Positions 1 through 64,000 are shown, counted from the stretch's first letter. The stretch is DNA of 64,000 nt from Candidatus Eiseniibacteriota bacterium (GCA_043819135.1 JBDRFG010000033.1:741-64740), one strand, 5' to 3'. Program-made: numbers and translations. The notes: generated by a model from the sequence alone, not told the origin.

Positions 1-378
1 TGAACAGCTTCATAGCACTTCCCTCCATGGTTAACATCGATTGAAGACCCCTACTCCTGCCCCATGCCCCTCCGCCAACTACAGGCACACAGGCCAAGAA
101 CTCAGATCCTCCTTCCTGGGTGTGCCCCGCCGAGCGTCGTGTGGTGTCAGCTCGTGACGTCGCAACTCGTGCCGACGCGTCCGCCGGGCGGCCACATACT
201 GGATTCGCCAGACTGGTTCGACCTCTCTCATCCAAACGGAGCACACTCTAGCACAGCGCCGATTTCTGCCAAGCAGAAAATGGATGGGGCGCGGCGCAAT
301 ATCCGGGCCACTCCGGGTGCGGAGTAGCTCTAAGCTGCCGAAACACCCCGAACTGTGGGCCTCCTCAGGGCAAGGCGG

Positions 379-741
379 CTACGAGAGAACTTTCTCATCT
401 TCTTCTCGCCAAGCTGGGTCGACTATGCAAAGGAATTCCAGGTCGTGGTCGCCCGCGTTCTCGACCCACTGCTCAGCACCCGCCGGGACCGCGACGGTGT
501 GGCCCGGGCCGACGGTTCTGAACTCGTCCCCCACATGCATGACGCCGGTTCCGGCGAGAAAGTAGTAGACCTCCACGGTGGCCATCCGGTGTCTCACTGA
601 CGCCTCGCCCACTCCAACCGTGGCGTGGGCCAGGCTGTAACGGATGTCCACGGGGTCCCTCTCCGGGTGCAGGATCTCCCGCAGTCTGGAATAGTCCGCC
701 ACCGGTACGGGCGTGAGGCTGGCGATGTCCTTCGTCAACAT
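379..741 (-). CDS. cupin domain protein
   Basis: Frame of track ORF 379..849. Start moved to ATG 741 (MLTKDIASL...), which has GGAGGA 5 nt upstream. The cupin beta-barrel signature is visible (...VRHRMATVEVYYFLAGTGVMHVGDE...GHTVAVPAGAEQWVEN). Confidence 0.75.
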   Translation of the reverse strand: MLTKDIASLTPVPVADYSRLREILHPERDPVDIRYSLAHATVGVGEASVRHRMATVEVYYFLAGTGVMHVGDEFRTVGPGHTVAVPAGAEQWVENAGDHDLEFLCIVDPAWREEDEKVLS

Positions 742-954
742 GGGTTCCTCCGACGGTATGGCGTGGTCAGGGTCAGCGGGCCTGGCGGACGCCCTCATCG
801 TGAGCGCGCAGACGGGATTCTGCCAGAACTGCCGGCGCGGGGCAAGCAAGCGTCACCCAATCATCTCTTGTCTTGGGCGGCGAAATCATATATTCTCTCC
901 CTCTCTTTGATGGTATTCAACAATTGTAGGGGGCCTGCTCACAAGGAGGGGGAG

Positions 955-2400
955 ATGTATCGTGCAGCTATTTTGGCGATCGTGCTGCCGCTGCTTCTCG
1001 TCGCGTCCGCCGGCGGACAGGGGTGGACGGATGATCTGGGGCTTGGAATAGCGATCGGCGTCATGCAGCCAAGCGGGGGAGACGAGAGCTACGAGGACAT
1101 GGGGCTCACGTTCGGTCTCAGGATGAAGAAACCGCTGACCGAGAACATGTCGGTCACGCTTGACTATCACCACGGCGAGACCGAGAGCGGCGAGCCGCCC
1201 TCGGCTGGAACATCGGATCGGTTCTTCACCTGGGGAGCGACCGACTACCTCAAGACGAACTGGAACTACGTCGGTCTCAAGGCAACATACGATTTCAGCT
1301 CCGACGCCGATTTCGTTCCCTATGTAGGCTTTGGACTCGGCATGACGATGTGGGAGGTCCAGGACTGGACAGAGTACGCATCCTCACCGGGAGTCGTGCC
1401 GGAAGGCTACGACGCCGACGGCAAGAAGAACAAGCTGGCCGGCACTAACCTGACGGCAAGCATCGGTGCCGGCGTGGAGTTCTTCCTCAGCGAGAAGATG
1501 TCGCTCGATCTCGGCGGCAGCTACAGCTTCCTGCTTCAGCAGGACCTGGACAACATCGGCTTCAGCTCCATACCAGGCTACGGCGCGGACTATGTCGATG
1601 CCAACAGCTCGGTCATCGAAGGCTCCATCGCGCTGATGTTCCACTTCGGCGCGGGCGACTGTGACGAGGACGGCATCTTCGGCAGCCAGGACAAGTGCCC
1701 GAGAGAGAAGGAAGACTTCGACGGGTTCGAGGACGAGGACGGCTGCCCCGACCCCGATAACGACATGGACGGGATCCTCGACGTCGACGATCAGTGTCCG
1801 GACGACGCCGAGGACTTCGACGGGTTCGAGGACGAGGACGGCTGCCCGGACGTCGATCGAGACGGCGACGGCATCATGGATATGGACGATGCGTGTCCGG
1901 ATGACCCAGAGGACTTCGACGGGTTCAAGGACGCCGACGGTTGTCCGGATCCCGACAACGACGGAGACGGCGTGCTTGACGGCGACGACCAGTGTCCCGA
2001 CACGCCGGCCGGGACCATCGTAGACGCGGTGGGCTGCGAGAAGGCCGAGCCGAAGCCCGAGCTTCTGGCTGTCATGGTGAACTTCGACCTCGACAAGGCC
2101 GTTCTCAAGCCGATGGCAATCACGAAGCTCGACGCGCTGCTCGTCCTCCTGCTCGAGGAGGAGTCCATCACGATCGACATTGGCGGGTTCACGTCCGACG
2201 AGGGTTCGGACGACTACAACCAGGCTCTTTCCGAGCGCAGGGCGGTAGCCGTCAGAGACTACCTGAGGAGTAAGGGTGTCGATGAGGCGCGGCTCACTGT
2301 AGTAGGCTACGGTGAGCAGCAGCCGCTCGTGCCGAACGACAATGAGATGAACAGAAGCCAGAACAGAAGGGCGATGGTGACGCCTGTATACCCCGAATAG
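955..2400 (+). CDS. OmpA-family outer membrane protein with thrombospondin type-3 Ca-binding repeats
   Basis: Frame of track ORF 625..2400. ATG 955 follows AAGGAGGGGGAG. Signal peptide MYRAAILAIVLPLLLVASAGGQG. The N-terminal region is beta-barrel-like. Three DxDxDGxxDxxDxCP repeats follow. The C-terminal OmpA/MotB peptidoglycan-binding domain is present (...YNQALSERRAVAVRDYL...NRRAMV). Confidence 0.85.
   Translation: MYRAAILAIVLPLLLVASAGGQGWTDDLGLGIAIGVMQPSGGDESYEDMGLTFGLRMKKPLTENMSVTLDYHHGETESGEPPSAGTSDRFFTWGATDYLKTNWNYVGLKATYDFSSDADFVPYVGFGLGMTMWEVQDWTEYASSPGVVPEGYDADGKKNKLAGTNLTASIGAGVEFFLSEKMSLDLGGSYSFLLQQDLDNIGFSSIPGYGADYVDANSSVIEGSIALMFHFGAGDCDEDGIFGSQDKCPREKEDFDGFEDEDGCPDPDNDMDGILDVDDQCPDDAEDFDGFEDEDGCPDVDRDGDGIMDMDDACPDDPEDFDGFKDADGCPDPDNDGDGVLDGDDQCPDTPAGTIVDAVGCEKAEPKPELLAVMVNFDLDKAVLKPMAITKLDALLVLLLEEESITIDIGGFTSDEGSDDYNQALSERRAVAVRDYLRSKGVDEARLTVVGYGEQQPLVPNDNEMNRSQNRRAMVTPVYPE
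1690..1986 (+). repeat. 3 x 99-bp in-frame tandem repeat encoding thrombospondin type-3 repeats
   Basis: Units are 1690-1788, 1789-1887 and 1888-1986. Each encodes D-x-CP-x4-DFDGF-x-D-x-DGCPD-x-D-x-D-x-DG-x-x-D-x-D. A long DNA-level core (gaggacttcgacgggttcgaggacgaggacggctgccc) is shared. Confidence 0.9.
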
Positions 2401-2450
2401 GTTCTTGCAGGAAAGGCGCCATCGACTGCCTTTTGCACGAAGAACGGACG

Positions 2451-2486
2451 GAGCGGGTCCCTCGGGCCCGCTCTGTTCTGTTTCTC
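2451..2486 (+). terminator. rho-independent terminator after the OmpA-like gene
   Basis: GAGCGGGTCC-ctc-GGGCCCGCTC hairpin (10 bp, one mismatch) followed by the T-rich tgttctgtttctc. It lies 50 nt after the stop codon. Confidence 0.65.
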
Positions 2487-2575
2487 GGGGGGCGGAGGGC
2501 TCGCCACGAGCGGTCCGCCAATCGCTTGCCGCGAGGCGTCCCACGCGCCACGCGGAGGGCAGATCGGCCCGAGGA

Positions 2576-2591
2576 TGGCACACACCTTGCT
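2576..2591 (+). promoter_or_regulatory. sigma-54 (-24/-12) promoter
   Basis: TGGCAC-acacc-TTGCT matches the TGGCAC-N5-TTGCW consensus exactly. It lies about 105 nt upstream of ATG 2698. Confidence 0.7.
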
Positions 2592-2697
2592 AAACTTAGA
2601 ACACGTATGCTTGTATCGGCGCGCCCGCCCTCTCGTTGAGAGATGAGCGGGAGCCGCCGGTGTGTCTCTTGGGCGGCGTCTGAAGCGAGGACCAGAC

Positions 2698-4005
2698 ATG
2701 GCTGAACGTGCCTCTTCGTCAACTAGGAAGAAGATACTGGTTGTCGCGCGCGACGACCGCGCCGGCGAGCGCCTCGCCCGTTGGCTGGTTGATTCCGGCT
2801 ATCAACTGGCTCGGTACAAAGAGGCCAGAAGGCTCGTTGAGATGGCCGACGAGGAGAAGCCCGACCTCGCAGTCGTGAGCCTTGAAGGTATGAGCGACGA
2901 AGAGAGGGCCACGATGGTCTCGCTCTGTTCCGAGAGTGCCGTGCCGGCGCCGACACTCGTGCTCACAACGGACGGGGACGGGATGAGTGGCTTCGTTCGC
3001 GGCGAGTGCAGCCTTGACTGGATGGACGAGGACGCCGGCCCGGAGAAGCTCCTGGGACGCGTGCGTGCCATGCTGCGCGTCGCGTCAGACGCGAGCCAGG
3101 AGCCAGGGGCGGGCAAGCGTGACCGACTGACCAAGGTCTACAACAGGCGCTACTTCGACGAGCGCCTCGACATGGAGATCGAGCGCGCGAGAAGGTATGG
3201 TCGCAAGACCTCGTGCGTCATGGTGGACATCGATGGATTCAAGGACGTCAACAGTAAGCACGGGCATCAGGCCGGAGACGGCGTGCTGAAGGTCCTGGCC
3301 GACGTGCTTCTGTCGAGCACACGCTCCTCCGATGTTGTGGCGCGTTACGGAGGCGAGGAGTTCGTCGTCATACTGCCGGAGTCCGCCAGCAACGAGGCGG
3401 CCGTGCTGGCCGAGAGGCTGCGCCGCGCGTTCGAGGCTCGCAAGACGTGTCCGGGAGACGGGGAGTCCGTAGTGACGGTCAGCTGCGGCGTCGCCACGTA
3501 CCCGGACCACGCCAGAGATTCGGCGACGCTCCTGCGAATGGTGGACTCGGCGCTCTACCGTGCGAAGTCCGAAGGCTGTAACCGCTGCGTTGTGGCCTTC
3601 TCCGAGATGGACGATGGTTTCGAATCCGAGGACATCACGGCGGGGAGGATCCTCATCGTCGAGGGCGACGACTACGACCGGTGCGTCGCGTCGCTGGTTC
3701 TGCGGGCCAGCGGCTACGAGGTTCTGGAGGCCACAGACGGAGAGCTCGGAGTCTCTCTTGCAAGATCGTCACATCCGGACCTTGTCATCGTCGACCTGCA
3801 GCTCGTCGGCATGAGCGGCATCGAGGCGACCAGACAGATCATTCAGATGGACGAGATGAAGGACATCCCCGTGGTTGCCCTGACTCGCGGGGACATTCCG
3901 GACAATCTCGAAGAGCTGGCGCGCGTCGGCTGCAGGGGTTACATAACCAAACCCATAGACACCAGCATGCTGGCCGCACAGATCCAACTCTATCTGAGCG
4001 AATAG
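2698..4005 (+). CDS. diguanylate cyclase response regulator (pseudo-receiver - GGDEF - receiver)
   Basis: ATG 2698 has GAGGA 6 nt upstream (the track ORF starts at GTG 2662). The N-terminal REC-like domain has Ser at the phospho-acceptor position (DLAVVSLEG). The GGDEF domain has an intact GGEEF and an RSSD (RxxD) I-site 5 residues upstream. The C-terminal REC domain is canonical (VIVDLQL...VVALT...ITKP). Confidence 0.85.
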   Translation: MAERASSSTRKKILVVARDDRAGERLARWLVDSGYQLARYKEARRLVEMADEEKPDLAVVSLEGMSDEERATMVSLCSESAVPAPTLVLTTDGDGMSGFVRGECSLDWMDEDAGPEKLLGRVRAMLRVASDASQEPGAGKRDRLTKVYNRRYFDERLDMEIERARRYGRKTSCVMVDIDGFKDVNSKHGHQAGDGVLKVLADVLLSSTRSSDVVARYGGEEFVVILPESASNEAAVLAERLRRAFEARKTCPGDGESVVTVSCGVATYPDHARDSATLLRMVDSALYRAKSEGCNRCVVAFSEMDDGFESEDITAGRILIVEGDDYDRCVASLVLRASGYEVLEATDGELGVSLARSSHPDLVIVDLQLVGMSGIEATRQIIQMDEMKDIPVVALTRGDIPDNLEELARVGCRGYITKPIDTSMLAAQIQLYLSE

Positions 4006-4240
4006 AGGGAGGTCGGGCGGCTCCCGCCCGACGGGGACGTGGTGGACGGTTTCAGCTCGTTAGCGGTCGGCGGAATGCGCCGGCCGCTGTCCGCGTACGC
4101 CTCCGCCGGCTCATCAGGCCCGCCGGGCCGCCCGCCCCGCCACGCCGCGCGGCCGTACCACCGCCCCGCCCAGCCGAGCCCTTGCACCGACGGCCGCTCG
4201 TCTATATGGTGGGATCCATCATCGTCGGCGCGGAGGACAC

Positions 4241-5848
4241 ATGGAAGCGGACAGAAGGGCTCTGAGCACGACCCTGATCGCGGCGCTTGCGACGACGGTC
4301 ATTGTTCTCGCCGGCTGCGCGCCGCGCCCGCCCACGGGGCGCGAGCCCGTCTCGGACGAAGCGACGAGGAGCGAACGCCATTGGACCTGCAGATCGCTCG
4401 ACCCTGTCGGGGCCGAGCGCGTCGCTGGGCTGACGGAATTATGGACGGTCGAGAGCGGTAGCATGCTCTCGGCTCATCATACAGGACGGACGGACGACGG
4501 TTCTCCCGGGCGGTCGACCCGGAATGACGCCGTGGCGGACGCCATCGCTTCCGCCGCGGACGCGGCACTGGACCTTCTGGAGCAGCGCGGGGTCTCGTAC
4601 GGCACAGACAAACGACAGGAAATAGTCGATGAAGTCGTCGATGCGGCGGTGCGGGGGGCGGACTTCGTTTTCCCGCGCATGACGGTGGTCGCGCGCAACT
4701 GGGACGAATGCGTCGCGGTCGCAGACGACACGTCGGCCGACGCCGACACTTCCTGGCGAGCCGCCGTTCTCGTGGAGTATCCGATAGGACTTCTGAGGGG
4801 CGACGTCAACAACGTCGTGTGGGAGCGAGGCAGGGCCGCCAACGAGGCTGAGGTGCTCGTGGCGTCCGCGGATGAACATCTGGCAGCCGGTCGGTGGCAC
4901 GATGGACTTCTGGACGCGGCTGCGGTCGTCCACGTCGTCCGCGAGACGGGGGTGCGGCTCTCGCGAGTAGCGGAGGCGTCACCAGCAACCGAGAGTGACG
5001 GACCGTCCTCGATCGACGACCGGCTCCGTGAGGCACTCCGATGGTCCCGAGTCGCCTCTGACGCGGCGACTCGTCTTCACGCGCGCCCCGTCGGGAGCGT
5101 TGATGTTCTGGAGACAGGCGCGGCAACGGGCGCAACGGTTCAGTTCCACTGCACATATGAATGGAACGGACGGGTCGTCGCTGCCGTTGGCGTGCCGGTG
5201 AGGTTCGAGATGCCCGGAGCTTCCGCCGTGCTGCACGCTGATCCATTGACCGACGGGTCCGGGGCGGCGACGTGTCGCATACTGGCGGCCTATGGCCCGC
5301 CAGGCGAATACGAACTTACCGTCAGCGTGGACACGGCGGCCGCTCACGCTGCTCTAACCTGGTCGTTGTCGGCCGGCGCGCGAACGGATACGCATGACCT
5401 CACCGAGCTCCACCGGTTCGCTCCACTGGCCGGCCACACGGTTCATCTGGTGGCGGGGGCGCACGCGATCTCGGTCTGCGCGACGTTCGGCGATCAGGAT
5501 GACGCCGCGGCCGCCCAGGTGATGGCGGGATTCATCCGAAGAACGGAGCGCGACGGTTTCAGGACCGGCCGGTGTGATCCGGACGTGAACGTGATTGTCA
5601 CGGGGGAGTTTTCGCTGACCGCGCACGAAGAGCCCGATCTCTGGGTGGCTCAGGTGACGCTCTCGGCGGCGGCCTTCGATCAGAGGACGGCGTCCGGGCT
5701 TGGGGCAACCCGCGTCCGGGCGACGCAGACGTCCGACGCCGAGGACGGGGAGCCGGGGAGGCGCGAAGCCGAGGTGCTTGCTCTCAAAGAGGCCGGACGG
5801 CTTATGGCCGTCTACTTCGGGCCGCGCATGTTGGCATCAGGCAGATAA
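4241..5848 (+). CDS. hypothetical lipoprotein (535 aa)
   Basis: GGAGGA-cac-ATG. Signal peptide with lipobox (VIVLAGC). No family recognised. The C-terminal ~100 aa has an LpoB/CsgG-like alternating pattern, which is a weak impression only. Confidence 0.6.
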   Translation: MEADRRALSTTLIAALATTVIVLAGCAPRPPTGREPVSDEATRSERHWTCRSLDPVGAERVAGLTELWTVESGSMLSAHHTGRTDDGSPGRSTRNDAVADAIASAADAALDLLEQRGVSYGTDKRQEIVDEVVDAAVRGADFVFPRMTVVARNWDECVAVADDTSADADTSWRAAVLVEYPIGLLRGDVNNVVWERGRAANEAEVLVASADEHLAAGRWHDGLLDAAAVVHVVRETGVRLSRVAEASPATESDGPSSIDDRLREALRWSRVASDAATRLHARPVGSVDVLETGAATGATVQFHCTYEWNGRVVAAVGVPVRFEMPGASAVLHADPLTDGSGAATCRILAAYGPPGEYELTVSVDTAAAHAALTWSLSAGARTDTHDLTELHRFAPLAGHTVHLVAGAHAISVCATFGDQDDAAAAQVMAGFIRRTERDGFRTGRCDPDVNVIVTGEFSLTAHEEPDLWVAQVTLSAAAFDQRTASGLGATRVRATQTSDAEDGEPGRREAEVLALKEAGRLMAVYFGPRMLASGR

Positions 5849-5870
5849 TCCGGGTGGATTCCCGGGGCGT

Positions 5871-6653
5871 CTATCGACGTGTCGATGAGTTGGGCGTCTC
5901 GTCTCGCGCGTTCGACACAACAACCACGAACGCGCTTCCCGGGTCCGCGTAACGCAGCGTGAAGAGTCCCCAGCCATCTCCGGAGACGTTCCCCTGAGCA
6001 CCGCTCTCCGGAAACGGACCCGTCACGGCCGTCACGGTCCCAACCACGATCCCCTCGAGAGCGACGACCTCAGGCGCGAACACGGCGAACGTGTCACGCG
6101 TGACCGTCGATAGAGTGAGCGTGTCCCGACCGCCCAGGACCGCTGCGTTCGACGCTCCGGCATCAGGTTCGAGGATCCCCGACACCTCGTAGTAGTCTGC
6201 GCCCGTCGCCTTCCCCCACGTGAGCGTCAAGGTATCGCCCAGTGAGATCTCCACGGGCGCGATCACCACGGCCGCATCGGGCACAACGGCGGTGGCCGTA
6301 GCGTAGCCGTAGTTGGTGGTCACCTCGAGCACGCACGATGTCCCTGACCGCCATATCACCACGTCATCGTCGAGCGTCGCGAGAGCGCTGAGGTCACCGG
6401 ACGGTCCGACGTATGGCAGCTCCCGCCCGTTGATGAACGCGATGAGAAGAGAGGGCGACGGGTCGGCGGTGCAGACGACCTCGGCGTGTGTCGATCCTCC
6501 TCGATCGTCCGAGTTCTGCACGACGCTCGCGGATACGTACGGCAGGGTATCGACGGGCTCCACCACCGGGCACGTGAGATCATCGGAGCAACCACCCGCG
6601 AGCAGTACGGTCGAGGCGGCCACGGCAATGAAAGGAACGACTCTGCGCATCAT
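5871..6653 (-). CDS. hypothetical lipoprotein (260 aa)
   Basis: GGAG is 7 nt upstream of ATGATG. Signal peptide plus lipobox (MMRRVVPFIAVAASTVLLAGGC). The rest is beta-rich. It lies 51 nt downstream of the decarboxylase gene on the same strand. Confidence 0.6.
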   Translation of the reverse strand: MMRRVVPFIAVAASTVLLAGGCSDDLTCPVVEPVDTLPYVSASVVQNSDDRGGSTHAEVVCTADPSPSLLIAFINGRELPYVGPSGDLSALATLDDDVVIWRSGTSCVLEVTTNYGYATATAVVPDAAVVIAPVEISLGDTLTLTWGKATGADYYEVSGILEPDAGASNAAVLGGRDTLTLSTVTRDTFAVFAPEVVALEGIVVGTVTAVTGPFPESGAQGNVSGDGWGLFTLRYADPGSAFVVVVSNARDETPNSSTRR

Positions 6654-6704
6654 GTGTCTGCTCCGGATCGCGCCGCGGCAATGGAGACCGCGCGCTTCAC
6701 CCGA

Positions 6705-7964
6705 CTAGACCGAGCCGGGAAGGGGATTCTGCGTACGGATGAAATCCTCATACGTTCCACGTCTTCGCGCCTCGATGAGTTTCCCGTCCAGCACCAGGAC
6801 CTCGACGGGCGAGGGGTGCGACAGGAAGAGCTGCGGGCTCATCGAGAATCCGTAGGCGCCGGCGTTGAAGATACCGACGAGGTCATCGATCGCTATGTCC
6901 TCGGGAACCTGGATCTGCTCACTGGTGATGTCGATAGGCGTGCAGAGAGGACCGGAGACCTTCGCCACGGTCGGGGTCGGCGAGCACAGCCTGCTGATTA
7001 CACGCGCCTCGTGGTTGACCTTCATGAGTACCGGACGCACGAACTGGTTGATCCCACCGTCGGTTATGACGAAGCGCTCTCCCCGCGACTCCTTGAGTTC
7101 GATGACCCGCGTGACGAAGACGCCGCACTCCGAGACGAGGTAGCGCCCGAGTTCCAGAATGAGGCGCATGTCCTTGCGATCCGAGAACGGCTTGAAGACC
7201 TCCTCGACGCGCGCGCCGACGGCCGGCAGATCCAACGGGACCTCTTCCTTGTAGTGCGGAACCCCGAACCCGGCGCCGAAGTCTATCGCCATCAAGGGCT
7301 CGCCCGTGATCTTCTCCACGTGCTCGGCAGCAGCGACCGTGCGCCTGGCGTTCTCTATGATCTCGTCGGCGGCCAGGATCTGGCTGGCCGTGTATATGTG
7401 GATGCCGACGATCTCGACGGTGCGCCTGTCCCAGTGGTCGGCCAGGGCGTCAAGCTTCTCCTCGTCGATCCCGAACTTGCTGGGTCCCCCGGCCATCCGC
7501 TCGTGAAGGGGGCCGGCGGAGCCCCCGCCGGATTTTGACAGTCCAACCGTCGTGTTGATCCTGAGAGCCACGCGCGCCGGGATGCCCACCAGCTTCGCGA
7601 TGCGCGCGACACGCTCCAGCTCTCTCAGTGATTCCACGTTGATGGCGAAGACGTTCGCGATGATCGCGTCCTCGAGCTCCCGGTCGGTCTTGCCGGGCCC
7701 GGCGAACACGATGTCGAGCGGGTCGTGCCCCACTTCCTTGGCGAGGAAGAGCTCGCCCCCGGATGCGATCTCAGACCCGGCGCCGAGCTGTCTCAGAAGT
7801 CCCACCAGGGCGAACGAGGGGTTCGCCTTCATCGAGTAGAATACCTCGAACGACGGCAGCGCGCTCTTGAGCGCCGCGTATCGAGCGCAGACCATGTCGC
7901 CGTCGTAGACGTACATCGGCGTGCCGTGCCGGCCGACGATCGCCGTGACCTGGACGCCTCCCAC
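6705..7964 (-). CDS. type III PLP-dependent decarboxylase (Orn/DAP/Arg decarboxylase family, LysA-like)
   Basis: GTPMYVYD box, PLP lysine box YSMKANP, ELGRY, a GPLCTPID box in place of CESGD, and AGAYGFSMS. The first canonical start is GTG 7964, but homology appears to continue upstream. A CTG at 8003 has GGAGG 7 nt upstream (see findings). Confidence 0.8.
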   Translation of the reverse strand: MGGVQVTAIVGRHGTPMYVYDGDMVCARYAALKSALPSFEVFYSMKANPSFALVGLLRQLGAGSEIASGGELFLAKEVGHDPLDIVFAGPGKTDRELEDAIIANVFAINVESLRELERVARIAKLVGIPARVALRINTTVGLSKSGGGSAGPLHERMAGGPSKFGIDEEKLDALADHWDRRTVEIVGIHIYTASQILAADEIIENARRTVAAAEHVEKITGEPLMAIDFGAGFGVPHYKEEVPLDLPAVGARVEEVFKPFSDRKDMRLILELGRYLVSECGVFVTRVIELKESRGERFVITDGGINQFVRPVLMKVNHEARVISRLCSPTPTVAKVSGPLCTPIDITSEQIQVPEDIAIDDLVGIFNAGAYGFSMSPQLFLSHPSPVEVLVLDGKLIEARRRGTYEDFIRTQNPLPGSV

Positions 7965-8018
7965 CTCGAGGATGCCGTCGGTCTCTTTGAAGTTTCTGAA
8001 CAGGGTGCTTCCTCCCGT

Positions 8019-8825
8019 CTATTTCTTTCTGAACACGTCTATGTGCGTGGTGCCGCCAAATATATAGAAGGGGAAGTACTCGGCGATGGCACAGTCGACG
8101 CCGAGCTTCACGTACTCCTCACAGAGGTTCGCTCCGGTCTCACAGAACATCACGAGCCGCGTGCCCCCCCTCCTGGCCGCCTCGAGTATGTCCTCCATTG
8201 AATCCGTAGAGATGACCATTCCGGTCATTACAGCGACGTCGCACTCTTCCACGAATTCCACGGTCCGGTCCTGGTCGTACACCGGCACGCCGCCGATCTC
8301 GCTGCCTACGAGAGTCGGGTCCCCATCCGTGCCCGTGACCGTGACACCCTTCGCCGTGAGCATCTTAATGATGTTGCCGATGACGCCGACGTTCACGACC
8401 CGCCCGTCCTCGGCGCCCATCAACTCGAGCTGCCGCAGCACCTCGTCCACCACGATCTGGCTGCGCCAGAGCGCCTTGTCGGCCGATGAGCCCGTCATGG
8501 TCTTGGTCTCGTCCGGCTGCTTCTCGAACGCGGAGAACATGGCGTCCGCGGTCGCGACCTGCACACACCGATACTCCGATCTCACCTTTCTACAGTCCTT
8601 ACCCAGCAGAGAGAAGTTGTCCTTGAGCGCCGGCACGGTGGAGCAGTAACAGGCGCCCTCTCCCACGGTTTGGACAAGGAGGTATGAGTAGTTGAAGGTC
8701 CGCTCTTCCGGGTTGGGTCGGAACAGGAGGTCGGTGCGCCAGAGCCCCCTGACGAAAAAAGACTCGTCGGGGTAGTCTCGGCTTCTCCTTCTTCCTGTTT
8801 CAGCGATCTGCTCGAGCAGAGTCAC
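8019..8825 (-). CDS. DUF364-like Rossmann-domain protein (putative chelation/unknown function)
   Basis: 268 aa. The C-terminal half follows the DUF364 pattern (VNVGVIGN...CDVAVMTGMVISTDSMEDIL...LVMFCETGAN...GVD). Its stop TAG 8019-8021 is in frame with the decarboxylase ORF. Confidence 0.55.
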   Translation of the reverse strand: MTLLEQIAETGRRRSRDYPDESFFVRGLWRTDLLFRPNPEERTFNYSYLLVQTVGEGACYCSTVPALKDNFSLLGKDCRKVRSEYRCVQVATADAMFSAFEKQPDETKTMTGSSADKALWRSQIVVDEVLRQLELMGAEDGRVVNVGVIGNIIKMLTAKGVTVTGTDGDPTLVGSEIGGVPVYDQDRTVEFVEECDVAVMTGMVISTDSMEDILEAARRGGTRLVMFCETGANLCEEYVKLGVDCAIAEYFPFYIFGGTTHIDVFRKK

Positions 8826-9013
8826 GGTGGCTCCTGGTCCTTAGGATCCGCTGACGACTTTCGTGGTCGCCGGCTCATGGGAATGCGGGGCTGTCGGTCG
8901 TTTGGCCGCTCGCCACGTCAGTCACCAATATACCAGCAGGGGGGGACACGGTCAATTTAGCAGCACTGCCTTGCGGCGCCCTCGCGCTCAGCAGGCAGCT
9001 GCGTTCTCTCAGC

Positions 9014-9043
9014 TTGATTACATGCAGTCATCCCTGCTAAACT
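9014..9043 (+). promoter_or_regulatory. candidate sigma-70 promoter for the MoxR operon
   Basis: TTGATT-N18-TAAACT inside the 390-nt divergent intergenic region. Confidence 0.3.
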
Positions 9044-9216
9044 GACCCCGGCCGCGTGTGTCTGACTGTGCGTGTGGTTCAGGCTGTGACATCTCAAACC
9101 GCGGCGCGGGGACCTCCAAGGGGCCCGGCGCGGCGGCTACGTGCATTCACGTTGCGCCATCTGAGTCCCGACGAAACCCTGAGCCGGGACGGCTCCAACC
9201 AGAAATGAGGAAGACT

Positions 9217-10227
9217 ATGAGCCCGGAAGCCCGATTGCCACGCGATGGGAAGGGGGACCTCGAGGCCATCGAGGCGCTGGCCAGTGCGCGCGACGCGATC
9301 CTGGGAGAGGTGCGGAAAGCGATCGTCGGGCAGAACCAGGTGATCGACGAACTCCTGATGGCCATTCTGGCCGACGGGCACTGCCTGCTCATCGGTGTGC
9401 CGGGTCTCGCGAAGACGCTGATGGTCAGCACGCTGGCGAGCGTTATCGATCTGAGATTCAAGCGCATCCAGTTCACGCCCGACCTCATGCCGTCGGACAT
9501 CACGGGCACCGACATCATCGAGGAAGATCCGGGGACTCACGCCCGCAACTTCAAATTCATACCTGGCCCCGTGTTCGCGAACGTGGTTCTCGCCGATGAG
9601 ATCAACCGCACGCCACCCAAGACACAGGCCGCGCTGCTCCAGGCCATGCAGGAGAAGCAGGTGACCACAGGAGGGAACACCTACCCGCTCGACCTGCCGT
9701 TCTTCGTGCTGGCGACGCAGAATCCTATCGAACTCGAGGGGACCGATCCGCTTCCCGAGGCGCAGCTCGACCGTTTCATGTTCAGCATCCACGTGGACTA
9801 CCCGAGTGAAGAGGAGGAGCGGGAGATCGTCGAGTCGACGACGAGCGCCTACGTTCCGGACCTCCAGGCCATCCTGAGCGGCGAAGACATAATCAATCTC
9901 CAGACGCTCGTGCGCCGGGTGCCCGTGCCGGACCACGTTCTGGCCCACGCGGTACGCCTCGCACGCAGCACGCGCCCGACTGACGATTCGCCGGACTACG
10001 TACGGAACTGGGTCAGCTGGGGCGCCGGCCCGCGCGCGTCGCAGTATCTCGTGCTCGGCGCGAAGACCCGCGCGATCCTCAGGGGCAAGTTCGCGCCCGA
10101 GACCGAGGACGTCAGGGCGGTCGCGCAGCCCGTGCTTCGGCACCGCATCGTGACGAACTTCAATGCCGAGGCCGACGGCGTGTCCGCGTCGGACATCGTC
10201 GACCGGTTGGTAGACGACGCGAGTTAG
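9217..10227 (+). CDS. MoxR-family AAA+ ATPase
   Basis: Frame of track ORF 9058..10227. ATG 9217 follows GAGGAAG (ATG 9205 is also possible). Walker A region GVPGLAKT. The MoxR signature RIQFTPDLMPSDITGT is present. Length is about 336 aa, typical of the family. Confidence 0.85.
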   Translation: MSPEARLPRDGKGDLEAIEALASARDAILGEVRKAIVGQNQVIDELLMAILADGHCLLIGVPGLAKTLMVSTLASVIDLRFKRIQFTPDLMPSDITGTDIIEEDPGTHARNFKFIPGPVFANVVLADEINRTPPKTQAALLQAMQEKQVTTGGNTYPLDLPFFVLATQNPIELEGTDPLPEAQLDRFMFSIHVDYPSEEEEREIVESTTSAYVPDLQAILSGEDIINLQTLVRRVPVPDHVLAHAVRLARSTRPTDDSPDYVRNWVSWGAGPRASQYLVLGAKTRAILRGKFAPETEDVRAVAQPVLRHRIVTNFNAEADGVSASDIVDRLVDDAS

Positions 10228-10344
10228 GCGCGGCAGCACCGTCCTCCCCCGCAGTGCGATTCAGCCCAGTCGAGGGCTGCTCGAGCACCAGGGGGAGGGC
10301 CGGTGACACCGCGCCGGAGTGTGCGGCAGAGACTGAGGCCAACG

Positions 10345-11244
10345 ATGCCCGACGAGTCCTACAGACGTTTCCTCGACCCCGTGGTCGTCTCCAAGCTGGC
10401 GACCATGGAGCTGCGCGCGCGCCTGGTCGTCGAGGGCTTCGTGACCGGCATGCACAGGAGCCCGTACAAGGGTTTCAGCGTCGAGTTCGCGGAACACCGC
10501 CAATACATGCCGGGTGACCCGCTCAAACACATCGACTGGAAGGTCTACGCGAAGACCGACCGTTTCTACATAAAGGAGTACGAGGAGGAGACCAATCTCC
10601 GGGGCTACATCCTCCTCGACGCAAGCAAGTCGATGGACTACGGCTCGGACGGTGTCTCAAAACTGGAATACTCGCGTTACCTTTCCGCGGCGCTCATCTA
10701 CCTGATGCTCAAGCAGCAGGACTCCGTCGGTCTCATGGTGTTCGATGAGGCCGTCCGCGAGTTCGTGCCACCCCGGTCGAGTCCTACGCAGCTGCACACG
10801 CTACTCGCTGAGCTGGACCGCGCGCGGGCCAGCTCCGAGACCGATATCGGCATCGTGCTCCACGATCTCGCGCGCCGCGTGAAGCGCCGCGGGCTCGTGA
10901 TACTCGTGTCCGACCTGCTGGACGACTCCGAGCGCGTGCTTCCGGGTCTCAAGCACTTCCGGCACCTCAAGCACGAGGTGATCGTCTTCCACGTCCTCGA
11001 TCCAAGGGAGGCCGAATTCAGCTTCGACGCGGACGCGACGTTCCGCGACATGGAGACCGGCGAGCTCATGACCACCGAGCCGTTCTCGATCCGGGGCGAC
11101 TATGTGGACGCAGTGGAGCGTTGGAAGGCGCTCCTGAGACGCGAGTGCGCAGAAAGCGGGATCGACTACGTGCCCATTCTGACGTCGACACCCTACGACC
11201 GCGCGCTCTTCTCGTATCTGGAGAAGCGAAAGAGGCTCGGGTAG
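10345..11244 (+). CDS. DUF58 family protein (vWA-like, MoxR partner)
   Basis: ATG 10345 has GAGG 6 nt upstream. DUF58 core motif HRSPYKGFSVEFAEHRQYMPGDPLKHIDWKVYAKTDRFYIKEYEEE. Confidence 0.85.
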   Translation: MPDESYRRFLDPVVVSKLATMELRARLVVEGFVTGMHRSPYKGFSVEFAEHRQYMPGDPLKHIDWKVYAKTDRFYIKEYEEETNLRGYILLDASKSMDYGSDGVSKLEYSRYLSAALIYLMLKQQDSVGLMVFDEAVREFVPPRSSPTQLHTLLAELDRARASSETDIGIVLHDLARRVKRRGLVILVSDLLDDSERVLPGLKHFRHLKHEVIVFHVLDPREAEFSFDADATFRDMETGELMTTEPFSIRGDYVDAVERWKALLRRECAESGIDYVPILTSTPYDRALFSYLEKRKRLG

Positions 11245-11307
11245 CGCACGAGCCGTCCGTCCTGAGCCGCGGCCACGTCCGCGGCCACGGACACGAAGGA
11301 GAACCGG

Positions 11308-13449
11308 TTGAACTTCACGTTCCTGAACGGCACCTTCCTGTTCGCCGCGCTGGCCGCGCTGCTGCCGCTTCTCATCCACCTCATCAGCCGCCGCCGCGTC
11401 TCGACCGTCGACTTCAGCTCGCTTCGCTTCCTAAAGGAATTAGAGCGGAAGCGCATCAGACGCGTGCGCCTCCGCCAGATACTACTGCTCATCGTAAGAA
11501 GCCTAATCATTCTCGCGGCGGCTCTGGCTCTGGCGCGCCCCACCCTCAAGGGCGTTCTCGGGGGAGGCGGGGGCGCGCACGCAAAGACCTCGATCGCCAT
11601 CATCATGGACGACAGCGCGAGCATGTCGAGAACCGGCGAGGACGGCGATCTCTTTCCGGATGCCGTACGATCCGCGCGGGAGATAGCGGAGCTCCTCGAC
11701 GATGGAGACCAGGCGTTTCTGGTCACGGCGGGCGACCCGGCCAGCGCCGTGCTCGCCGAGGGCACCTTCAGCCCGGAGGTTCTTCTGGAGGCAGTGAATG
11801 GGACGGAAGCCGGGGCCGCCGCAACGGACTACTCGCGTGCACTTGACCTGGCGTTCGGCCTGCTCGCTGAGTCGCGGAATCTCAATCGAGAGCTCTACGT
11901 TCTCGGCGACCTGCAGCGCACAGGATGGGCGCGCGCCCCGGAAACACCTGGGTCTGCGCCGGCGGAGGACCAGACAAGCGGGTCGGAGGCTCTGAAGAAC
12001 GACGAGGGGCCCCGCGTCTACGTGCTGTCGATCGCCGGTCCCACCACGAACCTTGGGATGCCATCCGTCGCCATCGAGCGGAAGTACGGTGGCGCCGCGG
12101 GGCTCTTCTCTGTGAGCGCGCGGGTTTCGAACCACGGCAGTCGAAATGGCGAGATCCTGGTCAGGCTCTTCATCGACGGGGAACAGGCGGGACAGGCGGG
12201 CGTCGAAGTGGAGGGCGGCGGGTCCGCCACGGCGCGCTTCGCCGTGACCGTGGACGAATCCGAATGGCACGAGGGCTGGGTTGAACTCCCGCCCGACGCG
12301 CTCGATGCGGACAACAGGCGCTACTTCGTGATCCCCGCCACGCGCCTGACGGAGGTTCTGGTGGTCCGTCCCGACGACGCCCGGGAACTCGACGACGCCG
12401 ACTACCTGGAGCGCGCGCTCGATCCCACGGCGGAGAGCGACAGGTTCTCGGTCTCCGTGGTGTCGCAGGGCGCGCTGGCGAGTCAGGAGAACGACAGGTT
12501 TCCCCTGGTCGTGCTGGCCGACGTCGGAAGACTGGAGGACGCTGCCGTGAGCTGGCTAGGACGGCACGTCGATGACGGCGGAGGCCTTCTCATCGTGCTC
12601 GGTAACCGCACGGACGTCCGCTTCTGGAACGCAGGACTTCTGCCGGAGCTCGCTGGAGTCGAGATCCTTGCGCCGACGGAGCGTCCCGATGGGGTGCGGC
12701 TCGCGCCGGCCTTACAGGGACATCCTCTACTTGAGGGGCTTGTGGTCGGTGAGCGTCTGGTCGACGACATAGCGGTACGGCGCGCGTTCGATGTGCGCGC
12801 CACCGAGGTCGAGGAGGTCCTGGAGCTGCCGGGGATAGGGCCCGCGCTCACCCTCAGACGCGCGACCACGGGCGCCTCGCTGGTGAATGGCGTCGTTCCG
12901 AAGGGCGAGGTGGCGGTGCTGATGACCGGCGTCGACCCCTCCTGGAGCGACCTGCCGCGGAGCGGATTCGTCGTGCCGCTCATGCACCGTCTGTCCGAGC
13001 GGCTATCGCGGACGAGTTCGCGTCCCGTGTCTGTCACCGTCGGTGAGGACCTCGTGGTGCGGCTCGGCGAGGTTCCGACAGGCCGAGTTGAGGTTGATGC
13101 ACCCGACGGACGCACACTGACCGCTGAACTCCGACATCATCCGGGACCCGCGGCCGCGGTCGAGCGTGCCGGCGACCCGGGGATCTACCGTTTCTATTCG
13201 GGTGGGCGGACGATCGCGCTCGGCGCCGTCAACATGGACCCACGTGAATCCGACTTGTCGCCGGTTGATAGAAGTGAAATGGAAGAACTCATGTCACCGC
13301 TTCCCCTGACGTTCGTCGAGGCGGGTGCGAGGCTCGAGGACGAGGTGCTGCAGGCGAGGCACGGGCGCGAGCTCTGGCGAGCGTTCCTGTACGTCGCCCT
13401 CGTGCTGATGGCGGTGGAGATGTACCTGGCGCGGCCACGGTCTGGTTAG
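11308..13449 (+). CDS. BatA-N-terminal-domain / vWA membrane protein
   Basis: TTG start 5 nt after AAGGAGA. The N-terminal double-TM aerotolerance-regulator-type motif is present (LPLLIHLISRRR). vWA MIDAS-like motif (IAIIMDDSASMS). C-terminal TM helix. Confidence 0.75.
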   Translation: MNFTFLNGTFLFAALAALLPLLIHLISRRRVSTVDFSSLRFLKELERKRIRRVRLRQILLLIVRSLIILAAALALARPTLKGVLGGGGGAHAKTSIAIIMDDSASMSRTGEDGDLFPDAVRSAREIAELLDDGDQAFLVTAGDPASAVLAEGTFSPEVLLEAVNGTEAGAAATDYSRALDLAFGLLAESRNLNRELYVLGDLQRTGWARAPETPGSAPAEDQTSGSEALKNDEGPRVYVLSIAGPTTNLGMPSVAIERKYGGAAGLFSVSARVSNHGSRNGEILVRLFIDGEQAGQAGVEVEGGGSATARFAVTVDESEWHEGWVELPPDALDADNRRYFVIPATRLTEVLVVRPDDARELDDADYLERALDPTAESDRFSVSVVSQGALASQENDRFPLVVLADVGRLEDAAVSWLGRHVDDGGGLLIVLGNRTDVRFWNAGLLPELAGVEILAPTERPDGVRLAPALQGHPLLEGLVVGERLVDDIAVRRAFDVRATEVEEVLELPGIGPALTLRRATTGASLVNGVVPKGEVAVLMTGVDPSWSDLPRSGFVVPLMHRLSERLSRTSSRPVSVTVGEDLVVRLGEVPTGRVEVDAPDGRTLTAELRHHPGPAAAVERAGDPGIYRFYSGGRTIALGAVNMDPRESDLSPVDRSEMEELMSPLPLTFVEAGARLEDEVLQARHGRELWRAFLYVALVLMAVEMYLARPRSG

Positions 13450-13504
13450 GCTGCATGGTCTGGCCCAACCCGTGGCCCGCAGCAAATAGGCAGAGGACAA
13501 CCGC

Positions 13505-16500
13505 ATGCCCGGACGCGGGATAGTCGATATAGCGCGTGGGACGAAGCCCCTCCGCGACATCGCCGAGAGCGTGAGGGCCGGGAGGCCCAGGCTGTGGGTG
13601 AGCGGCCTGCTCGGCTCCTCCAAGTCGCTCCTCGCGGCGGTGCTCGCTCGTGAGCTTCCACACGTCTGGGTCGTGATCGCCCCGACCTTCTCCGACGCGG
13701 AGCACACCTACGACGACCTAACGACGTTCCTCGGCGAGGACAGCGTCCAGCTGTTCAGCGAGTGGGAGACCCTTCCTTACGAGAGGCGCTCCCCACTTGC
13801 GACAATCACGGAATCCAGACTCCTGACGCTCTCCCGCCTCGCGGCGGGCGAGCCCGTCGTCATCGTCACCACGCCGAAGGCCGTCATGCAGACGACCCTG
13901 TCGCGACGTCTTCTGGCCGACGTGACGCACAAGCTGTCAATCGGAGATACGCTCGACCCCGGGGCGTTCGCCCGGTCGCTCATCGACCTGGGCTACAAGC
14001 GCGTCAGACTGGTCGAGGATTCCGGCGACTTCAGCGTCCGCGGAGGCATCGTCGACCTTCTGCCGTTCGGGTACGACGACCCGCTGAGGCTCGAACTCGA
14101 CGGTGACCGGATAGAATCGATCCGCCAGTTCGACGTCTACAATCAACGCTCGATTCGCGAGCTCGACGAGATGTCCGTGCTTCCGAGACGCGAGGTTGTT
14201 CTGAGAGGCGAGGGAAGCGGCGAGATCGCGTCTCGCCTGCGGGAATCACACGCCGGTGACTCCGAGGACAGGGACCACCTCTTGAACGGGCTGGAGACAC
14301 GCTTCTACTTCGACGGGGTCGAGCAGTACCTTCCCACCATCAACGAAGACACCGAGACGCTAATTGACCACCTGCCGGACGCGGCCGGAGTGTTCGTCAT
14401 CAGGTCCGACGAGGTCTGGGACCGCGCGGAGCAGCTCTCTCTCGAGGCGGCCAAGATCTTCCACGAGAAGAGAGAACAGGTTCCGCTCTGCGAGCCGGAG
14501 TCGCTTCTCGTTCCGTTCGATCGGCTGATGGAGCGGGTAGGCAAGCGGCCGATCGTCGCCTCCGGTCTCGTCGCCAGGCCCGGTCTCGACGGCTACGAAT
14601 GCTGGACGGTCGAGGCGAAGCTGCAGGAGTCGTTCGGTTCCGACCTCGAGCTTCTCAGGACTCGCCTGGGCGAACTCGCGCGGGACAACCGCGTCCTCAT
14701 CATGTGCGACAACAGGGGGCAGGCCACGCGACTGTCCGAGCTCCTGGGGGAGGCGGCCACCGACGTTGCTCTTGAGGTGGGAAGTCTCGAGAAGGGCTTC
14801 GCGCTGCCGGCCGCGGGCCTGGTCGTCTACACGGACCACGATATCTTCGATAGATACAGGAGGCGCAGACGTCGCAAGTTTCGCGGTGGGGCGCCGATAT
14901 CGAGCTTCGAGGCGCTGGTGCAGGGCGATTATGTCGTGCATGTCAATCACGGGATCGGGAAGTACGTGGGCATGGCGCGCGTCGAGGCCGACGGAAGGCT
15001 GATCGACTGCGTCGTGGTCGATTACGCCGAGGGCGGCAAGCTCTACGTTCCGTCCGACGAGATGGACCGCCTTCAGAAATACGTCGGGAAGGACGGTGTC
15101 AAGCCTCGTCTACACAGACTCGGTGGAGCGTCCTGGGCGAAGGCCAAGACGAAGGCCACGGAGGCGGTGGCCAAGCTCGCGCGCGAGTTGCTTGGTCTCT
15201 ACGCGGCGAGGAAGTCCCGTCCGGGCCACGCGTTCGGTGAGGACGTCGTGTGGCAGCAGGAGCTCGAGGCCTCATTCATATATGAGGAGACCGAGGACCA
15301 ACTCAGGGCGACGGAAGAGATCAAGCGCGACATGGAATCCAGTCGTCCGATGGACCGGCTCGTGTGTGGAGACGTCGGGTTCGGGAAGACGGAGGTCGCG
15401 ATCCGCGCCGCGTTCAAGGCCGTGATGGGCGGGAAGCAGGTCTCGGTGCTCGTGCCGACGACCATTCTTGCGCAGCAGCACCTCACGACGTTCACGGACC
15501 GCCTTGCCGACTACCCCGTTGAGATCGACGTCCTCTCCAGGTTCAGGACGCCGAAAGAGCAGAAGCGTGTGCTCGAGCGCGTCGCCGAGGGCAAGATAGA
15601 TATCATCATCGGCACGCACCGGCTGGTGCAGAAGGACGTCAAGTTCCACAATCTCGGTCTCCTGGTCATAGACGAGGAGCAGCAGTTCGGGGTTCTCCAC
15701 AAGGAAACCATTCAAACGATGAGAAAGTCCGTGGATGTCATCACGATGACGGCCACGCCGATCCCCCGCACGCTTCACATGTCGCTCGTGGGCGCTCGCG
15801 ACATGTCCATAATCAACACGCCGCCCAGAGACCGTCTTCCCGTCAGGACGGAGATAGCGGCCTTCGACGCCGACCTCATCGTGGAGGCCGTCCTCCGCGA
15901 AATGGACAGGGGCGGACAGGTCTACTTCGTGCACAACCGCGTGGAGACTATCGAGGGCATGGCGACCTATCTCAGGGGCATCCTCCCCGGGTTCGTCATT
16001 GATGTCGGACACGGGCAGATGTCCGAGCGCCAGCTCGAATCTGTGATGATGAGGTTCATGGAGGGGCAGATCGACGTCCTCGTCTGCAGCATGATCATCG
16101 AGTCGGGTCTCGACATCCCGAACGTCAACACGATCATCATCAACCGGGCGGACCGCTTCGGACTGGCGCAGCTCTATCAGCTGCGCGGGCGCGTCGGGCG
16201 CTCGAACCACAGGGCCTACGCCTATCTGCTGATCCCGCGCGGCCGGGCCATAACCCCGATAGCGCGACGCAGGCTGGGGGCGATACAGGAGTTCACCGAT
16301 CTCTCGTCAGGCTACAAGCTTGCGATGCGCGATCTCGAGATAAGGGGCGCCGGGAACATCCTTGGCGCAGAACAACACGGCCACATGCTGGCCGTAGGGT
16401 TCAACCTGTACGCCAAGCTCTTGAGGAGCGCCGTGAAACGGCTCAAGGGAGAGCCGGTCGCGGAGAAGCACGAGGCGTCCGTGGACATCAAGGTAGATGC

Positions 16501-16921
16501 ATACATCCCCGACTCTTACATTGCGGACAACGACATGAAGATCGACATCTACACGAGGATCCGAGACGCGAGGTCTCTCGATGCGGTTGATGGGCTCGCG
16601 AGCGAGCTCTCCGACAGGTTCGGGAAGATGCCCCCGGAAGTCGTGGGGCTTCTGGAGGTCCAGGCTCTGAGAGTGGTGTGCGAGGGTGCGGGAATCAGGC
16701 GAGTAGGTCTCTCAGCGGGCACCGTGGAGGCCGAGTTCGCGCCCGGCTTCGAGCCGAAGCCAGGGCGACTCCGTGCCGCGCTCAAGGCCTGCAACACCCC
16801 CCTGGAATTCGATGCCCGGACGGGGCTTACGGTGAAGTTCGCGTCGCCCGGCGGCAGGAGAGAGGCTCTGCGGCTGGGGAGAAAGGTATTGAATCAGTTT
16901 GTCGACTCTGCTAGCCTCTAG
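13505..16921 (+). CDS. mfd: transcription-repair coupling factor
   Basis: 1138 aa. It has a UvrB-homology N-terminus, a CarD/RNAP-interaction region, superfamily-2 helicase motifs (GDVGFGKTEVA, DEEQQFG, TATPIPRT, QLRGRVGRS) and a TRG/C-terminal domain. Confidence 0.95.
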   Translation: MPGRGIVDIARGTKPLRDIAESVRAGRPRLWVSGLLGSSKSLLAAVLARELPHVWVVIAPTFSDAEHTYDDLTTFLGEDSVQLFSEWETLPYERRSPLATITESRLLTLSRLAAGEPVVIVTTPKAVMQTTLSRRLLADVTHKLSIGDTLDPGAFARSLIDLGYKRVRLVEDSGDFSVRGGIVDLLPFGYDDPLRLELDGDRIESIRQFDVYNQRSIRELDEMSVLPRREVVLRGEGSGEIASRLRESHAGDSEDRDHLLNGLETRFYFDGVEQYLPTINEDTETLIDHLPDAAGVFVIRSDEVWDRAEQLSLEAAKIFHEKREQVPLCEPESLLVPFDRLMERVGKRPIVASGLVARPGLDGYECWTVEAKLQESFGSDLELLRTRLGELARDNRVLIMCDNRGQATRLSELLGEAATDVALEVGSLEKGFALPAAGLVVYTDHDIFDRYRRRRRRKFRGGAPISSFEALVQGDYVVHVNHGIGKYVGMARVEADGRLIDCVVVDYAEGGKLYVPSDEMDRLQKYVGKDGVKPRLHRLGGASWAKAKTKATEAVAKLARELLGLYAARKSRPGHAFGEDVVWQQELEASFIYEETEDQLRATEEIKRDMESSRPMDRLVCGDVGFGKTEVAIRAAFKAVMGGKQVSVLVPTTILAQQHLTTFTDRLADYPVEIDVLSRFRTPKEQKRVLERVAEGKIDIIIGTHRLVQKDVKFHNLGLLVIDEEQQFGVLHKETIQTMRKSVDVITMTATPIPRTLHMSLVGARDMSIINTPPRDRLPVRTEIAAFDADLIVEAVLREMDRGGQVYFVHNRVETIEGMATYLRGILPGFVIDVGHGQMSERQLESVMMRFMEGQIDVLVCSMIIESGLDIPNVNTIIINRADRFGLAQLYQLRGRVGRSNHRAYAYLLIPRGRAITPIARRRLGAIQEFTDLSSGYKLAMRDLEIRGAGNILGAEQHGHMLAVGFNLYAKLLRSAVKRLKGEPVAEKHEASVDIKVDAYIPDSYIADNDMKIDIYTRIRDARSLDAVDGLASELSDRFGKMPPEVVGLLEVQALRVVCEGAGIRRVGLSAGTVEAEFAPGFEPKPGRLRAALKACNTPLEFDARTGLTVKFASPGGRREALRLGRKVLNQFVDSASL

Positions 16922-16934
16922 TGCTACGCGTCGA

Positions 16935-16960
16935 GCCCGTTCACGGGCCTTTTCGGTTTT
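16935..16960 (+). terminator. rho-independent terminator after mfd
   Basis: GCCCG-ttca-CGGGC followed by cttttcggtttt. The stem is short. Confidence 0.45.
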
Positions 16961-17040
16961 GCGAGCGTGATCCGTTTTTCATCCTGGATCGAGGCGCTGG
17001 GTGCAACCGGCGTCCCCGGTGACACGAAAGGAGAATCTTG

Positions 17041-18870
17041 ATGAGGAAGTTCGCGACGTTCTTCACTCTGACCGCCGTGGTGGCCGCGTTGGCCGCCGGT
17101 TGCTCGTCGGTCGAGGACAAGCCGGCCATCAGGCTGACGGACAACGAGGGCATCGTCGAGCCCCGCGAGGTCTCCGTCGCCTACGTCAACGAACGACTGG
17201 ACAGGGTCCCCGCCGAGATGATCCCGGACGTCCCCGGAGACGAGGGGAAGCGCCAGTTCATGGACGAGATCATCCGCAAGGAGCTTGTCGTCATCTACGG
17301 CATAAGGCTGGGCATCCTGGACGACGACAGGCTCCCTGGCGCTCTTAAACACTTCGCGGATTCCAGGGCCGAGGAGATGCTCCGGAATGAACTCATCATC
17401 GATCCGGCGCAGGTTACCCCGGCGGACGTCGAGGACTACTACGAGGTCCGTGACGACCTGTTCCAGCTTGCGGAAATCGTCACGATGGACGAGGACGTGG
17501 CCAGGGACGCCTACCGTCGCGTGACCGAGGGCGGAGAGGACTTTGGGAAAGTTGCCGCCGAGGTCTCCACGCGCGGCACGTCGTCGGACGAGGGCCGCAT
17601 GCCGGTGACAGCCTGGACCGTATTCCACCCGCTGACCCGCGTGGAGATTCGCTATCTCAACAAGGACGATATCACTCCGGTACACAAGATCGGCGCCACC
17701 TACTTCATCTACAAGGTCATGTCCCGGAAGGACGCGCCTGGCCTGCAGCCCCTCGAGGGAAGCCACCTCAACGGCGTCACCGCCGAGGCGCGCAACTTCA
17801 ACAGGGACATGCTCGAGTACTACCTCTTCACGGAATGGGAGCAGGCGGCGAACATCACCTTCATGGACGAAGCGATAGACATTTGCGGCACTAAGATCGA
17901 TCAGATCGTGTTCGAGCTATACGCCGGGGCAGAGGCGGCCACGAGAGACGAGCGCATGGATCGCGCCCGCGCCTCCATCATACCCGAGTTCACTGACGAA
18001 GAGGCGGAGATGGTGCTTGTCACCTACAACATCTTCGGCGACGAGAGGGTTGTGACCCTTGGGGATTTCGCAACAATGAGCGCGGAGGTGCCGGGGATCG
18101 AGACGGTCAAGACAGGCGACCGCACGGGCATCGCGACGCTCATCAGGCGAAATGTCCAGCGCGAGAGCATCGAGGCGAAGATCCAGGAGAAGGGCTACCG
18201 CGACAGCCAGGAGATGAAGGACCATCTTGAGCAGCGAACTGAAGAGTTCGTCATCGACATCACGTACGACCAGGAGGTCATGCAGAAGGTCGACGAGCCG
18301 TTGGGCCAGGAGATTCGCGATTACTACAGGTCGAATCTCGATAGCTTCGTCAAGACCGCGGCCGTGGACGTCCAGCAGCTGATCGTCTCGACCGAGGAGC
18401 AGGCCAACAGCATCCTCCAGCGCGTGCGCGCCGGCGAAGCGACGTTTGTCAGCATGGTGCAGACGCACTCGATCGACGAATGGAGCAAGGCGAAGGACGG
18501 CGTGATACCGAAGTATTATCAGGGCGAGAAGCGCCTCGACTATCTGCAGGGCGTGGCGTTTGACTTGGGGATAGGCGAGATCAGCGAGCCGGTTCGGGCT
18601 CCAGGCGGATACGCGCTCGTGAAGGTGCTCGCGCAGTATCCGTCTCGCCAGATGAGCTTCGACGAAGTTGCAGGTGTCGTGAAGCAGACGGTCATAGCGA
18701 CGAAGAGGGAAGCTCTTCTGAACGCGATGCTCGAGGACGCGCGCAACACCGTTACCGTTGAGTTCGTTGAGGAGAACTTCCAGTACATCAAGGACCCGGC
18801 GGAGGTCCTGAAGGAGAAGGCGAGCGGCGGAACGACCAGCGGCCAGCCGGTCAGCATCAAGTTGAACTAG
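17041..18870 (+). CDS. PpiD/SurA-like periplasmic chaperone lipoprotein with parvulin PPIase domain
   Basis: ATG 17041 follows AAAGGAGA (the track begins at TTG 17038). Lipobox LAAGC. The C-terminal parvulin-like domain is somewhat degenerate. Confidence 0.75.
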   Translation: MRKFATFFTLTAVVAALAAGCSSVEDKPAIRLTDNEGIVEPREVSVAYVNERLDRVPAEMIPDVPGDEGKRQFMDEIIRKELVVIYGIRLGILDDDRLPGALKHFADSRAEEMLRNELIIDPAQVTPADVEDYYEVRDDLFQLAEIVTMDEDVARDAYRRVTEGGEDFGKVAAEVSTRGTSSDEGRMPVTAWTVFHPLTRVEIRYLNKDDITPVHKIGATYFIYKVMSRKDAPGLQPLEGSHLNGVTAEARNFNRDMLEYYLFTEWEQAANITFMDEAIDICGTKIDQIVFELYAGAEAATRDERMDRARASIIPEFTDEEAEMVLVTYNIFGDERVVTLGDFATMSAEVPGIETVKTGDRTGIATLIRRNVQRESIEAKIQEKGYRDSQEMKDHLEQRTEEFVIDITYDQEVMQKVDEPLGQEIRDYYRSNLDSFVKTAAVDVQQLIVSTEEQANSILQRVRAGEATFVSMVQTHSIDEWSKAKDGVIPKYYQGEKRLDYLQGVAFDLGIGEISEPVRAPGGYALVKVLAQYPSRQMSFDEVAGVVKQTVIATKREALLNAMLEDARNTVTVEFVEENFQYIKDPAEVLKEKASGGTTSGQPVSIKLN

Positions 18871-18916
18871 GCGGACCCCTCGGGCGGTCGGCCTCCGTTC
18901 GGGTCGACGGCTCACC

Positions 18917-19840
18917 GTGGGGATCGACGGGTCGAGGTGTCAGGTGAGACTAGCCGCTCCGTTTGCAGCGCTGTGCGTCGTCGCGGGCCTCGCGGCCGGT
19001 TGTGGCCGTGCCGACACGTCCGAGGCGATAGCGAGAGTCGATGGCTCGGTGTTGTCGGCTGACGAGTTTTACGCGTCCGTCCCCGAGCAGCTACTTGCGG
19101 TAATGAGCCTCGATGACCAGGAAGAGACGCTGAAGACTTGGGTCAAGACGGAGCTCTTCTACAGAGAGGGGCTCCGTCGTGGTTTTGGCGACGACGAGGA
19201 CCTCCGTCGTCGGCTCAAGGAGATCGAGCGCGAGCTGGTTGCCGAGGAGTGTATTCGCGGCTTCGTCGAAGACATCCCCGATGTGACCGAGGACGAGGCC
19301 AGGGATTACTTCCAGGAGCACAGGTCCGACTACTCCATCCAGGTGCGTCTGGCGCACATTCTCGTGCGAAGCAGACCGGAGGCCGAGCGCGCTCTGGCGG
19401 AGATCCGCTCGGGGACGCCGTTCGAGAACGTCGCGGCCGGCTCGTCGGTCGATCAGACGGCGTCGCAGGGCGGAGATCTGGGCTACATGAGACGCGGCGA
19501 GATGGTTCACGAACTCGAGGAGGTCGCGTTCGAACTGAAGGTCGGAGAGATGGGAGACGTCATAGCGAGCAGCTACGGGTACCACATCATCAAGGTGCTC
19601 GACCGTCACCCCGGAGCCGGGCAGCCGTCGTTCGATTCGAAGCAGGCCGCCGTGATGAACTTCCTCACCTCACAACGACGGCGAATGGCGTTCGACGACT
19701 GGCTCGCCGACCTGGAAGAGCGCGCCACAGTTATTATCGACACCGCGCTTCTTCGGCAGGAAGCGCGCGAACGAATGAGAGATGACACCGACGCCTACGA
19801 GGAAGCAGCGAGCGAGACGACCGGCGTTGTGACCCCCTAG
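18917..19840 (+). CDS. parvulin-type peptidyl-prolyl isomerase lipoprotein (PrsA-like)
   Basis: Lipobox LAAGC. PPIC domain (VRLAHILV...GGDLGYMRRGEMVHELEEVAF...SSYGYHIIKVLD). The start is uncertain: GTG 18917 or in-frame GTG 18944. Confidence 0.8.
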   Translation: MGIDGSRCQVRLAAPFAALCVVAGLAAGCGRADTSEAIARVDGSVLSADEFYASVPEQLLAVMSLDDQEETLKTWVKTELFYREGLRRGFGDDEDLRRRLKEIERELVAEECIRGFVEDIPDVTEDEARDYFQEHRSDYSIQVRLAHILVRSRPEAERALAEIRSGTPFENVAAGSSVDQTASQGGDLGYMRRGEMVHELEEVAFELKVGEMGDVIASSYGYHIIKVLDRHPGAGQPSFDSKQAAVMNFLTSQRRRMAFDDWLADLEERATVIIDTALLRQEARERMRDDTDAYEEAASETTGVVTP

Positions 19841-19859
19841 GAGAAGATGGAGACAAGGG

Positions 19860-21218
19860 ATGGCTTTGACCAGCAAGACAAACGCTTGGACCGTTGTCGC
19901 AACGATGCTCCTTTTGTCCGCGTTTACCTCGGTTGCGCGCGCGCAGGACGGCGCTGCGCCGACCGGAGGCGAGACCACAAGACGGCTCGTCGATGGCATA
20001 GCCGGGGTCGTAGGCGACGAGATCATCCTTGAGAGCGAGATCGACGAGGAGTTCTACATCTACCAGATGCGCTCCGGATCGTCGGACATGTCCCAGGACG
20101 AGATGGTCCGAGTGAGATCGGGTATCGTCCGCGAGATGATCGACGAAATGCTGCTCGTCGCGATGGCGCACAGAGACACCTTGCGGCTGCGGCCAGGCGA
20201 GCTCGAGACGGAGATAGAGACCCGCGTGGGCGAGCTCTTGGAACGACACGGCTCGGAAGAGGCTTTGGACGCCGCCCTCGCTGAAGAGGATCTGACGCTC
20301 TCCGGACTCAAGGATATCTACAGCGACGAGATCGAAAGGCGACTTCTTGCGGAGAAGGTAGTGCGAAGCGAGGTGCACGGGAAGATAGACGTCACCTGGG
20401 GTGAGGTCGAGAAGTACTACGCGGAACACGCCGAGGAGGTCGGGCAGACCCCGGAGGCCTTTCTTGTAGCGGGGATCATGGTGACCCCCAAGGTCACCGA
20501 GAGCGCCAAGCAGGCAGCCATCGACCGCATGGCGGAAGCCGCGGAGCGTCTCGCGACCGGAGAGTCATTTGAAGACCTGGCGCGGGAGTACTCCGACGAC
20601 GCCAGCGGCGCCACCGGGGGCAACCTCGGCAGGTTCGGTCGTGGCGTGATGGTCCCGGAGTTCGAGGACGCCGTGTTCGCCATGGAAGAGGGCGAGGTGA
20701 GCGGGATCATTCCGACGCGGTTCGGTTTCCACATCGTCGAGGTGCTGGAGGCGACTGGCACCGAGGTGCGGGCCCGTCACATCCTGGCGAGAATCGCACC
20801 GGGCCCGGAGGACGAACTCAGGGCCAGGGCCACCGCAGAAAGCCTCCGGCAGCGTGTGCTGGGGGGCGAGGATTTCGCGGAACTCGCACGTAAGCGCTCC
20901 GACGACCACGCGACCCGTGAGAAAGACGGGGAACTCGGATGGTTCACGCGCGAGAACCTCGCACCGTCCTTCAAGGAGGTCATTACAGGGCTTTCCCAGG
21001 GCGAGGTGGCCGAAGTCACGGCCGGGGAGAGCGGCTTCTACGTGCTCAAACTTCTGGAGCACAATGAGTCCCGGACGGCGACGCTGGACGAGGTGCGTGA
21101 GAACCTCAAGGACTACATCTTCGCGCGGAAGGCCGAGAAGGCGTACACTGAACTCATCGACCGGCTATCCAGCGAGATATTTGTCGATATTCGGACCGGC
21201 ATGGTGCCGGAGGAATGA
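19860..21218 (+). CDS. surA: SurA-like chaperone with two parvulin domains
   Basis: Signal peptide (...SAFTSVARAQDG). SurA N-terminal-type domain followed by two PPIC domains (GGNLGRFGRGVMVPEFEDAVF...; DGELGWFTRENLAPSFKEVI...). The conserved surA-pdxA neighbourhood supports the call. Confidence 0.8.
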   Translation: MALTSKTNAWTVVATMLLLSAFTSVARAQDGAAPTGGETTRRLVDGIAGVVGDEIILESEIDEEFYIYQMRSGSSDMSQDEMVRVRSGIVREMIDEMLLVAMAHRDTLRLRPGELETEIETRVGELLERHGSEEALDAALAEEDLTLSGLKDIYSDEIERRLLAEKVVRSEVHGKIDVTWGEVEKYYAEHAEEVGQTPEAFLVAGIMVTPKVTESAKQAAIDRMAEAAERLATGESFEDLAREYSDDASGATGGNLGRFGRGVMVPEFEDAVFAMEEGEVSGIIPTRFGFHIVEVLEATGTEVRARHILARIAPGPEDELRARATAESLRQRVLGGEDFAELARKRSDDHATREKDGELGWFTRENLAPSFKEVITGLSQGEVAEVTAGESGFYVLKLLEHNESRTATLDEVRENLKDYIFARKAEKAYTELIDRLSSEIFVDIRTGMVPEE

Positions 21219-21481
21219 GACTGGATCGCTTCCTCAAGCTGTCCAGGCTGATCAAGCAGCGCAGCGTCGCGAAGTGGGCCTGCGACGCCGGGAGGGTCTC
21301 GATTCTCGGGAGGAAGGCCAAAGCGGGAACGGTGATCAAGGTGGGCGACGAACTCACGATCAGCCTCCGAGATCGAACTCTGCGCGTGAGCGTGCTCGAG
21401 GTTCCCTCGGGTAACGTCAGCAAAGAGAAGGCCCGCGCTCTTTGCGAGATTATCGAGGATCTGCATGCGTCGGACTCCTAG
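21215..21481 (+). CDS. S4-domain RNA-binding protein
   Basis: 88 aa. ATGA overlap with the surA stop. S4 motif MRLDRFLKLSRLIKQRSVAKWACDAGRVSILGRKAKAG. Confidence 0.75.
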   Translation: MRLDRFLKLSRLIKQRSVAKWACDAGRVSILGRKAKAGTVIKVGDELTISLRDRTLRVSVLEVPSGNVSKEKARALCEIIEDLHASDS

Positions 21482-22571
21482 GGGCCAGCCACGGCTGGCC
21501 CTCTCAGTTTCAGATGCGCACGACGGGAGTGGCGGCGACTCCGGCCCGGTGGGCTCCGGAAGCGCTTCCGCCCCGGGCGGCGCCGGCGGGCCGGACCGTC
21601 GGCCGAGACTGGTGCTCACGATGGGCGACCCCGCCGGCGTAGGGCCCGAGGTGGCGCTTCGGGTCCTCGCGGATGCCTCGGTCGCACCGGACTGCGACCT
21701 TTCCATCGCCGGCGACCCCGCGGCTCTTGAGGAATGGGCCGGGCGGCTCTCCCTTCCACTCGCACGCGACGTGGTGGACGTCGGGATTCCCTCGGGGAAC
21801 GTCGTGCCCGGACGCCCGACCGACACCGGGGCGCGCTCCGCACTCGCGTCCATAGAGACGGCGGCACGGCTCTGCATGTGCGGTGAGGCGGACGCGATTG
21901 TGACCGCACCTGTGTCGAAGGCCGCGATAGCCGCAACCGGCACGGACTTCTCCGGACACACGGAGTTTCTTGCGAAGTTGACGGGAGCCGTCGGTTTCGT
22001 GATGACCTTCGTGCACGGCGCGAGCCGCGTGGCCCTCGCCACGACTCATCTTCCGCTGGCGGAGGTGCCCGCGACCCTCACGCCCGACCTTCTTCTGCAG
22101 AAGCTCGAGATACTCTCGGACGGTCTCGAGTCGTGGCTGGGTGTGCGTTCTCCGAAGATCGCGGTGACGGCCCTCAATCCGCACGCCGGAGAGGCCGGGA
22201 GATTCGGAGATGAGGAGGAGCGCATCATCGCGCCGGCGATAGCGCGAGCGCGGGAGGCCGGCATCGACGCCACCGGACCACATTCGGCAGACTCAATCTT
22301 CGTCGGCCACGGCGACCGCGGCGCCAGCGGGCCCGGGTCGGTCTATGACGCCATCCTGGCGATGTATCACGACCAGGGTACGATCGCCGCGAAACTGATG
22401 GGGTTCGGTCACTGTGTCAATCTGACCCTGGGTCTCCCGATAGTCCGCACCTCCGCGGACCACGGGACGGCCTTCGAGATCGCCGGACGAGGGTTGGCCA
22501 ACCACGAGAGTATGGCGGCCGCGGCGCGTCTGGCGGCGGCCGTCGCCAGACGGCGGAGTGAATCGCCTTGA
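21465..22571 (+). CDS. pdxA: 4-hydroxythreonine-4-phosphate dehydrogenase
   Basis: PdxA motifs are present (TMGDPAGVGPEV, SGHTEFLA, ALNPHAGE, YHDQG, SADHGTAF). ATG 21465 has GAGGA upstream but adds a ~45-aa Gly/Ser/Pro-rich extension. In-frame GTG 21549 and GTG 21612 are alternative starts. Confidence 0.85.
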   Translation: MRRTPRGQPRLALSVSDAHDGSGGDSGPVGSGSASAPGGAGGPDRRPRLVLTMGDPAGVGPEVALRVLADASVAPDCDLSIAGDPAALEEWAGRLSLPLARDVVDVGIPSGNVVPGRPTDTGARSALASIETAARLCMCGEADAIVTAPVSKAAIAATGTDFSGHTEFLAKLTGAVGFVMTFVHGASRVALATTHLPLAEVPATLTPDLLLQKLEILSDGLESWLGVRSPKIAVTALNPHAGEAGRFGDEEERIIAPAIARAREAGIDATGPHSADSIFVGHGDRGASGPGSVYDAILAMYHDQGTIAAKLMGFGHCVNLTLGLPIVRTSADHGTAFEIAGRGLANHESMAAAARLAAAVARRRSESP

Positions 22572-22597
22572 CGGTCACTCCGGAGGACGGATAGAAT
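22568..22597 (+). promoter_or_regulatory. candidate sigma-70 promoter for holB operon
   Basis: TTGACG-N18-TAGAAT overlapping the pdxA stop codon. It leaves a leader of about 135 nt. Confidence 0.45.
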
Positions 22598-22738
22598 CGT
22601 AAGTTAGCTTCGGGCGGGCAGTTCGGCCTCGCGCCGGTCCCTCGGGGCTTTCGGCGGATCGGGTCAGGTGGTCCGGGTGGGCTACCGGACGGAGCGTCGC
22701 GTTCATGGCTCTCCGGTGGAGCACCTTCTGGGGGAACG

Positions 22739-23869
22739 ATGGGCCTTGAGCGGATCAAAGGGCAGGACCGGGCCATCGGCCTCTTGAGGGCGGCGTTCGA
22801 GTCAGAGCGGCTCTCGCATGCCTATCTGTTCCAGGGTCCCGACGGTGTGGGGAAGGAGACCGCCGCTCTCGCCTTCGCCCAGGCGCTCAACTGCGAGGAG
22901 GAGGCGCTCTCCGGGTGCGGGAAGTGCGCGGGATGCAAGATGGCCGCGCGGCTTTCTCACCCCGACATCCATCTGATCTTCCCGATGCCGACCACGCTCA
23001 AGCCCGCCGAGAAGAGCGAGCTCATCGCAAGCTACGTGAGAGACGGCTACCGCGAGCAGGATTTCGGGCGGAAGAGCGCCATTGTCTCCGTGGAGACCAT
23101 CCTCTCGGACGTGGTGGTGAAGGTCAACCAGCGTCCCTACATCGGTCCGTGGAAAGCGTTCGTCGTGGCGGACGCGGACATGATGACAACCGAGGCGGCC
23201 AACACGCTCCTCAAGACGTTGGAGGAGCCCCCGGCCAAGACCGTCATCATCCTGACGACCTCGAGACCGAACGCGCTGCCGGCAACGGTAGTCTCACGCT
23301 GCCAGAAGATACCGTTCGCGAGCCTTCCGAGAGACACGGTGGAAGAGGTGCTCCTGGCGGACCCGAGGCTTGGGTTCGACGCGAAGCGGGCGTCGGCGGC
23401 CGCTTCGCTCGCGCAGGGCAGCGTCGGCAGGGCGCTCCGGACGGACAAAGAGGGTCCGACGGTAGATCTCAAGCACGTCGCCGACTTGATGGTGGGCAAA
23501 CGCACGAAGGACGTCGCGTCGCTCGTCAACGAGGCGACCGCCCTCGCCTTCCGTCTGGGCAGAACGGAGCAGCAGCGTCTTCTGGACCTGATGCTCCTGT
23601 GGTATCGAGACGTGCTGAAACTCTCGGAGATGGGCGGGGAAGCGGCCAAGCCGCACCTGCTCTACTCCCAGCACCTGAGGGAACTGACCAGGCAGGCGGA
23701 CACGATGGACGTTGCGGCCGTGGGGCGCCTGGTGGACAAAATAGACGACGCGCGACGAGCCATAGAACGCTACTCCAACCCGACAATCGTTTTCACGTCG
23801 GTCCTTCTGGACATGGCGATCGCACGCAAAGCGACTGTAACGAAAAGAGGTGCAGGTCATGCAGCCTGA
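22739..23869 (+). CDS. holB: DNA polymerase III delta-prime subunit
   Basis: AAA+ clamp-loader pattern (SHAYLFQGPDGVGKETAALAFAQAL), Zn module (CGKCAGCK), and a degenerate SRC-type region (TVVSRCQK). Confidence 0.85.
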   Translation: MGLERIKGQDRAIGLLRAAFESERLSHAYLFQGPDGVGKETAALAFAQALNCEEEALSGCGKCAGCKMAARLSHPDIHLIFPMPTTLKPAEKSELIASYVRDGYREQDFGRKSAIVSVETILSDVVVKVNQRPYIGPWKAFVVADADMMTTEAANTLLKTLEEPPAKTVIILTTSRPNALPATVVSRCQKIPFASLPRDTVEEVLLADPRLGFDAKRASAAASLAQGSVGRALRTDKEGPTVDLKHVADLMVGKRTKDVASLVNEATALAFRLGRTEQQRLLDLMLLWYRDVLKLSEMGGEAAKPHLLYSQHLRELTRQADTMDVAAVGRLVDKIDDARRAIERYSNPTIVFTSVLLDMAIARKATVTKRGAGHAA

Positions 23870-24818
23870 GGGGCTAGTGGGCAAGACGCCCGACTCCTTC
23901 GAGATGGAGTTCAAGGGGGGCAGAAAGGCGCTCTTTGCGAACCCCAGGAACATCCCCTTCCGAATCGGCGACTTCGCGATCGTGGACGTCGAGCGCGGTC
24001 ACGACATCGGGAGGATAGTCCGCGAGGGCAGCGAGGTGGGCCAGAAGGTCAGGTCGGGGGGTATCCAGGGACCCATCCTCCGCCGGGCCACCGACAAGGA
24101 CATCGCCACCATGCTGTCTCTGCGCGAGAGGGAGACCGAGGCGCACAGAACCTGCCAGCAGTGCATCGCCAAGCAGGGGCTGCCGATGAAGCTGGTCGAC
24201 GTCGAGTGGCAGTTCGATTCGAACAAGATCCGTTTCTACTTCACGTCCGATCGCAGAGTCGATTTCAGGAAGCTCGTGCGCGACCTGGCGAGCATCTTCA
24301 AGTCGCGGATCGAGATGCGCCAGATCGGCGTTCGCGACGAGGCCCGCAGGCTTGGAGGTTACGGGCGATGCGGGCGCTACTACTGCTGCAGGGGCGTCAT
24401 CAGCGACTTCGACCCCGTGACACTCAAGATGGCCAAGGAGCAGCATCTGGCGCCCGGGTCTCCGAAGATCTCTGGTGGCTGCGGACGGCTGATGTGCTGT
24501 CTCAGGTACGAGAGGGACTTCTACAAGCAAGCCGGCAGGGAATACCCGAAGATGGGGACCAGGATAGAGATGGGCGAGGGCAGGGGTAAGGGCAAGGTCG
24601 TCGCGGTCGACATCTTCCAGGGGCGCGTGACCCTCTCCGACAAGGAGGGGGCGACAACGACAGTGACGCTCGAGGATTTCAAGAAGGGCCGCATCACCGA
24701 CGTCGGGAGCGGGGAGTCCGACTCCGTGCTTGACGACTACTGGAGAGACGCCGAGGGTGAGATGGGCCTGGACGAGCGCGAAGAGAACGACGACAAAGAG
24801 GAGAAGAATGCCGGGTAA
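23859..24818 (+). CDS. PSP1 domain protein (YaaT/RicT-like)
   Basis: ATG 23859 is 8 nt after AAGAGG (the track starts at GTG 23850). The PSP1 C-terminal domain has a Cys-rich segment (YGRCGRYYCCRG...GGCGRLMCCLRYE). The position after holB matches the Bacillus-type gene order. Confidence 0.8.
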   Translation: MQPEGLVGKTPDSFEMEFKGGRKALFANPRNIPFRIGDFAIVDVERGHDIGRIVREGSEVGQKVRSGGIQGPILRRATDKDIATMLSLRERETEAHRTCQQCIAKQGLPMKLVDVEWQFDSNKIRFYFTSDRRVDFRKLVRDLASIFKSRIEMRQIGVRDEARRLGGYGRCGRYYCCRGVISDFDPVTLKMAKEQHLAPGSPKISGGCGRLMCCLRYERDFYKQAGREYPKMGTRIEMGEGRGKGKVVAVDIFQGRVTLSDKEGATTTVTLEDFKKGRITDVGSGESDSVLDDYWRDAEGEMGLDEREENDDKEEKNAG

Positions 24819-26733
24819 GTACTACATCACCACGGCCATCGACTACGTCAACAGCCCGCCGCACATAGGGACGGCCTACGAGAAGATCTCCGCGGACGTC
24901 TTCGCGCGGTTCCGGAGGCTCCTGGGAGATGACGTCTACTTCCAGATGGGCTCGGACGAGCACAGCCTGAACGTACTCCGCTCGGCCAGGGCGAAGGGCA
25001 TAGACCCGCTCGCGTACTGCGACGAGATGGAGGCGGTGTTCCGCCGAGTGTGGGAGAAGCTCGAGATCGAGTTCGACCGGTTCATCCGGACGACCGAGCG
25101 TGACCACATCGTCGGACTGACGAGGCTCTTCGAAGCCATCAAAGACGACATCTATCAAGGACACTACGAGGGGTACTACTGCGAGTCCTGCGAGGCGTTC
25201 TTTCAGGAGAAGGACCTCGAGGGTGGCTGCTGCCCCACGCATGGGACAAAGCCCGCGTGGATCAAGGAGGAGAACTACTTCTTCCGCCTCTCGAGCTACG
25301 CCGACCGGCTCCTCGAGCACATTGAAACGCACCCGGAGTTCATCAAGCCGGAGTCTCGACGAAACGAGATCATCCAGCTGATAAGGGGTGGCCTTGAGGA
25401 TATCAGCGTCACTCGCGCGGGCACCGACTGGGGCGTTCCACTGCCGATGGACAGGTCGCAGGTCATCTACGTCTGGGTGGACGCCCTGACGAACTACGCG
25501 ACTGGCGCCGGCTACGGGTACGACGACGAGCGTTTCGAGAAGTGGTGGCCGGCCGACGTGCATCTGATCGGGAAGGACATCACGCGTTTTCACTGTGTGA
25601 TCTGGCCGGCGATGCTGATGAGCGCCGGCGTTCCCCTTCCGAAGACCATCTACGGACACGGTTTCGTCTACTTCAAGGGGCAGAAGCTGTCCAAGAGTCG
25701 CGGCATCGTCGTGGACCCGCTCGAAGCGGCCGACATGTTCGGCCCTTCGGCGCTTCGGTACTTTCTCATGCGTGAAGGAACATACGGGCGCGACGTGAAC
25801 TTCACGTGGGAGCAGTTCCGCTCGAGGTACGATTCGGAACTCGCGAACGATCTTGGCAACCTGGTGTCCAGGGCTACGGCGATGGTGGGGAAGTTCCTTG
25901 GAGGATTGGTCGAGCGTGCGGCCGTGGACGCCGCCGTTGCCGGCGACCTTCCGGAGCTTGCGAAGGCGACCCGCGCTGCCGTGGTCGACGCCATGGATGG
26001 CTTCGCGCCGCAGTCGGCGCTCGCGTCCATCTGGGAGCTGGTCAGGAGAGCTAACGCATACATAGAGGAAGAGAAGCCCTGGGTTCTGGCGAAGGAGAAT
26101 CCGGGGCGTGTGGGCAGCGTTCTCTTCACCGCGCTCGAGGCCATACGGCAGGTCGCCGTGCTCGCGTGGCCGGTCATTCCGAGCAAGAGCGAGGAGATCC
26201 TGGGGGCGCTCGGACTCACGCTGAGCCCCGGGGATGAGGCGCTCGACGACCTGCTGAGCTGGGGCGCAGGCTGGCCCGAACGAATAGCGATACACAAGCC
26301 GGCGGCGGTCTTCCCGAAGTACTCGGACGAAGACCTGTCGCAGACGTTCGGTATCTCGTCGGCAGACGGTGAGTCGACCGACGCGACCAACGGGGGGAGC
26401 GACAAGAAGATGTTGTCTTTCGACAGATTCAAGGAGCTGGACCTGAGGCTGGCGCGGATCACCGACGCCGCGAAGGTCGAGGGAGCTACCAAGCTCATCC
26501 GTATGACCGTCGATCTTGGTGACGGAGACCGGCGTCAGATGGTCGCGGGAATCGCGGAGGGTTACTCCGCGGAGGAGCTCAAGGGCAAGATTATCGTCGT
26601 CGTCGCGAACCTCGAGCCGGCGAAGATACGCGGCATCGAGTCGCAGGCCATGCTGCTCGCGGCCGTCGGGGACGGCGGCATCTCCCTCGTTGGTCCGGAC
26701 AAAGAGCTGCTTCCGGGAACCAGGGTCAGCTAG
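24808..26733 (+). CDS. metG: methionine--tRNA ligase
   Basis: Frame of track ORF 24730..26733. ATG 24808 gives MPGKYYITTAIDYVNSPPHIGTAYE (HIGH motif). KMSKS-type box (KLSKSRG). C-terminal EMAP/Trbp111-like tRNA-binding domain. Confidence 0.95.
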   Translation: MPGKYYITTAIDYVNSPPHIGTAYEKISADVFARFRRLLGDDVYFQMGSDEHSLNVLRSARAKGIDPLAYCDEMEAVFRRVWEKLEIEFDRFIRTTERDHIVGLTRLFEAIKDDIYQGHYEGYYCESCEAFFQEKDLEGGCCPTHGTKPAWIKEENYFFRLSSYADRLLEHIETHPEFIKPESRRNEIIQLIRGGLEDISVTRAGTDWGVPLPMDRSQVIYVWVDALTNYATGAGYGYDDERFEKWWPADVHLIGKDITRFHCVIWPAMLMSAGVPLPKTIYGHGFVYFKGQKLSKSRGIVVDPLEAADMFGPSALRYFLMREGTYGRDVNFTWEQFRSRYDSELANDLGNLVSRATAMVGKFLGGLVERAAVDAAVAGDLPELAKATRAAVVDAMDGFAPQSALASIWELVRRANAYIEEEKPWVLAKENPGRVGSVLFTALEAIRQVAVLAWPVIPSKSEEILGALGLTLSPGDEALDDLLSWGAGWPERIAIHKPAAVFPKYSDEDLSQTFGISSADGESTDATNGGSDKKMLSFDRFKELDLRLARITDAAKVEGATKLIRMTVDLGDGDRRQMVAGIAEGYSAEELKGKIIVVVANLEPAKIRGIESQAMLLAAVGDGGISLVGPDKELLPGTRVS

Positions 26734-28130
26734 TGTCGCCGGGCGAGCGAATCGACGCAGACAGCGAGCGCGTGTCTCCACTTCTGACGGACACCCACGT
26801 CCACCTCAATCTCAAGGCGTACCGTAAGGACAGGCGCGACGTCATCGCGCGAGCTCGGGACGCGGGTGTCGGGTTCATGATCAACGTTGGCTTCGACCTC
26901 GAGACCAGCCGCGAATCTATCGCACTCGCGGAGGAGCACGAGTTCGTTAGAGCGTCGGTGGGCCTGCACCCTCACGGCGCCTCGGACCTGAACGACAAAA
27001 CGTTTGAACGGTTGTCGGAACTCGCGTCACACCGGACGGTCGTCGCCGTCGGCGAGACCGGGCTGGACTACTACCGAGACCTCTCGCCGAGAGACGATCA
27101 GAGGCGGGCCTTTCGCCGCCAGATCCAACTCGCGCGCGAACTCGGGCTTCCGCTCATCATCCACAACAGGGACGCGCTCGATGACGTTCTGGACATCATC
27201 GAAGACGAGGGCGCGGCCGAGGTCGGCGGTGTGATGCACTGTTTCCCCGGCGACGTCGCGTACGCCGCGAGGGTCGTTGAACTGGGCTTCCACGTGGGAA
27301 TCGGCGGTCCGGTCACGTACTCTGCCGGTGGGCGGCCCGCGCAGGTGGCCGAAGCCGTCCCGCTCAACCGCCTGCTTCTCGAGACCGACGCGCCATGGCT
27401 GACTCCGGAGCCCCACCGAGGCGGGCGGAACGAGCCCTCGTTCGTCACGCTGGTCGCGGAGCGCATCGCGGGGATTCGCGGCATGTCGCTCCCGGACCTG
27501 ACGCGGGCGACGAGCGGCAACAGTACTCGGCTCTTCGGTCTTCCTCCCGTGGCAGAGCCGTCGATAGCGTACGAGATGTGGGGCAACCTCTATCTCAACA
27601 TCACGAACCAGTGCACGAACAACTGCAGTTTCTGCATCAGGAACGCGACAGACACGCTGTGGGGATACAACCTCAAGCTGAGAACCGAGCCCACGGTCGA
27701 TGAACTGATGGCGGCGACAGGCGACCCGAGCCGCTACCACGAGGTGGTCTTCTGCGGCTACGGGGAGCCCACCATGAGGCTCGACGTCGTCATGGAGGTA
27801 GGGCGCCGTCTCAAGGCGCAGGGAGCGAGCGTACGTCTGGACACCAACGGCCAGGGCAGTCTCGTTTGGAACAGGAACATCGCGCCGGAGCTGGCGGACG
27901 CGATAGACGCCGTGTCGGTGAGCCTGAACGCGGCTGACGCGGAGACATACGACCGCGTCTGCGCATCGAGGTTCGGTGGTAACGCCTACGAGCACGTGCT
28001 GGCCTTCGTCAGGGAGAGCGTGAAGGCAGGCATGGACGTGAGCGTCAGTGTAGTCGATGTTCCGGAGATCGACATCGAGGCCGCGCGCCGGGTCGCGCGC
28101 GACTTGGGTGTTCCGCTGAAGGTGCGCTGA
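26733..28130 (+). CDS. TatD-family metal-dependent hydrolase fused to a radical SAM domain
   Basis: The N-terminal ~265 aa is TatD-like (LTDTHVHLN...GETGLDY...HNRDA...ETDAPWL). The C-terminal ~195 aa carries NQCTNNCSFC (CX3CX2C) plus GYGEPT. The GTG start overlaps the metG stop (TAGTG). GTG 26772 is an alternative start. Confidence 0.8.
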   Translation: MSPGERIDADSERVSPLLTDTHVHLNLKAYRKDRRDVIARARDAGVGFMINVGFDLETSRESIALAEEHEFVRASVGLHPHGASDLNDKTFERLSELASHRTVVAVGETGLDYYRDLSPRDDQRRAFRRQIQLARELGLPLIIHNRDALDDVLDIIEDEGAAEVGGVMHCFPGDVAYAARVVELGFHVGIGGPVTYSAGGRPAQVAEAVPLNRLLLETDAPWLTPEPHRGGRNEPSFVTLVAERIAGIRGMSLPDLTRATSGNSTRLFGLPPVAEPSIAYEMWGNLYLNITNQCTNNCSFCIRNATDTLWGYNLKLRTEPTVDELMAATGDPSRYHEVVFCGYGEPTMRLDVVMEVGRRLKAQGASVRLDTNGQGSLVWNRNIAPELADAIDAVSVSLNAADAETYDRVCASRFGGNAYEHVLAFVRESVKAGMDVSVSVVDVPEIDIEAARRVARDLGVPLKVR

Positions 28131-28996
28131 TGGGCGCGGTTAGTCCCACGCAGCCGGCCGTGATGCTGGCGAAGTACGGGCTGGCGCCGTCGAAGCAGAG
28201 GGGACAGAATTTCCTGTCCGACGCCAACGTGACCAGGAAGGTCGTGTCGGCGGTGGGGCTCTCGCCCACCGATATCGTGGTCGAGATCGGACCCGGCTTC
28301 GGGGCGCTGACGTTTGGACTTGCGCAGGCGGCCCGTCATGTGGTTGCAGTGGAGATCGACTTAGGGATAGCACGCGCATTCCGCGACGAGTACGGGGACC
28401 GTGAGGACATCACGCTCGTCACGGGCGATATTCTGGACCTAGACTTCGCGGGTACGGCCGAGCGTTACGGCGTCAACGGGCTTGTGGTTGTGGGCAACAT
28501 CCCCTACAACGTCACGAGTCCTCTCGTCCGCCTGCTGACGGTGGAGCGGGAGCGCGTCTCCAGGTGCCTGTTGATGGTTCAGTCGGAGGTGGGTGATCGG
28601 ATAGCGTCCGGGCCCGGCGAGCGCGACTACTCCGGCCTGTCCGCGGTCACGCGCTATCACGCGCACGTCCGCCGTCTCTTCACGGTGAAGAGGACCTGCT
28701 TCCACCCGAGGCCGAAGGTGGATTCGGGTGTCATCGAGATCGCGTTCGACGGAGACCTGGTACGTCGCAGCGATCCCGGCACGTTCGAGGCCGTCGTGCA
28801 CGCCGCGTTCGGCAAGCGGCGCAAGATGCTCCGACAGTCGCTACAGGAGCTGATGGCCGAGCGGGGGCTGACCGCCTCCGGTCTGGAGGCGACGGCGGGC
28901 ATCGCCCTGTCGCGTCGGGGCGAGACGCTTTCCGTGGAGGAGTTCGACGACCTGGCCACCGCCATTGGCAGTGAAGGATCAGACGATGCCGCGTAA
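28130..28996 (+). CDS. rsmA: 16S rRNA (adenine1518/1519-N6)-dimethyltransferase
   Basis: TGATG coupling to the upstream gene. KsgA motifs are present (KQRGQNFL, EIGPGFGALT, VVGNIPYNVTSP). Confidence 0.9.
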   Translation: MGAVSPTQPAVMLAKYGLAPSKQRGQNFLSDANVTRKVVSAVGLSPTDIVVEIGPGFGALTFGLAQAARHVVAVEIDLGIARAFRDEYGDREDITLVTGDILDLDFAGTAERYGVNGLVVVGNIPYNVTSPLVRLLTVERERVSRCLLMVQSEVGDRIASGPGERDYSGLSAVTRYHAHVRRLFTVKRTCFHPRPKVDSGVIEIAFDGDLVRRSDPGTFEAVVHAAFGKRRKMLRQSLQELMAERGLTASGLEATAGIALSRRGETLSVEEFDDLATAIGSEGSDDAA

Positions 28997-30980
28997 GCTC
29001 CTGCGAGATCTCCTGCCTCTCACGGTCCTCCTGGCCGTGCTTCTTGCCGTCGCGCCCGCCGTGGCGGACGACGAGGAGGGCGACGGGGAGGAACAGGGGC
29101 AGGTCGACGGCGATGAGTCCGAGGAGGAGGCGGACGATGACTCGGCGGAGACTCCCGATAGCACGGCGTTTCAGAACCCGGACGCCAACCAGACCATAGG
29201 GGACGGGGAGCTGCCCGAGGGCTACGTTTGGTCCGGAGAGTTTCATCCCAACTACCGCCTCGAGCACAAGCGCGACCAGGATGTCGCGTCGTGGACCCAC
29301 GGCTTCACGATGAACTACCCGATCAGCCCGACGATCTCATTCAATTCCGGTGCCAACATCAACACTCGATCGAACGACGCATCGAACCGCCTCAGCAGGC
29401 AGGAGACCTGGAATGCCGGTCTCGACATGCGCGTCAGCGGCGCCGTTACTAGCGGCCTGAGATTCCGCAGGACGAAGCACCTTGACATCCAGAACGAGGG
29501 CAAGCCCAACGAGACCAGAAGCTCGCGCGAGAAGGAGTCGGTCAAACTCTCCACATCGTATCACAAGGTTCACATGGATGGTCTCGACGTGACGCTGGGT
29601 GTGACGGCGGGACTTGAGAAGAACAGTTACACCGACGTCAAGAGCAGGGGCGCCACGCAGGGCATCACCGGCAAATTGCTCTACGCGCCCGTAACTGGCC
29701 TGAACACGTCGATCTCGTACGGGGGAAGTCATTCTCTTCTCGATTCGGAGCAGGGCGACCTCGCGAGCACCGATGAATCGATAAGCCACGACCTGTCCAG
29801 CCACGTGGACTACAAGTGGCAGACGCACAACTTCGTCGTGGATGTGCGGAGGTCCGCCGGGCAGCAGGAATACCCGAAACAGGAACAGACCGAGCTCAAA
29901 GAGCGGGAGGGCGAATCCACTTCGATCACGGCCAACCTCCAGCTGCTCGAGAGTCTCTCTGCGAAACTCGCCTTCAACTACTCGCGCAACCAGTTGTACT
30001 ACAGGATCGAACCGACGAGGGACAGCGACATCACGGCACGCGGGGTCGAGGCCCACATTGCCTACAACGTGGGCGAGACGTCGTTCAGGGCGGATCTTGG
30101 ATCGGACCGGAAGAGGAACGAGTACTTCGACACGCAGACGGGCCGGAACTACAGCAACACCCTGACGATGACCATGACGCACGTGTTCCGGGAGGGTCTC
30201 GACGCGTCACTCCGGGGGAGAATGAACCTCCTGTCGGTTCACTACGACGATTTCGAGAACAACGATCAGGACAGAGACCTCTTCGACAGAGAGGCGACCC
30301 TCACGGTGAGCTACAGGGCGAGGAAGGACATCACGACCGGACTGACGGTCAAGGTCAGGGATGACCGGCTCACCTACATCAGGACGTCGCGCACCGGCAA
30401 CAACAAGACCACGCAGAAGTACGCGGTCGAGCCGTTCATCCGGAAGTCGTTCACGCCGCGCTTCAGCGCGAGTCAGAGGTATCAACTCTCGGCCGACTAC
30501 ACGTTCTACCAGTACGACAACGACGCCAACTTCCTTATCCGAAACATGTCCATCACGACCGGCCTCAGCTGGAAGCCTTTCGACCCGCTCGATCTGGGTC
30601 TGGAGCACACCTGGCGCGGACAGGACGAGGGTTCCTACGGCGAGGATGCGTTCGGTGTTGAGGGCTACGGGAGGAACAGCGAACGGGAAGATCATCGGCT
30701 GAGCCTAACATTGAACTACAAGATAGCCGACCAGATATCAATTGAAGTGAGGCAAAGTCTGAGCGTCCAAAACAAGTGGCGGGTCAGCGAGGACGGCAAG
30801 GCGCCCGTGTGGGACAAGTTCGACGCCAATCTCGTCGGGAGGGCGAGCACGGAGTATTCGCTTCCTGACGGGACGACCTTGAACGTGAGCGTCGCCCGGA
30901 CCCATCGCGAAGCCACGAGCATCAGCGAGAGGCAGCGTGAAGTATGGAACATCTCGGCCAATCTCAGTCGCGTCTTTTAG
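28986..30980 (+). CDS. outer-membrane beta-barrel protein, unknown function
   Basis: ATG 28986 (frame of track ORF 28965). Signal peptide ...LAVAPAVA. Acidic D/E-rich linker. Long alternating-hydrophobicity beta-strand pattern. The protein ends in ...NLSRVF, the aromatic C-terminus typical of OMPs. Confidence 0.65.
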   Translation: MPRKLLRDLLPLTVLLAVLLAVAPAVADDEEGDGEEQGQVDGDESEEEADDDSAETPDSTAFQNPDANQTIGDGELPEGYVWSGEFHPNYRLEHKRDQDVASWTHGFTMNYPISPTISFNSGANINTRSNDASNRLSRQETWNAGLDMRVSGAVTSGLRFRRTKHLDIQNEGKPNETRSSREKESVKLSTSYHKVHMDGLDVTLGVTAGLEKNSYTDVKSRGATQGITGKLLYAPVTGLNTSISYGGSHSLLDSEQGDLASTDESISHDLSSHVDYKWQTHNFVVDVRRSAGQQEYPKQEQTELKEREGESTSITANLQLLESLSAKLAFNYSRNQLYYRIEPTRDSDITARGVEAHIAYNVGETSFRADLGSDRKRNEYFDTQTGRNYSNTLTMTMTHVFREGLDASLRGRMNLLSVHYDDFENNDQDRDLFDREATLTVSYRARKDITTGLTVKVRDDRLTYIRTSRTGNNKTTQKYAVEPFIRKSFTPRFSASQRYQLSADYTFYQYDNDANFLIRNMSITTGLSWKPFDPLDLGLEHTWRGQDEGSYGEDAFGVEGYGRNSEREDHRLSLTLNYKIADQISIEVRQSLSVQNKWRVSEDGKAPVWDKFDANLVGRASTEYSLPDGTTLNVSVARTHREATSISERQREVWNISANLSRVF

Positions 30981-31612
30981 GGCGGCCGTCGGGCGGTCCC
31001 GGGGCGCGCGGGAGGGCGGCGGCATGGCTGGCCGCCGCCGCGCTCCTATTCGCCGTGCCCGGCTGCATCTTCAGCCCAAGGGCGCCGGACGGGCCACCGG
31101 ACGAGGGTAACGAGATCCCGTGGGTGACCCCTACGGACACGGACAAGGTGCTCCAGAACCTCTCGGCCGCGCTGGCCGGAGAGGGCATCTCGAACTACAT
31201 GAACTGCTTCACGGACTCCTTCAGGTTCCACGTGGACCCCCAGGACTCCCTGAACGCCGGGGAGGAGGGGGAGGACCGCTACGCCAACTGGACCGTGGAC
31301 GATGAGGGCACGTACGTCGCAAGCGTGTTCCAGGAAGCGGACGTCGGCATCAATGTGACCTTCTCCACGGTGATCGAGCCGGACGAGAGCCAGAACGAGA
31401 CGTACCGCCGGGAGGACTACGAGCTGACCATCGTCTGGCGCCACGGTGACCACCAGCCGGGGGAGCTGGCGGTCTACCGCGGTCAGGCGACGTTCTGGCT
31501 GAGGCGCGACGACACGGAACTCTGGAGCATGTTCATGTGGGTCGACCGCAGGGCGGACAACCCCGGCGGAAGCGACACGTGGGGGGTCCTCAGGGGCGAT
31601 TATCGCGGGTAG
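30944..31612 (+). CDS. hypothetical lipoprotein (paralog A)
   Basis: Lipobox FAVPGC. The only in-frame canonical start is ATG 30944, which overlaps the upstream gene by 37 nt. It shares a motif series with the next gene. Confidence 0.6.
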   Translation: MEHLGQSQSRLLGRPSGGPGARGRAAAWLAAAALLFAVPGCIFSPRAPDGPPDEGNEIPWVTPTDTDKVLQNLSAALAGEGISNYMNCFTDSFRFHVDPQDSLNAGEEGEDRYANWTVDDEGTYVASVFQEADVGINVTFSTVIEPDESQNETYRREDYELTIVWRHGDHQPGELAVYRGQATFWLRRDDTELWSMFMWVDRRADNPGGSDTWGVLRGDYRG

Positions 31613-31654
31613 GCGCCGTTCGGGCGGTGGAGGTCTGCCGCTGCGACGGGTGGC

Positions 31655-31670
31655 AGGCACGGTGCTTGCA
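31655..31670 (+). promoter_or_regulatory. sigma-54 (-24/-12) promoter
   Basis: aGGCACG-gtgc-TTGCA matches (T)GGCACG-N4-TTGCW. It lies 43 nt after the paralog A stop and about 160 nt before the paralog B start. Confidence 0.6.
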
Positions 31671-31758
31671 CGTTGTCCCTGGGCTGGGAACTGCGCGCCA
31701 GGAGGTCGATTAGGCCCACCGGTGCCCCGGCGGAGGCAGGGCCGGACCCGCAGCCTTC

Positions 31759-31787
31759 TTGACTCGGGCCCATGTTCTTGATATAAT
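31759..31787 (+). promoter_or_regulatory. sigma-70 promoter (near-consensus)
   Basis: TTGACT-N17-TATAAT, 43 nt upstream of ATG 31830. Confidence 0.65.
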
Positions 31788-31829
31788 TACTGATTGTGTG
31801 AGTGGGGAAGTAAGGGGAGGTGGCATCAC

Positions 31830-32495
31830 ATGACGAATTCTTCCATCAGAAGGCTGGCGGTGTTCGTGTTGCTGGCCGTGTTGGCTTTCACCCTGAGTGG
31901 TTGCTGGAACCCATTCGCTCCGGACCCCGTTCCACCCAAGCCGGTGGAGCCGGCCGACTACCACCTCCGGCTGACCCCCGAGGACGTCCTCCACAATCTC
32001 CGGACGGCGTACGTCTGGAGGAATTCGGGCGAGTATCTCGACTGCCTGTCCGAGGACTTCGAGTTCTACCCGGATGAAGAAGATGTTCAGAATCCTGATC
32101 TTGAGATTCCCCCGGTATGGTACAAGCCTAACGAGAAGACCATGCACGACAACATGTTCTCTGACGGCTCGGACGTTGAGAGTATCACGCTCACCCTCAC
32201 GATCAGCAGCCTCGTCTACGACTACGGCATTCCCGAGGACCCCCTGGACGACACCTGCGTTTGCCAGGTCGAGGTGGACCTTCGTGTGAACCTCGTCGTG
32301 GGTGTGACCTACCTGGCGACCGCGCCGTCCGAGTTCGACATGCGCAGGGACGTGGACCAGTGGGGCCCCGACGACGAGCTGCTGTGGGAGATCTACGCCT
32401 GGTACGATCTCGGAGACCAGGGACGGGGAGCCGCGTCGCGCGATCCGGAAGTGGAACACGTCTCGTTCAGCGAGCTCAAGAGCCTCTTCCAGTAG
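31830..32495 (+). CDS. hypothetical lipoprotein (paralog B)
   Basis: ATG 31830 follows AAGGGGAGG (the track ORF starts at 31794). Lipobox TLSGC. Motifs are shared with paralog A (TPxDxLxNLxxA...YxxCxxxxFxFxxD...). Confidence 0.7.
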   Translation: MTNSSIRRLAVFVLLAVLAFTLSGCWNPFAPDPVPPKPVEPADYHLRLTPEDVLHNLRTAYVWRNSGEYLDCLSEDFEFYPDEEDVQNPDLEIPPVWYKPNEKTMHDNMFSDGSDVESITLTLTISSLVYDYGIPEDPLDDTCVCQVEVDLRVNLVVGVTYLATAPSEFDMRRDVDQWGPDDELLWEIYAWYDLGDQGRGAASRDPEVEHVSFSELKSLFQ

Positions 32496-32522
32496 CGGTT
32501 CTCTTCTTGTAGTAGAACGGCG

Positions 32523-32556
32523 CAGGGGGCGACCTCACGGTCGCCCCCTGTTTCAT
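32523..32556. terminator. strong hairpin terminator between convergent genes
   Basis: CAGGGGGCGACC-tcac-GGTCGCCCCCTG is a perfect 12-bp stem, followed by TTT on the plus strand. Confidence 0.75.
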
Positions 32557-32637
32557 GTGCGGTAGTGCCGGCGCGTCGGCGGGTCTAGGGCCGCGCGCTC
32601 CACGCTGCCGGCCGTCGGGCCGGCTTGGCGTTTCACC

Positions 32638-34098
32638 CTACTCCAGATAGCCGAGCGACCGGAGCGCCTCTTTCGTCGCCTCGTCCAGTTTCTCCGAGTC
32701 GTCTTCGTGCGGTTCGTCTTCGCGGTCACGCTCGAGTTCCTGGAACCAGGCAGTCAGTCGGACCTCCATGTCATGGCGTGCCCCAGCGTGCGCCTCCGAT
32801 TCTATCAGGTTGATGAGCTCACCGGGGTCGTGCGCGAGGTCGTACAGCTCGTGTCTTTCGTCGCTGCCCCAGATGAACTTCATGTCTCCTCGCGTGATGC
32901 TCCTGATCCTGCGCATGTACGGCTTGAGCAGCGGGCTCTGTCGGAGCTCTTCCTTGCCGTAGCATGACAGGACCTGCGTGGGGTGGTAATACTCGGCGAA
33001 GACCTCACGGTCTTCCGGCACCGCCATACCCAAAAGCGAGTAGCCGTGCGACGGGAAGTCGTCGATGTCGACGCCCGCGATCTCCAGCACCGTCGGAAAG
33101 ACATCGGTCAGCTGCACCGGCACGTCTTTCGTCAAGCCTGCTGGGAAGAGCTCCGGCTGGTGGACGATCAAGGGGATCTTCGTCGTAGTCTCGAAGAGCG
33201 TGAACACGTGGTCCATGTGCGCGTGGTCGCCGATGTTCTCCCCGTGGTCGGAGGTGACCATCAGGACCGTGTCGTCCCACAGGTTCCGCGCGACAAGCTC
33301 GTCGATCATCTCTCCGACCAGATGGTCGGTGTACAGGAGTTCCGCGTCGTAGAGCTCGTTCAGATGCTGGAGTTCGTCCTGCGAGAACGACCTGCGGCCG
33401 GTGTAGTACTCCCTCCAGAAGTTTCTATCGACTCTGATCTCGGGGCGCGTGACGAAGCTGTCGCGGAACTGTCTGGACGAGTTGTAGGGCGAGTGGGGAG
33501 CGATGAGATTCACGAAGATGAGGAAAGGTTGCCCCGGCGCCCCGCCGTCCAGGGCCTTCGGGAAGTCGTCCACCGCCCGCCCGCTTCTTCCCCATGAGCC
33601 CGTGTGCCAGGATTCGTAGTACTCGGAGAAGCCCTGAGCGTAGCCGCGGTCCGACACCAACATGGGATTCTCCACCACGCCGACCGTTCGGTACCCCCGC
33701 TCCGCCAGGACCTCCGCGAAGGTGATGAGGTCCTCGCTCATGTTCCAGTTCTCCTGAGTCACTCCGTGGGAGACCGAGTGCAGTCCCGTGAAGAGCGACG
33801 CGTGGCCGGGTGCCGTCCACGAGCTGGTGGAGTACGCGTTCAAGTAGACGGTCGCCGATTCTGCAAGCCGGGTCAGCCTGGGGGATGTCTCGCGCTCGTA
33901 GCCGTAGCAGGACAGCCTGTCCTGACGCGCCGTGTCCATCACGATGACAACGATGTTCCAGGGGACGTCGCGCGTCCCCGCCGTTCTGCTCGTCGACGTG
34001 ATCGTTGCCACGGGCAGGTCTCTGCGACCGGGCACTACGGCGACTGCCAGCGCAAGAACAAGCGCTCCCAGGAAGAGCAAGGTCAGCTTCCGATTCAC
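32638..34098 (-). CDS. sulfatase-fold (alkaline-phosphatase superfamily) hydrolase/transferase, membrane-anchored
   Basis: Frame of track ORF 32638..34317. GTG 34098 lies 6 nt after GGAGG and gives VNRKLTLLFLGALVLALAVAVV (TM anchor). Metal-site motifs (VVIVMDTARQD, SDHGE) are present. The nucleophile box reads W-T-A-P-G-H instead of C/S-x-P-x-R. Confidence 0.75.
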   Translation of the reverse strand: MNRKLTLLFLGALVLALAVAVVPGRRDLPVATITSTSRTAGTRDVPWNIVVIVMDTARQDRLSCYGYERETSPRLTRLAESATVYLNAYSTSSWTAPGHASLFTGLHSVSHGVTQENWNMSEDLITFAEVLAERGYRTVGVVENPMLVSDRGYAQGFSEYYESWHTGSWGRSGRAVDDFPKALDGGAPGQPFLIFVNLIAPHSPYNSSRQFRDSFVTRPEIRVDRNFWREYYTGRRSFSQDELQHLNELYDAELLYTDHLVGEMIDELVARNLWDDTVLMVTSDHGENIGDHAHMDHVFTLFETTTKIPLIVHQPELFPAGLTKDVPVQLTDVFPTVLEIAGVDIDDFPSHGYSLLGMAVPEDREVFAEYYHPTQVLSCYGKEELRQSPLLKPYMRRIRSITRGDMKFIWGSDERHELYDLAHDPGELINLIESEAHAGARHDMEVRLTAWFQELERDREDEPHEDDSEKLDEATKEALRSLGYLE

Positions 34099-34253
34099 AG
34101 CATGCCTCCATGACGCTGGAGCTCGGTGCGTTGCATCCACTGTTAGCAGTATACGGCGGGGAGAGAGGCTGTCAAGTCGCCCGGAAGGGGAGTCCGCGAC
34201 GCCTCGCCACGAGTGCTTGACTGTGCACGCGAGGGGCGCGATAGTTACGGACA

Positions 34254-35945
34254 GTGAGCGACCACGGTACGAGCGACCATCAGGACGCGAACATGTCGGA
34301 CAGGCACATCGATTCACACCGCACGGCAGGCGTTGCAGCCGACGGCGCGAGCCCAGCGCCCGGTCTCCATGCCCGCGGCTCGCGACGCGAACTGCTCGTT
34401 GGGCTTCTCCTCCTTGCCGCGGTCTTCGTGTTCCACTTCGTGCTTGAATCGAAGCTGAGAGCGATGGGGGCGTTCGCGTGTCTCAACACGCTCTTCAGCG
34501 CGGACCCAGGTCTGACGCTCGAGGCCATATGCAGCGGCGGTGGAAGCAACCACCTGTCCCATCCGTTGCTCGAGTACCTCTTCAGCATTCCCATCGGGGT
34601 CGTCGCGAAGCTGGGTTCGCTCATCAGCTCCGGAGGCCTGGACGAGGTTCTGACGAGGGGCTCGCTCGGACTGCTCGTGGTGCCCGCCGCCGCCGGACTG
34701 CAGACGTTCGTCTCGCTCCGAATCCTCAGGACGCTCGGCCTCTCCCTTCGTTCGGCGCTCCTGCTCGCCCTTCTGGGTTCCCTGTCATTCAGCAAGCTGC
34801 TGCTGGGCAGCATGCCTGAGTCGTATTGTCTGAGCGCCCTCTGCATCTCGCTCGGATACCTCCTGTTCTTGCGCACGCGCGATCGACGCGGAGTCCGCGT
34901 GGAGCTCTCGTGGATCGCGTTGGGGGTGCTGACCGCGGGCATCACGGTCACGAACGTCGCGGCGTTGGCGATCCTCTACTTCGTTCGCGAGAGGCAGCTG
35001 GGACGGAACCTCCCGGGCGGAAGCCTCAGGACGGCCGGGATGGCCGTGCTCGTGCTCGTCGTTACACTTGCGTGTGGGCAGGGTCTGGACCGGCTGTTCG
35101 ATGCACAGCCAGGGCGCACTCCCGACGAGATGGTGTGGATATCGCGGTACCTCGTCGACGACCCGGGAATCCAGCTCGCGACGTTCCCCACGGCCGTGAT
35201 TAACGGGATAGCCCCTCCCGTCCCGTCCCGCAAACCGAACAACTTCGCGTTGAGGATGGAGAGGTCCACCGCGAAGGACGGCAAGGCCGCGGCCCCGCGC
35301 CGTCCCGCGCGCCGCCGCGCGCGCGGCCCCGGGATACGCATGCCAGGCGCCGCGACGGAGAACGATACACTCGGCGGCAAGAAGACAGGTCCCGTCTTCC
35401 TCAATAGGGAAGCACGGGCGAAGCCCGACCCCGCTTCCGCGGATGCGGCGCCCGAGGACACGACCGACCCCGCCGCCGCAGGTGCGGCACCTGAGGATAC
35501 GACCGACCCCGCTCCCGCGGATGCGGCGCCTGAGGACACGGCCGGCCCCGCGCAGCCGGACCGCGTGATTCCATTCAGCATGACACTGCAGCGCACGCAC
35601 GATCCGAGGTCGGTCCGGAACTTCATAGGCATCGTTCTTCTGGCCACGCTGGCGTGCGTGGCTCTCAGGGACAAACGGCTGGACCCGACGTTCAGATCGC
35701 TGGCCCGCGCGTCACTGGCCATTCTCGCGTTCAACTGGATCCTGCACGGGTTCTGGGGGGGCGAGCAGTTCCTGTACTCGCAGCACTGGCACGTATCCCT
35801 GCTGGTCCTCATGGGCGCGGCGGTGTCCGTGCTCGAGGCGCGCGGCCGGAACGCCCTGACGCCCCTCGTCATCTGCGTGGTGGGCGTCGCCGTCAGTAAC
35901 TCGATAGTCCTCACGAAGACAATGCAGGCGCTCCTGGACGGCTAG
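34254..35945 (+). CDS. polytopic membrane protein, unknown function
   Basis: Many hydrophobic helices are interrupted by a ~130-aa charged, Pro/Ala-rich loop. The start is uncertain (GTG 34254 or ATG 34293). A TTGACT-N17-GATAGT motif at 34217-34245 would favour the later start. Confidence 0.55.
   Translation: MSDHGTSDHQDANMSDRHIDSHRTAGVAADGASPAPGLHARGSRRELLVGLLLLAAVFVFHFVLESKLRAMGAFACLNTLFSADPGLTLEAICSGGGSNHLSHPLLEYLFSIPIGVVAKLGSLISSGGLDEVLTRGSLGLLVVPAAAGLQTFVSLRILRTLGLSLRSALLLALLGSLSFSKLLLGSMPESYCLSALCISLGYLLFLRTRDRRGVRVELSWIALGVLTAGITVTNVAALAILYFVRERQLGRNLPGGSLRTAGMAVLVLVVTLACGQGLDRLFDAQPGRTPDEMVWISRYLVDDPGIQLATFPTAVINGIAPPVPSRKPNNFALRMERSTAKDGKAAAPRRPARRRARGPGIRMPGAATENDTLGGKKTGPVFLNREARAKPDPASADAAPEDTTDPAAAGAAPEDTTDPAPADAAPEDTAGPAQPDRVIPFSMTLQRTHDPRSVRNFIGIVLLATLACVALRDKRLDPTFRSLARASLAILAFNWILHGFWGGEQFLYSQHWHVSLLVLMGAAVSVLEARGRNALTPLVICVVGVAVSNSIVLTKTMQALLDG
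35427..35543 (+). repeat. 3 x 39-bp in-frame tandem repeat (DPAxADAAPEDTT)
   Basis: Units are 35427-35465, 35466-35504 and 35505-35543. They are nearly identical and encode the disordered loop of the membrane protein. Confidence 0.85.
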
Positions 35946-35996
35946 GCGGCGACCCCCATCGTCGCCGGCGTGTTCCGGCCCAAAGTGCCGCCGTTC

Positions 35997-36025
35997 TTGA
36001 CTGCTCTGCCTGAGGCCCATAGAAT
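35997..36025 (+). promoter_or_regulatory. sigma-70 promoter (near-consensus)
   Basis: TTGACT-N17-TAGAAT, 45 nt upstream of ATG 36071, which has GGAGG 10 nt upstream. Confidence 0.6.
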
Positions 36026-36070
36026 CCAAAATGGTCTTCCGGCTCTTTTTGTTCCTGGAGGTATTCTCCG

Positions 36071-37282
36071 ATGCCAAGGGGCAGGTCGCGCAAAGCTCGC
36101 GACGAAGCGCGATCCAGGACGTTCTCGATGATAAGAGTGTGGTCCGTGACCATCGCGGCCGCGCTCGTCCTGGTTCTCGGCGCGATCGAACTCATCTCGA
36201 GCGGGAGGCTGAGTGCCTTCGCGAGACGCGGGAGGGGGCCCGGGGACCTGAGCGGCATCGTCATGGAGCTGGAGCGCGCCATCGACGGAGAGCTCGTGAA
36301 GCTCGGCGTATCCGGAGCGACCAGCGAGCGCGAGGACAGGGAGGACGGACGCTACACCTGGACTCACATCGAGAAGAAGGGCAGCATCCCCCACGACGTC
36401 GGCATCTACGAATGCAATCTGGCCATCACCCGCGCGGTTCGCAGGGTGGGTGGGCGAATCATCCGCGGGGCCGATCAGGGGCCGGACTACCAGGGCCTGC
36501 GGACCCTCGATCTGCGCATCGGGCACGGCGACATCGAGACTCACCGTCTGGTGCTCAAGCAGTCAGCCGGGACGGACGCACGGGAGGACCTCGCCGCGGC
36601 GGGCTCGCCTCCGAGGATCGCGATAGTCATCGACGACTTCGGCTACAACGGGTCCGAGACGACCAGGGGCATCATCGACCTGGATTTCCCCATCACCATC
36701 TCGATAATACCCAACTGTCCGCACACGACGGACGTCGCGCACGCGGCTCACTCGGCCGGGAAGGAGGTGCTTGTCCACATTCCGATGGAGCCGCGCGGCT
36801 ACCCGGAGGTCGATCCGGGAGAGGGCGCGCTGATGAGCGACCACACCAGAGAGCAGCTGGTGCGCAGGATCGACGATGCCCTGGACGACGTCCCGCACGC
36901 GGTGGGTGCGAACAACCACATGGGCTCGGCCTTCACCTCGCAGCACATTCCAATGAGAGTGCTGATGCACAAACTGCGCGACAAGGGGTTCTTCTTCCTC
37001 GACAGCATGACGACACCCGAGTCCGTCGGCATAACGGAGGCCAGGCGCGCCGGGGTGCCCACGACGCGGAACAGGATGTTCATCGACAGCCCCGTGGACG
37101 AGTCCGGTCGCATCGACGTCGAGTCGCAGTTCACGGAGCTGGTGGCGGTCGCAAGAAAGCTCGGGGTAGCGGTCGGGATCGGCCACCCTCATCCCGAGAC
37201 CCTGCGCGTGCTCAGGAAAGCGCTTCCGGAACTCGAGAGCGAGGGCATCGAGCTGGTCTTCGTCTCCGAACTGGTGAAATAG
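36071..37282 (+). CDS. divergent polysaccharide deacetylase family protein (YibQ-like)
   Basis: N-terminal TM helix. The core IAIVIDDFGYN...ISIIPN...HIPMEP...NNHMGS is typical of the YibQ/DUF610 family. Confidence 0.75.
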   Translation: MPRGRSRKARDEARSRTFSMIRVWSVTIAAALVLVLGAIELISSGRLSAFARRGRGPGDLSGIVMELERAIDGELVKLGVSGATSEREDREDGRYTWTHIEKKGSIPHDVGIYECNLAITRAVRRVGGRIIRGADQGPDYQGLRTLDLRIGHGDIETHRLVLKQSAGTDAREDLAAAGSPPRIAIVIDDFGYNGSETTRGIIDLDFPITISIIPNCPHTTDVAHAAHSAGKEVLVHIPMEPRGYPEVDPGEGALMSDHTREQLVRRIDDALDDVPHAVGANNHMGSAFTSQHIPMRVLMHKLRDKGFFFLDSMTTPESVGITEARRAGVPTTRNRMFIDSPVDESGRIDVESQFTELVAVARKLGVAVGIGHPHPETLRVLRKALPELESEGIELVFVSELVK

Positions 37283-37296
37283 GAGGAGCGGGCATC

Positions 37297-38016
37297 ATGA
37301 GATTGTCGGTCAATGTTGATCACGTCGCGACCATCAGGCAGGCGAGGATGGCCGATGAGCCGGATCCCGTGTGGGCCGCTGCTCAGGCGGAGCTGGCGGG
37401 GGCGTGCGGGATCACGGTCCACCTGCGCGGCGACAGACGGCACATTCAGGACCGCGATGTCCGCCTTCTCAGGGAGACGGTGGCGGGTGTCCTGAACCTG
37501 GAGATGAAGGCCACCGAGGATCTGCTCGCGCTGGCCCTCGAGATACGTCCGGACATGTGCACGCTGGTGCCCGAGGGAGACGGGGAGCTGACGACGCAGG
37601 GCGGCCTCGACGTCATCGCCGAGGAATCAGAGCTGCGCGCTGCCATCACGAAGCTCAAGGGCATCGGCATCACGGTCAGCCTGTTCATTGATCCGGACGT
37701 CGTGCAGGTGGCGCGCGCGAAGGCCGTGGGAGCCGACATCGTCGAGATCCACACCGGCATCTTTGCCGAGGCCACCGACCCGGATGAGGTCCAGCGTGAG
37801 TTCGAGAAGGTGAGAGTCGCCGCCATCGCCGCGAAGGAGATGGGGCTTCATGCACACGGTGGGCACGGTATCACCTACCGGAACGCGCAGGCGATAGCAG
37901 GGATCGAGGAGATAGAGGAGGTGAGCATAGGACACAGCATCGTGTCGCGCGCCGTCCTCGTCGGGATGGACCTCGCCGTCAGGGAGATGGCCGCTCTGGT
38001 GGATTCTCCGGAGTAG
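37297..38016 (+). CDS. pdxJ: pyridoxine 5'-phosphate synthase
   Basis: ATG 37297 is 9 nt after AGGAGGA. MRLSVNVDHVATIRQAR...HLRGDRRHIQ...LNLEM...EIHTG...HAGHG. The track merges it into an artefactual 661-aa ORF (36031..38016). Confidence 0.95.
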   Translation: MRLSVNVDHVATIRQARMADEPDPVWAAAQAELAGACGITVHLRGDRRHIQDRDVRLLRETVAGVLNLEMKATEDLLALALEIRPDMCTLVPEGDGELTTQGGLDVIAEESELRAAITKLKGIGITVSLFIDPDVVQVARAKAVGADIVEIHTGIFAEATDPDEVQREFEKVRVAAIAAKEMGLHAHGGHGITYRNAQAIAGIEEIEEVSIGHSIVSRAVLVGMDLAVREMAALVDSPE

Positions 38017-38026
38017 GATCGGCGCG

Positions 38027-38689
38027 TCAGGCCTTCCTGGCCCATCCTATCAGGAGCCCGTCAGGAAGAGCCCGACCCAGGAGCTTGTCCAGCACCGGAT
38101 ACCACGCATCCGGTATGTGCCTTACCGCGAAGAAGGGACAGAACGAATCCACGACAAGCGTCGCCGGCGGATGGCCCCAGGCCTCCACGGCGGCGTTTCG
38201 CATGCGCTCCTCGAGTTCCTTGCTCGTGTACTCGGTCTGGTGGGGGACGCCCGCGCGCGGGCGGAAGAACTGTCTCTGCCAGTTCTTTCGCGGGACAATG
38301 AGAAGAACCCAGTCCCGCGAGAACCGGAAGTGCTTCGTCACGATCGCCTGCCGTTCCTCGCCCTCGAAGTGCTCGACGAGTCCGTTCGACCAGACGACGT
38401 CGTACTCCCGCCTTAGTTCCGTGTCGTCCATGACGGCGTGGAGGTCCGCCCGCTTCATGAACTCGTATGACTCAGGACAGGGGTCGTGAACATCAGGCGC
38501 CGCGCACCTCATGGTCTCGAACAGGCGCTTGCTGTGGAGGCCGCGCCCGGCGCCGAACTCCAGGAGGCTGCGCTCGGGCCCCCAGCCCAACGCGTTCGCG
38601 ACTTGCTCGAGGATGACCTCGTCGACCGCGCCCCAGTGAAGGTTGCGGACGTCGAGCCAGAAGGATGACCATTCGGTGGACACTGGCAC
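38027..38689 (-). CDS. class I SAM-dependent methyltransferase
   Basis: Motif I LLEFGAGRGL plus downstream acidic residues. The start is GTG 38689 or GTG 38683 (the latter has GGAG 7 nt upstream). Confidence 0.7.
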   Translation of the reverse strand: MPVSTEWSSFWLDVRNLHWGAVDEVILEQVANALGWGPERSLLEFGAGRGLHSKRLFETMRCAAPDVHDPCPESYEFMKRADLHAVMDDTELRREYDVVWSNGLVEHFEGEERQAIVTKHFRFSRDWVLLIVPRKNWQRQFFRPRAGVPHQTEYTSKELEERMRNAAVEAWGHPPATLVVDSFCPFFAVRHIPDAWYPVLDKLLGRALPDGLLIGWARKA

Positions 38690-38826
38690 GCTCCGGAGTT
38701 CAGAAGCAGGCTTGCTTGACCGTGTTGGCGAGTCTATGGGGGCATCGGGCGGACGGCAAGGCGTTTCTGTTCCGCGGTGAACCGGCGTCCCTGCCGTACG
38801 GGGACCCTGCGGGGGGCTATTTCCCG

Positions 38827-38855
38827 TTGACCGGCCGCGTCTTACGGGTTACCAT
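38827..38855 (+). promoter_or_regulatory. candidate sigma-70 promoter for secDF
   Basis: TTGACC-N17-TACCAT, about 80 nt upstream of secD. Confidence 0.4.
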
Positions 38856-38935
38856 AAAGTCTTGGTCTACGAAGCAGAACACCTCGCCCGGGCTCAACTA
38901 CCCGGGCCCGTTTCAGAATACCCGGAGGGGTGAAC

Positions 38936-40582
38936 ATGACGTCTAAGATGAGGTGGAAGATCGTACTTGTGTTGGCCATCCTCGCGTTCTCTGTGTGGAA
39001 GTCCTCGTACACGTTCCGGTTCCTTTCGCTCACGGACGAGGAGAAGGCCGGGATGGAGACGGAGGAGGTCCAGGCCCTGGAAGACCAGTCGCTGCAGCTG
39101 GGACTGGACCTGAAGGGCGGAATGCACCTGGTTCTCGAGGTGGACAAGACAGGGTTGCCGGCGGACGAGGCCCGGGACGCAATGGAGCGGGCCCTCGAGG
39201 TCATCGGTAACAGGATCGACCAGTTCGGCGTGGCCGAGCCGTCAATCCAGCGCGAGGGCGAGAACCGGATCATCGTGCAGCTGCCAGGCCTTCAGGACGA
39301 GCAGCGTGCGAAGGACCTCATCGGCAGGACGGCGCTTCTCGAGTTCGTGCCCATCGCCCCGGCGGACCAGACCGACCTCGTCATGCGCGCCCTCGACAGG
39401 GCGCTGGCAGACACGCTGGTCGCCATGGGCGAGCTTTCGGCCGAGCCGCCCGAGGGGCTTTCCGAGTCCGAGACCGAACGACTCGCGCGCGAGCACCCGT
39501 TCTCCGCTCGCGTGACGTTCATGATGGAGCTGCCGTTCGTCCGCACCGACGACGTGGCGTGGGTGGAGGAGCGGTTGGCCCTTGTCGACCTCAGCAAGGT
39601 CCTGCCGTCGTATCCCGACAGGCCGGGCGTTCCCAAGTACCGGTTGGCCTGGGGTAATGAGCCCAGGACGGGCCAGGACAACAACGAGTATCTTCCCTTC
39701 TACGTGATGGACGCCGAGCCGCTGATCACGGGTTCTTCGGTCTCCGAGGCGAACGTCAGGCCCGGACTGGACCCGGACTATCCGAACTCACCGGGCGTTC
39801 AGCTGAGCCTGTCGCGCCAGGGCGGTCGCACCTTCGCCGCGCATACCGGGGCTCACATCGGCGAGTACCTCGCACTGGTGCTGGACGGCGTTGTGCAGAA
39901 GGCTCCCATCATCAAGAGTAGGATTCCAGCCGGGACGCCGACATCGATCACCGGTAACTTCTCGGACGAGGAGGCCCGCGACACAATGATCCTCCTCCGC
40001 GCCGGCAAGCTCCCCGCGCCCATGACGGTCGTCGAGGAGCGGACGGTGGGTCCGTCGCTGGGGCGCGACTCCATCACGTCGGGTCTTCGTGCGATGCTGA
40101 TCGGCGGCATCCTCGTCGTCCTCTTCATGCTCATCTATTACAGGGCGGCGGGAGCGGTTGCCGTTTGCGCGCTGGGGGGCAACCTCTTCCTCATAGTCGC
40201 GATGATGTCGAGCCTTCCCGTCAGCCCGAAGCCGGCGCTGACACTTCCGGGGCTCGCGGGCATCATCCTGACCATCGGCATGGCCGTTGACGCGAACGTC
40301 CTGATCTTCGAGAGGATCCGAGAGGAACTCCGGAACCAGAAGACCATTCGCGCGGCGATCCGCGACGGGTACGAGCGCGCGTTCATAACGATCATGGACG
40401 CGAACATAACGACCCTGATCGCGGCCGCGGTTCTCCTTTGGTTCGGAACCGGTCCCGTCAAGGGGTTCGCGGTGACGCTGTCGCTCGGCATCATCGCCAG
40501 CATGTTCACCGCTATCGTGGCGACTAGAGTTGTGTTCGATCTTATCACCGTCAAGTGGAACGTCAGGCACCTGAGCATATAG
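38936..40582 (+). CDS. secD: protein translocase subunit SecD
   Basis: ATG 38936 is 5 nt after GGAGGGG (the track starts at GTG 38930). It has an N-terminal TM helix, a large periplasmic domain (LGLDLKGG...IDQFGVAEP) and the C-terminal 5-TM RND-like module. Confidence 0.93.
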   Translation: MTSKMRWKIVLVLAILAFSVWKSSYTFRFLSLTDEEKAGMETEEVQALEDQSLQLGLDLKGGMHLVLEVDKTGLPADEARDAMERALEVIGNRIDQFGVAEPSIQREGENRIIVQLPGLQDEQRAKDLIGRTALLEFVPIAPADQTDLVMRALDRALADTLVAMGELSAEPPEGLSESETERLAREHPFSARVTFMMELPFVRTDDVAWVEERLALVDLSKVLPSYPDRPGVPKYRLAWGNEPRTGQDNNEYLPFYVMDAEPLITGSSVSEANVRPGLDPDYPNSPGVQLSLSRQGGRTFAAHTGAHIGEYLALVLDGVVQKAPIIKSRIPAGTPTSITGNFSDEEARDTMILLRAGKLPAPMTVVEERTVGPSLGRDSITSGLRAMLIGGILVVLFMLIYYRAAGAVAVCALGGNLFLIVAMMSSLPVSPKPALTLPGLAGIILTIGMAVDANVLIFERIREELRNQKTIRAAIRDGYERAFITIMDANITTLIAAAVLLWFGTGPVKGFAVTLSLGIIASMFTAIVATRVVFDLITVKWNVRHLSI

Positions 40583-40645
40583 GTGCGGCAAGCGCCTGAC
40601 GCGCCCGGCGTCGAGCACAACTGACCGGGCAGTGGAGGATAAGGC

Positions 40646-41557
40646 ATGGAGTTTCTCGTAGGAACACACATCAACTTTCTCGGGCACCGCAGGGGCGCCT
40701 TCATCCTGTCGATGGCGTTCATCGCAATCGGTCTCGTCTCGCTCGTCATCCAGGGCGGACCGAAGATGGGCATCGACTTCGAAGGCGGCATCCTGCTGCA
40801 GGTGCAGTTCGAACGTGCCGTCTCGGCGGAGAGCATCAGGGACGCTATCGCGGAGATGGGGCTCGGCGACTCCGAGATCCAGCACTTCGGTAGTGGCCGG
40901 GAGGCCATCATCAGGACGCGGGGCACGGGCGGGGAGGATCTGACGGGGGCAATACTTGAGGCGCTGAACGACGCACATCCTGACAATGAGGCGGACGTGC
41001 GCCGTCAGGAGCTGGTCGGCCCCAAGGTAGGCGCCGAGCTCAAGAAAAAGGCCTCGCTGGCGATCTTCTATGCGCTCTTGCTGATCCTCGCGTACATCTC
41101 CATTCGGTTCGAGTTCAAGTTCGCGGTCGGGGCGGTCGCGGCTCTCGTGCACGACGTGCTCATCACGCTGGGTCTTTTCTCGCTGACGGGCCGCGAACTC
41201 TCGCTGCCGGTGATAGCGGGGTTCCTCACGGTCGTCGGGTACTCGTTGAACGACACCATCGTCATTTATGACCGGATCCGCGAGGACAGGCGCAAGCTCT
41301 ACGGCAAGAGCTTCGTAGAGATCGTGAACACGAGTCTGAACGAGTCTCTGTCGAGAACCATAGTAACGTCGCTCACGACACTGCTCGTCGTGCTCTGTCT
41401 GTTCTTCTTCGGAGGCGAGGTCATCAAGGACTTCGCGTTCGCGCTGATGGTCGGAGTCATTGTCGGAACCTATTCGTCGCTCTACGTGGCCAGCCCTCTT
41501 GTCGTCGAGTGGGAGATCCACGCCGAGTCGCGCAGACGGCGGAAGCACTCGAAGTAG
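40646..41557 (+). CDS. secF: protein translocase subunit SecF
   Basis: GGAGGA-taaggc-ATG. SecF pattern (GIDFEGG..., LHDVLITLG, YSLNDTIVIYDRIRE). Confidence 0.93.
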   Translation: MEFLVGTHINFLGHRRGAFILSMAFIAIGLVSLVIQGGPKMGIDFEGGILLQVQFERAVSAESIRDAIAEMGLGDSEIQHFGSGREAIIRTRGTGGEDLTGAILEALNDAHPDNEADVRRQELVGPKVGAELKKKASLAIFYALLLILAYISIRFEFKFAVGAVAALVHDVLITLGLFSLTGRELSLPVIAGFLTVVGYSLNDTIVIYDRIREDRRKLYGKSFVEIVNTSLNESLSRTIVTSLTTLLVVLCLFFFGGEVIKDFAFALMVGVIVGTYSSLYVASPLVVEWEIHAESRRRRKHSK

Positions 41558-41675
41558 AAGGTGCGAGGGGCCCGAGGCGTCGGTCCCGGCGGAGAGTAGT
41601 CAGTCGGAGGCTCGTCCCTGTGGCGGGCCTCCGTCTCATTGTCGACTCCGTGGCTCTTCCGCGGCCACGAAGCTG

Positions 41676-41704
41676 TTGACCAAAGCATCTCCGGGGAATA
41701 GTCT
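41676..41704 (+). promoter_or_regulatory. candidate sigma-70 promoter
   Basis: TTGACC-N17-TAGTCT, 40 nt upstream of ATG 41745. Confidence 0.35.
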
Positions 41705-41744
41705 GACTCTGTTCCAACGCATGGGTCTCTGTCAGGAGAAGATT

Positions 41745-42557
41745 ATGAATGTCCTGGAAGTGGTGCGCCGGGAGTGCGCGGCCGCCGGACACGCACCGTC
41801 GGACAAGTCGGCGGTCCTGCGTGAGGTGGCGGAGCTCGCCGCGGCGAGTCCCGCGCTGGCCGCGCTGAGCGCGGACGAGATTGAGAGGGGCTTGCGAGAA
41901 CGCGAGGAGATCGGGACGACAGGGTTCGGGAAGGGGATAGCGATTCCGCATTGCAGGCTTGATGGTGCCGCGGAGTTCGTTGTTGGCATCGTGAGCGTTC
42001 CGGACGGAGTCGGCTTCGATGCGCTCGACGGAGAGAAGGTCCGGCTTCTCGTCTTCATCATCGGCCCGGCGCAGGAGTCGAGCGACCACATCCGTGTTCT
42101 CTCCAATATCTCGAGAGTTCTCTCCAGCAGTGACACCGTGGACGAGATGGTCGCTGCCACAAGTGATGAGGTGCTGTACGAGAGCTTGGTAAGACACCTG
42201 AGGGACGAGCCTCGCGCGGCCGAGGGCGACCGGAAGAGCCTGTTCCAGGTCTTCGTGCAGGACGAGGACCTCTTCCGGGAGATACTTGAGATCCTGGGCG
42301 CGACGGAGCCGCGTTTCACCGCCGTCCTGGAGGCCGAGAACGCCAACACCTATCTTGCCAAGGTACCGCTGTTCGCGGGTCTATGGAGCGACAGCTCACG
42401 CACCTTCAGCCGCGTCATCGTCTCTCTCGTGCGCAAGCGGATGACCAACGAGATCGTGCGCCGGATAGAAAGCGTCACCGGTCCTCTTTCGAAGAGCGAC
42501 CGCGTTATGGTCGTGGTACAGGACACGTTCTTCAGCGGCGGCTCGCTGACCACCTGA
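41745..42557 (+). CDS. PTS EIIA(Ntr)-type (type-2 EIIA) domain protein with ~110-aa C-terminal extension
   Basis: Frame of track ORF 41460..42557. ATG 41745 is 5 nt after AGGAGA. The EIIA-2 core has the phospho-His box (GKGIAIPHCRL). The C-terminal extension (LFQVFVQDEDLFREILEIL...VMVVVQD) has no fold I can assign. Confidence 0.7.
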   Translation: MNVLEVVRRECAAAGHAPSDKSAVLREVAELAAASPALAALSADEIERGLREREEIGTTGFGKGIAIPHCRLDGAAEFVVGIVSVPDGVGFDALDGEKVRLLVFIIGPAQESSDHIRVLSNISRVLSSSDTVDEMVAATSDEVLYESLVRHLRDEPRAAEGDRKSLFQVFVQDEDLFREILEILGATEPRFTAVLEAENANTYLAKVPLFAGLWSDSSRTFSRVIVSLVRKRMTNEIVRRIESVTGPLSKSDRVMVVVQDTFFSGGSLTT

Positions 42558-42580
42558 CGGTTCGACTCGGGGGCACCTGA

Positions 42581-43903
42581 ATGCAGGAGATTCTGAGGGT
42601 CGAGCCGTTTCTTCTTCTCGGGCTGGTGGCCATCGCCGGTTTCTATTTCGGCCGTGGGGCCCAGCGCGCTCGCCTCCCGTCGCTGATAGGCTTCATGATT
42701 CTGGGCGTGATCCTCGGCCCGTCTCTGGTGGGCGCATTCGACGAGGGCAACCTCGCCTCCCTGAGCTTCATCACGGAGATGGCGCTCGGATTCGTGGCGT
42801 TCAGCATCGGTTCCGAGCTGAACGTGCGAGCGCTCCGCCATCTTGGCAAGGGCATCGTTTCCATCATCCTTGCGGAGTCGTTTGCGGCCTTCATTGTGGT
42901 CGCGACAGTCATGTTCCTGCTGACTCGCAGTTGGCCGGTCGCGCTTCTGTTCGGAGCGATCGCCCCAGCGAGTGCCCCCGCCGGAACGGTGGCCGTGATT
43001 CAGGAGTGCAAGGCCAAGGGGAAGATGACGACGGCGCTCTACGCGGTCGTCGGTTTCGATGACGGGCTTGCGATCCTCATATTCGGGTTCGCGGCGGCGC
43101 TCGCCAAGAGGATCATGCTGGGTGGGGTTCTGGGTATCGGTTCGGAGGAGAGCGTGCTCGTGGCGATGCGCGGGCCCTCTCTCGAGATACTGGGAAGCCT
43201 TGTGGTTGGGGCCGCGCTCGGGTTCGTCTACACGATGCTCGTGCGCAAGCTCCAGGCTGGGCGAGACATGCTCATCATGACCTTCGGCACCGTCCTCGTC
43301 GCCACGGGGCTATCTCTGCACTTCGGCCTCTCGCTGATACTGACCAGCATGGCGGCCGGCTTCGTACTGACGAACACGCGCCGCGAGGGCTTCGTGAGAC
43401 GCGTAACCGACCCGCTTCGAGAGGTGATGCCTCTTCTTTTCATTCTGTTCTTCTGTCTTGCCGGTGCTCACCTCCGGCTGTCCGAGCTGCCGAAGCTCGG
43501 GCTGATCGGCCTTGTCTACATACTGGGCAGATCGGCGGGATTGATCGGCGGCGCGCGCATAGGCGGAGCGATGGGCCACATCGAGGACAGGATCAAGAAG
43601 TGGATCGGACTCGGCATTCTGTCTCAAGCGGGTGTCGCGATCGGCCTGTCGTTGATCGTGAGCAGCGAATTCTCCGAGATGGCTCGGACACCGGAAGTGG
43701 CCGCTGCCGTCTTGCGGTACGCGGCCCAGCACCCCGGTGCAAGCAGTCTCATGTACGATCCGCTGGCGGTCGCGGCGGCGATAATCACCGTCATTACCGC
43801 AACGAGCGTGATCTTCGAGATCGTTGGGCCGATCCTGACCAAGGTGGCTCTCACGAAGGCCGGAGAGATAGGAGCCGAAGAGAGCACCGGCGGGTCCGGA
43901 TGA
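42581..43903 (+). CDS. cation:proton antiporter (CPA2/Na_H_Exchanger family), membrane domain only
   Basis: 440 aa with about 12 TM helices. Motifs are LPSLIGFMILGVILGPS, SIGSEL and GFDDGLAILIF. No C-terminal RCK/KTN domain. Confidence 0.8.
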   Translation: MQEILRVEPFLLLGLVAIAGFYFGRGAQRARLPSLIGFMILGVILGPSLVGAFDEGNLASLSFITEMALGFVAFSIGSELNVRALRHLGKGIVSIILAESFAAFIVVATVMFLLTRSWPVALLFGAIAPASAPAGTVAVIQECKAKGKMTTALYAVVGFDDGLAILIFGFAAALAKRIMLGGVLGIGSEESVLVAMRGPSLEILGSLVVGAALGFVYTMLVRKLQAGRDMLIMTFGTVLVATGLSLHFGLSLILTSMAAGFVLTNTRREGFVRRVTDPLREVMPLLFILFFCLAGAHLRLSELPKLGLIGLVYILGRSAGLIGGARIGGAMGHIEDRIKKWIGLGILSQAGVAIGLSLIVSSEFSEMARTPEVAAAVLRYAAQHPGASSLMYDPLAVAAAIITVITATSVIFEIVGPILTKVALTKAGEIGAEESTGGSG

Positions 43904-44099
43904 CCGCCGGCGCCGATCTGCCGTCCGGGATCGGTCGCTGTGCGAGGGACCCGGTCTCGGACCTCAGACGTTGAGACGGCGGCGCTCCTCGGGGCGCCGC
44001 CTCGCGCGTGTGGCCTCGGAGCCCGTAGACGGTTAGAATATGCATTAGCTGGCTGGGAGACTGAACGCAGCGGCCACAACGTGCGTCTATGGAGATACG

Positions 44100-44825
44100 A
44101 TGACCGGCGAAGCTGACAAGACTCGCGCGGCCGGCCCTATGGGCGGGTCTTCCGCCATGAGCAGGTTGGTCCGGGCGGTGGTTGTACTTCTGGTAGTCGG
44201 CTGTTCCACGAGCGCATCCGCGGACTCCGACGCCGGATTCACGATCGCTCAGCTCAAGTACCGCGGCGGGGGCGACTGGTACGCCAATCCTACGGCACTT
44301 CCGAATCTCCTCGCCGGGATCTCGAGCCGCACCGACCTTGAGGTCGCGCGGAGACCGGCCACCGTCGCGCCCGATGACGACGAGCTCTTCCTTTACCCGA
44401 TGATACACATGACCGGCCACGGCAGGGTCGCGTTCACCGATGAAGAGGCAGACGTGCTGCGCGAGTACTTCGAACGCGGCGGATTCCTCTGGGCCGACGA
44501 CAACTACGGGATGGACCGCCATTTCCGCGCCCAGCTCGACCGGGTCCTGCCGGGCGCTCCGCTCGTCGAGCTGCCGTTCGATCACGAGATATTTCATTCC
44601 TTCTACGAATTCCCGGAGGGGCTTCCGAAGATCCACGAGCACGACGGAGGCCCGCCGCACGGGTACGGCGTCTACCTGGATGGCCGAATGGTCGTCTTCT
44701 ATAGCTTCAACACGGACATAGGTGACGGACTGGAGGACGGCGAGGTCCACAACGATCCGCCCGAGAAGCGCGAGGCCGCGCTCAGGATGGGCGTCAACAT
44801 CGCCGTCTACGCACTGTCCCACTGA
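44100..44825 (+). CDS. DUF4159 domain protein
   Basis: FTIAQLKYRGGGDWYANPTALPNLL...LFLYPMIHMTGHG...GGFLWADDNYG matches my recollection of DUF4159. An alternative start at ATG 44157 gives a lipobox-like VVGC. Confidence 0.65.
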   Translation: MTGEADKTRAAGPMGGSSAMSRLVRAVVVLLVVGCSTSASADSDAGFTIAQLKYRGGGDWYANPTALPNLLAGISSRTDLEVARRPATVAPDDDELFLYPMIHMTGHGRVAFTDEEADVLREYFERGGFLWADDNYGMDRHFRAQLDRVLPGAPLVELPFDHEIFHSFYEFPEGLPKIHEHDGGPPHGYGVYLDGRMVVFYSFNTDIGDGLEDGEVHNDPPEKREAALRMGVNIAVYALSH

Positions 44826-44871
44826 CGGGACGGCGGCTGGCGGAAGCCTCGACCTGGTGGTCGGCGGTCCG

Positions 44872-44895
44872 CACTCCCCCCCCGGGGGGGGAGTG
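44872..44895. repeat. perfect 24-nt palindrome CACT-C8-G8-AGTG
   Basis: Read directly from the sequence. It is intergenic, 47 nt after the DUF4159 stop and 23 nt before the next start. Confidence 0.95.
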
Positions 44896-44917
44896 AACGG
44901 GACTGTCGGGAGACGAA

Positions 44918-47900
44918 GTGAACGCGCACAACGCAGAGCATGGACACAGGGAGCTTGTTCGCCGCATCAGCGCGGCGGGCGACCGATGGAAGAGACAGAC
45001 GGCGCTGGTCGGACTGCTGTGTCTTGCCTCGGCAATGATCGGCGCGCTGACGCTGCTCGTTGTCCTCGAGGCCAGGATTGGCCTGCCGCCTGACGTCCGC
45101 GTCGCGTGGCTCGCTGGAGCCCTGCTGTTACTCCTCGCCGGCGCCTGGTTCTGGGTGGCCCGCCCTCTCGTGCGGTACGTCGATGCCGTGGATCTCGCGG
45201 CCAGGGTCGAGGAACGGCTTCCGGAGCTGGGCGAGCGTCTGGAATCGTCGGCGGAACTCTGGGAGAAACGAGGCACGGGGCGTCACGGATACTCCATCGA
45301 GCTGATCGACGCGCTGATACTGAGGACTGTCGCCGAGGCGGCCGGGGTGGAGTTCCGCATCGCGCCGCGCCCCGAGCACACACGGCGCGTCGTAAGGGTT
45401 TCGGTGGGCGTGATACTGGTCGCGGCGGCGGGGCTGGCCGTGTTGGGGTCGAGCCTTCAGCCGGCGCTCGCGCGGCTCAAGCACCCTCTCCATGTGCCGG
45501 ACGCGCCCGTCGTGCGGTTCCGCGTGGAGCCCGGCAACGTGACGCTCGTCTCAGGCGACGACCTGAATGTGACGGCCTCGATAGAAGGAACGTTCCGGGG
45601 GCTCCCGACGCTCGCGTTCGAATTCGACGGTGAGGCGCCCTCCACGAGGGAGATGACGCCCAGCGAGATCATGGCCGTAAGGGAGACGGGGTTCCCGGTA
45701 AAGGCCACGCTGTCGGACATCCGTTCGCGCCTGGTCTACTCCGTGATGGCCGGTGGCCACTCGTCGCAGACGTACACCGTCTCGGTCGTGGAGTACCCGT
45801 TCGTCACGAACATTCGTCTCGACTACGAATTCCCCCGATACAGCGCGCTCCTGCCGCGAACGGTCGATGAGAACAGCGGCGACATCACAGCGCTTCGCGG
45901 CACGAGCGTCGGCGTGACCGTCACGGCGAGCAAGCCCATCGCCAGCGCGGAGTTGGTCGTGGACGGCGGCGACAGGATTCCGATGTCGAGTCTGTCACCC
46001 CGTTCGTTCGCGGCGACCGTCACTGTTCGAACCGATGTCGGCTACTCCATTGAGCTGGAGGACGCCGACGGCCTCGCGAACCCTGACCCCCCGAGGTACT
46101 CCATCGTCGCCATCCGCGACGAGCATCCTCTCGTGAAGATCGTCCAGCCCGGCGCCGACGGCGAGGCGCCCAGGGGCATGGTCCTCCCGGTCGTCATGTC
46201 TGCCATCGATGACTACGGCATCTCGACCCTGTCGCTTCGCTATTCCCTCGAGGGTTCTTCGGAGGAGGGAATAGTCAGACTGGAAGAACCGGGCGTGGCC
46301 GGACCACGTGAGCTCATCCGAGAGACGGCCTGGGATCTCTCCGAGACGGGTCTTCTCCCGGGGCGCTCGCTCGTCTACTACGCGGAGGTCACCGACAACG
46401 ACCAGGTGATGGGCCCGAAATCCTCGCGCAGCGAAAGCTACATCGTCCGCTTTCCCTCGATGTCGGAGCTCTACAGCGACGTCCAGGGCGAGCACGACGA
46501 CATCGCGTACGAACTGGGCGAGCTGCTCGAGGAACAGCAGGTGCTCAGAGAGCAGTTCGAGGACATGCAGGAGGAGATCAGAAGCGAACCCGAGATCGAT
46601 TGGCAGGAAGAGGAGCAGGTAAACGATGCGCTCGAGCGGCAGGAGGAGCTCGCGGATGACGTCGTGCGCATGGCGGACCGGCTGAGCGACCTCACGGATT
46701 CCATGAGCGAGACGGACCGCATCACCATCGAGACCATTGAGAAGGTCGACGAGATACGGAGGTTGATGGAAGAGGTCGCTACCGAGGAAATGCGGGAACT
46801 CCTCGAGTCCATCCGCGAGGCGATGGAGCGGGTGAGCCCAGAGGATGTCAGCGAGGCGATGGAGAACCTCTCCATCACCCAGGATGACTACCTCAAGCGA
46901 CTCGAGCAGACGCTCAACCTGCTCAAGCGCGCGAAAGCCGAGCAACAACTTGCGGACATCGCGGACCGCGCGGAGGATCTAGCCGCCCGTGAGGAACGAC
47001 TGGCTCGCGAGGCAGAGCAGTCCAGCGGCGACTCCCAGTCGGGGGCGCTCGCCGAGGAACAGCAGAAGCTCCAGGACGAGTTGGACAAGCTGAAGGAAGA
47101 CCTCGCGCGGGCGATCGAAGAGATGAGCAGGGTCGACGCCTCGGCCGCGCGCGAGATGGCGGAGGCCGCCGCGGAGATGGAGGCCTGCAAGATTTCGGAG
47201 AAGATGGAGCAGGCGCGATCTAAGCTCGCAGAATCCAAATCGTCCGAGGCGTCCGAGATGTGTCAGTCGGCGGCGAACGACCTCATGGCGCTCTTCACCA
47301 GGCTCTCGTCCTGCCAGGGCGGCATGTCCTGCAGTCTCCAGAAGCGCGACCGCGAAGCGACGCTCAGGGCCATCGATGAACTCCTCGGCGTGTCGTCGGA
47401 GCAGGAGGAGATAGTGACGGCGGTCGACCGGCGCCGCAGGATCCCTCGGCCCGAACTTGTGGAACTCGTCGCCAAGGAGGCTGACCTCGTCGATGCGATG
47501 TCTGCCATAGCGAACCGAATGTTCCAGGTTTCGAAGGACTCCTTTGTTATCGATCCAGGTATCTACCGCTCGTTCGGCGTCGTGCAGATGGCGATGACCA
47601 GGGCCGCGTCGCACATCGCCTCCGGGGGGTCGGCGGCCGGTCACAAGGAGGCGCGCGCCGCGCTCGGCAGCGTCAACGCGCTCATCGTCAGTCTCCTGAC
47701 GTCCAACCGGAGTTCGTCCGGGGCCGCCGGCGGCGCGATGAATCAGTTGATGCAGCGGCTCCAGCAGATGGGCGAAGAGCAGTCGAGGCTCAACGACATG
47801 ACCGAGGCGCTCCGCCGACAGATGGAGCAGCTCGGCATGAGCGCGGGAATGGAGCGCCAGCTCGCGGAGATGAAGGGCCTGCAGGAGAGTATTCTCGATG

Positions 47901-48307
47901 AGGCCAGGCGACTGGCCGAGGAGTTCGGAAGCCGCAGGGAGATCCTGGGCAGGCTGGACGACACCGTCGAAGAGATGGAGGGTACGCTCGAGGAGATGGA
48001 GAGAAGCGGAGCGTCCCAGGAAACCGTAGATCGACAGAAGAGGATCCTCTCCCGTTTGCTCGACGCGCAGCGGTCGCTCAGGCGTCGGGACCACACACGC
48101 GAGCGGACATCCGAGACCGCGGAGAACTACGTCCGAACGGGACCCGACGAGCTGTCGTCCGACGTCGAGAGGGTCACGCAGGAACTCCGTGAGGACCTTC
48201 TGCGGGCGATGCAGCGCGGGTATCCGTCCGAGTATCGCGAGTTGATACGCGCTTACTTCCGTGGGCTGACGAACGACGTCGCTGGCGAGGGGGAGGTGGC
48301 GCCATGA
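44918..48307 (+). CDS. large membrane-anchored protein with long acidic coiled-coil C-terminal half (DUF4175-like)
   Basis: 1129 aa. GTG start. Two N-terminal TM helices, a beta-rich middle and ~550 aa of E/R/L-rich heptad-like sequence. The family name is from memory of DUF4159 neighbourhoods. Confidence 0.55.
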   Translation: MNAHNAEHGHRELVRRISAAGDRWKRQTALVGLLCLASAMIGALTLLVVLEARIGLPPDVRVAWLAGALLLLLAGAWFWVARPLVRYVDAVDLAARVEERLPELGERLESSAELWEKRGTGRHGYSIELIDALILRTVAEAAGVEFRIAPRPEHTRRVVRVSVGVILVAAAGLAVLGSSLQPALARLKHPLHVPDAPVVRFRVEPGNVTLVSGDDLNVTASIEGTFRGLPTLAFEFDGEAPSTREMTPSEIMAVRETGFPVKATLSDIRSRLVYSVMAGGHSSQTYTVSVVEYPFVTNIRLDYEFPRYSALLPRTVDENSGDITALRGTSVGVTVTASKPIASAELVVDGGDRIPMSSLSPRSFAATVTVRTDVGYSIELEDADGLANPDPPRYSIVAIRDEHPLVKIVQPGADGEAPRGMVLPVVMSAIDDYGISTLSLRYSLEGSSEEGIVRLEEPGVAGPRELIRETAWDLSETGLLPGRSLVYYAEVTDNDQVMGPKSSRSESYIVRFPSMSELYSDVQGEHDDIAYELGELLEEQQVLREQFEDMQEEIRSEPEIDWQEEEQVNDALERQEELADDVVRMADRLSDLTDSMSETDRITIETIEKVDEIRRLMEEVATEEMRELLESIREAMERVSPEDVSEAMENLSITQDDYLKRLEQTLNLLKRAKAEQQLADIADRAEDLAAREERLAREAEQSSGDSQSGALAEEQQKLQDELDKLKEDLARAIEEMSRVDASAAREMAEAAAEMEACKISEKMEQARSKLAESKSSEASEMCQSAANDLMALFTRLSSCQGGMSCSLQKRDREATLRAIDELLGVSSEQEEIVTAVDRRRRIPRPELVELVAKEADLVDAMSAIANRMFQVSKDSFVIDPGIYRSFGVVQMAMTRAASHIASGGSAAGHKEARAALGSVNALIVSLLTSNRSSSGAAGGAMNQLMQRLQQMGEEQSRLNDMTEALRRQMEQLGMSAGMERQLAEMKGLQESILDEARRLAEEFGSRREILGRLDDTVEEMEGTLEEMERSGASQETVDRQKRILSRLLDAQRSLRRRDHTRERTSETAENYVRTGPDELSSDVERVTQELREDLLRAMQRGYPSEYRELIRAYFRGLTNDVAGEGEVAP

Positions 48308-50148
48308 GGCACGTGGCCACAGGACCGCTTGTTCGCGTGCTCGTGCTGACGCTTGTTGTTGCGGTCGCGTTTCCGACGGCGACGGGCGCGAAGCCCGCCG
48401 AGGGCGAAACTCCCGTCGAAGGAAGCATCCAACGGGCAAGACAGGCGGCGGCGGTGGGCGCCGTCGACGAAGCCATAGAGATCTACATGAAGATTCTCGA
48501 GGACGATCACGGCAACGAACGTGCGTTCTGGGGACTCGTCGGTCTGTACTCATCGGCCGGGATGGAAGAAGCGCTGATAGCGCTCCTGGAGCGGCGTGTC
48601 AGCGAGTACCCTTTCGACACGCAGGCGAAGATGGAGCTGGGCCAGGCCCACGCGAAGACGGGGAATCACGACGTCGCGCACGGGCTCTGGATGGAGGTGC
48701 TCGGGCACGAGAGGGCCGACGTCGGTCAGTACTCGGACATCGGTGCGCTGGAGATCAGACACAGAATGTACGAGCAGGCGCTCGAGACGTTCATGACCGG
48801 ACGGGGAGCTTTCCGCAGCGAGTCGCTCTTCAGTCAGGAACTGACGCAGATCCACACGGCGCTCGGTGACTTCGGCTCGGCGATGGACGAGTGTCTCATA
48901 ACCGTAGACCACCACGGGGGCGCCGTATCGTGGGCAACCAACCGCATCGAGCTCATGATCGAGGAGGGAGCCGGGCGCGGCGACATCCGCGCGAAGATGG
49001 CGGCGGTCGCGGAGGACCGGGAGGCGACGGCTGCGGAACTCGGTCTGGCCGGGAGCGTCTTTCTCGTACTGGATCTGCCCGAGCGCGCGCTTGCGGCGTT
49101 CCTGCGGGCCGACGAGATCTCAGGAGGCCAGGGAACGGAACTTCTGGAATACGCTACCATCCTCAGCGACGACGGACGCAAGGACGAGGCGCGTGACGCG
49201 TATCTGATGGTGGTGGAGCGCCACCCCGGCACGTCGAGTGGGGCGCAGGCCGGGACAGCGGCAGCGCGCCTCATGGCGGAGGCGGGTGACCCCGCCGGCG
49301 CCGTCGCCGAGCTGCGGCAGGTCGCCGACTCGTTCGAGGGTTCGGCCAGAGGGGCGCAGGCGCTTTTCGAGGCGGCGAAGGTGGAGCTGGACGTCCTCGA
49401 TGATCCCGAGGCGGCACTGGCCACGGTCGCGGAGCTCCGCGGCAGGTTCGGTGAGCGCGCTCGCAGGATGAATGACGAGGTGACGCTTGTCGAAGTGGAC
49501 GCCTACATGAAACAGGGGCGGCTCGACGAAGCGTACGAGCGGTCCGCGGGCCTGAACCGCGACGATGTGCCGGACGACATCCGTGAGAGCGCCATGTTTA
49601 CGGGGGGCTTCGTCTCATTCCTGAAGCACGACTACGAGAAGGCGATCGAGGAGTTCCGCGTGATGGTGGAGGCCAACGCGGCGAGCGTGCTCGTCAACGA
49701 TGCCCTGCGTCTCATGCTCGTCATCGCGAACGCTCAGGAGGCGGGTGACGTCGAACCGGTTGATCTGTTGGCGGACGCGCACGCCGCCAGGCTGGCTGGC
49801 GACGCGGAGTCGTCACGGCTTCTTCTTCAGGAACTCGCCGGCAGGAACGACGGTGAGGCCGTGAAGACTGAGGCGCTTCTGCTGTTGGGGGCGGCCGCGA
49901 CGGTGGCCGGCGACCCCGGGCGGGCCATCGAGTATTACGACAGCGTCACCGCTAGTACGGAAGGAGTAACTGCCCGCGCCGAGGCCATGATGAGAAAGGC
50001 CGACATTCTCAGATTGACGCTGGGACGGACGCGCGAGGCCTCGGACCAGTACCTCGCCATTCTCGAGGACCTCCCTGCCAACACGCTTTCGGGTGAGGCC
50101 AGGCGGAAGCTGGACAGGCTGAGACGGGGGGAGGGAGTCGAGGAGTGA
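48304..50148 (+). CDS. tetratricopeptide-repeat protein, secreted
   Basis: ATGA overlap with the upstream gene. Signal peptide (...VAFPTATGA). Repeated A/L/Y/G TPR-like helical hairpins. Confidence 0.65.
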   Translation: MRHVATGPLVRVLVLTLVVAVAFPTATGAKPAEGETPVEGSIQRARQAAAVGAVDEAIEIYMKILEDDHGNERAFWGLVGLYSSAGMEEALIALLERRVSEYPFDTQAKMELGQAHAKTGNHDVAHGLWMEVLGHERADVGQYSDIGALEIRHRMYEQALETFMTGRGAFRSESLFSQELTQIHTALGDFGSAMDECLITVDHHGGAVSWATNRIELMIEEGAGRGDIRAKMAAVAEDREATAAELGLAGSVFLVLDLPERALAAFLRADEISGGQGTELLEYATILSDDGRKDEARDAYLMVVERHPGTSSGAQAGTAAARLMAEAGDPAGAVAELRQVADSFEGSARGAQALFEAAKVELDVLDDPEAALATVAELRGRFGERARRMNDEVTLVEVDAYMKQGRLDEAYERSAGLNRDDVPDDIRESAMFTGGFVSFLKHDYEKAIEEFRVMVEANAASVLVNDALRLMLVIANAQEAGDVEPVDLLADAHAARLAGDAESSRLLLQELAGRNDGEAVKTEALLLLGAAATVAGDPGRAIEYYDSVTASTEGVTARAEAMMRKADILRLTLGRTREASDQYLAILEDLPANTLSGEARRKLDRLRRGEGVEE

Positions 50149-51422
50149 AACGTCCGATGGCTGCTTCGGTCGCCCTGACGCTTTGTGCCGCCACGCTCCT
50201 GCTCGCCAGTGCGGGCGCGCACGGCGCGGCCATGATCCCGATGGACTTGGCCCAGACGGACCACCTCAAGTCGTACGGCGTCGCCTACTGGGCGCTCGAG
50301 AGGGGATACCGCGTCGAGTGGTTGCTCAACTACCGGAGCGGGTCTTTCCTCATCCTCGACGGGCTCGCCGACGTGAGATCGGAGTGCCGCTACAGAGGCG
50401 TCTCGTGGGAGGAGCCTGACGGAGCCGCGCTTGCTCGGATCTACCAGCAGGTTGAGGAGGAGAACATGGAGGTCGTTCTCCTGGAAAAGGCGCCCGCCAT
50501 CGCGCTCTACGCACCCGATAACATCCAGCCCTGGGACGACGCCGTGATGCTCGCCCTGGAGTACGCGGAGATCCCCTACACCATCATCTGGGACGCGGAT
50601 GTGCAGTCCGGTGGTCTGGAAGCGTACGACTGGCTTCATTTGCATCACGAGGACTTCACCGGCCAGTACGGCAAGTTCCACGCTTCCTTCAGGAACGCCG
50701 ACTGGTACAAGGAACAGAAGGTCTACTACGAGCGTCTCGCCCTCGAGCAGGGCTTCCCGTCGGTAAGTGAACACAAGAAGGCCAGCGCGCTCGAGATCAG
50801 GGAATACGCTCGACGAGGTGGGTTCCTCTTCGCCATGTGTTCGGCCACGGACAGTTTTGACATCGCGCTGGCGGCGGCGGGCGTCGATATCGTCGACGTC
50901 CCGTTCGACGGCGATCCTCCGGAGCCGGGCTACCAGGCCAGACTCGATTTCTCCAGGTCGCTCGCGTTCACGGACTTCAATCTACTGCCGAGTCCAAACG
51001 TATACGAATTTTCCGACATCGACATGACAGAGACGGCCGCCCTTCGACCCGAGGAGATCGACTACTTCACCCTGTTCGGGTTCGCGGCTAAGCACGATCC
51101 CGTGCCCGCGATGCTGACTCAGTGCCACGTCAGCGTGGTCAAGGGGTTCATGGGGCAGACGACCAGCTACAGGCGCAGCCTTGTCAAGAACCACGTCACC
51201 GTACTGGCGGACTACCCCGGGCAGAACGAAGTGAAGTACATCCACGGCAATTTGGGGCGCGGGACGTTCACCTTCCTCGGAGGACACGACCCGGAGGACT
51301 ATCGTCACCTGGTCGGCGATCCACCCACGATCCTGTCGCTGCACAAGAGCTCACCAGGATATCGCCTCATTCTTAACAACATCCTCTTCCCGGCCGCGAA
51401 GAAGAAGGAGCGGAAGACGTAA
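50145..51422 (+). CDS. secreted hypothetical protein (possible class-I glutamine-amidotransferase-like fold)
   Basis: GTGA overlap with the TPR gene. Signal peptide (...LLLASAGAHGA). The FLFAMCSATD nucleophile-elbow-like motif is only a weak impression. Confidence 0.5.
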   Translation: MKRPMAASVALTLCAATLLLASAGAHGAAMIPMDLAQTDHLKSYGVAYWALERGYRVEWLLNYRSGSFLILDGLADVRSECRYRGVSWEEPDGAALARIYQQVEEENMEVVLLEKAPAIALYAPDNIQPWDDAVMLALEYAEIPYTIIWDADVQSGGLEAYDWLHLHHEDFTGQYGKFHASFRNADWYKEQKVYYERLALEQGFPSVSEHKKASALEIREYARRGGFLFAMCSATDSFDIALAAAGVDIVDVPFDGDPPEPGYQARLDFSRSLAFTDFNLLPSPNVYEFSDIDMTETAALRPEEIDYFTLFGFAAKHDPVPAMLTQCHVSVVKGFMGQTTSYRRSLVKNHVTVLADYPGQNEVKYIHGNLGRGTFTFLGGHDPEDYRHLVGDPPTILSLHKSSPGYRLILNNILFPAAKKKERKT

Positions 51423-51460
51423 TCGAGTTCCGCGCCCTCCAAACCTGTTGTCTGAGTCCT

Positions 51461-51490
51461 TGAGTAACACTCATCCGGTGGTGTATGATG
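51461..51490 (+). promoter_or_regulatory. candidate sigma-70 promoter
   Basis: TTGAGT-N18-TATGAT, about 85 nt upstream of ATG 51575. Confidence 0.35.
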
Positions 51491-51574
51491 ACCTCCGTCG
51501 GGCGTGTTGTGCAATGTACAGGAGCCCCACGCGGCACGCGTTCGCCGGAGCGACGCGCTACAGGGGAGGCGGCC

Positions 51575-51856
51575 ATGGACGAGCAGGCGTTGTATGAGCG
51601 GGCGAGGAAGAGGGTCGAGGAGATCAAGGGGTTCTACACTCATCTGATGACCTACGTGTTGGTGAACCTGGCGCTCATCGTAATCAACCTGGTCACATCC
51701 CCACGGGATATCTGGTTCTTCTGGCCGCTCTTCGGTTGGGGCATCGGCGTTCTGGCACATGCCGGGTCGGTCTTCGGCCCCGGCAGGTTGTGGAGCTCCG
51801 CGTGGGAAGAGCGCAAGATCAAGGAGCTCATGGAGAAGGAGCGGGCCGGAGAGTAG
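51575..51856 (+). CDS. 2TM-domain membrane protein
   Basis: Frame of track ORF 51485..51856. ATG 51575 is 5 nt after GGGGAGG. The pattern is KGFYTHLMTYVLVNLALIVINL...WFFWPLFGWGIGVLAHA. Confidence 0.65.
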   Translation: MDEQALYERARKRVEEIKGFYTHLMTYVLVNLALIVINLVTSPRDIWFFWPLFGWGIGVLAHAGSVFGPGRLWSSAWEERKIKELMEKERAGE

Positions 51857-51952
51857 CGTAGCTGCCGGTGTCAACCGGTGGAAAGATGGTCATGCCCGTC
51901 ACGCGCGAGTCCAACATGGCCACCGAGCCTGTAATCGTCCCCACGTTCTTCA

Positions 51953-52810
51953 ATGACAAGGTCGTGGCATACGACCTCGGCGGCTAGGATGAGCCCGCGC
52001 GTCTTCCCGATGCAGTGCAAGACCCTGATGACACGGTCGAAGATCCCTTCCATCGACTACGCCATCAACCCGTACCTCGGTTGTGAGCACGGGTGCGTGT
52101 ACTGCTACGCCACGTTCATGGCACGGTTCAGCGACATCGAGGACGAGTGGGGCACGTTCGTCGGTATCAAGGAGAATGCGCCGGACGTTCTGCGCCGGGA
52201 GATTCCCCGCAAGAGGCCCGGCGTCGTCACGTTCGGGACGGTCTGCGACGCCTACCAGCAGGTGGAAGAACGCTGCGGGATCACCAGGGCGTGTCTCGAG
52301 GAGTTCGTCGGCGCCGACGGATTCGAGGTCGGCGTGTTGACCAAGTCGGACCTGGTCGTCAGAGACGTGGACGTTCTTGCGAAGCTCCCGGGCGCGAGCG
52401 TCGGGTTCAGCATCACGTGCCTCGACCGGGAACTGGCGCTGTCCTTCGAACCGCGCGCGCCATCTCCATCCAGACGTCTGGCCGCGATGCGGGAGCTCTC
52501 TCGTGAGGGCGTCTCTGTGTGGGGCTTCTTAGGACCCGTTCTCCCCGGGTTCGCCGACGGTGAGCGTGAGATCAATGAAGTGCTCATGGCGATGACTCAG
52601 GCGGGCGCCACGCGCGTGCTCGTCGACGCGATGAACCTTTACCCCAAGGTCCGAGACAAGGTGCACTCGCTAATCGCAACCGCCTTCCCCGACCGTCTTG
52701 ACGCCTTCCATACTATCTGTCGCGATCACGCGGCCTACCTCTCGGCGCTCTCCGAGAGGGTGGCGGCGGCCGCCGTCGCCGTCGACCTCGAGGTAGACGT
52801 GTGCTTCTAG
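51953..52810 (+). CDS. radical SAM protein (SPL / DNA-photolyase-like, COG1533-type)
   Basis: INPYLGCEHGCVYCYA (CX3CX2C) near the N-terminus, with family-like downstream pattern. The start is ambiguous (ATG 51953, 51989, 52010 or 52028). Confidence 0.7.
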   Translation: MTRSWHTTSAARMSPRVFPMQCKTLMTRSKIPSIDYAINPYLGCEHGCVYCYATFMARFSDIEDEWGTFVGIKENAPDVLRREIPRKRPGVVTFGTVCDAYQQVEERCGITRACLEEFVGADGFEVGVLTKSDLVVRDVDVLAKLPGASVGFSITCLDRELALSFEPRAPSPSRRLAAMRELSREGVSVWGFLGPVLPGFADGEREINEVLMAMTQAGATRVLVDAMNLYPKVRDKVHSLIATAFPDRLDAFHTICRDHAAYLSALSERVAAAAVAVDLEVDVCF

Positions 52811-52844
52811 TGGCCTTATCAGCGTGACTGTGGTTCACTGTAAA

Positions 52845-52875
52845 CGCGCGGGCCTGACGCGGCCCGCGCGATTTC
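52845..52875 (+). terminator. hairpin terminator after radical SAM gene
   Basis: CGCGCGGGCC-tgacgc-GGCCCGCGCG is a perfect 10-bp stem, followed by ATTT. Confidence 0.55.
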
Positions 52876-52946
52876 CGAAAGCGGGCGAATACCAGGCGCC
52901 CCTCCGCGTATCTATTCGTGGATGGCGCCGTCCCGGGGGAGCTTCG

Positions 52947-53594
52947 ATGGTGCGTGATGTTGGGCAAGCCTTGCAGGCTGGGCACGAGCGGAGCGATGCC
53001 GAGCTTGCCTCGACGGCCAAGCGCGGGAACATCGATGCATTCGGCGAGTTGGTCGAGCGCTACAAGGAGAGGGCGTACATGATTGCCCTCGGGTTCGTCG
53101 GGAACCCCGACGACGCGATGGATCTCTCGCAGGAGGCCTTCGTAAAGGCATTCAAGGCCATGCGTACGTTCAAAGACGGAGCGGATTTCTATCCCTGGTT
53201 CTACGCCGTCCTCAGGAATACCTGTTTCAATTTCCTTCGAAGGAGGAAGACCAGAAGAGAGAGTTCGCTGGATGCGGCACAGGAGTACGGGTTCGACGTT
53301 GTAGACGGCGCGCCGGACCCGTCGGTGACCCTCGAACGCAAGGAGATGAGGGCGCTCGTGCGTGCCGAGATCGACAAGCTGGCGCCGGTCCACAGGGAGA
53401 TCCTTCTACTCAGGCACTACGAGCTCCTCTCCTACAAAGAAATGGCGAGGGTGCTCGGGTGTCCGATCGGAACCGTGATGTCGAGGCTGTACGCGGCGAG
53501 ACAAGCGCTCAAGGTCGGACTGACGTGCTACGTGACCGAGGGCGGGGATTCGACATCGGGTGGCGGCGCGGGTGGCGGGCGGGGAGGACGATGA
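52947..53594 (+). CDS. ECF-type RNA polymerase sigma-70 factor
   Basis: Frame of track ORF 52824..53594. ATG 52947 follows GGGGGAG. Region 2 (DLSQEAFVKAF...YPWFYAVLRNTC) and region 4 (LSYKEMARVLGCPIGTVMSRLYAAR) are present. Gly-rich C-terminal tail. Confidence 0.85.
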   Translation: MVRDVGQALQAGHERSDAELASTAKRGNIDAFGELVERYKERAYMIALGFVGNPDDAMDLSQEAFVKAFKAMRTFKDGADFYPWFYAVLRNTCFNFLRRRKTRRESSLDAAQEYGFDVVDGAPDPSVTLERKEMRALVRAEIDKLAPVHREILLLRHYELLSYKEMARVLGCPIGTVMSRLYAARQALKVGLTCYVTEGGDSTSGGGAGGGRGGR

Positions 53595-54028
53595 TGGCGT
53601 GCGTACGATTCAAAGAACTGATGATGGCCAGTCTCGACGGTGAGATCTGCGGATCGGACCGCGAGGAGCTCGAGTCGCATCTGGCCGAGTGCGCCGACTG
53701 CAGACGCGAATTCGAAGAGCACACGAAGCTGACCCGGCTTGTCGGAGAGATCGAACTGCCGGAACCGTCTCGGGAGGACATGATGAAGTATTGGCCGAGT
53801 GTCTATGCAAAGATAGAACGCGGCGCCGGATGGGGCCTCGTCATTATCGGGGCGCTGATCTGGGCCGCCTATGGTGTCTACCTCTTCATTACGGACCCGA
53901 CCACAGGCAGCCTGACGAAGTTCCTGATCGCGCTGCCCGTCGTCGGCGTGCTGATGCTGCTCATCAGCGTTATCCGTGAAAGAGCCAACGTGGGCAGGTC
54001 CGAAAGATACAAGGAGGTCGAGCGATGA
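53591..54028 (+). CDS. anti-sigma factor (zf-HC2) with two TM helices
   Basis: ATGA overlap with the sigma gene stop. HLAECADC (H-x3-C-x2-C) motif. Two C-terminal hydrophobic helices. Confidence 0.75.
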   Translation: MMACVRFKELMMASLDGEICGSDREELESHLAECADCRREFEEHTKLTRLVGEIELPEPSREDMMKYWPSVYAKIERGAGWGLVIIGALIWAAYGVYLFITDPTTGSLTKFLIALPVVGVLMLLISVIRERANVGRSERYKEVER

Positions 54029-54345
54029 TCGTCGTGACCATCGACAGCATTCCAGGGAAGCGCGTGGTGAGGACGCTCGGCCTGGTCAAGGGGAACACCA
54101 TCCGGGCGCGCCACGTGGGCAAGGATATTCTGGCGGGTCTCAAGGGGCTCGTGGGCGGGGAGATTTCCGAGTACACGAAGATGGTCGCCGAGTCGCGCGA
54201 GCAGTGTCTTGACCGCCTGACTGAAGAGGCCGAGTCGCTCGGCGCGAACGCCGTGGTCGGCCTGAGATTCACCACGGCGAGCATGATGCAGGGCGCGGCG
54301 GAGCTCCTGGCTTACGGAACGGCCGTGCTCGTGGAAGAGGATTAG
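54025..54345 (+). CDS. YbjQ/UPF0145 family protein
   Basis: ATGA overlap with the anti-sigma stop. 106 aa. The family pattern is full-length (...LGLVKGNTIRARHVGKDILAGLKGLVGGEI..Y......R..........A...GANAVVGLRF...). Confidence 0.8.
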   Translation: MIVVTIDSIPGKRVVRTLGLVKGNTIRARHVGKDILAGLKGLVGGEISEYTKMVAESREQCLDRLTEEAESLGANAVVGLRFTTASMMQGAAELLAYGTAVLVEED

Positions 54346-54374
54346 GGGCGATTCGCGCGACCCGAGGAATGAGC

Positions 54375-54404
54375 TTGACCCAGCTACTCGAACGAGCGTA
54401 GCAT
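54375..54404 (+). promoter_or_regulatory. candidate sigma-70 promoter
   Basis: TTGACC-N18-TAGCAT upstream of the lipoprotein gene. Confidence 0.3.
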
Positions 54405-54551
54405 CGTGCATGTAGGGCGGTCCGGACGGTTCAGGCGCGGGAGTCATCACTGCTTGAGCGGGGCGCAGTCTCCTCTGCGGGGGCAGTGTCCCGCGTTCTT
54501 GTTCCGGGTCGGACGGGGTGTGAAGCGCGGGTCGAGACGGAGGGCCGAGCC

Positions 54552-55622
54552 ATGAAGGAGTGCGCGTATCTGCTGGCGGTCGCCATGATACTGACGGGGT
54601 GTGAGGGAACGGACCTCGTCGGGATCGATTCGGCCGACCCGGGACGGCCGTCGCTGCGCCCCCAAGAAGCCACAATGATTCCGATGTGCTCTTCCCTGTA
54701 CAGAATCGGTGGGACGCACGACCCCGACAGCCCGGACTACAATCCCAGCGTGGCAGACACGGCGCTCATGCACGTCCCGCACACGTTCGCCTGGAGCGGG
54801 CGGGACCCCGACGGCCTCTGTGACCCCCTCCTGTTCCGCCATCGCTTGGACGGGGACGCGTTCTCGGAATGGGCGCCCGACACAACGAGCACGATCGACG
54901 GCCTGGCGGACGGTGGCCACGACCTCGTCGTGCAGCCCGGATGTCCGGGTGCTCCCGGGATCGAGGACCAGTTCGGCTTCGTCGTCAACTTCGACCCTGA
55001 CAGCGAAATAGTCGAGCCGCCGGAAGAAAGTGGAACGCCGACGATTCGCGATGGAGACACGTTGTGGGTCAGAGTAGTCGCGTGGGACAGAGAGGAACTC
55101 GAGGGCGTCGGCGGCGGGATCGCGCAGGTCGTGGTAGAGATGGGCGAAGACGTGCTGACGTTCGTCCCTCCTGATGCCGCGGAGTGGTGGTGGAGTTCGA
55201 ACGCCGACCCGGCGAGCGGCCACTATATCGAGAGCCGGAATTCGCCACAGGGCGGCAACGCCCTCCATCTGATCCGCGTCAACGCTCTTGATGTGGATGG
55301 CCGGTGGGAGGAGAACGGGGAGTCGTACATGTTCTGGTACAACTTCCCGCCCACGGTCATTATCACATTCCCATCCGAGAGCGATACGCCCGGGAGCGAC
55401 TTCACGGTCTTGTTGGAAGGGAGCGACCCGGATGGGGAGGTCGCGTTGTTCCAGTACGTGCTCGACCCGGCGTACAACACCTACGAAACAACTGAGTCCA
55501 GCGAAATCTCCTTCGAGGACGTTGCGCCCGGCCCGCACGAGTTCCGCGTCCGGGCACAGGACGCGTCCGGATGCTGGTCGACCACGTGGTCGATTGTCAG
55601 TTTCACGTCGAATGACAGATGA
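54552..55622 (+). CDS. hypothetical lipoprotein with repeated beta-sandwich-like modules
   Basis: Frame of track ORF 54486..55622. ATG 54552 gives MKECAYLLAVAMILTGC (lipobox). There are three modules, each with a (R/S)DPDG / WDREELEG motif followed by a ...GxH.(F/L)xV(Q/R) strand. Confidence 0.6.
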   Translation: MKECAYLLAVAMILTGCEGTDLVGIDSADPGRPSLRPQEATMIPMCSSLYRIGGTHDPDSPDYNPSVADTALMHVPHTFAWSGRDPDGLCDPLLFRHRLDGDAFSEWAPDTTSTIDGLADGGHDLVVQPGCPGAPGIEDQFGFVVNFDPDSEIVEPPEESGTPTIRDGDTLWVRVVAWDREELEGVGGGIAQVVVEMGEDVLTFVPPDAAEWWWSSNADPASGHYIESRNSPQGGNALHLIRVNALDVDGRWEENGESYMFWYNFPPTVIITFPSESDTPGSDFTVLLEGSDPDGEVALFQYVLDPAYNTYETTESSEISFEDVAPGPHEFRVRAQDASGCWSTTWSIVSFTSNDR

Positions 55623-55634
55623 GCGTGAAGCGCC

Positions 55635-56954
55635 TCAGTGGTCGCAGACGTTCTGTCCAGTCTTGAGCGTACCGTCGAGATAGGACTGCGCGACCTCCTT
55701 CGGGTCGGAGCTTGGTGCGCCGACCACGACCTCGATGCCGGCCTGACAGAACAGCTCCTGCGCCCTGCCGCCCATTCCTCCTGCTATCACTACGTGCACG
55801 CCGCGCTCGCTGAGCCACGCGGGAAGAAGGCCAGGCTGGTGCGGCGGCGCCTCCAGGGCGGCCACCACTTCGGCTTCGTTCTCTCCGGACGACTCCTTCG
55901 GCGAGAAGATGACGAACTCCTCGCAGTGTCCGAAGTGCGCGGAGAGTTTCCCGCCGGTGACCGGGATTGCGATTCGCTGTCTCTCGTCGGCCGGCGAGTC
56001 TGCCGCGCCCGCGTTCGAGGGTTCGCCCGCCGGGCTGCTGCTGGTCTTCATGTCCATTATGTCCTCCTGATCAGTTTCGGTCTCAATGCGGTTAAGGACC
56101 GCGGACGCCGCCTTGGAGAAGGCCTTAGCGCCGGGGCTTCCGCCGGCAAGGAACGGGCCGAGCGCTCCCGCGTCGCACGCCGTGACGAACTCCGGATCTA
56201 TCGGTATGCTGCCCAGGAATGGCACGCCGAGCTCCTCGGCCATCGTGGCTCCGCCTCCTGCGCCGAAGACATCGACCCTCGTTCCGCAATCTGGGCACAC
56301 GAATCCGCTCATGTTCTCTATGACGCCCAGTATTGGCAGCTCGAGCTGTCTGGAAAATCCTATCGACCGCCGGACGTCGTTCGTCGACACCGCCTGCGGC
56401 GTCGTCACAATGAGGGCGCCGTCCGCTCCCTTAATGAGCTGCGCGACGGAGAGAGGTTCGTCTCCGGTTCCAGGGGGGCTGTCGACGATGAGGTAGTCGA
56501 GATCTCCCCACTCGACGTCGCGCAGGAACTGCTTGATGACGCCGTATTTCAGCGGCCCCCTCCATATGACCGCGTCGTCGCGCCCCTGCAGAAGCAGTCC
56601 CATGGACATCACGCTGACGCCTGTCGTCGAGACGACCGGCTGGATGGACCCCTCGGTTCCGATCACGCGCTCCCCCTCCACCCCCAGCAGGCGCGGAATG
56701 CTCGGGCCGTGTATGTCGATGTCGAGCACGGCCACGCTCTTGCCCAGGCCGGCCAGATGAACGGCGAGGGCCGCCGCGACGGAACTCTTGCCGACGCCAC
56801 CCTTCCCGGACAGGACGAGGATCTTGTGTTTGATGCGTGAGAGCCTGCGGGTCAGCTCCTTGTCCTCGGCAGGTTGATGCTTCTCCGTTTCCGAGCTATC
56901 GACCTTCGCGCCGGGTGTCGCCTTGATCTCGTTCCTGTTCTCACTTCCTCCCAT
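55635..56954 (-). CDS. Mrp/NBP35-family Fe-S cluster carrier ATPase fused to a C-terminal NifX/NifB-like (FeMo-cofactor-binding-type) domain
   Basis: Frame of track ORF 55635..57185. ATG 56954 follows GGGAGGA. Deviant Walker A LSGKGGVGKSS. Mrp CxxC box FVCPDCG. The C-terminal ~115 aa (IAIPVTGGKLSAHFGHCEEFVIF...VVIAGGMGGRAQELF) is NifX-like. Confidence 0.8.
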   Translation of the reverse strand: MGGSENRNEIKATPGAKVDSSETEKHQPAEDKELTRRLSRIKHKILVLSGKGGVGKSSVAAALAVHLAGLGKSVAVLDIDIHGPSIPRLLGVEGERVIGTEGSIQPVVSTTGVSVMSMGLLLQGRDDAVIWRGPLKYGVIKQFLRDVEWGDLDYLIVDSPPGTGDEPLSVAQLIKGADGALIVTTPQAVSTNDVRRSIGFSRQLELPILGVIENMSGFVCPDCGTRVDVFGAGGGATMAEELGVPFLGSIPIDPEFVTACDAGALGPFLAGGSPGAKAFSKAASAVLNRIETETDQEDIMDMKTSSSPAGEPSNAGAADSPADERQRIAIPVTGGKLSAHFGHCEEFVIFSPKESSGENEAEVVAALEAPPHQPGLLPAWLSERGVHVVIAGGMGGRAQELFCQAGIEVVVGAPSSDPKEVAQSYLDGTLKTGQNVCDH

Positions 56955-57019
56955 GCGGTCCTCCCGTTTGGGCGTGAGCCCGCTTTCGTCGGCGAGATAT
57001 CGACCCGCGCTCTTGCGCG

Positions 57020-57913
57020 TCAGAGGCCGAGCGTTTTGCTGACGGTGCTCCATAGCTGCGTGATCGCGGTTGCGGCGAGGCCCTCGGAGTGCTCGACTAC
57101 CGAGAGACCGTTTACCTGCGCCTCCGTGACCTCGTCGTCGTAAGGAATGCGTCCGGCCATCGGAATGTCTGAGTCCGCGCACCACTTTTCGATGCTCGCG
57201 GTAGCGTCAGGATTAATATCGTGTTTGTTGATGGACACGGTAACAGGGACACCCAGCTTCTTCGCAACGCCGGCGACCCGTTTCAAGTCGTGCAGCCCGG
57301 ACACCGTGGGTTCTGTGACCAGAAGTGCCAGGTCCGCGCCCGTGAGAGACGCTATGACGGGACAGCCTATGCCGGGAGAGCCGTCTATCAGCGACAGCGA
57401 GAAGTCCCGTTCTCTGGCCAGCGAGGCTGCCTTTGATCTCACTATGGTGACGAGCTTCCCCGAACTCTCCTGGCCTATGCCAAGGCGGGCGTGAACCAGT
57501 GGGCCCAACCGGGATTCCGAGACGGCCCATTCGCCGGTCATCGCGTCCTCCAGACGTATGGCGTCGGAGGGGCACGCGATGACACATGCGCCACATCCCT
57601 CACACGTCAGCGGGTCCACGGCATGGATCGTCCTTGCTGGGGCATCAGCGGGGTCCTTCAGGACGATCGCTTCGAACCGGCAGACCTCGGCGCACCTCCT
57701 GCACTGCATACACTTGTCTATATCGATGGCGGCCACCTTGCTGCCGTGGAAGACCTTCCACCTTGTCATCCTCGGGCTCAGAACGAGGTGAAGGTCGGCC
57801 GCATCGACGTCGCAGTCGGCGACGACCTTGTCTTCGCAGAGCGCGGCGAAGGACGCGACGATGCTGGTCTTGCCCGTGCCACCCTTCCCGCTCAGCACCA
57901 CCAGTTCTTTCAT
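57020..57913 (-). CDS. MinD/ParA-class P-loop ATPase with inserted 2x[4Fe-4S] ferredoxin domain (copy B)
   Basis: Start moved to ATG 57913 (ATGA overlap with the upstream gene's stop). LSGKGGTGKTS. CMQCRRCAEVC and CEGCGACVIACP. Confidence 0.8.
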   Translation of the reverse strand: MKELVVLSGKGGTGKTSIVASFAALCEDKVVADCDVDAADLHLVLSPRMTRWKVFHGSKVAAIDIDKCMQCRRCAEVCRFEAIVLKDPADAPARTIHAVDPLTCEGCGACVIACPSDAIRLEDAMTGEWAVSESRLGPLVHARLGIGQESSGKLVTIVRSKAASLARERDFSLSLIDGSPGIGCPVIASLTGADLALLVTEPTVSGLHDLKRVAGVAKKLGVPVTVSINKHDINPDATASIEKWCADSDIPMAGRIPYDDEVTEAQVNGLSVVEHSEGLAATAITQLWSTVSKTLGL

Positions 57914-58770
57914 GTGTTGGAAGGCTCCCTGGTCCATCCGATCACTTTGTCGACAAGGACGAGCATTGTCTCCCGAAATCCTGGGACGACCTTCGTAGGA
58001 AGGGTCCCGGTCGAGTAGGCCACGGCGACCGCGCGGCTGTTGGGGATCTCGAGCAGAACTTCCAGGTCCTCCCTCCGGCAGTAGTCCAGTGTGTCGGAGG
58101 TCCCTATGTCACATCGGTTGACGACGACACCGGCCGGAACGCCCAGTGCCCTCGCCGTGGCGACGGCGAGCTTCAGGTCGTTGAGTCCGAACGGAGTGGG
58201 CTCCGTAACGAGAAGGACCCTGTCCGTGCCGCGCATGGTCTCGACGGCGGAGCAGGCCGTCCCCGGGGGGGCGTCGAGAATCGAGATCCCATCCTCCGGC
58301 ACCGCCGCCTTGAGCGCGCGGACAATGGGAGTCACTGACTCTTCACCGACGGTCATCTCTCCCCCGATGAAGGAGAGGTCGCCGACGTGGCCCTCGCGGA
58401 TGATCCCCCTCTTCTGCGGTACCTCGATGATCGCGTCTACGGGACAAACGAGAGAGCACGCGCCGCAAGCGTGACACAACTGGGGAAACGTGGTCACCGA
58501 GTTGTTCAGGCATGCGAGCGCATGGAACTGACAGGTCCTGCAGCATTCACCACAGCCCGTGCACTTCTCCTCGTCGATGGCGACCACGCGCACCTCAACG
58601 TCCCGGGTGCGCCCAATCTTCGGCTGGAGGATCAGATGACCGTTCGGCTCCTCGGCATCGCAGTCGATGTAGGTGACCTCCTCGCCTGCCTCAGCGAGGA
58701 GAGACGCCAGGCACGTAGCAACGGTCGTCTTGCCGGTACCGCCCTTGCCGCTGGCGATGGCTAGCTTCAT
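57910..58770 (-). CDS. MinD/ParA-class P-loop ATPase with inserted 2x[4Fe-4S] ferredoxin domain (copy A)
   Basis: Start moved to ATG 58770 (AGGAGA upstream). ASGKGGTGKTT. CTGCGECCRTC and CHACGACSLVCP. Confidence 0.8.
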   Translation of the reverse strand: MKLAIASGKGGTGKTTVATCLASLLAEAGEEVTYIDCDAEEPNGHLILQPKIGRTRDVEVRVVAIDEEKCTGCGECCRTCQFHALACLNNSVTTFPQLCHACGACSLVCPVDAIIEVPQKRGIIREGHVGDLSFIGGEMTVGEESVTPIVRALKAAVPEDGISILDAPPGTACSAVETMRGTDRVLLVTEPTPFGLNDLKLAVATARALGVPAGVVVNRCDIGTSDTLDYCRREDLEVLLEIPNSRAVAVAYSTGTLPTKVVPGFRETMLVLVDKVIGWTREPSNT

Positions 58771-58834
58771 ACCGCTTGAGTTCTCCTTGGATTGCCGGGG
58801 AGGCTCCCGCATGGGGCCTCCCCGGTTCTTCTTC

Positions 58835-59230
58835 CTACTCGTCCTTGTCCGAACCAAGCTCGGTCAGACGCGACCTGGTCGCCTCAAGCGCTGCCGTGAG
58901 ATACTCGGCCTCCGCCCTGAGGGCGGCCGCCTCGTCTCCGGGCGTGAGAGCAACTGGCGGCGCGTAGCCGGCGGGTGGTGCGTAGCCGGCAGGCGGCCCG
59001 TAGGCCTGCGGGTAGGCCGCTCGGCCCCACCCGGGAACGCCCGTGGCATAGTAGCGGTGTCGGAAGCCTCGAGCGCCGCCGTATCCGCCACCGCCCTGTC
59101 CACCAGCTCGTCTGCCGGGACCGTATTCGGATGTCGCGTAGCCGGGAGTCGCATAGCCCGCGCAGTATCCGAGTCCTCTTCCTGTCATCGGTCCAGCGCC
59201 CATCGGTCCGCTTCTGTTTCCGCGTGGCAT
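58835..59230 (-). CDS. DUF5320-like protein
   Basis: N-terminus MPRGNRSGPMGAGPMTGRGLGYCAGY. Gly/Tyr/Pro-rich middle. C-terminal short coiled coil (EAAALRAEAEYLTAALEATRSRLTEL). This is the pattern I recall for DUF5320. Confidence 0.7.
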   Translation of the reverse strand: MPRGNRSGPMGAGPMTGRGLGYCAGYATPGYATSEYGPGRRAGGQGGGGYGGARGFRHRYYATGVPGWGRAAYPQAYGPPAGYAPPAGYAPPVALTPGDEAAALRAEAEYLTAALEATRSRLTELGSDKDE

Positions 59231-59299
59231 TTCAACCTTCCTTCTCCAGGCGTTCGCTCGCCCGGTTCCTGCCGGCAGCCGCGATGCGGCCGGCGGCGA

Positions 59300-59623
59300 C
59301 TAGTGCTCTTCCTTCTTGAACGCTTCGACGGCCTCCGCGACCGTGCCGCCGGTTCTCTCGACGATCCTAATGCCCGCTTGGGTGAGAACTCTCTCGGCGT
59401 TGGGCCCGCAGTGTCCCGTTATGACGGCCTTCACTCCGGAGTCGACGATCTTCTGTCCTGACGCGATTCCTGCGCCTGACGAAGCGTTGACTCCTACCGA
59501 GTTGTCCACTGCCCCGTGCTCGCCCGTCTCCGTGTCGACGATGACGAACCACCCCGCTCGTCCGAACCGCGGATCGAGTTCGCTCGTGAGCTCTCCACCC
59601 TGTGCTGTTACTGCGATCTTCAT
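59300..59623 (-). CDS. NifX/NifB-like (dinitrogenase FeMo-cofactor-binding-type) domain protein 2
   Basis: 107 aa. MKIAVTAQGGELTSELDPRFGRAGWFVIVD...VKAVITGHCGPNAERVL. ATGA overlap with the upstream gene. Confidence 0.8.
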   Translation of the reverse strand: MKIAVTAQGGELTSELDPRFGRAGWFVIVDTETGEHGAVDNSVGVNASSGAGIASGQKIVDSGVKAVITGHCGPNAERVLTQAGIRIVERTGGTVAEAVEAFKKEEH

Positions 59624-60027
59624 CCGTTCCTCCCCTGGGCGCCACCGCGCCCTCTGTGAGTTCTTCCGCGACCGCTACCTCGCCCGAGCCCTCCACAGCA
59701 GCCCGGCATCCTGTAGCGCGGTCTGTCGAGCCTGCCGGCGCTCAAGGCCTGGAGAATCTCCTCTACCTCGCCCGCGATCCACGGCTTGAGAGGCACGCCT
59801 GCGGCCGCGAGCATCTCGGCAAGAGGGCTGGACACCGCCCCGCAGACGAGCAGGTCCAGCTGCAGGCCTGCTATCCGGGCTGCCCGGAGGGGTAGACGCT
59901 GTGACTCCAGCGCCATCTCCTCGTGCAGCGCGCCCGCGGCAGCCCCGGTGTCCACGACGACGATGTGCTCAGCGGTGTCGAGGACGGGTGATACCCTGCC
60001 GTTCCATATGGGAATTCCGACTCTCAT
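59620..60027 (-). CDS. NifX/NifB-like domain protein 1 with Cys/Gly/Arg-rich C-terminal tail
   Basis: MRVGIPIWNGRVSPVLDTAEHIVVVD...LLVCGAVSSPLAEML, then the tail RYRMPGCCGGLGRGSGRGRTHRGRGG. Confidence 0.75.
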   Translation of the reverse strand: MRVGIPIWNGRVSPVLDTAEHIVVVDTGAAAGALHEEMALESQRLPLRAARIAGLQLDLLVCGAVSSPLAEMLAAAGVPLKPWIAGEVEEILQALSAGRLDRPRYRMPGCCGGLGRGSGRGRTHRGRGGAQGRNG

Positions 60028-60041
60028 GGCTCCCTGTCAAA

Positions 60042-60056
60042 GCATCGAGCGTGCCA
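60042..60056 (-). promoter_or_regulatory. sigma-54 (-24/-12) promoter of the NifX-like operon
   Basis: The minus strand reads TGGCACG-ctcg-ATGCT (consensus TGGCACG-N4-TTGCW, one mismatch). It is directly downstream of a sigma-54 EBP gene. The predicted TSS is only about 3 nt before the ATG. Confidence 0.55.
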
Positions 60057-60160
60057 GAGAGGACCCGGTGGCGGGCGATTGTACAAGTGTCTATTGTGTA
60101 GGTAGTTAGGCACGGATGAATCCGCGCACGGTCGGACGGTGGCACCGGCGGCGGATGCGC

Positions 60161-60200
60161 GCGTGCAACTTTCGATTGCCCTGTAGTGCAGAACTGCAAC
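60161..60200. promoter_or_regulatory. two TGCAAC-containing dyads (candidate EBP upstream activating sequences)
   Basis: TGCAAC-tttcg-aTTGCc (60164-60180) and aGTGCA-gaac-TGCAAC (60185-60200). They lie about 110-145 bp upstream of the -24 element. 13 of 16 nt are identical to the palindrome at 61658-61673. Confidence 0.45.
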
Positions 60201-60239
60201 CATGTCTTGACGCTGATTCTGCGGCCGTGATGGAGGGTC

Positions 60240-61622
60240 TTAAGAGACAGAGCGTCTTGGGGGCGCGAGGATCTCGAGGCGCTTCATTTTCCGCCACAGA
60301 GTAGTCTTGTGAATCCCCAGCTCGCGCGCGGTGGCGGCGCGGTGCCACCGGTTGCGCTCGAGCACGGACAGTAGGAACGCGCGCTCGGCCTCAGAGAGAG
60401 ACGTCGGAGTGTCACCTGTGGGTGGAGGAATGGGAAGGAGGTGGGCAGGGAGATGCCGTTTCCGAATGGTGCCGGAACGGCACATGACGAACGCGTGCTC
60501 GATAATATTTTCGAGCTCACGAATGTTGCCGGGATAGTCGTGCATCATCAGAAGTTCTAGAACGTCGGGGGAGACCCCGGAGATCTCCTTCCGCTTGAGC
60601 CGGTTGTAACTCTCGATGAAATGGTCGACGAGGAGCGGGACGTCCTCGCGGCGGTCGCGGAGAGGCGGGAGATTCACGGCGATGACGTTGATGCGGTAGT
60701 AAAGATCGCCGCGGAATTCCCCGGTGGCGACCATGGCGTCGAGGTCGCGGTTGGTCGCCGCGACTACGCGGACGTCGGCCTTCTCCGTCCTGGTAGCCCC
60801 CAGGGGCTCGTAGGTGCCATCCTGAAGAACCCTGAGAAGGCGCGCCTGGAGCGCGGGGGAGACGTCGCCGATCTCGTCGAGGAATATCGTTCCCCCGTGT
60901 GCGAGCGCGAAGCGGCCCACTCTGTCCTTCCTGGCGTCAGTGAAGGAGCCGGCCTTGTGACCGAAGAGTTCCGATTCGAGAAGCGTGTCAGGGATGGCGG
61001 CGCAGTTGACGATAACGAGCGGACGTTCGGCGCGAGGGCTCATGTTGTGGATGGCTCGCGCGACCAGCTCCTTGCCCGTTCCACTCTCCCCCAGGATCAG
61101 GACAGTGCTCTCGCTCTCGGCGATGTCGGGGAGGATCTCGAAGATGCGGAGTACGTCCGTGTTCTTGCTGACCATGTCCTCGAACATGTAGCGTCCGGCC
61201 AGCTCGCGTCGGAGCTCTTCCTCGACGCTGAGGTCCCTGAACGTCTCCACGCCTCCGATGGTCTGGCCGTTGTCATCCTTGAGGAGGGCCGTGGAGATGG
61301 TGACGGGAATGCGCGTTCCATCAGAGCGAACGATGTAGATGGCGCGGTTGATGAGGGGCCTGCCCGTCTTCATGGTCTCTCTCAAGGCGCAGGCGGACTC
61401 GCAGATGCTGGCGCGAAATACGTCGGAGCACTGGCGTCCCATCGCCTCCTCGCGAGAAATGCCCGTTATCTCCTCGGCGGCGCGGTTGAAAGAGCAGATC
61501 CTCCAGTCGGCGTCGATTGCGAAGACCCCGTCCGCGATGCTGTCGAGGATCACGTTCTTGTAGCGTCCGCTCTCGAGTAGCTTCCCGAGGTCGCACGGGT
61601 TCTGTCCCGGGGGATGTGACAT
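60240..61622 (-). CDS. sigma-54-dependent transcriptional activator (PAS - AAA+ - Fis-type HTH)
   Basis: N-terminal PAS domain. Walker A GESGTGKE. ELFGHKAGSFTDA (a GAFTGA-loop variant). RREDV arginine-finger region. C-terminal HTH (ATARELGIHKTTLWRKMKRL). Confidence 0.9.
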   Translation of the reverse strand: MSHPPGQNPCDLGKLLESGRYKNVILDSIADGVFAIDADWRICSFNRAAEEITGISREEAMGRQCSDVFRASICESACALRETMKTGRPLINRAIYIVRSDGTRIPVTISTALLKDDNGQTIGGVETFRDLSVEEELRRELAGRYMFEDMVSKNTDVLRIFEILPDIAESESTVLILGESGTGKELVARAIHNMSPRAERPLVIVNCAAIPDTLLESELFGHKAGSFTDARKDRVGRFALAHGGTIFLDEIGDVSPALQARLLRVLQDGTYEPLGATRTEKADVRVVAATNRDLDAMVATGEFRGDLYYRINVIAVNLPPLRDRREDVPLLVDHFIESYNRLKRKEISGVSPDVLELLMMHDYPGNIRELENIIEHAFVMCRSGTIRKRHLPAHLLPIPPPTGDTPTSLSEAERAFLLSVLERNRWHRAATARELGIHKTTLWRKMKRLEILAPPRRSVS

Positions 61623-61657
61623 GCTGGCTCCTGCGCGTACGGGCGAGAGTGACGACG

Positions 61658-61673
61658 GTTGCAGAAGTGCAAC
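61658..61673. promoter_or_regulatory. perfect palindrome GTTGCA-gaag-TGCAAC (candidate operator/UAS)
   Basis: Read directly from the sequence. It lies 36 nt upstream of the EBP start codon, in the divergent intergenic region shared with the P-type ATPase gene. Confidence 0.45.
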
Positions 61674-61730
61674 TCACCTTCAGACTACCCCAGTCGTGAG
61701 GCAAGGTCAAGGCGGCGATGGGGCGGGTGC

Positions 61731-61759
61731 TTGACTTCGGGCAGGTGAGCGTCTATGAG
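61731..61759 (+). promoter_or_regulatory. candidate sigma-70 promoter for the P-type ATPase
   Basis: TTGACT-N17-TATGAG, about 100 nt upstream of ATG 61863. The leader contains a GCGCGGCG-N8-CGCCGCGC hairpin (61773-61796). Confidence 0.35.
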
Positions 61760-61862
61760 TCGTTGCTGGAGTGCGCGGCGGTTCGGATCGCCGCGCGCGA
61801 AGATATGAATCCCGCGTGCCCTAACGGGCGGGTGCGCGTCACCGGTCGAGGAGCACTACAGC

Positions 61863-64000
61863 ATGCCTGAACGCCAGTACTTCCAGATGACGGTCCAGGA
61901 GGCCCTGGACTCCCTCGGCACTACGCCCAAGGGCCTTCCACGGCAGGAGGCCGAGAAGCGGGCGAAGGAGTTCGGCCCCAATGAACTCACGGCCGAACTC
62001 AAGATGCCGAAGTGGTTGCTCTTCCTGTCGCAGTTCAAGGATCTTCTGGTCCTGATCCTGATCATTGCTGCCGTCATCTCCTTCACGATCGGCAGCGTGC
62101 GCGACGGCGCCGTCATGATCGCCATCGTGGTGGTCAACGCCATCATCGGTTTCGTGCAGGAGTACAAGGCCGAGCGGATAGTAGACAGCCTCAAGAGGCT
62201 CATCAGCTCACCGGCCAAGGTGATGGTGGACGGCGAGCTGTCTGAAGTTTCCCAGGAGAAGCTCGTCCCTGGAGACATCGTCCACGTGGAGGCCGGAGAC
62301 CGCATCCCCGCGGACTTGAGGATCATAGAATCGTTCGACCTCAGGACCAATGACTTCTCGCTGACGGGCGAGTCCACCCCGCAGGGCAAGAGCACGACCG
62401 CCATCGAGGAGGCCGCGGTCATCGGTGACAGGGACAACATGGCGCACGTGGGAACCACGGTGGCGGCCGGGACCGCGACGGGCGTTGTGGTCGCGACCGG
62501 CATGAACACCGAGATGGGCAAGATCGCGAACATGACCCAGGAGACCGCGGAGACGCAGTCTCCCCTGGAGAAGGAGCTGGGCGCTCTCGCGCGCTGGCTC
62601 ACGACCATTGTCGCCGTAATAGGCACCGTGCTGTTCGTGGTCGCTATGTGGCAGGGGTTCGGGCTTCTCACCAGCATGATCTACGCGCTCGGCATTGCCG
62701 TCGCTCTCGTGCCGCAGGCGCTGCCCGCTCAGGTGACGATAGCCATGTCCGCGACGAGCAAACGGCTCGCGGAGCAGCGGGCGGTGGTGAAGAGCCTGCC
62801 CGCCGTCGAGACGCTGGGATCGACCAGCGTCATCTGCACCGACAAGACCGGCACGCTCACCAAGAACGAGATGACAGTCACCAGGGTGTGGTTCAACGGC
62901 AAGAAGTTCTCGATGACGGGCGTAGGATACGAGCCGACGGGCGAGATCCTGGGAGAGGACGGAAAGGCGCTCACGCAGGAGCAGGTCGGCGAGATAGAGA
63001 TAATGATGGACGCGGCGACCATGGCGTCCAACGCGGAGATACATCAACCGGACGAAGAGCACGACGGCTGGTACCCGGTGGGCGACCCTACGGAAGCGGC
63101 GTTAGTGGCGATGTCCACCAAGCTAGGGACGCGCTCGCCGACCGAAGATGAGGAGAACCCCGAGCTGCAGGAGTTTCCGTTCGACTCGGAGCGCAAGCGC
63201 ATGAGCTCGGTCCGCGTGTTCGGCGAGCACAAGCAGCTGGCGATGAAGGGCGCCACCGACGGCGTGCTCGCGATCAGCAAGTCGATCTATCGCGACGGCA
63301 AGGCTGTCCCCATCACCGACGAGGACCGCGCCAGGATATCCGAGGTGGCGGACGAGTACGCGAAGAACGCCCTCAGGGTCCTTGCGATAGCATTCCGTCC
63401 CCTCGGCACGGACGACCGCGACTACACGATGGAAGAGGTCGAGCGGGACGTGACGTTCCTTGGGCTCGCGGGCATGATCGATCCCCCAAAGGAAGGCGTC
63501 AAGGAAGCGATCGCGGAGTGTCACGCCGCGAAGATACGTACGTTCATCATGACGGGCGACCACGCGATCACGGCTCAGGCGGTCGGCAGAGAGATCGGTC
63601 TGGCACAAGATGGCGAAGTTCCCCTGGTGATCACGGGCCAGGAACTCCACTCGATGAGCGATTCCAGGCTGACGACGCTGATGGAAGAGAGCGAAGCGAT
63701 GATCTTCTCTCGCGTCGACCCTGAGGACAAGCTCCGCATCGTAAGGTTGCTCGAGAACGCGGGCGAGGTCGTCGCGGTTACAGGCGACGGGGTCAATGAC
63801 GCTCCCGCCCTCAAACGCGCCGACATCGGCGTGGCCATGGGCAAGATCGGCACGGACGTGGCCAAGGAGGCGTCGGAGCTGGTGCTTCTTGACGACAGCT
63901 TTCCGACGCTTGTCGAAGCCGTGCGCGAGGGGAGGACCATCTACGACAACCTCAAGAAGACGGTTCTCGCTTCCATGACCACCAATGCGGCGGAACTGGT
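61863..64000 (+). CDS. P2-type cation-transporting ATPase (Ca2+-ATPase-like), 3'-truncated by window end
   Basis: Not in the ORF track because there is no stop in the window. I translated frame 0 from ATG 61863 (GAGGAG 9 nt upstream) to the window end without meeting a stop. Motifs seen: LTGES, PADLR, ICTDKTGTLTKNEMTV, MKGATD, DPPK, MTGD, GDGVNDAPALKRADIGVAMG. Confidence 0.9.
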   Translation, partial: MPERQYFQMTVQEALDSLGTTPKGLPRQEAEKRAKEFGPNELTAELKMPKWLLFLSQFKDLLVLILIIAAVISFTIGSVRDGAVMIAIVVVNAIIGFVQEYKAERIVDSLKRLISSPAKVMVDGELSEVSQEKLVPGDIVHVEAGDRIPADLRIIESFDLRTNDFSLTGESTPQGKSTTAIEEAAVIGDRDNMAHVGTTVAAGTATGVVVATGMNTEMGKIANMTQETAETQSPLEKELGALARWLTTIVAVIGTVLFVVAMWQGFGLLTSMIYALGIAVALVPQALPAQVTIAMSATSKRLAEQRAVVKSLPAVETLGSTSVICTDKTGTLTKNEMTVTRVWFNGKKFSMTGVGYEPTGEILGEDGKALTQEQVGEIEIMMDAATMASNAEIHQPDEEHDGWYPVGDPTEAALVAMSTKLGTRSPTEDEENPELQEFPFDSERKRMSSVRVFGEHKQLAMKGATDGVLAISKSIYRDGKAVPITDEDRARISEVADEYAKNALRVLAIAFRPLGTDDRDYTMEEVERDVTFLGLAGMIDPPKEGVKEAIAECHAAKIRTFIMTGDHAITAQAVGREIGLAQDGEVPLVITGQELHSMSDSRLTTLMEESEAMIFSRVDPEDKLRIVRLLENAGEVVAVTGDGVNDAPALKRADIGVAMGKIGTDVAKEASELVLLDDSFPTLVEAVREGRTIYDNLKKTVLASMTTNAAEL

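Follow-up and report, generated by a model that had tools for sequence, protein, structure and literature searches.

A probable orp (ORange Protein) gene cluster with a predicted redox-sensing sigma-54 activator in an Eisenbacteria-like bacterium

Seven genes on the minus strand of DNA from an uncultivated, Eisenbacteria-like bacterium (positions 55635-61622 of the 64-kb stretch analysed here, referred to as the window) very probably constitute an orp (ORange Protein) gene cluster together with its dedicated redox-sensing sigma-54 activator, OrpR; we put the probability of this identification at roughly 85%. It draws on gene content, membership of the MrpORP family, a conserved cysteine triad, a promoter with associated boxes, and synteny, all established in this analysis. 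The system has already been described in Desulfovibrio vulgaris Hildenborough, where the orp genes are DVU2103-DVU2109 (Fievet et al., 2011, cited in PMC3897727, PMC6345978 and PMC8359166), and the Eisenbacteria-like copy is a further instance of the orp cluster from anaerobes. An earlier note on this DNA had recognised a sigma-54 activator and a six-gene operon, and all seven genes were found where it placed them, its parts list (NifX-like, MinD/Fer4, Mrp::NifX and DUF5320 domains) being borne out by Pfam and by profile comparison. Its premise that clusters of this kind are unexplored was wrong, the D. vulgaris cluster having been studied, and the two products that it offered as unusually direct new handles, the activator and the Mrp::NifX fusion, have already been characterised as OrpR (PMC8359166) and MrpORP (PMC6345978; NF041136).

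Judged from the sequence, orpR is followed by one co-linear operon in the order orp7-like, orp8-like (ORP), orp5-like (DUF5320), orp4- and orp3-like, and orp9-like MrpORP. Domains were identified by Pfam profile searches, and equivalence to Orp3, Orp4, Orp5, Orp7 and OrpR was assigned by domain architecture, motifs, gene order and descriptions in the literature. For MinD A, MinD B and Mrp the maximal open reading frames are too long, and the starts backed by ribosome-binding sites are at 58770, 57913 and 56954. The close packing noted earlier was confirmed with such starts: ATGA overlaps occur at 59620-59623 and 57910-57913, and the other gaps are of 69, 64 and 65 nt.

60240..61622, minus strand: orpR-like sigma-54 enhancer-binding protein (EBP), 460 aa, with PAS, Sigma54_activat (3.5e-67) and HTH_8 domains (Pfam)
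59620..60027, minus strand: orp7-like NifX-fold protein (NifX-like 1), 135 aa, acidic core and Gly/Arg-rich tail with a CC pair
59300..59623, minus strand: orp8-like single-domain NifX/MTH1175-type protein (NifX-like 2), 107 aa, Nitro_FeMo-Co 7.8e-23
58835..59230, minus strand: DUF5320 protein (orp5 position), 131 aa, Pfam 4.3e-21
58794..58826, minus strand: G+C-rich hairpin beyond the DUF5320 stop codon, within the 64-nt gap, folding energy -32.9 kcal/mol
57910..58770, minus strand: MinD-class ATPase A (orp4 position), 286 aa, CbiA and two Fer4, with an inserted 2x[4Fe-4S] ferredoxin domain
57020..57913, minus strand: MinD-class ATPase B (orp3 position), 297 aa, CbiA and two Fer4, with an inserted 2x[4Fe-4S] ferredoxin domain
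55635..56954, minus strand: MrpORP (orp9-like), 439 aa, ParA/NUBPL 2.9e-94 and Nitro_FeMo-Co 3.3e-18

The last gene product passes the NCBIfam equivalog model for MrpORP (NF041136) with 497.3 bits against a cut-off of 450, over model positions 1-365 of 365. It joins an Mrp/NBP35 P-loop domain to a NifX-type 'Di-Nase' domain and carries GKGGVGKS, CPDC, HFGHCE, PPHQPGLLP and a C-terminal CDH. The deviant Walker A, CXXC, HFGHCE, PPHxPGxxP and C-terminal CDH described for MrpORP (PMC6345978) are thus common to the Desulfovibrio proteins (Orp9/DVU2109, Dde_3202) and the copy here. Both MinD-class ATPases contain GKGGTGKT, likewise a deviant Walker A, and CxxCxxCxxxC occurs twice in each (residues 70 and 99 in A, 68 and 104 in B). 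It has been shown in vitro that MrpORP passes its [4Fe-4S] cluster to the MinD-ferredoxin proteins Orp3 and Orp4 (PMC6345978), which agrees with an earlier reading of the operon as a metallocluster hand-off machine.

The EBP has the same domain order as OrpR (DVU2106) and contains a Cys65-X8-Cys74-X3-Cys78 triad with an acidic Asp67. In D. vulgaris OrpR the residues C52, C61 and C65, which bind a [4Fe-4S] cluster, and D/E54 are required for redox sensing (PMC8359166). The spacing of the triad is identical in the two proteins, as is the position of the acidic residue at +2, and Fe-S binding by the EBP is predicted from this triad. Both also have Asp in the GAFTGA loop, which reads GSFTDA at residue 225 here and is the unusual GAFTDA in DVU2106 (PMC4641369). 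The triad is kept in the orp-linked EBPs of six related loci (L002, L006, L024, L083, L084 and L086) and was not found in an unrelated EBP (L021). OrpR is a characterised Fe-S/PAS redox sensor with a ChIP-seq regulon, and OrpR itself 'seems to be restricted' to Deltaproteobacteria (PMC8359166); OrpR-type EBPs appear to be present outside that group in this host, in L002 and in two Spirochaetes (L006 and L024).

Further evidence for control by such a protein came from the intergenic regions, in which the following were identified.

61682..61710, minus strand: predicted sigma-70-type orpR promoter, TTGACC (61710-61705), 17 nt spacer, TAGTCT (61687-61682)
61658..61673, no strand assigned: OrpR box 3, GTTGCAGAAGTGCAAC, a perfect palindrome and predicted autoregulation site
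60185..60200, minus strand: OrpR box 1, GTTGCAGTTCTGCACT, a predicted upstream activating sequence in a conserved block (footprint A2)
60154..60169, minus strand: OrpR box 2, GTTGCACGCGCGCATC, a predicted upstream activating sequence (footprint and pattern scan)
60085..60113, minus strand: A+T-rich patch at about -83 to -55 (65% A+T against 20-40% around it), a possible IHF or bending site
60041..60056, minus strand: sigma-54 -24/-12 promoter, TGGCACGCTCGATGCT, GG at 60055-60054 and GC at 60043-60042

The -24/-12 promoter has one mismatch to TGGCAC-N5-TTGCW, and TGGC(A/G)CG-N4-(A/G)TGCT is kept between variable flanks in five diverged relatives (footprint A2); equivalent sigma-54 promoters precede the first NifX-like gene in the two Spirochaete loci. 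Together with the Sigma54_activat domain of the EBP, this promoter and the conserved boxes support the sigma-54/EBP control proposed earlier. The -12 GC lies only 14 nt from the orp7-like ATG, which places the start codon about 3 nt past the predicted transcription start, and either the orp7-like message is nearly leaderless, as we infer, or the promoter call is slightly off. Box 2 is centred at about -131 from this start and 31 bp from box 1, which is at about -162 and has one mismatch to GTTGC-N6-GCAnC. Exact matches to this pattern on both strands of the window are limited to box 2 and box 3, with 0.47 expected. Box 3 follows the predicted orpR -10 element after 8 nt, and L001 and L083-L087 have a box in the corresponding position upstream of orpR. 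The TTGAC and TAGT blocks of the probable sigma-70-type promoter are conserved (alignment A5), and orpR of D. vulgaris is transcribed by sigma-70 (PMC3897727). In the orp1 promoter of that organism the EBP binds at -131 and IHF at -79, and the IHF dependence of the promoters has been demonstrated (PMC3897727). The A+T-rich patch is partly conserved in footprint A2; WATCAANNNNTTR was not found in it with up to two mismatches allowed, nor was an IHF consensus found between the boxes and the promoter.

The NifX-like proteins were assigned with unequal ease. NifX-like 1 scores below the Pfam gathering threshold (E=1.1e-3), but the assignment stands because a profile of its homologues matches that of NifX-like 2 (97.5% probability, E=4.9e-12) and PDB 1RDU (8.4e-10). 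Its position as the first gene after orpR suggests the equivalent of orp7, the order in D. vulgaris being orp7-orp8-orp9 (PMC8359166). The core has a pI of 5.0 and the 33-aa tail a pI of 12, with 12 Gly, 8 Arg and 2 Cys, and this tail character is kept in six related loci (L002, L024, L083-L086). The top PDB match of NifX-like 2 is the D. gigas ORP (2WFB, 3.2e-18); since the generic MTH1175 matches about as well (6.2e-18), binding of a Mo-Cu cluster is not to be read from this match. By gene order the DUF5320 protein, encoded directly upstream of the two MinD-ferredoxin genes, occupies the orp5 position (orp5-orp4-orp3 in D. vulgaris; PMC8359166). Its N-terminal 92 aa are basic (pI 10.1) and rich in Gly, Pro, Tyr and Arg, with 26 Gly, 13 Pro, 13 aromatic residues, 9 Arg/Lys and 1 Cys, and are followed by an acidic helical C-terminus. 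The hairpin in the gap that follows this gene is more stable than any of 200 shuffled sequences (z = -3.84) and recurs at the same place in relatives with changed sequence; no U-tract was found on its operon strand.

Relatives share the arrangement of all seven genes, at 54-93% identity, which makes it more than chance; the same co-linear cluster is present in L001, L002 and L083-L087. Parts of it were also found in Desulfobacteraceae, Spirochaetes, Zixibacteria, Phycisphaerales, Clostridia and archaea. Relative to D. vulgaris, the blocks orp7-orp8 and orp5-orp4-orp3 are retained here. The neighbourhood survey called for by the earlier note found no nif genes in the flanks of these relatives. 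Within the window no nitrogenase, hydrogenase or CODH was found among 47 of the largest ORFs and the partial ATPase ORF (Pfam/NCBIfam). The earlier note was right that no such client is encoded nearby, but the puzzle it saw in this is smaller than stated, because the OrpR targets identified by ChIP-seq in D. vulgaris are the orp operons only (PMC8359166) and known clients of MrpORP lie inside the cluster. The idea that the cluster is an accessory module, trafficking FeMo-cofactor on behalf of a nitrogenase or a nitrogenase-like enzyme whose genes lie elsewhere in the genome, is consistent with its three Nitro_FeMo-Co (PF02579) domains and with NifA as the best NCBIfam match of the EBP, although at 355 bits this is well under the model cut-off of 529. 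The lack of nif genes in the window and in the flanks of relatives, the restricted OrpR regulon, the grouping of the NifX-like proteins with the MTH1175/ORP type rather than NifX/NafY, and the wide occurrence of the cluster in anaerobes irrespective of diazotrophy (this survey; PMC6345978 Table S3) make it highly improbable.

By homology with D. vulgaris Hildenborough, OrpR would be made from its own sigma-70-type promoter, and the Cys triad in its PAS domain would carry a [4Fe-4S] cluster. From boxes 1 and 2, OrpR would activate sigma-54 RNA polymerase at the -24/-12 promoter before orp7 when the redox potential is very low, activation ceasing as the potential rises, and through box 3 it would probably limit its own synthesis. 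The Orp products would assemble into a metalloprotein complex in which MrpORP, with a bridging [4Fe-4S] cluster on CPDC, fills the ferredoxin sites of both MinD-like ATPases, four in all, while the single-domain NifX-like proteins may bind anionic metal-sulfide species non-covalently. All biochemistry in the Eisenbacteria-like host is proposed by analogy, cluster binding by OrpR, redox control, cluster transfer, complex formation and polar localisation having been demonstrated only in D. vulgaris or D. alaskensis.

It remains fair to ask what the ORP complex does for the cell; a part in cell division has been proposed in print, though its authors call the role unclear (PMC8359166, PMC6345978). 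One explanation along these lines has the complex act as a MinD/ParA-type positioning system that contributes to placing the division septum in anaerobes, the metal clusters acting as redox switches and not as cargo. The deviant Walker A of both MinD-class ATPases and their moderately amphipathic C-terminal segments (muH 0.51 and 0.55) are consistent with this, as are the morphological defects in cells without OrpR or Orp proteins, the polar localisation of MrpORP and the MinD-like C-terminal helices of Orp3 and Orp4 (PMC8359166, PMC6345978). However, minC, minE and ftsZ were not found in the cluster or the window, and the hypothesis gives no reason for the three NifX-type domains or for a dedicated Fe-S carrier; together with the reservation of its authors, this makes septum positioning a rather unlikely primary role. 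Alternatively, the complex may be a storage and hand-off machine for iron-sulfur or metal sulfide of the IssA type, with secondary effects on cell shape, in which Orp7 and the DUF5320 protein (basic region and coiled coil) hold an anionic polymeric metal sulfide and the MinD-ferredoxin ATPases and MrpORP move clusters in or out in the strongly reduced cell. The Orp7 tail and the DUF5320 N-terminal region are near the IssA tail in composition, non-covalent binding of an anionic linear Mo-Cu-S cluster by ORP has been reported (PMC6345978), as has [2Fe-2S] binding by the small protein of the ORP operon (as cited there, from its reference 23), some related clusters contain a NifU-like scaffold gene (L004), and in one homologue (P0085) the Mrp protein is joined to a NifU domain. 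[quoted passage not shown] Storage of this kind is therefore put forward tentatively, as a doubtful proposition.

IssA of Pyrococcus furiosus, a thioferrate storage protein, resembles Orp7 in having a NifX-type IPR003731 domain and a basic Gly-rich Cys-containing tail, of 70 aa with 11 Pro, 14 aromatic, 15 Gly, 7 cationic residues and 1 Cys and a pI of 10.7 (PMC5524996). The Orp7 tail is shorter and has few aromatic residues, the reported composition of the IssA tail being closer to the DUF5320 N-terminal region, and the IssA-like composition, a likeness drawn from the description of IssA, is thus divided between two proteins here. NifX, NafY and the C-terminal domain of NifB have PF02579 in common with the NifX-like proteins, whose closest solved relatives are of the MTH1175, TM1816 and ORP types and whose locus lacks a nitrogenase context. 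With the orp cluster of D. vulgaris the copy described here has in common the PAS/AAA+/HTH sigma-54 activator, two single-domain NifX-type proteins, the Mrp-NifX fusion and a small protein (of Fe-S type in D. vulgaris) ahead of two paralogous MinD-like ATPases with two [4Fe-4S] motifs each. In both, the sigma-54 promoter has a palindromic site for the activator near -131, orpR has another such site upstream of it and a promoter of sigma-70 type (predicted here), and the activator is encoded beside its only visible targets. In D. vulgaris, however, two divergent operons flank orpR, whereas here a single orp7-8-5-4-3-9 operon lies downstream of it, and the gene divergent from orpR is orp5 in the former and a Ca-type P-type ATPase in the latter. 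The box has GTTGC/GCAAC half-sites over 16 bp, in contrast to the 17-bp site GGGCGYRTTTTGCGCCC of D. vulgaris, which predicts a different half-site for the EBP; an IHF consensus is not recognisable, and the first gene is predicted to be nearly leaderless, unlike its D. vulgaris counterpart. The four N-terminal cysteines of Desulfovibrio MrpORP are lacking in the copy here, which has a Cys-free N-terminal extension of 37 residues and Ser instead of the first Cys of CXHFGHCE. The differences from the deltaproteobacterial system are thus modest, and its occurrence in an Eisenbacteria-like host would widen the range of OrpR beyond the Deltaproteobacteria.

The seven open reading frames (ORFs) at 55635-61622, all on the minus strand, are an orp cluster, a kind of locus that is already known. 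The observation made in the earlier note is itself confirmed and the parts were rightly named, but its claim of novelty was wrong: the locus matches the orp cluster of Desulfovibrio vulgaris Hildenborough (DvH), and what had been taken for a cluster without an assigned function has been described together with OrpR and MrpORP (PMC6345978, PMC8359166, PMC3897727). The ORP (orange protein) system, its regulator OrpR and the fusion protein were named and studied between 2011 and 2021, and the fusion is already in NCBI annotation. When the literature was searched for more recent studies of ORP, OrpR or DUF5320, nothing relevant came up beyond the papers already known.

Genes of the orp locus, with Pfam evidence
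60240-61622, minus strand: sigma-54 enhancer-binding protein (EBP), orpR-like; PAS folds, Sigma54_activat (3.5e-67), AAA lid and HTH_8
59620-60027, minus strand: NifX-like 1, orp7-like; Pfam match at 1.1e-3, under threshold, with profile matches to NifX-like 2 and 1RDU
59300-59623, minus strand: NifX-like 2, orp8-like; Nitro_FeMo-Co (7.8e-23)
58835-59230, minus strand: DUF5320 gene, orp5 position; DUF5320 (4.3e-21)
Starts 58770 and 57913, minus strand: MinD-ferredoxin ATPases A and B, orp4 and orp3 positions; CbiA/MinD-type P-loop and two Fer4 domains each
Start 56954, minus strand: MrpORP, orp9-like; NUBPL/Mrp ParA (2.9e-94) and Nitro_FeMo-Co (3.3e-18)

Profile searches of the products against Pfam and NCBIfam support this seven-gene parts list, with NifX-like 1 supported by profile comparison: a profile of seven NifX-like 1 homologues matched NifX-like 2 with 97.5% probability (hhalign, E=4.9e-12) and PDB 1RDU at 8.4e-10. 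A second NifX-type gene (orp7) is present ahead of orp8 and the two are joined by an ATGA overlap. The longest ORFs of three genes over-extend, and starts preceded by a ribosome binding site were chosen for these (58770, 57913 and 56954). The operon genes then overlap by ATGA at two junctions and are spaced by 69, 64 and 65 nt at the others, in agreement with the two overlaps and 64-69 nt gaps first reported for the operon. A motif scan found Walker A motifs, four CxxCxxCxxxC motifs (two per MinD-like ATPase) and CPDC in the Mrp protein, which bears out the earlier description of two dicluster ferredoxin ATPases and an Mrp CxxC site. Directly 3' of the DUF5320 stop codon is a G+C-rich hairpin of 13-14 pairs (58794-58826, z = -3.84) without a U-tract, and relatives have a hairpin of altered sequence at the equivalent spot; a possible effect would be that the small proteins and the ATPases are expressed at different levels. 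Rfam and tRNA scans of the window gave no matches, and a consensus scan of the locus for sigma-70 promoters and terminators found nothing beyond chance, with no terminator 3' of MrpORP.

In DvH the cluster consists of orp5-orp4-orp3 (DVU2105-2103) and orp7-orp8-orp9 (DVU2107-2109), with orpR (DVU2106) between them (PMC6345978). Orp3 and Orp4, a pair of MinD-like paralogues, each have two [4Fe-4S] motifs. Orp5 has a homologue in a small [2Fe-2S] protein, and Orp8 is a homologue of the orange protein, to which a Mo-Cu-S cluster, S2MoS2CuS2MoS2, is bound non-covalently (PMC6345978). Orp9 is MrpORP, a Mrp/NBP35 domain with a fused 'Di-Nase' (NifX-type) domain, which in vitro donates its [4Fe-4S] cluster to Orp3 and Orp4 and in the cell is located at the pole (PMC6345978). 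OrpR is a sigma-54 activator whose regulon, as determined by ChIP-seq, is the two orp operons only (PMC8359166), and the orp promoters require IHF (PMC3897727). Pull-downs in D. vulgaris identified the Orp products as one physical complex.

In the window, the fusion protein reaches 497.3 bits with NCBIfam NF041136 ('iron-sulfur cluster carrier protein MrpORP'), above the 450 bits required by this equivalog model, and its match spans the entire model. It has the two-domain Mrp/NBP35 and Di-Nase architecture with a deviant Walker A and a CXXC, and retains the HFGHCE, PPHQPGLLP and C-terminal CDH motifs highlighted in PMC6345978, although the N-terminal cysteines found in Desulfovibrio MrpORP are absent. 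The MinD-like proteins are two paralogues with two [4Fe-4S] ferredoxin motifs each, as expected of Orp3 and Orp4, and the DUF5320 protein, which has one conserved Cys, is placed by its position directly upstream of orp4-orp3, that of orp5. Architecture and gene order suggest orthology with Orp3, Orp4, Orp5 and Orp7. The top solved relative of NifX-like 2 is 2WFB, the ORP of D. gigas (3.2e-18), with MTH1175 nearly equal. To our knowledge, no ligand residues have been defined for the Mo-Cu-S cluster of the orange protein.

The EBP has the PAS, sigma-54 AAA+ and Fis-type HTH domain order of OrpR, and its Cys triad (C65-X8-C74-X3-C78), with Asp67 two positions past the first Cys, shares its spacing with the triad of OrpR, which likewise has a conserved acidic residue there. 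By analogy with OrpR, this triad would hold a redox-sensitive [4Fe-4S] cluster gating activation. The sigma-54-contact loop reads GSFTDA, compared with the unusual GAFTDA of DVU2106 (PMC4641369). All six of the orp-adjacent EBPs compared (those of L002, L083, L084 and L086 and of the Spirochaete loci L006 and L024) keep the triad and most keep the loop Asp; L024 has GAFTGA. An unrelated EBP in locus L021 has neither triad nor loop Asp.

The regulatory region was footprinted using the orpR-orp7 spacers of loci encoding close MrpORP homologues (63-93% identity), which share the seven-gene arrangement and the flanks. In otherwise diverged spacers, TGGC(A/G)CG-N4-(A/G)TGCT is kept.

Predicted regulatory elements
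60056-60041, minus strand: predicted sigma-54 -24/-12 promoter; one mismatch to the sigma-54 consensus, conserved in relatives
60200-60185, minus strand: predicted OrpR box 1, GTTGCAGTTCTGCACT; conserved palindrome in relatives
60169-60154, minus strand: predicted OrpR box 2, GTTGCACGCGCGCATC; conserved palindrome, 31 bp from box 1
61658-61673: predicted OrpR box 3; perfect palindrome

The conservation of the boxes and the -24/-12 element leads to the prediction that the operon is transcribed by sigma-54 RNA polymerase, controlled by the cognate EBP encoded next to it. The three predicted boxes are at conserved positions, as would be expected for the imperfect-palindrome sites of an OrpR-type EBP, although their half-sites differ from the DvH site. 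Exact matches to GTTGC-N6-GCAnC occur at only two places in the window, boxes 2 and 3, with 0.47 expected. If the conserved GC (60043-60042) is taken as -13/-12, with the C at -12, the predicted transcription start is at ~60030, the centre of box 2 falls at ~-131 and an A+T-rich, partly conserved patch spans -83 to -55. D. vulgaris orp1 has its sigma-54 element at -13, a functional IHF site at -79 and its EBP site at -131 (PMC3897727). The predicted geometry is therefore that of D. vulgaris orp1, with other half-sites and with no match to the IHF consensus between the boxes and the promoter, the patch included. Elsewhere in the window, a perfect sigma-54 consensus (TGGCACACACCTTGCT) at 2576-2591 on the plus strand, 70 nt upstream of a VpsR-like/GGDEF/receiver gene (2662-4005), suggests that sigma-54 is also used at other places in this genome.

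The orp7 ATG (60027) is ~3 nt from the predicted transcription start. The orp7 message would have a leader of 3 nt at most, and the GGGAG before the ATG would lie outside the transcript. Alignment showed that the first 33 coding nucleotides of orp7 are near-invariant at the DNA level among relatives with diverged spacers, and no structure was found on folding them. A spacing of 12-14 nt between the GC and the ATG is seen in the window (60025-60056) and also in the Spirochaete loci L006 (5400-5431) and L024 (9534-9563).

A conserved TTGACC-17-TAGTCT element precedes orpR, with box 3 beginning 8 nt further downstream, and a box is present at the equivalent place upstream of orpR in all of the relatives (L001 and L083-L087). 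This placement suggests a predicted autorepression by OrpR. Adjoining box 3, the promoters of orpR and of a divergent gene for a type-II Ca-type P-type ATPase stand back to back. The ATPase gene starts at 61863 on the plus strand and has a conserved, predicted sigma-70-type promoter (TTGACT 61731-61736, 17 nt, TATGAG 61754-61759) and a leader of ~97 nt containing a conserved G+C-rich hairpin (~61773-61798). Sigma-54 control of the ATPase was rejected given this promoter and the absence of a -24/-12 element, and a role in Mo, Cu or Fe transport was rejected as the pump is of the type-II Ca-type and not P1B.

The context scan covered 47 of the largest ORFs in the window and the partial ATPase ORF. 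No nitrogenase, hydrogenase or CODH was found among these, so the earlier statement that no such client is encoded nearby holds, and no linkage to nifHDK, nifEN or nifB was seen among the scanned ORFs or in the flanks of relatives. With nif context absent from both, a nitrogenase accessory module of the NifX/NafY type was rejected. Housekeeping genes in the window encode Mfd, MetRS, PdxA/PdxJ, HolB, KsgA, SecDF and SurA-like PPIases; others encode MoxR/DUF58/BatA-type proteins, an ECF sigma/anti-sigma pair, YbjQ and a radical SAM protein. For MetRS, the named relatives at 68-74% identity all belong to 'Candidatus Eisenbacteria', and identity then drops to ~51-53%, so that the host most likely falls within or close to this candidate phylum. 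Two MoxR/aerotolerance-type (Bat-like) sets are present, one at 9058-13449 (MoxR AAA, DUF58, BatA/VWA) and one at 44100-51422 (DUF4159, DUF4175, a TPR protein and a 425-aa unknown), the synteny of the latter being kept in all close relatives. A 465-aa ORF (26733-28130, plus strand) carries a complete TatD_DNase domain (residues 19-269) and a radical SAM domain (289-456), an unusual fusion if this is truly a single gene. In a 661-aa ORF (36031-38016, plus strand) PdxJ occupies only residues 424-656; nothing in Pfam matches the N-terminal 420 residues, which may be a separate gene or an over-extension of the ORF. A 378-aa ORF without a Pfam match (54486-55622, plus strand) is convergent with MrpORP, the two stop codons being 12 nt apart; its counterpart is present in L083 and absent in L001, L084 and L086, where YbjQ follows directly.

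The Mrp-NifX fusion is abundant: the best 120 database matches all have the Mrp P-loop domain and nearly all also have a NifX-type domain. It was reported in 2019 from Firmicutes, PVC, Spirochaetes and Thermodesulfobacteria (PMC6345978). A pattern scan of contigs was keyed on the generic P-loop, and among the at least 80 loci listed most are ordinary Mrp genes and about a dozen have the fusion. Gene order differs among phyla and archaea, with Orp8, both MinD-ferredoxin genes and Mrp staying together. Between the NifX/Mrp and MinD-ferredoxin genes, the Desulfobacteraceae contig L004 encodes a 68-aa Gly/Arg-rich Cys-ribbon protein and a NifU-like scaffold (3951-4622), and L006 a metallo-beta-lactamase-fold protein and a radical SAM protein (6204-8292). 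In L001 (ERZ25039603 contig_20984, 1.14-Mb) gene calling breaks orpR and the P-type ATPase gene into three or four pieces (2346-6739), which look like assembly frameshift errors and not real pseudogenes. It has been stated that OrpR 'seems to be restricted' to Deltaproteobacteria (PMC8359166), but the putative OrpR proteins of the window, of the complete, unclassified genome L002 and of the Spirochaete loci L006 and L024 argue otherwise.

The best-supported functional account is the published one, transferred by homology. The ORP system would be an anaerobiosis-specific metalloprotein complex, activated by OrpR at very low redox potential, and MrpORP would mature the MinD-ferredoxin ATPases within it; the output of the complex has been suggested by the authors to be cell division (PMC8359166, PMC6345978). 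The composition of two of the small proteins raises another possibility. IssA, the thioferrate storage protein of Pyrococcus furiosus, is a NifX-domain protein with a thioferrate-binding tail, a description close to the composition of the DUF5320 N-terminal region and the Orp7 tail (PMC5524996). The Orp7-like protein has an acidic NifX core followed by a conserved Gly/Arg tail (pI 12, 12 Gly, 8 Arg, 2 Cys) and so resembles in composition the IPR003731 domain and basic, Gly-rich, Cys-containing C-terminal tail of IssA, and the N-terminal 92 residues of DUF5320 contain 26 Gly, 13 Pro, 13 aromatic and 9 basic residues and 1 Cys (pI 10.1). Given these features and the NifU-like scaffold genes of related clusters, the system may store anionic metal sulfides or hand them on. 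Orp7 (NifX core and cationic tail) and DUF5320/Orp5 (IssA-tail-like region and coiled coil) would then hold a mineral-like cargo, with loading or unloading left to MrpORP and the MinD-ferredoxin ATPases. That the ORP system is a redox-gated machine of this sort, akin in principle to IssA, instead of serving cell division is nevertheless unlikely in our judgement, the support for it being compositional, and the published account by homology is preferred.

As a discovery the locus carries little weight and its value is comparative. A complete OrpR/sigma-54/orp module is seen in a candidate phylum of the FCB group and in Spirochaetes, and what interest remains attaches to how widely OrpR occurs, to the alternative box, to a predicted sigma-54 transcript with almost no leader and to the resemblance to IssA. 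If true, it would be new that OrpR control, with its near-leaderless transcript and autoregulatory box, is ancestral well beyond Deltaproteobacteria and that the spread of OrpR reaches at least Eisenbacteria and Spirochaetes. A second, different predicted OrpR recognition sequence is found here with the promoter geometry unchanged. Orp7 and DUF5320/Orp5, which are among the least-studied components of the system, resemble pieces of the iron-sulfide storage protein IssA, and this resemblance offers a testable hypothesis on what the ORP complex does.
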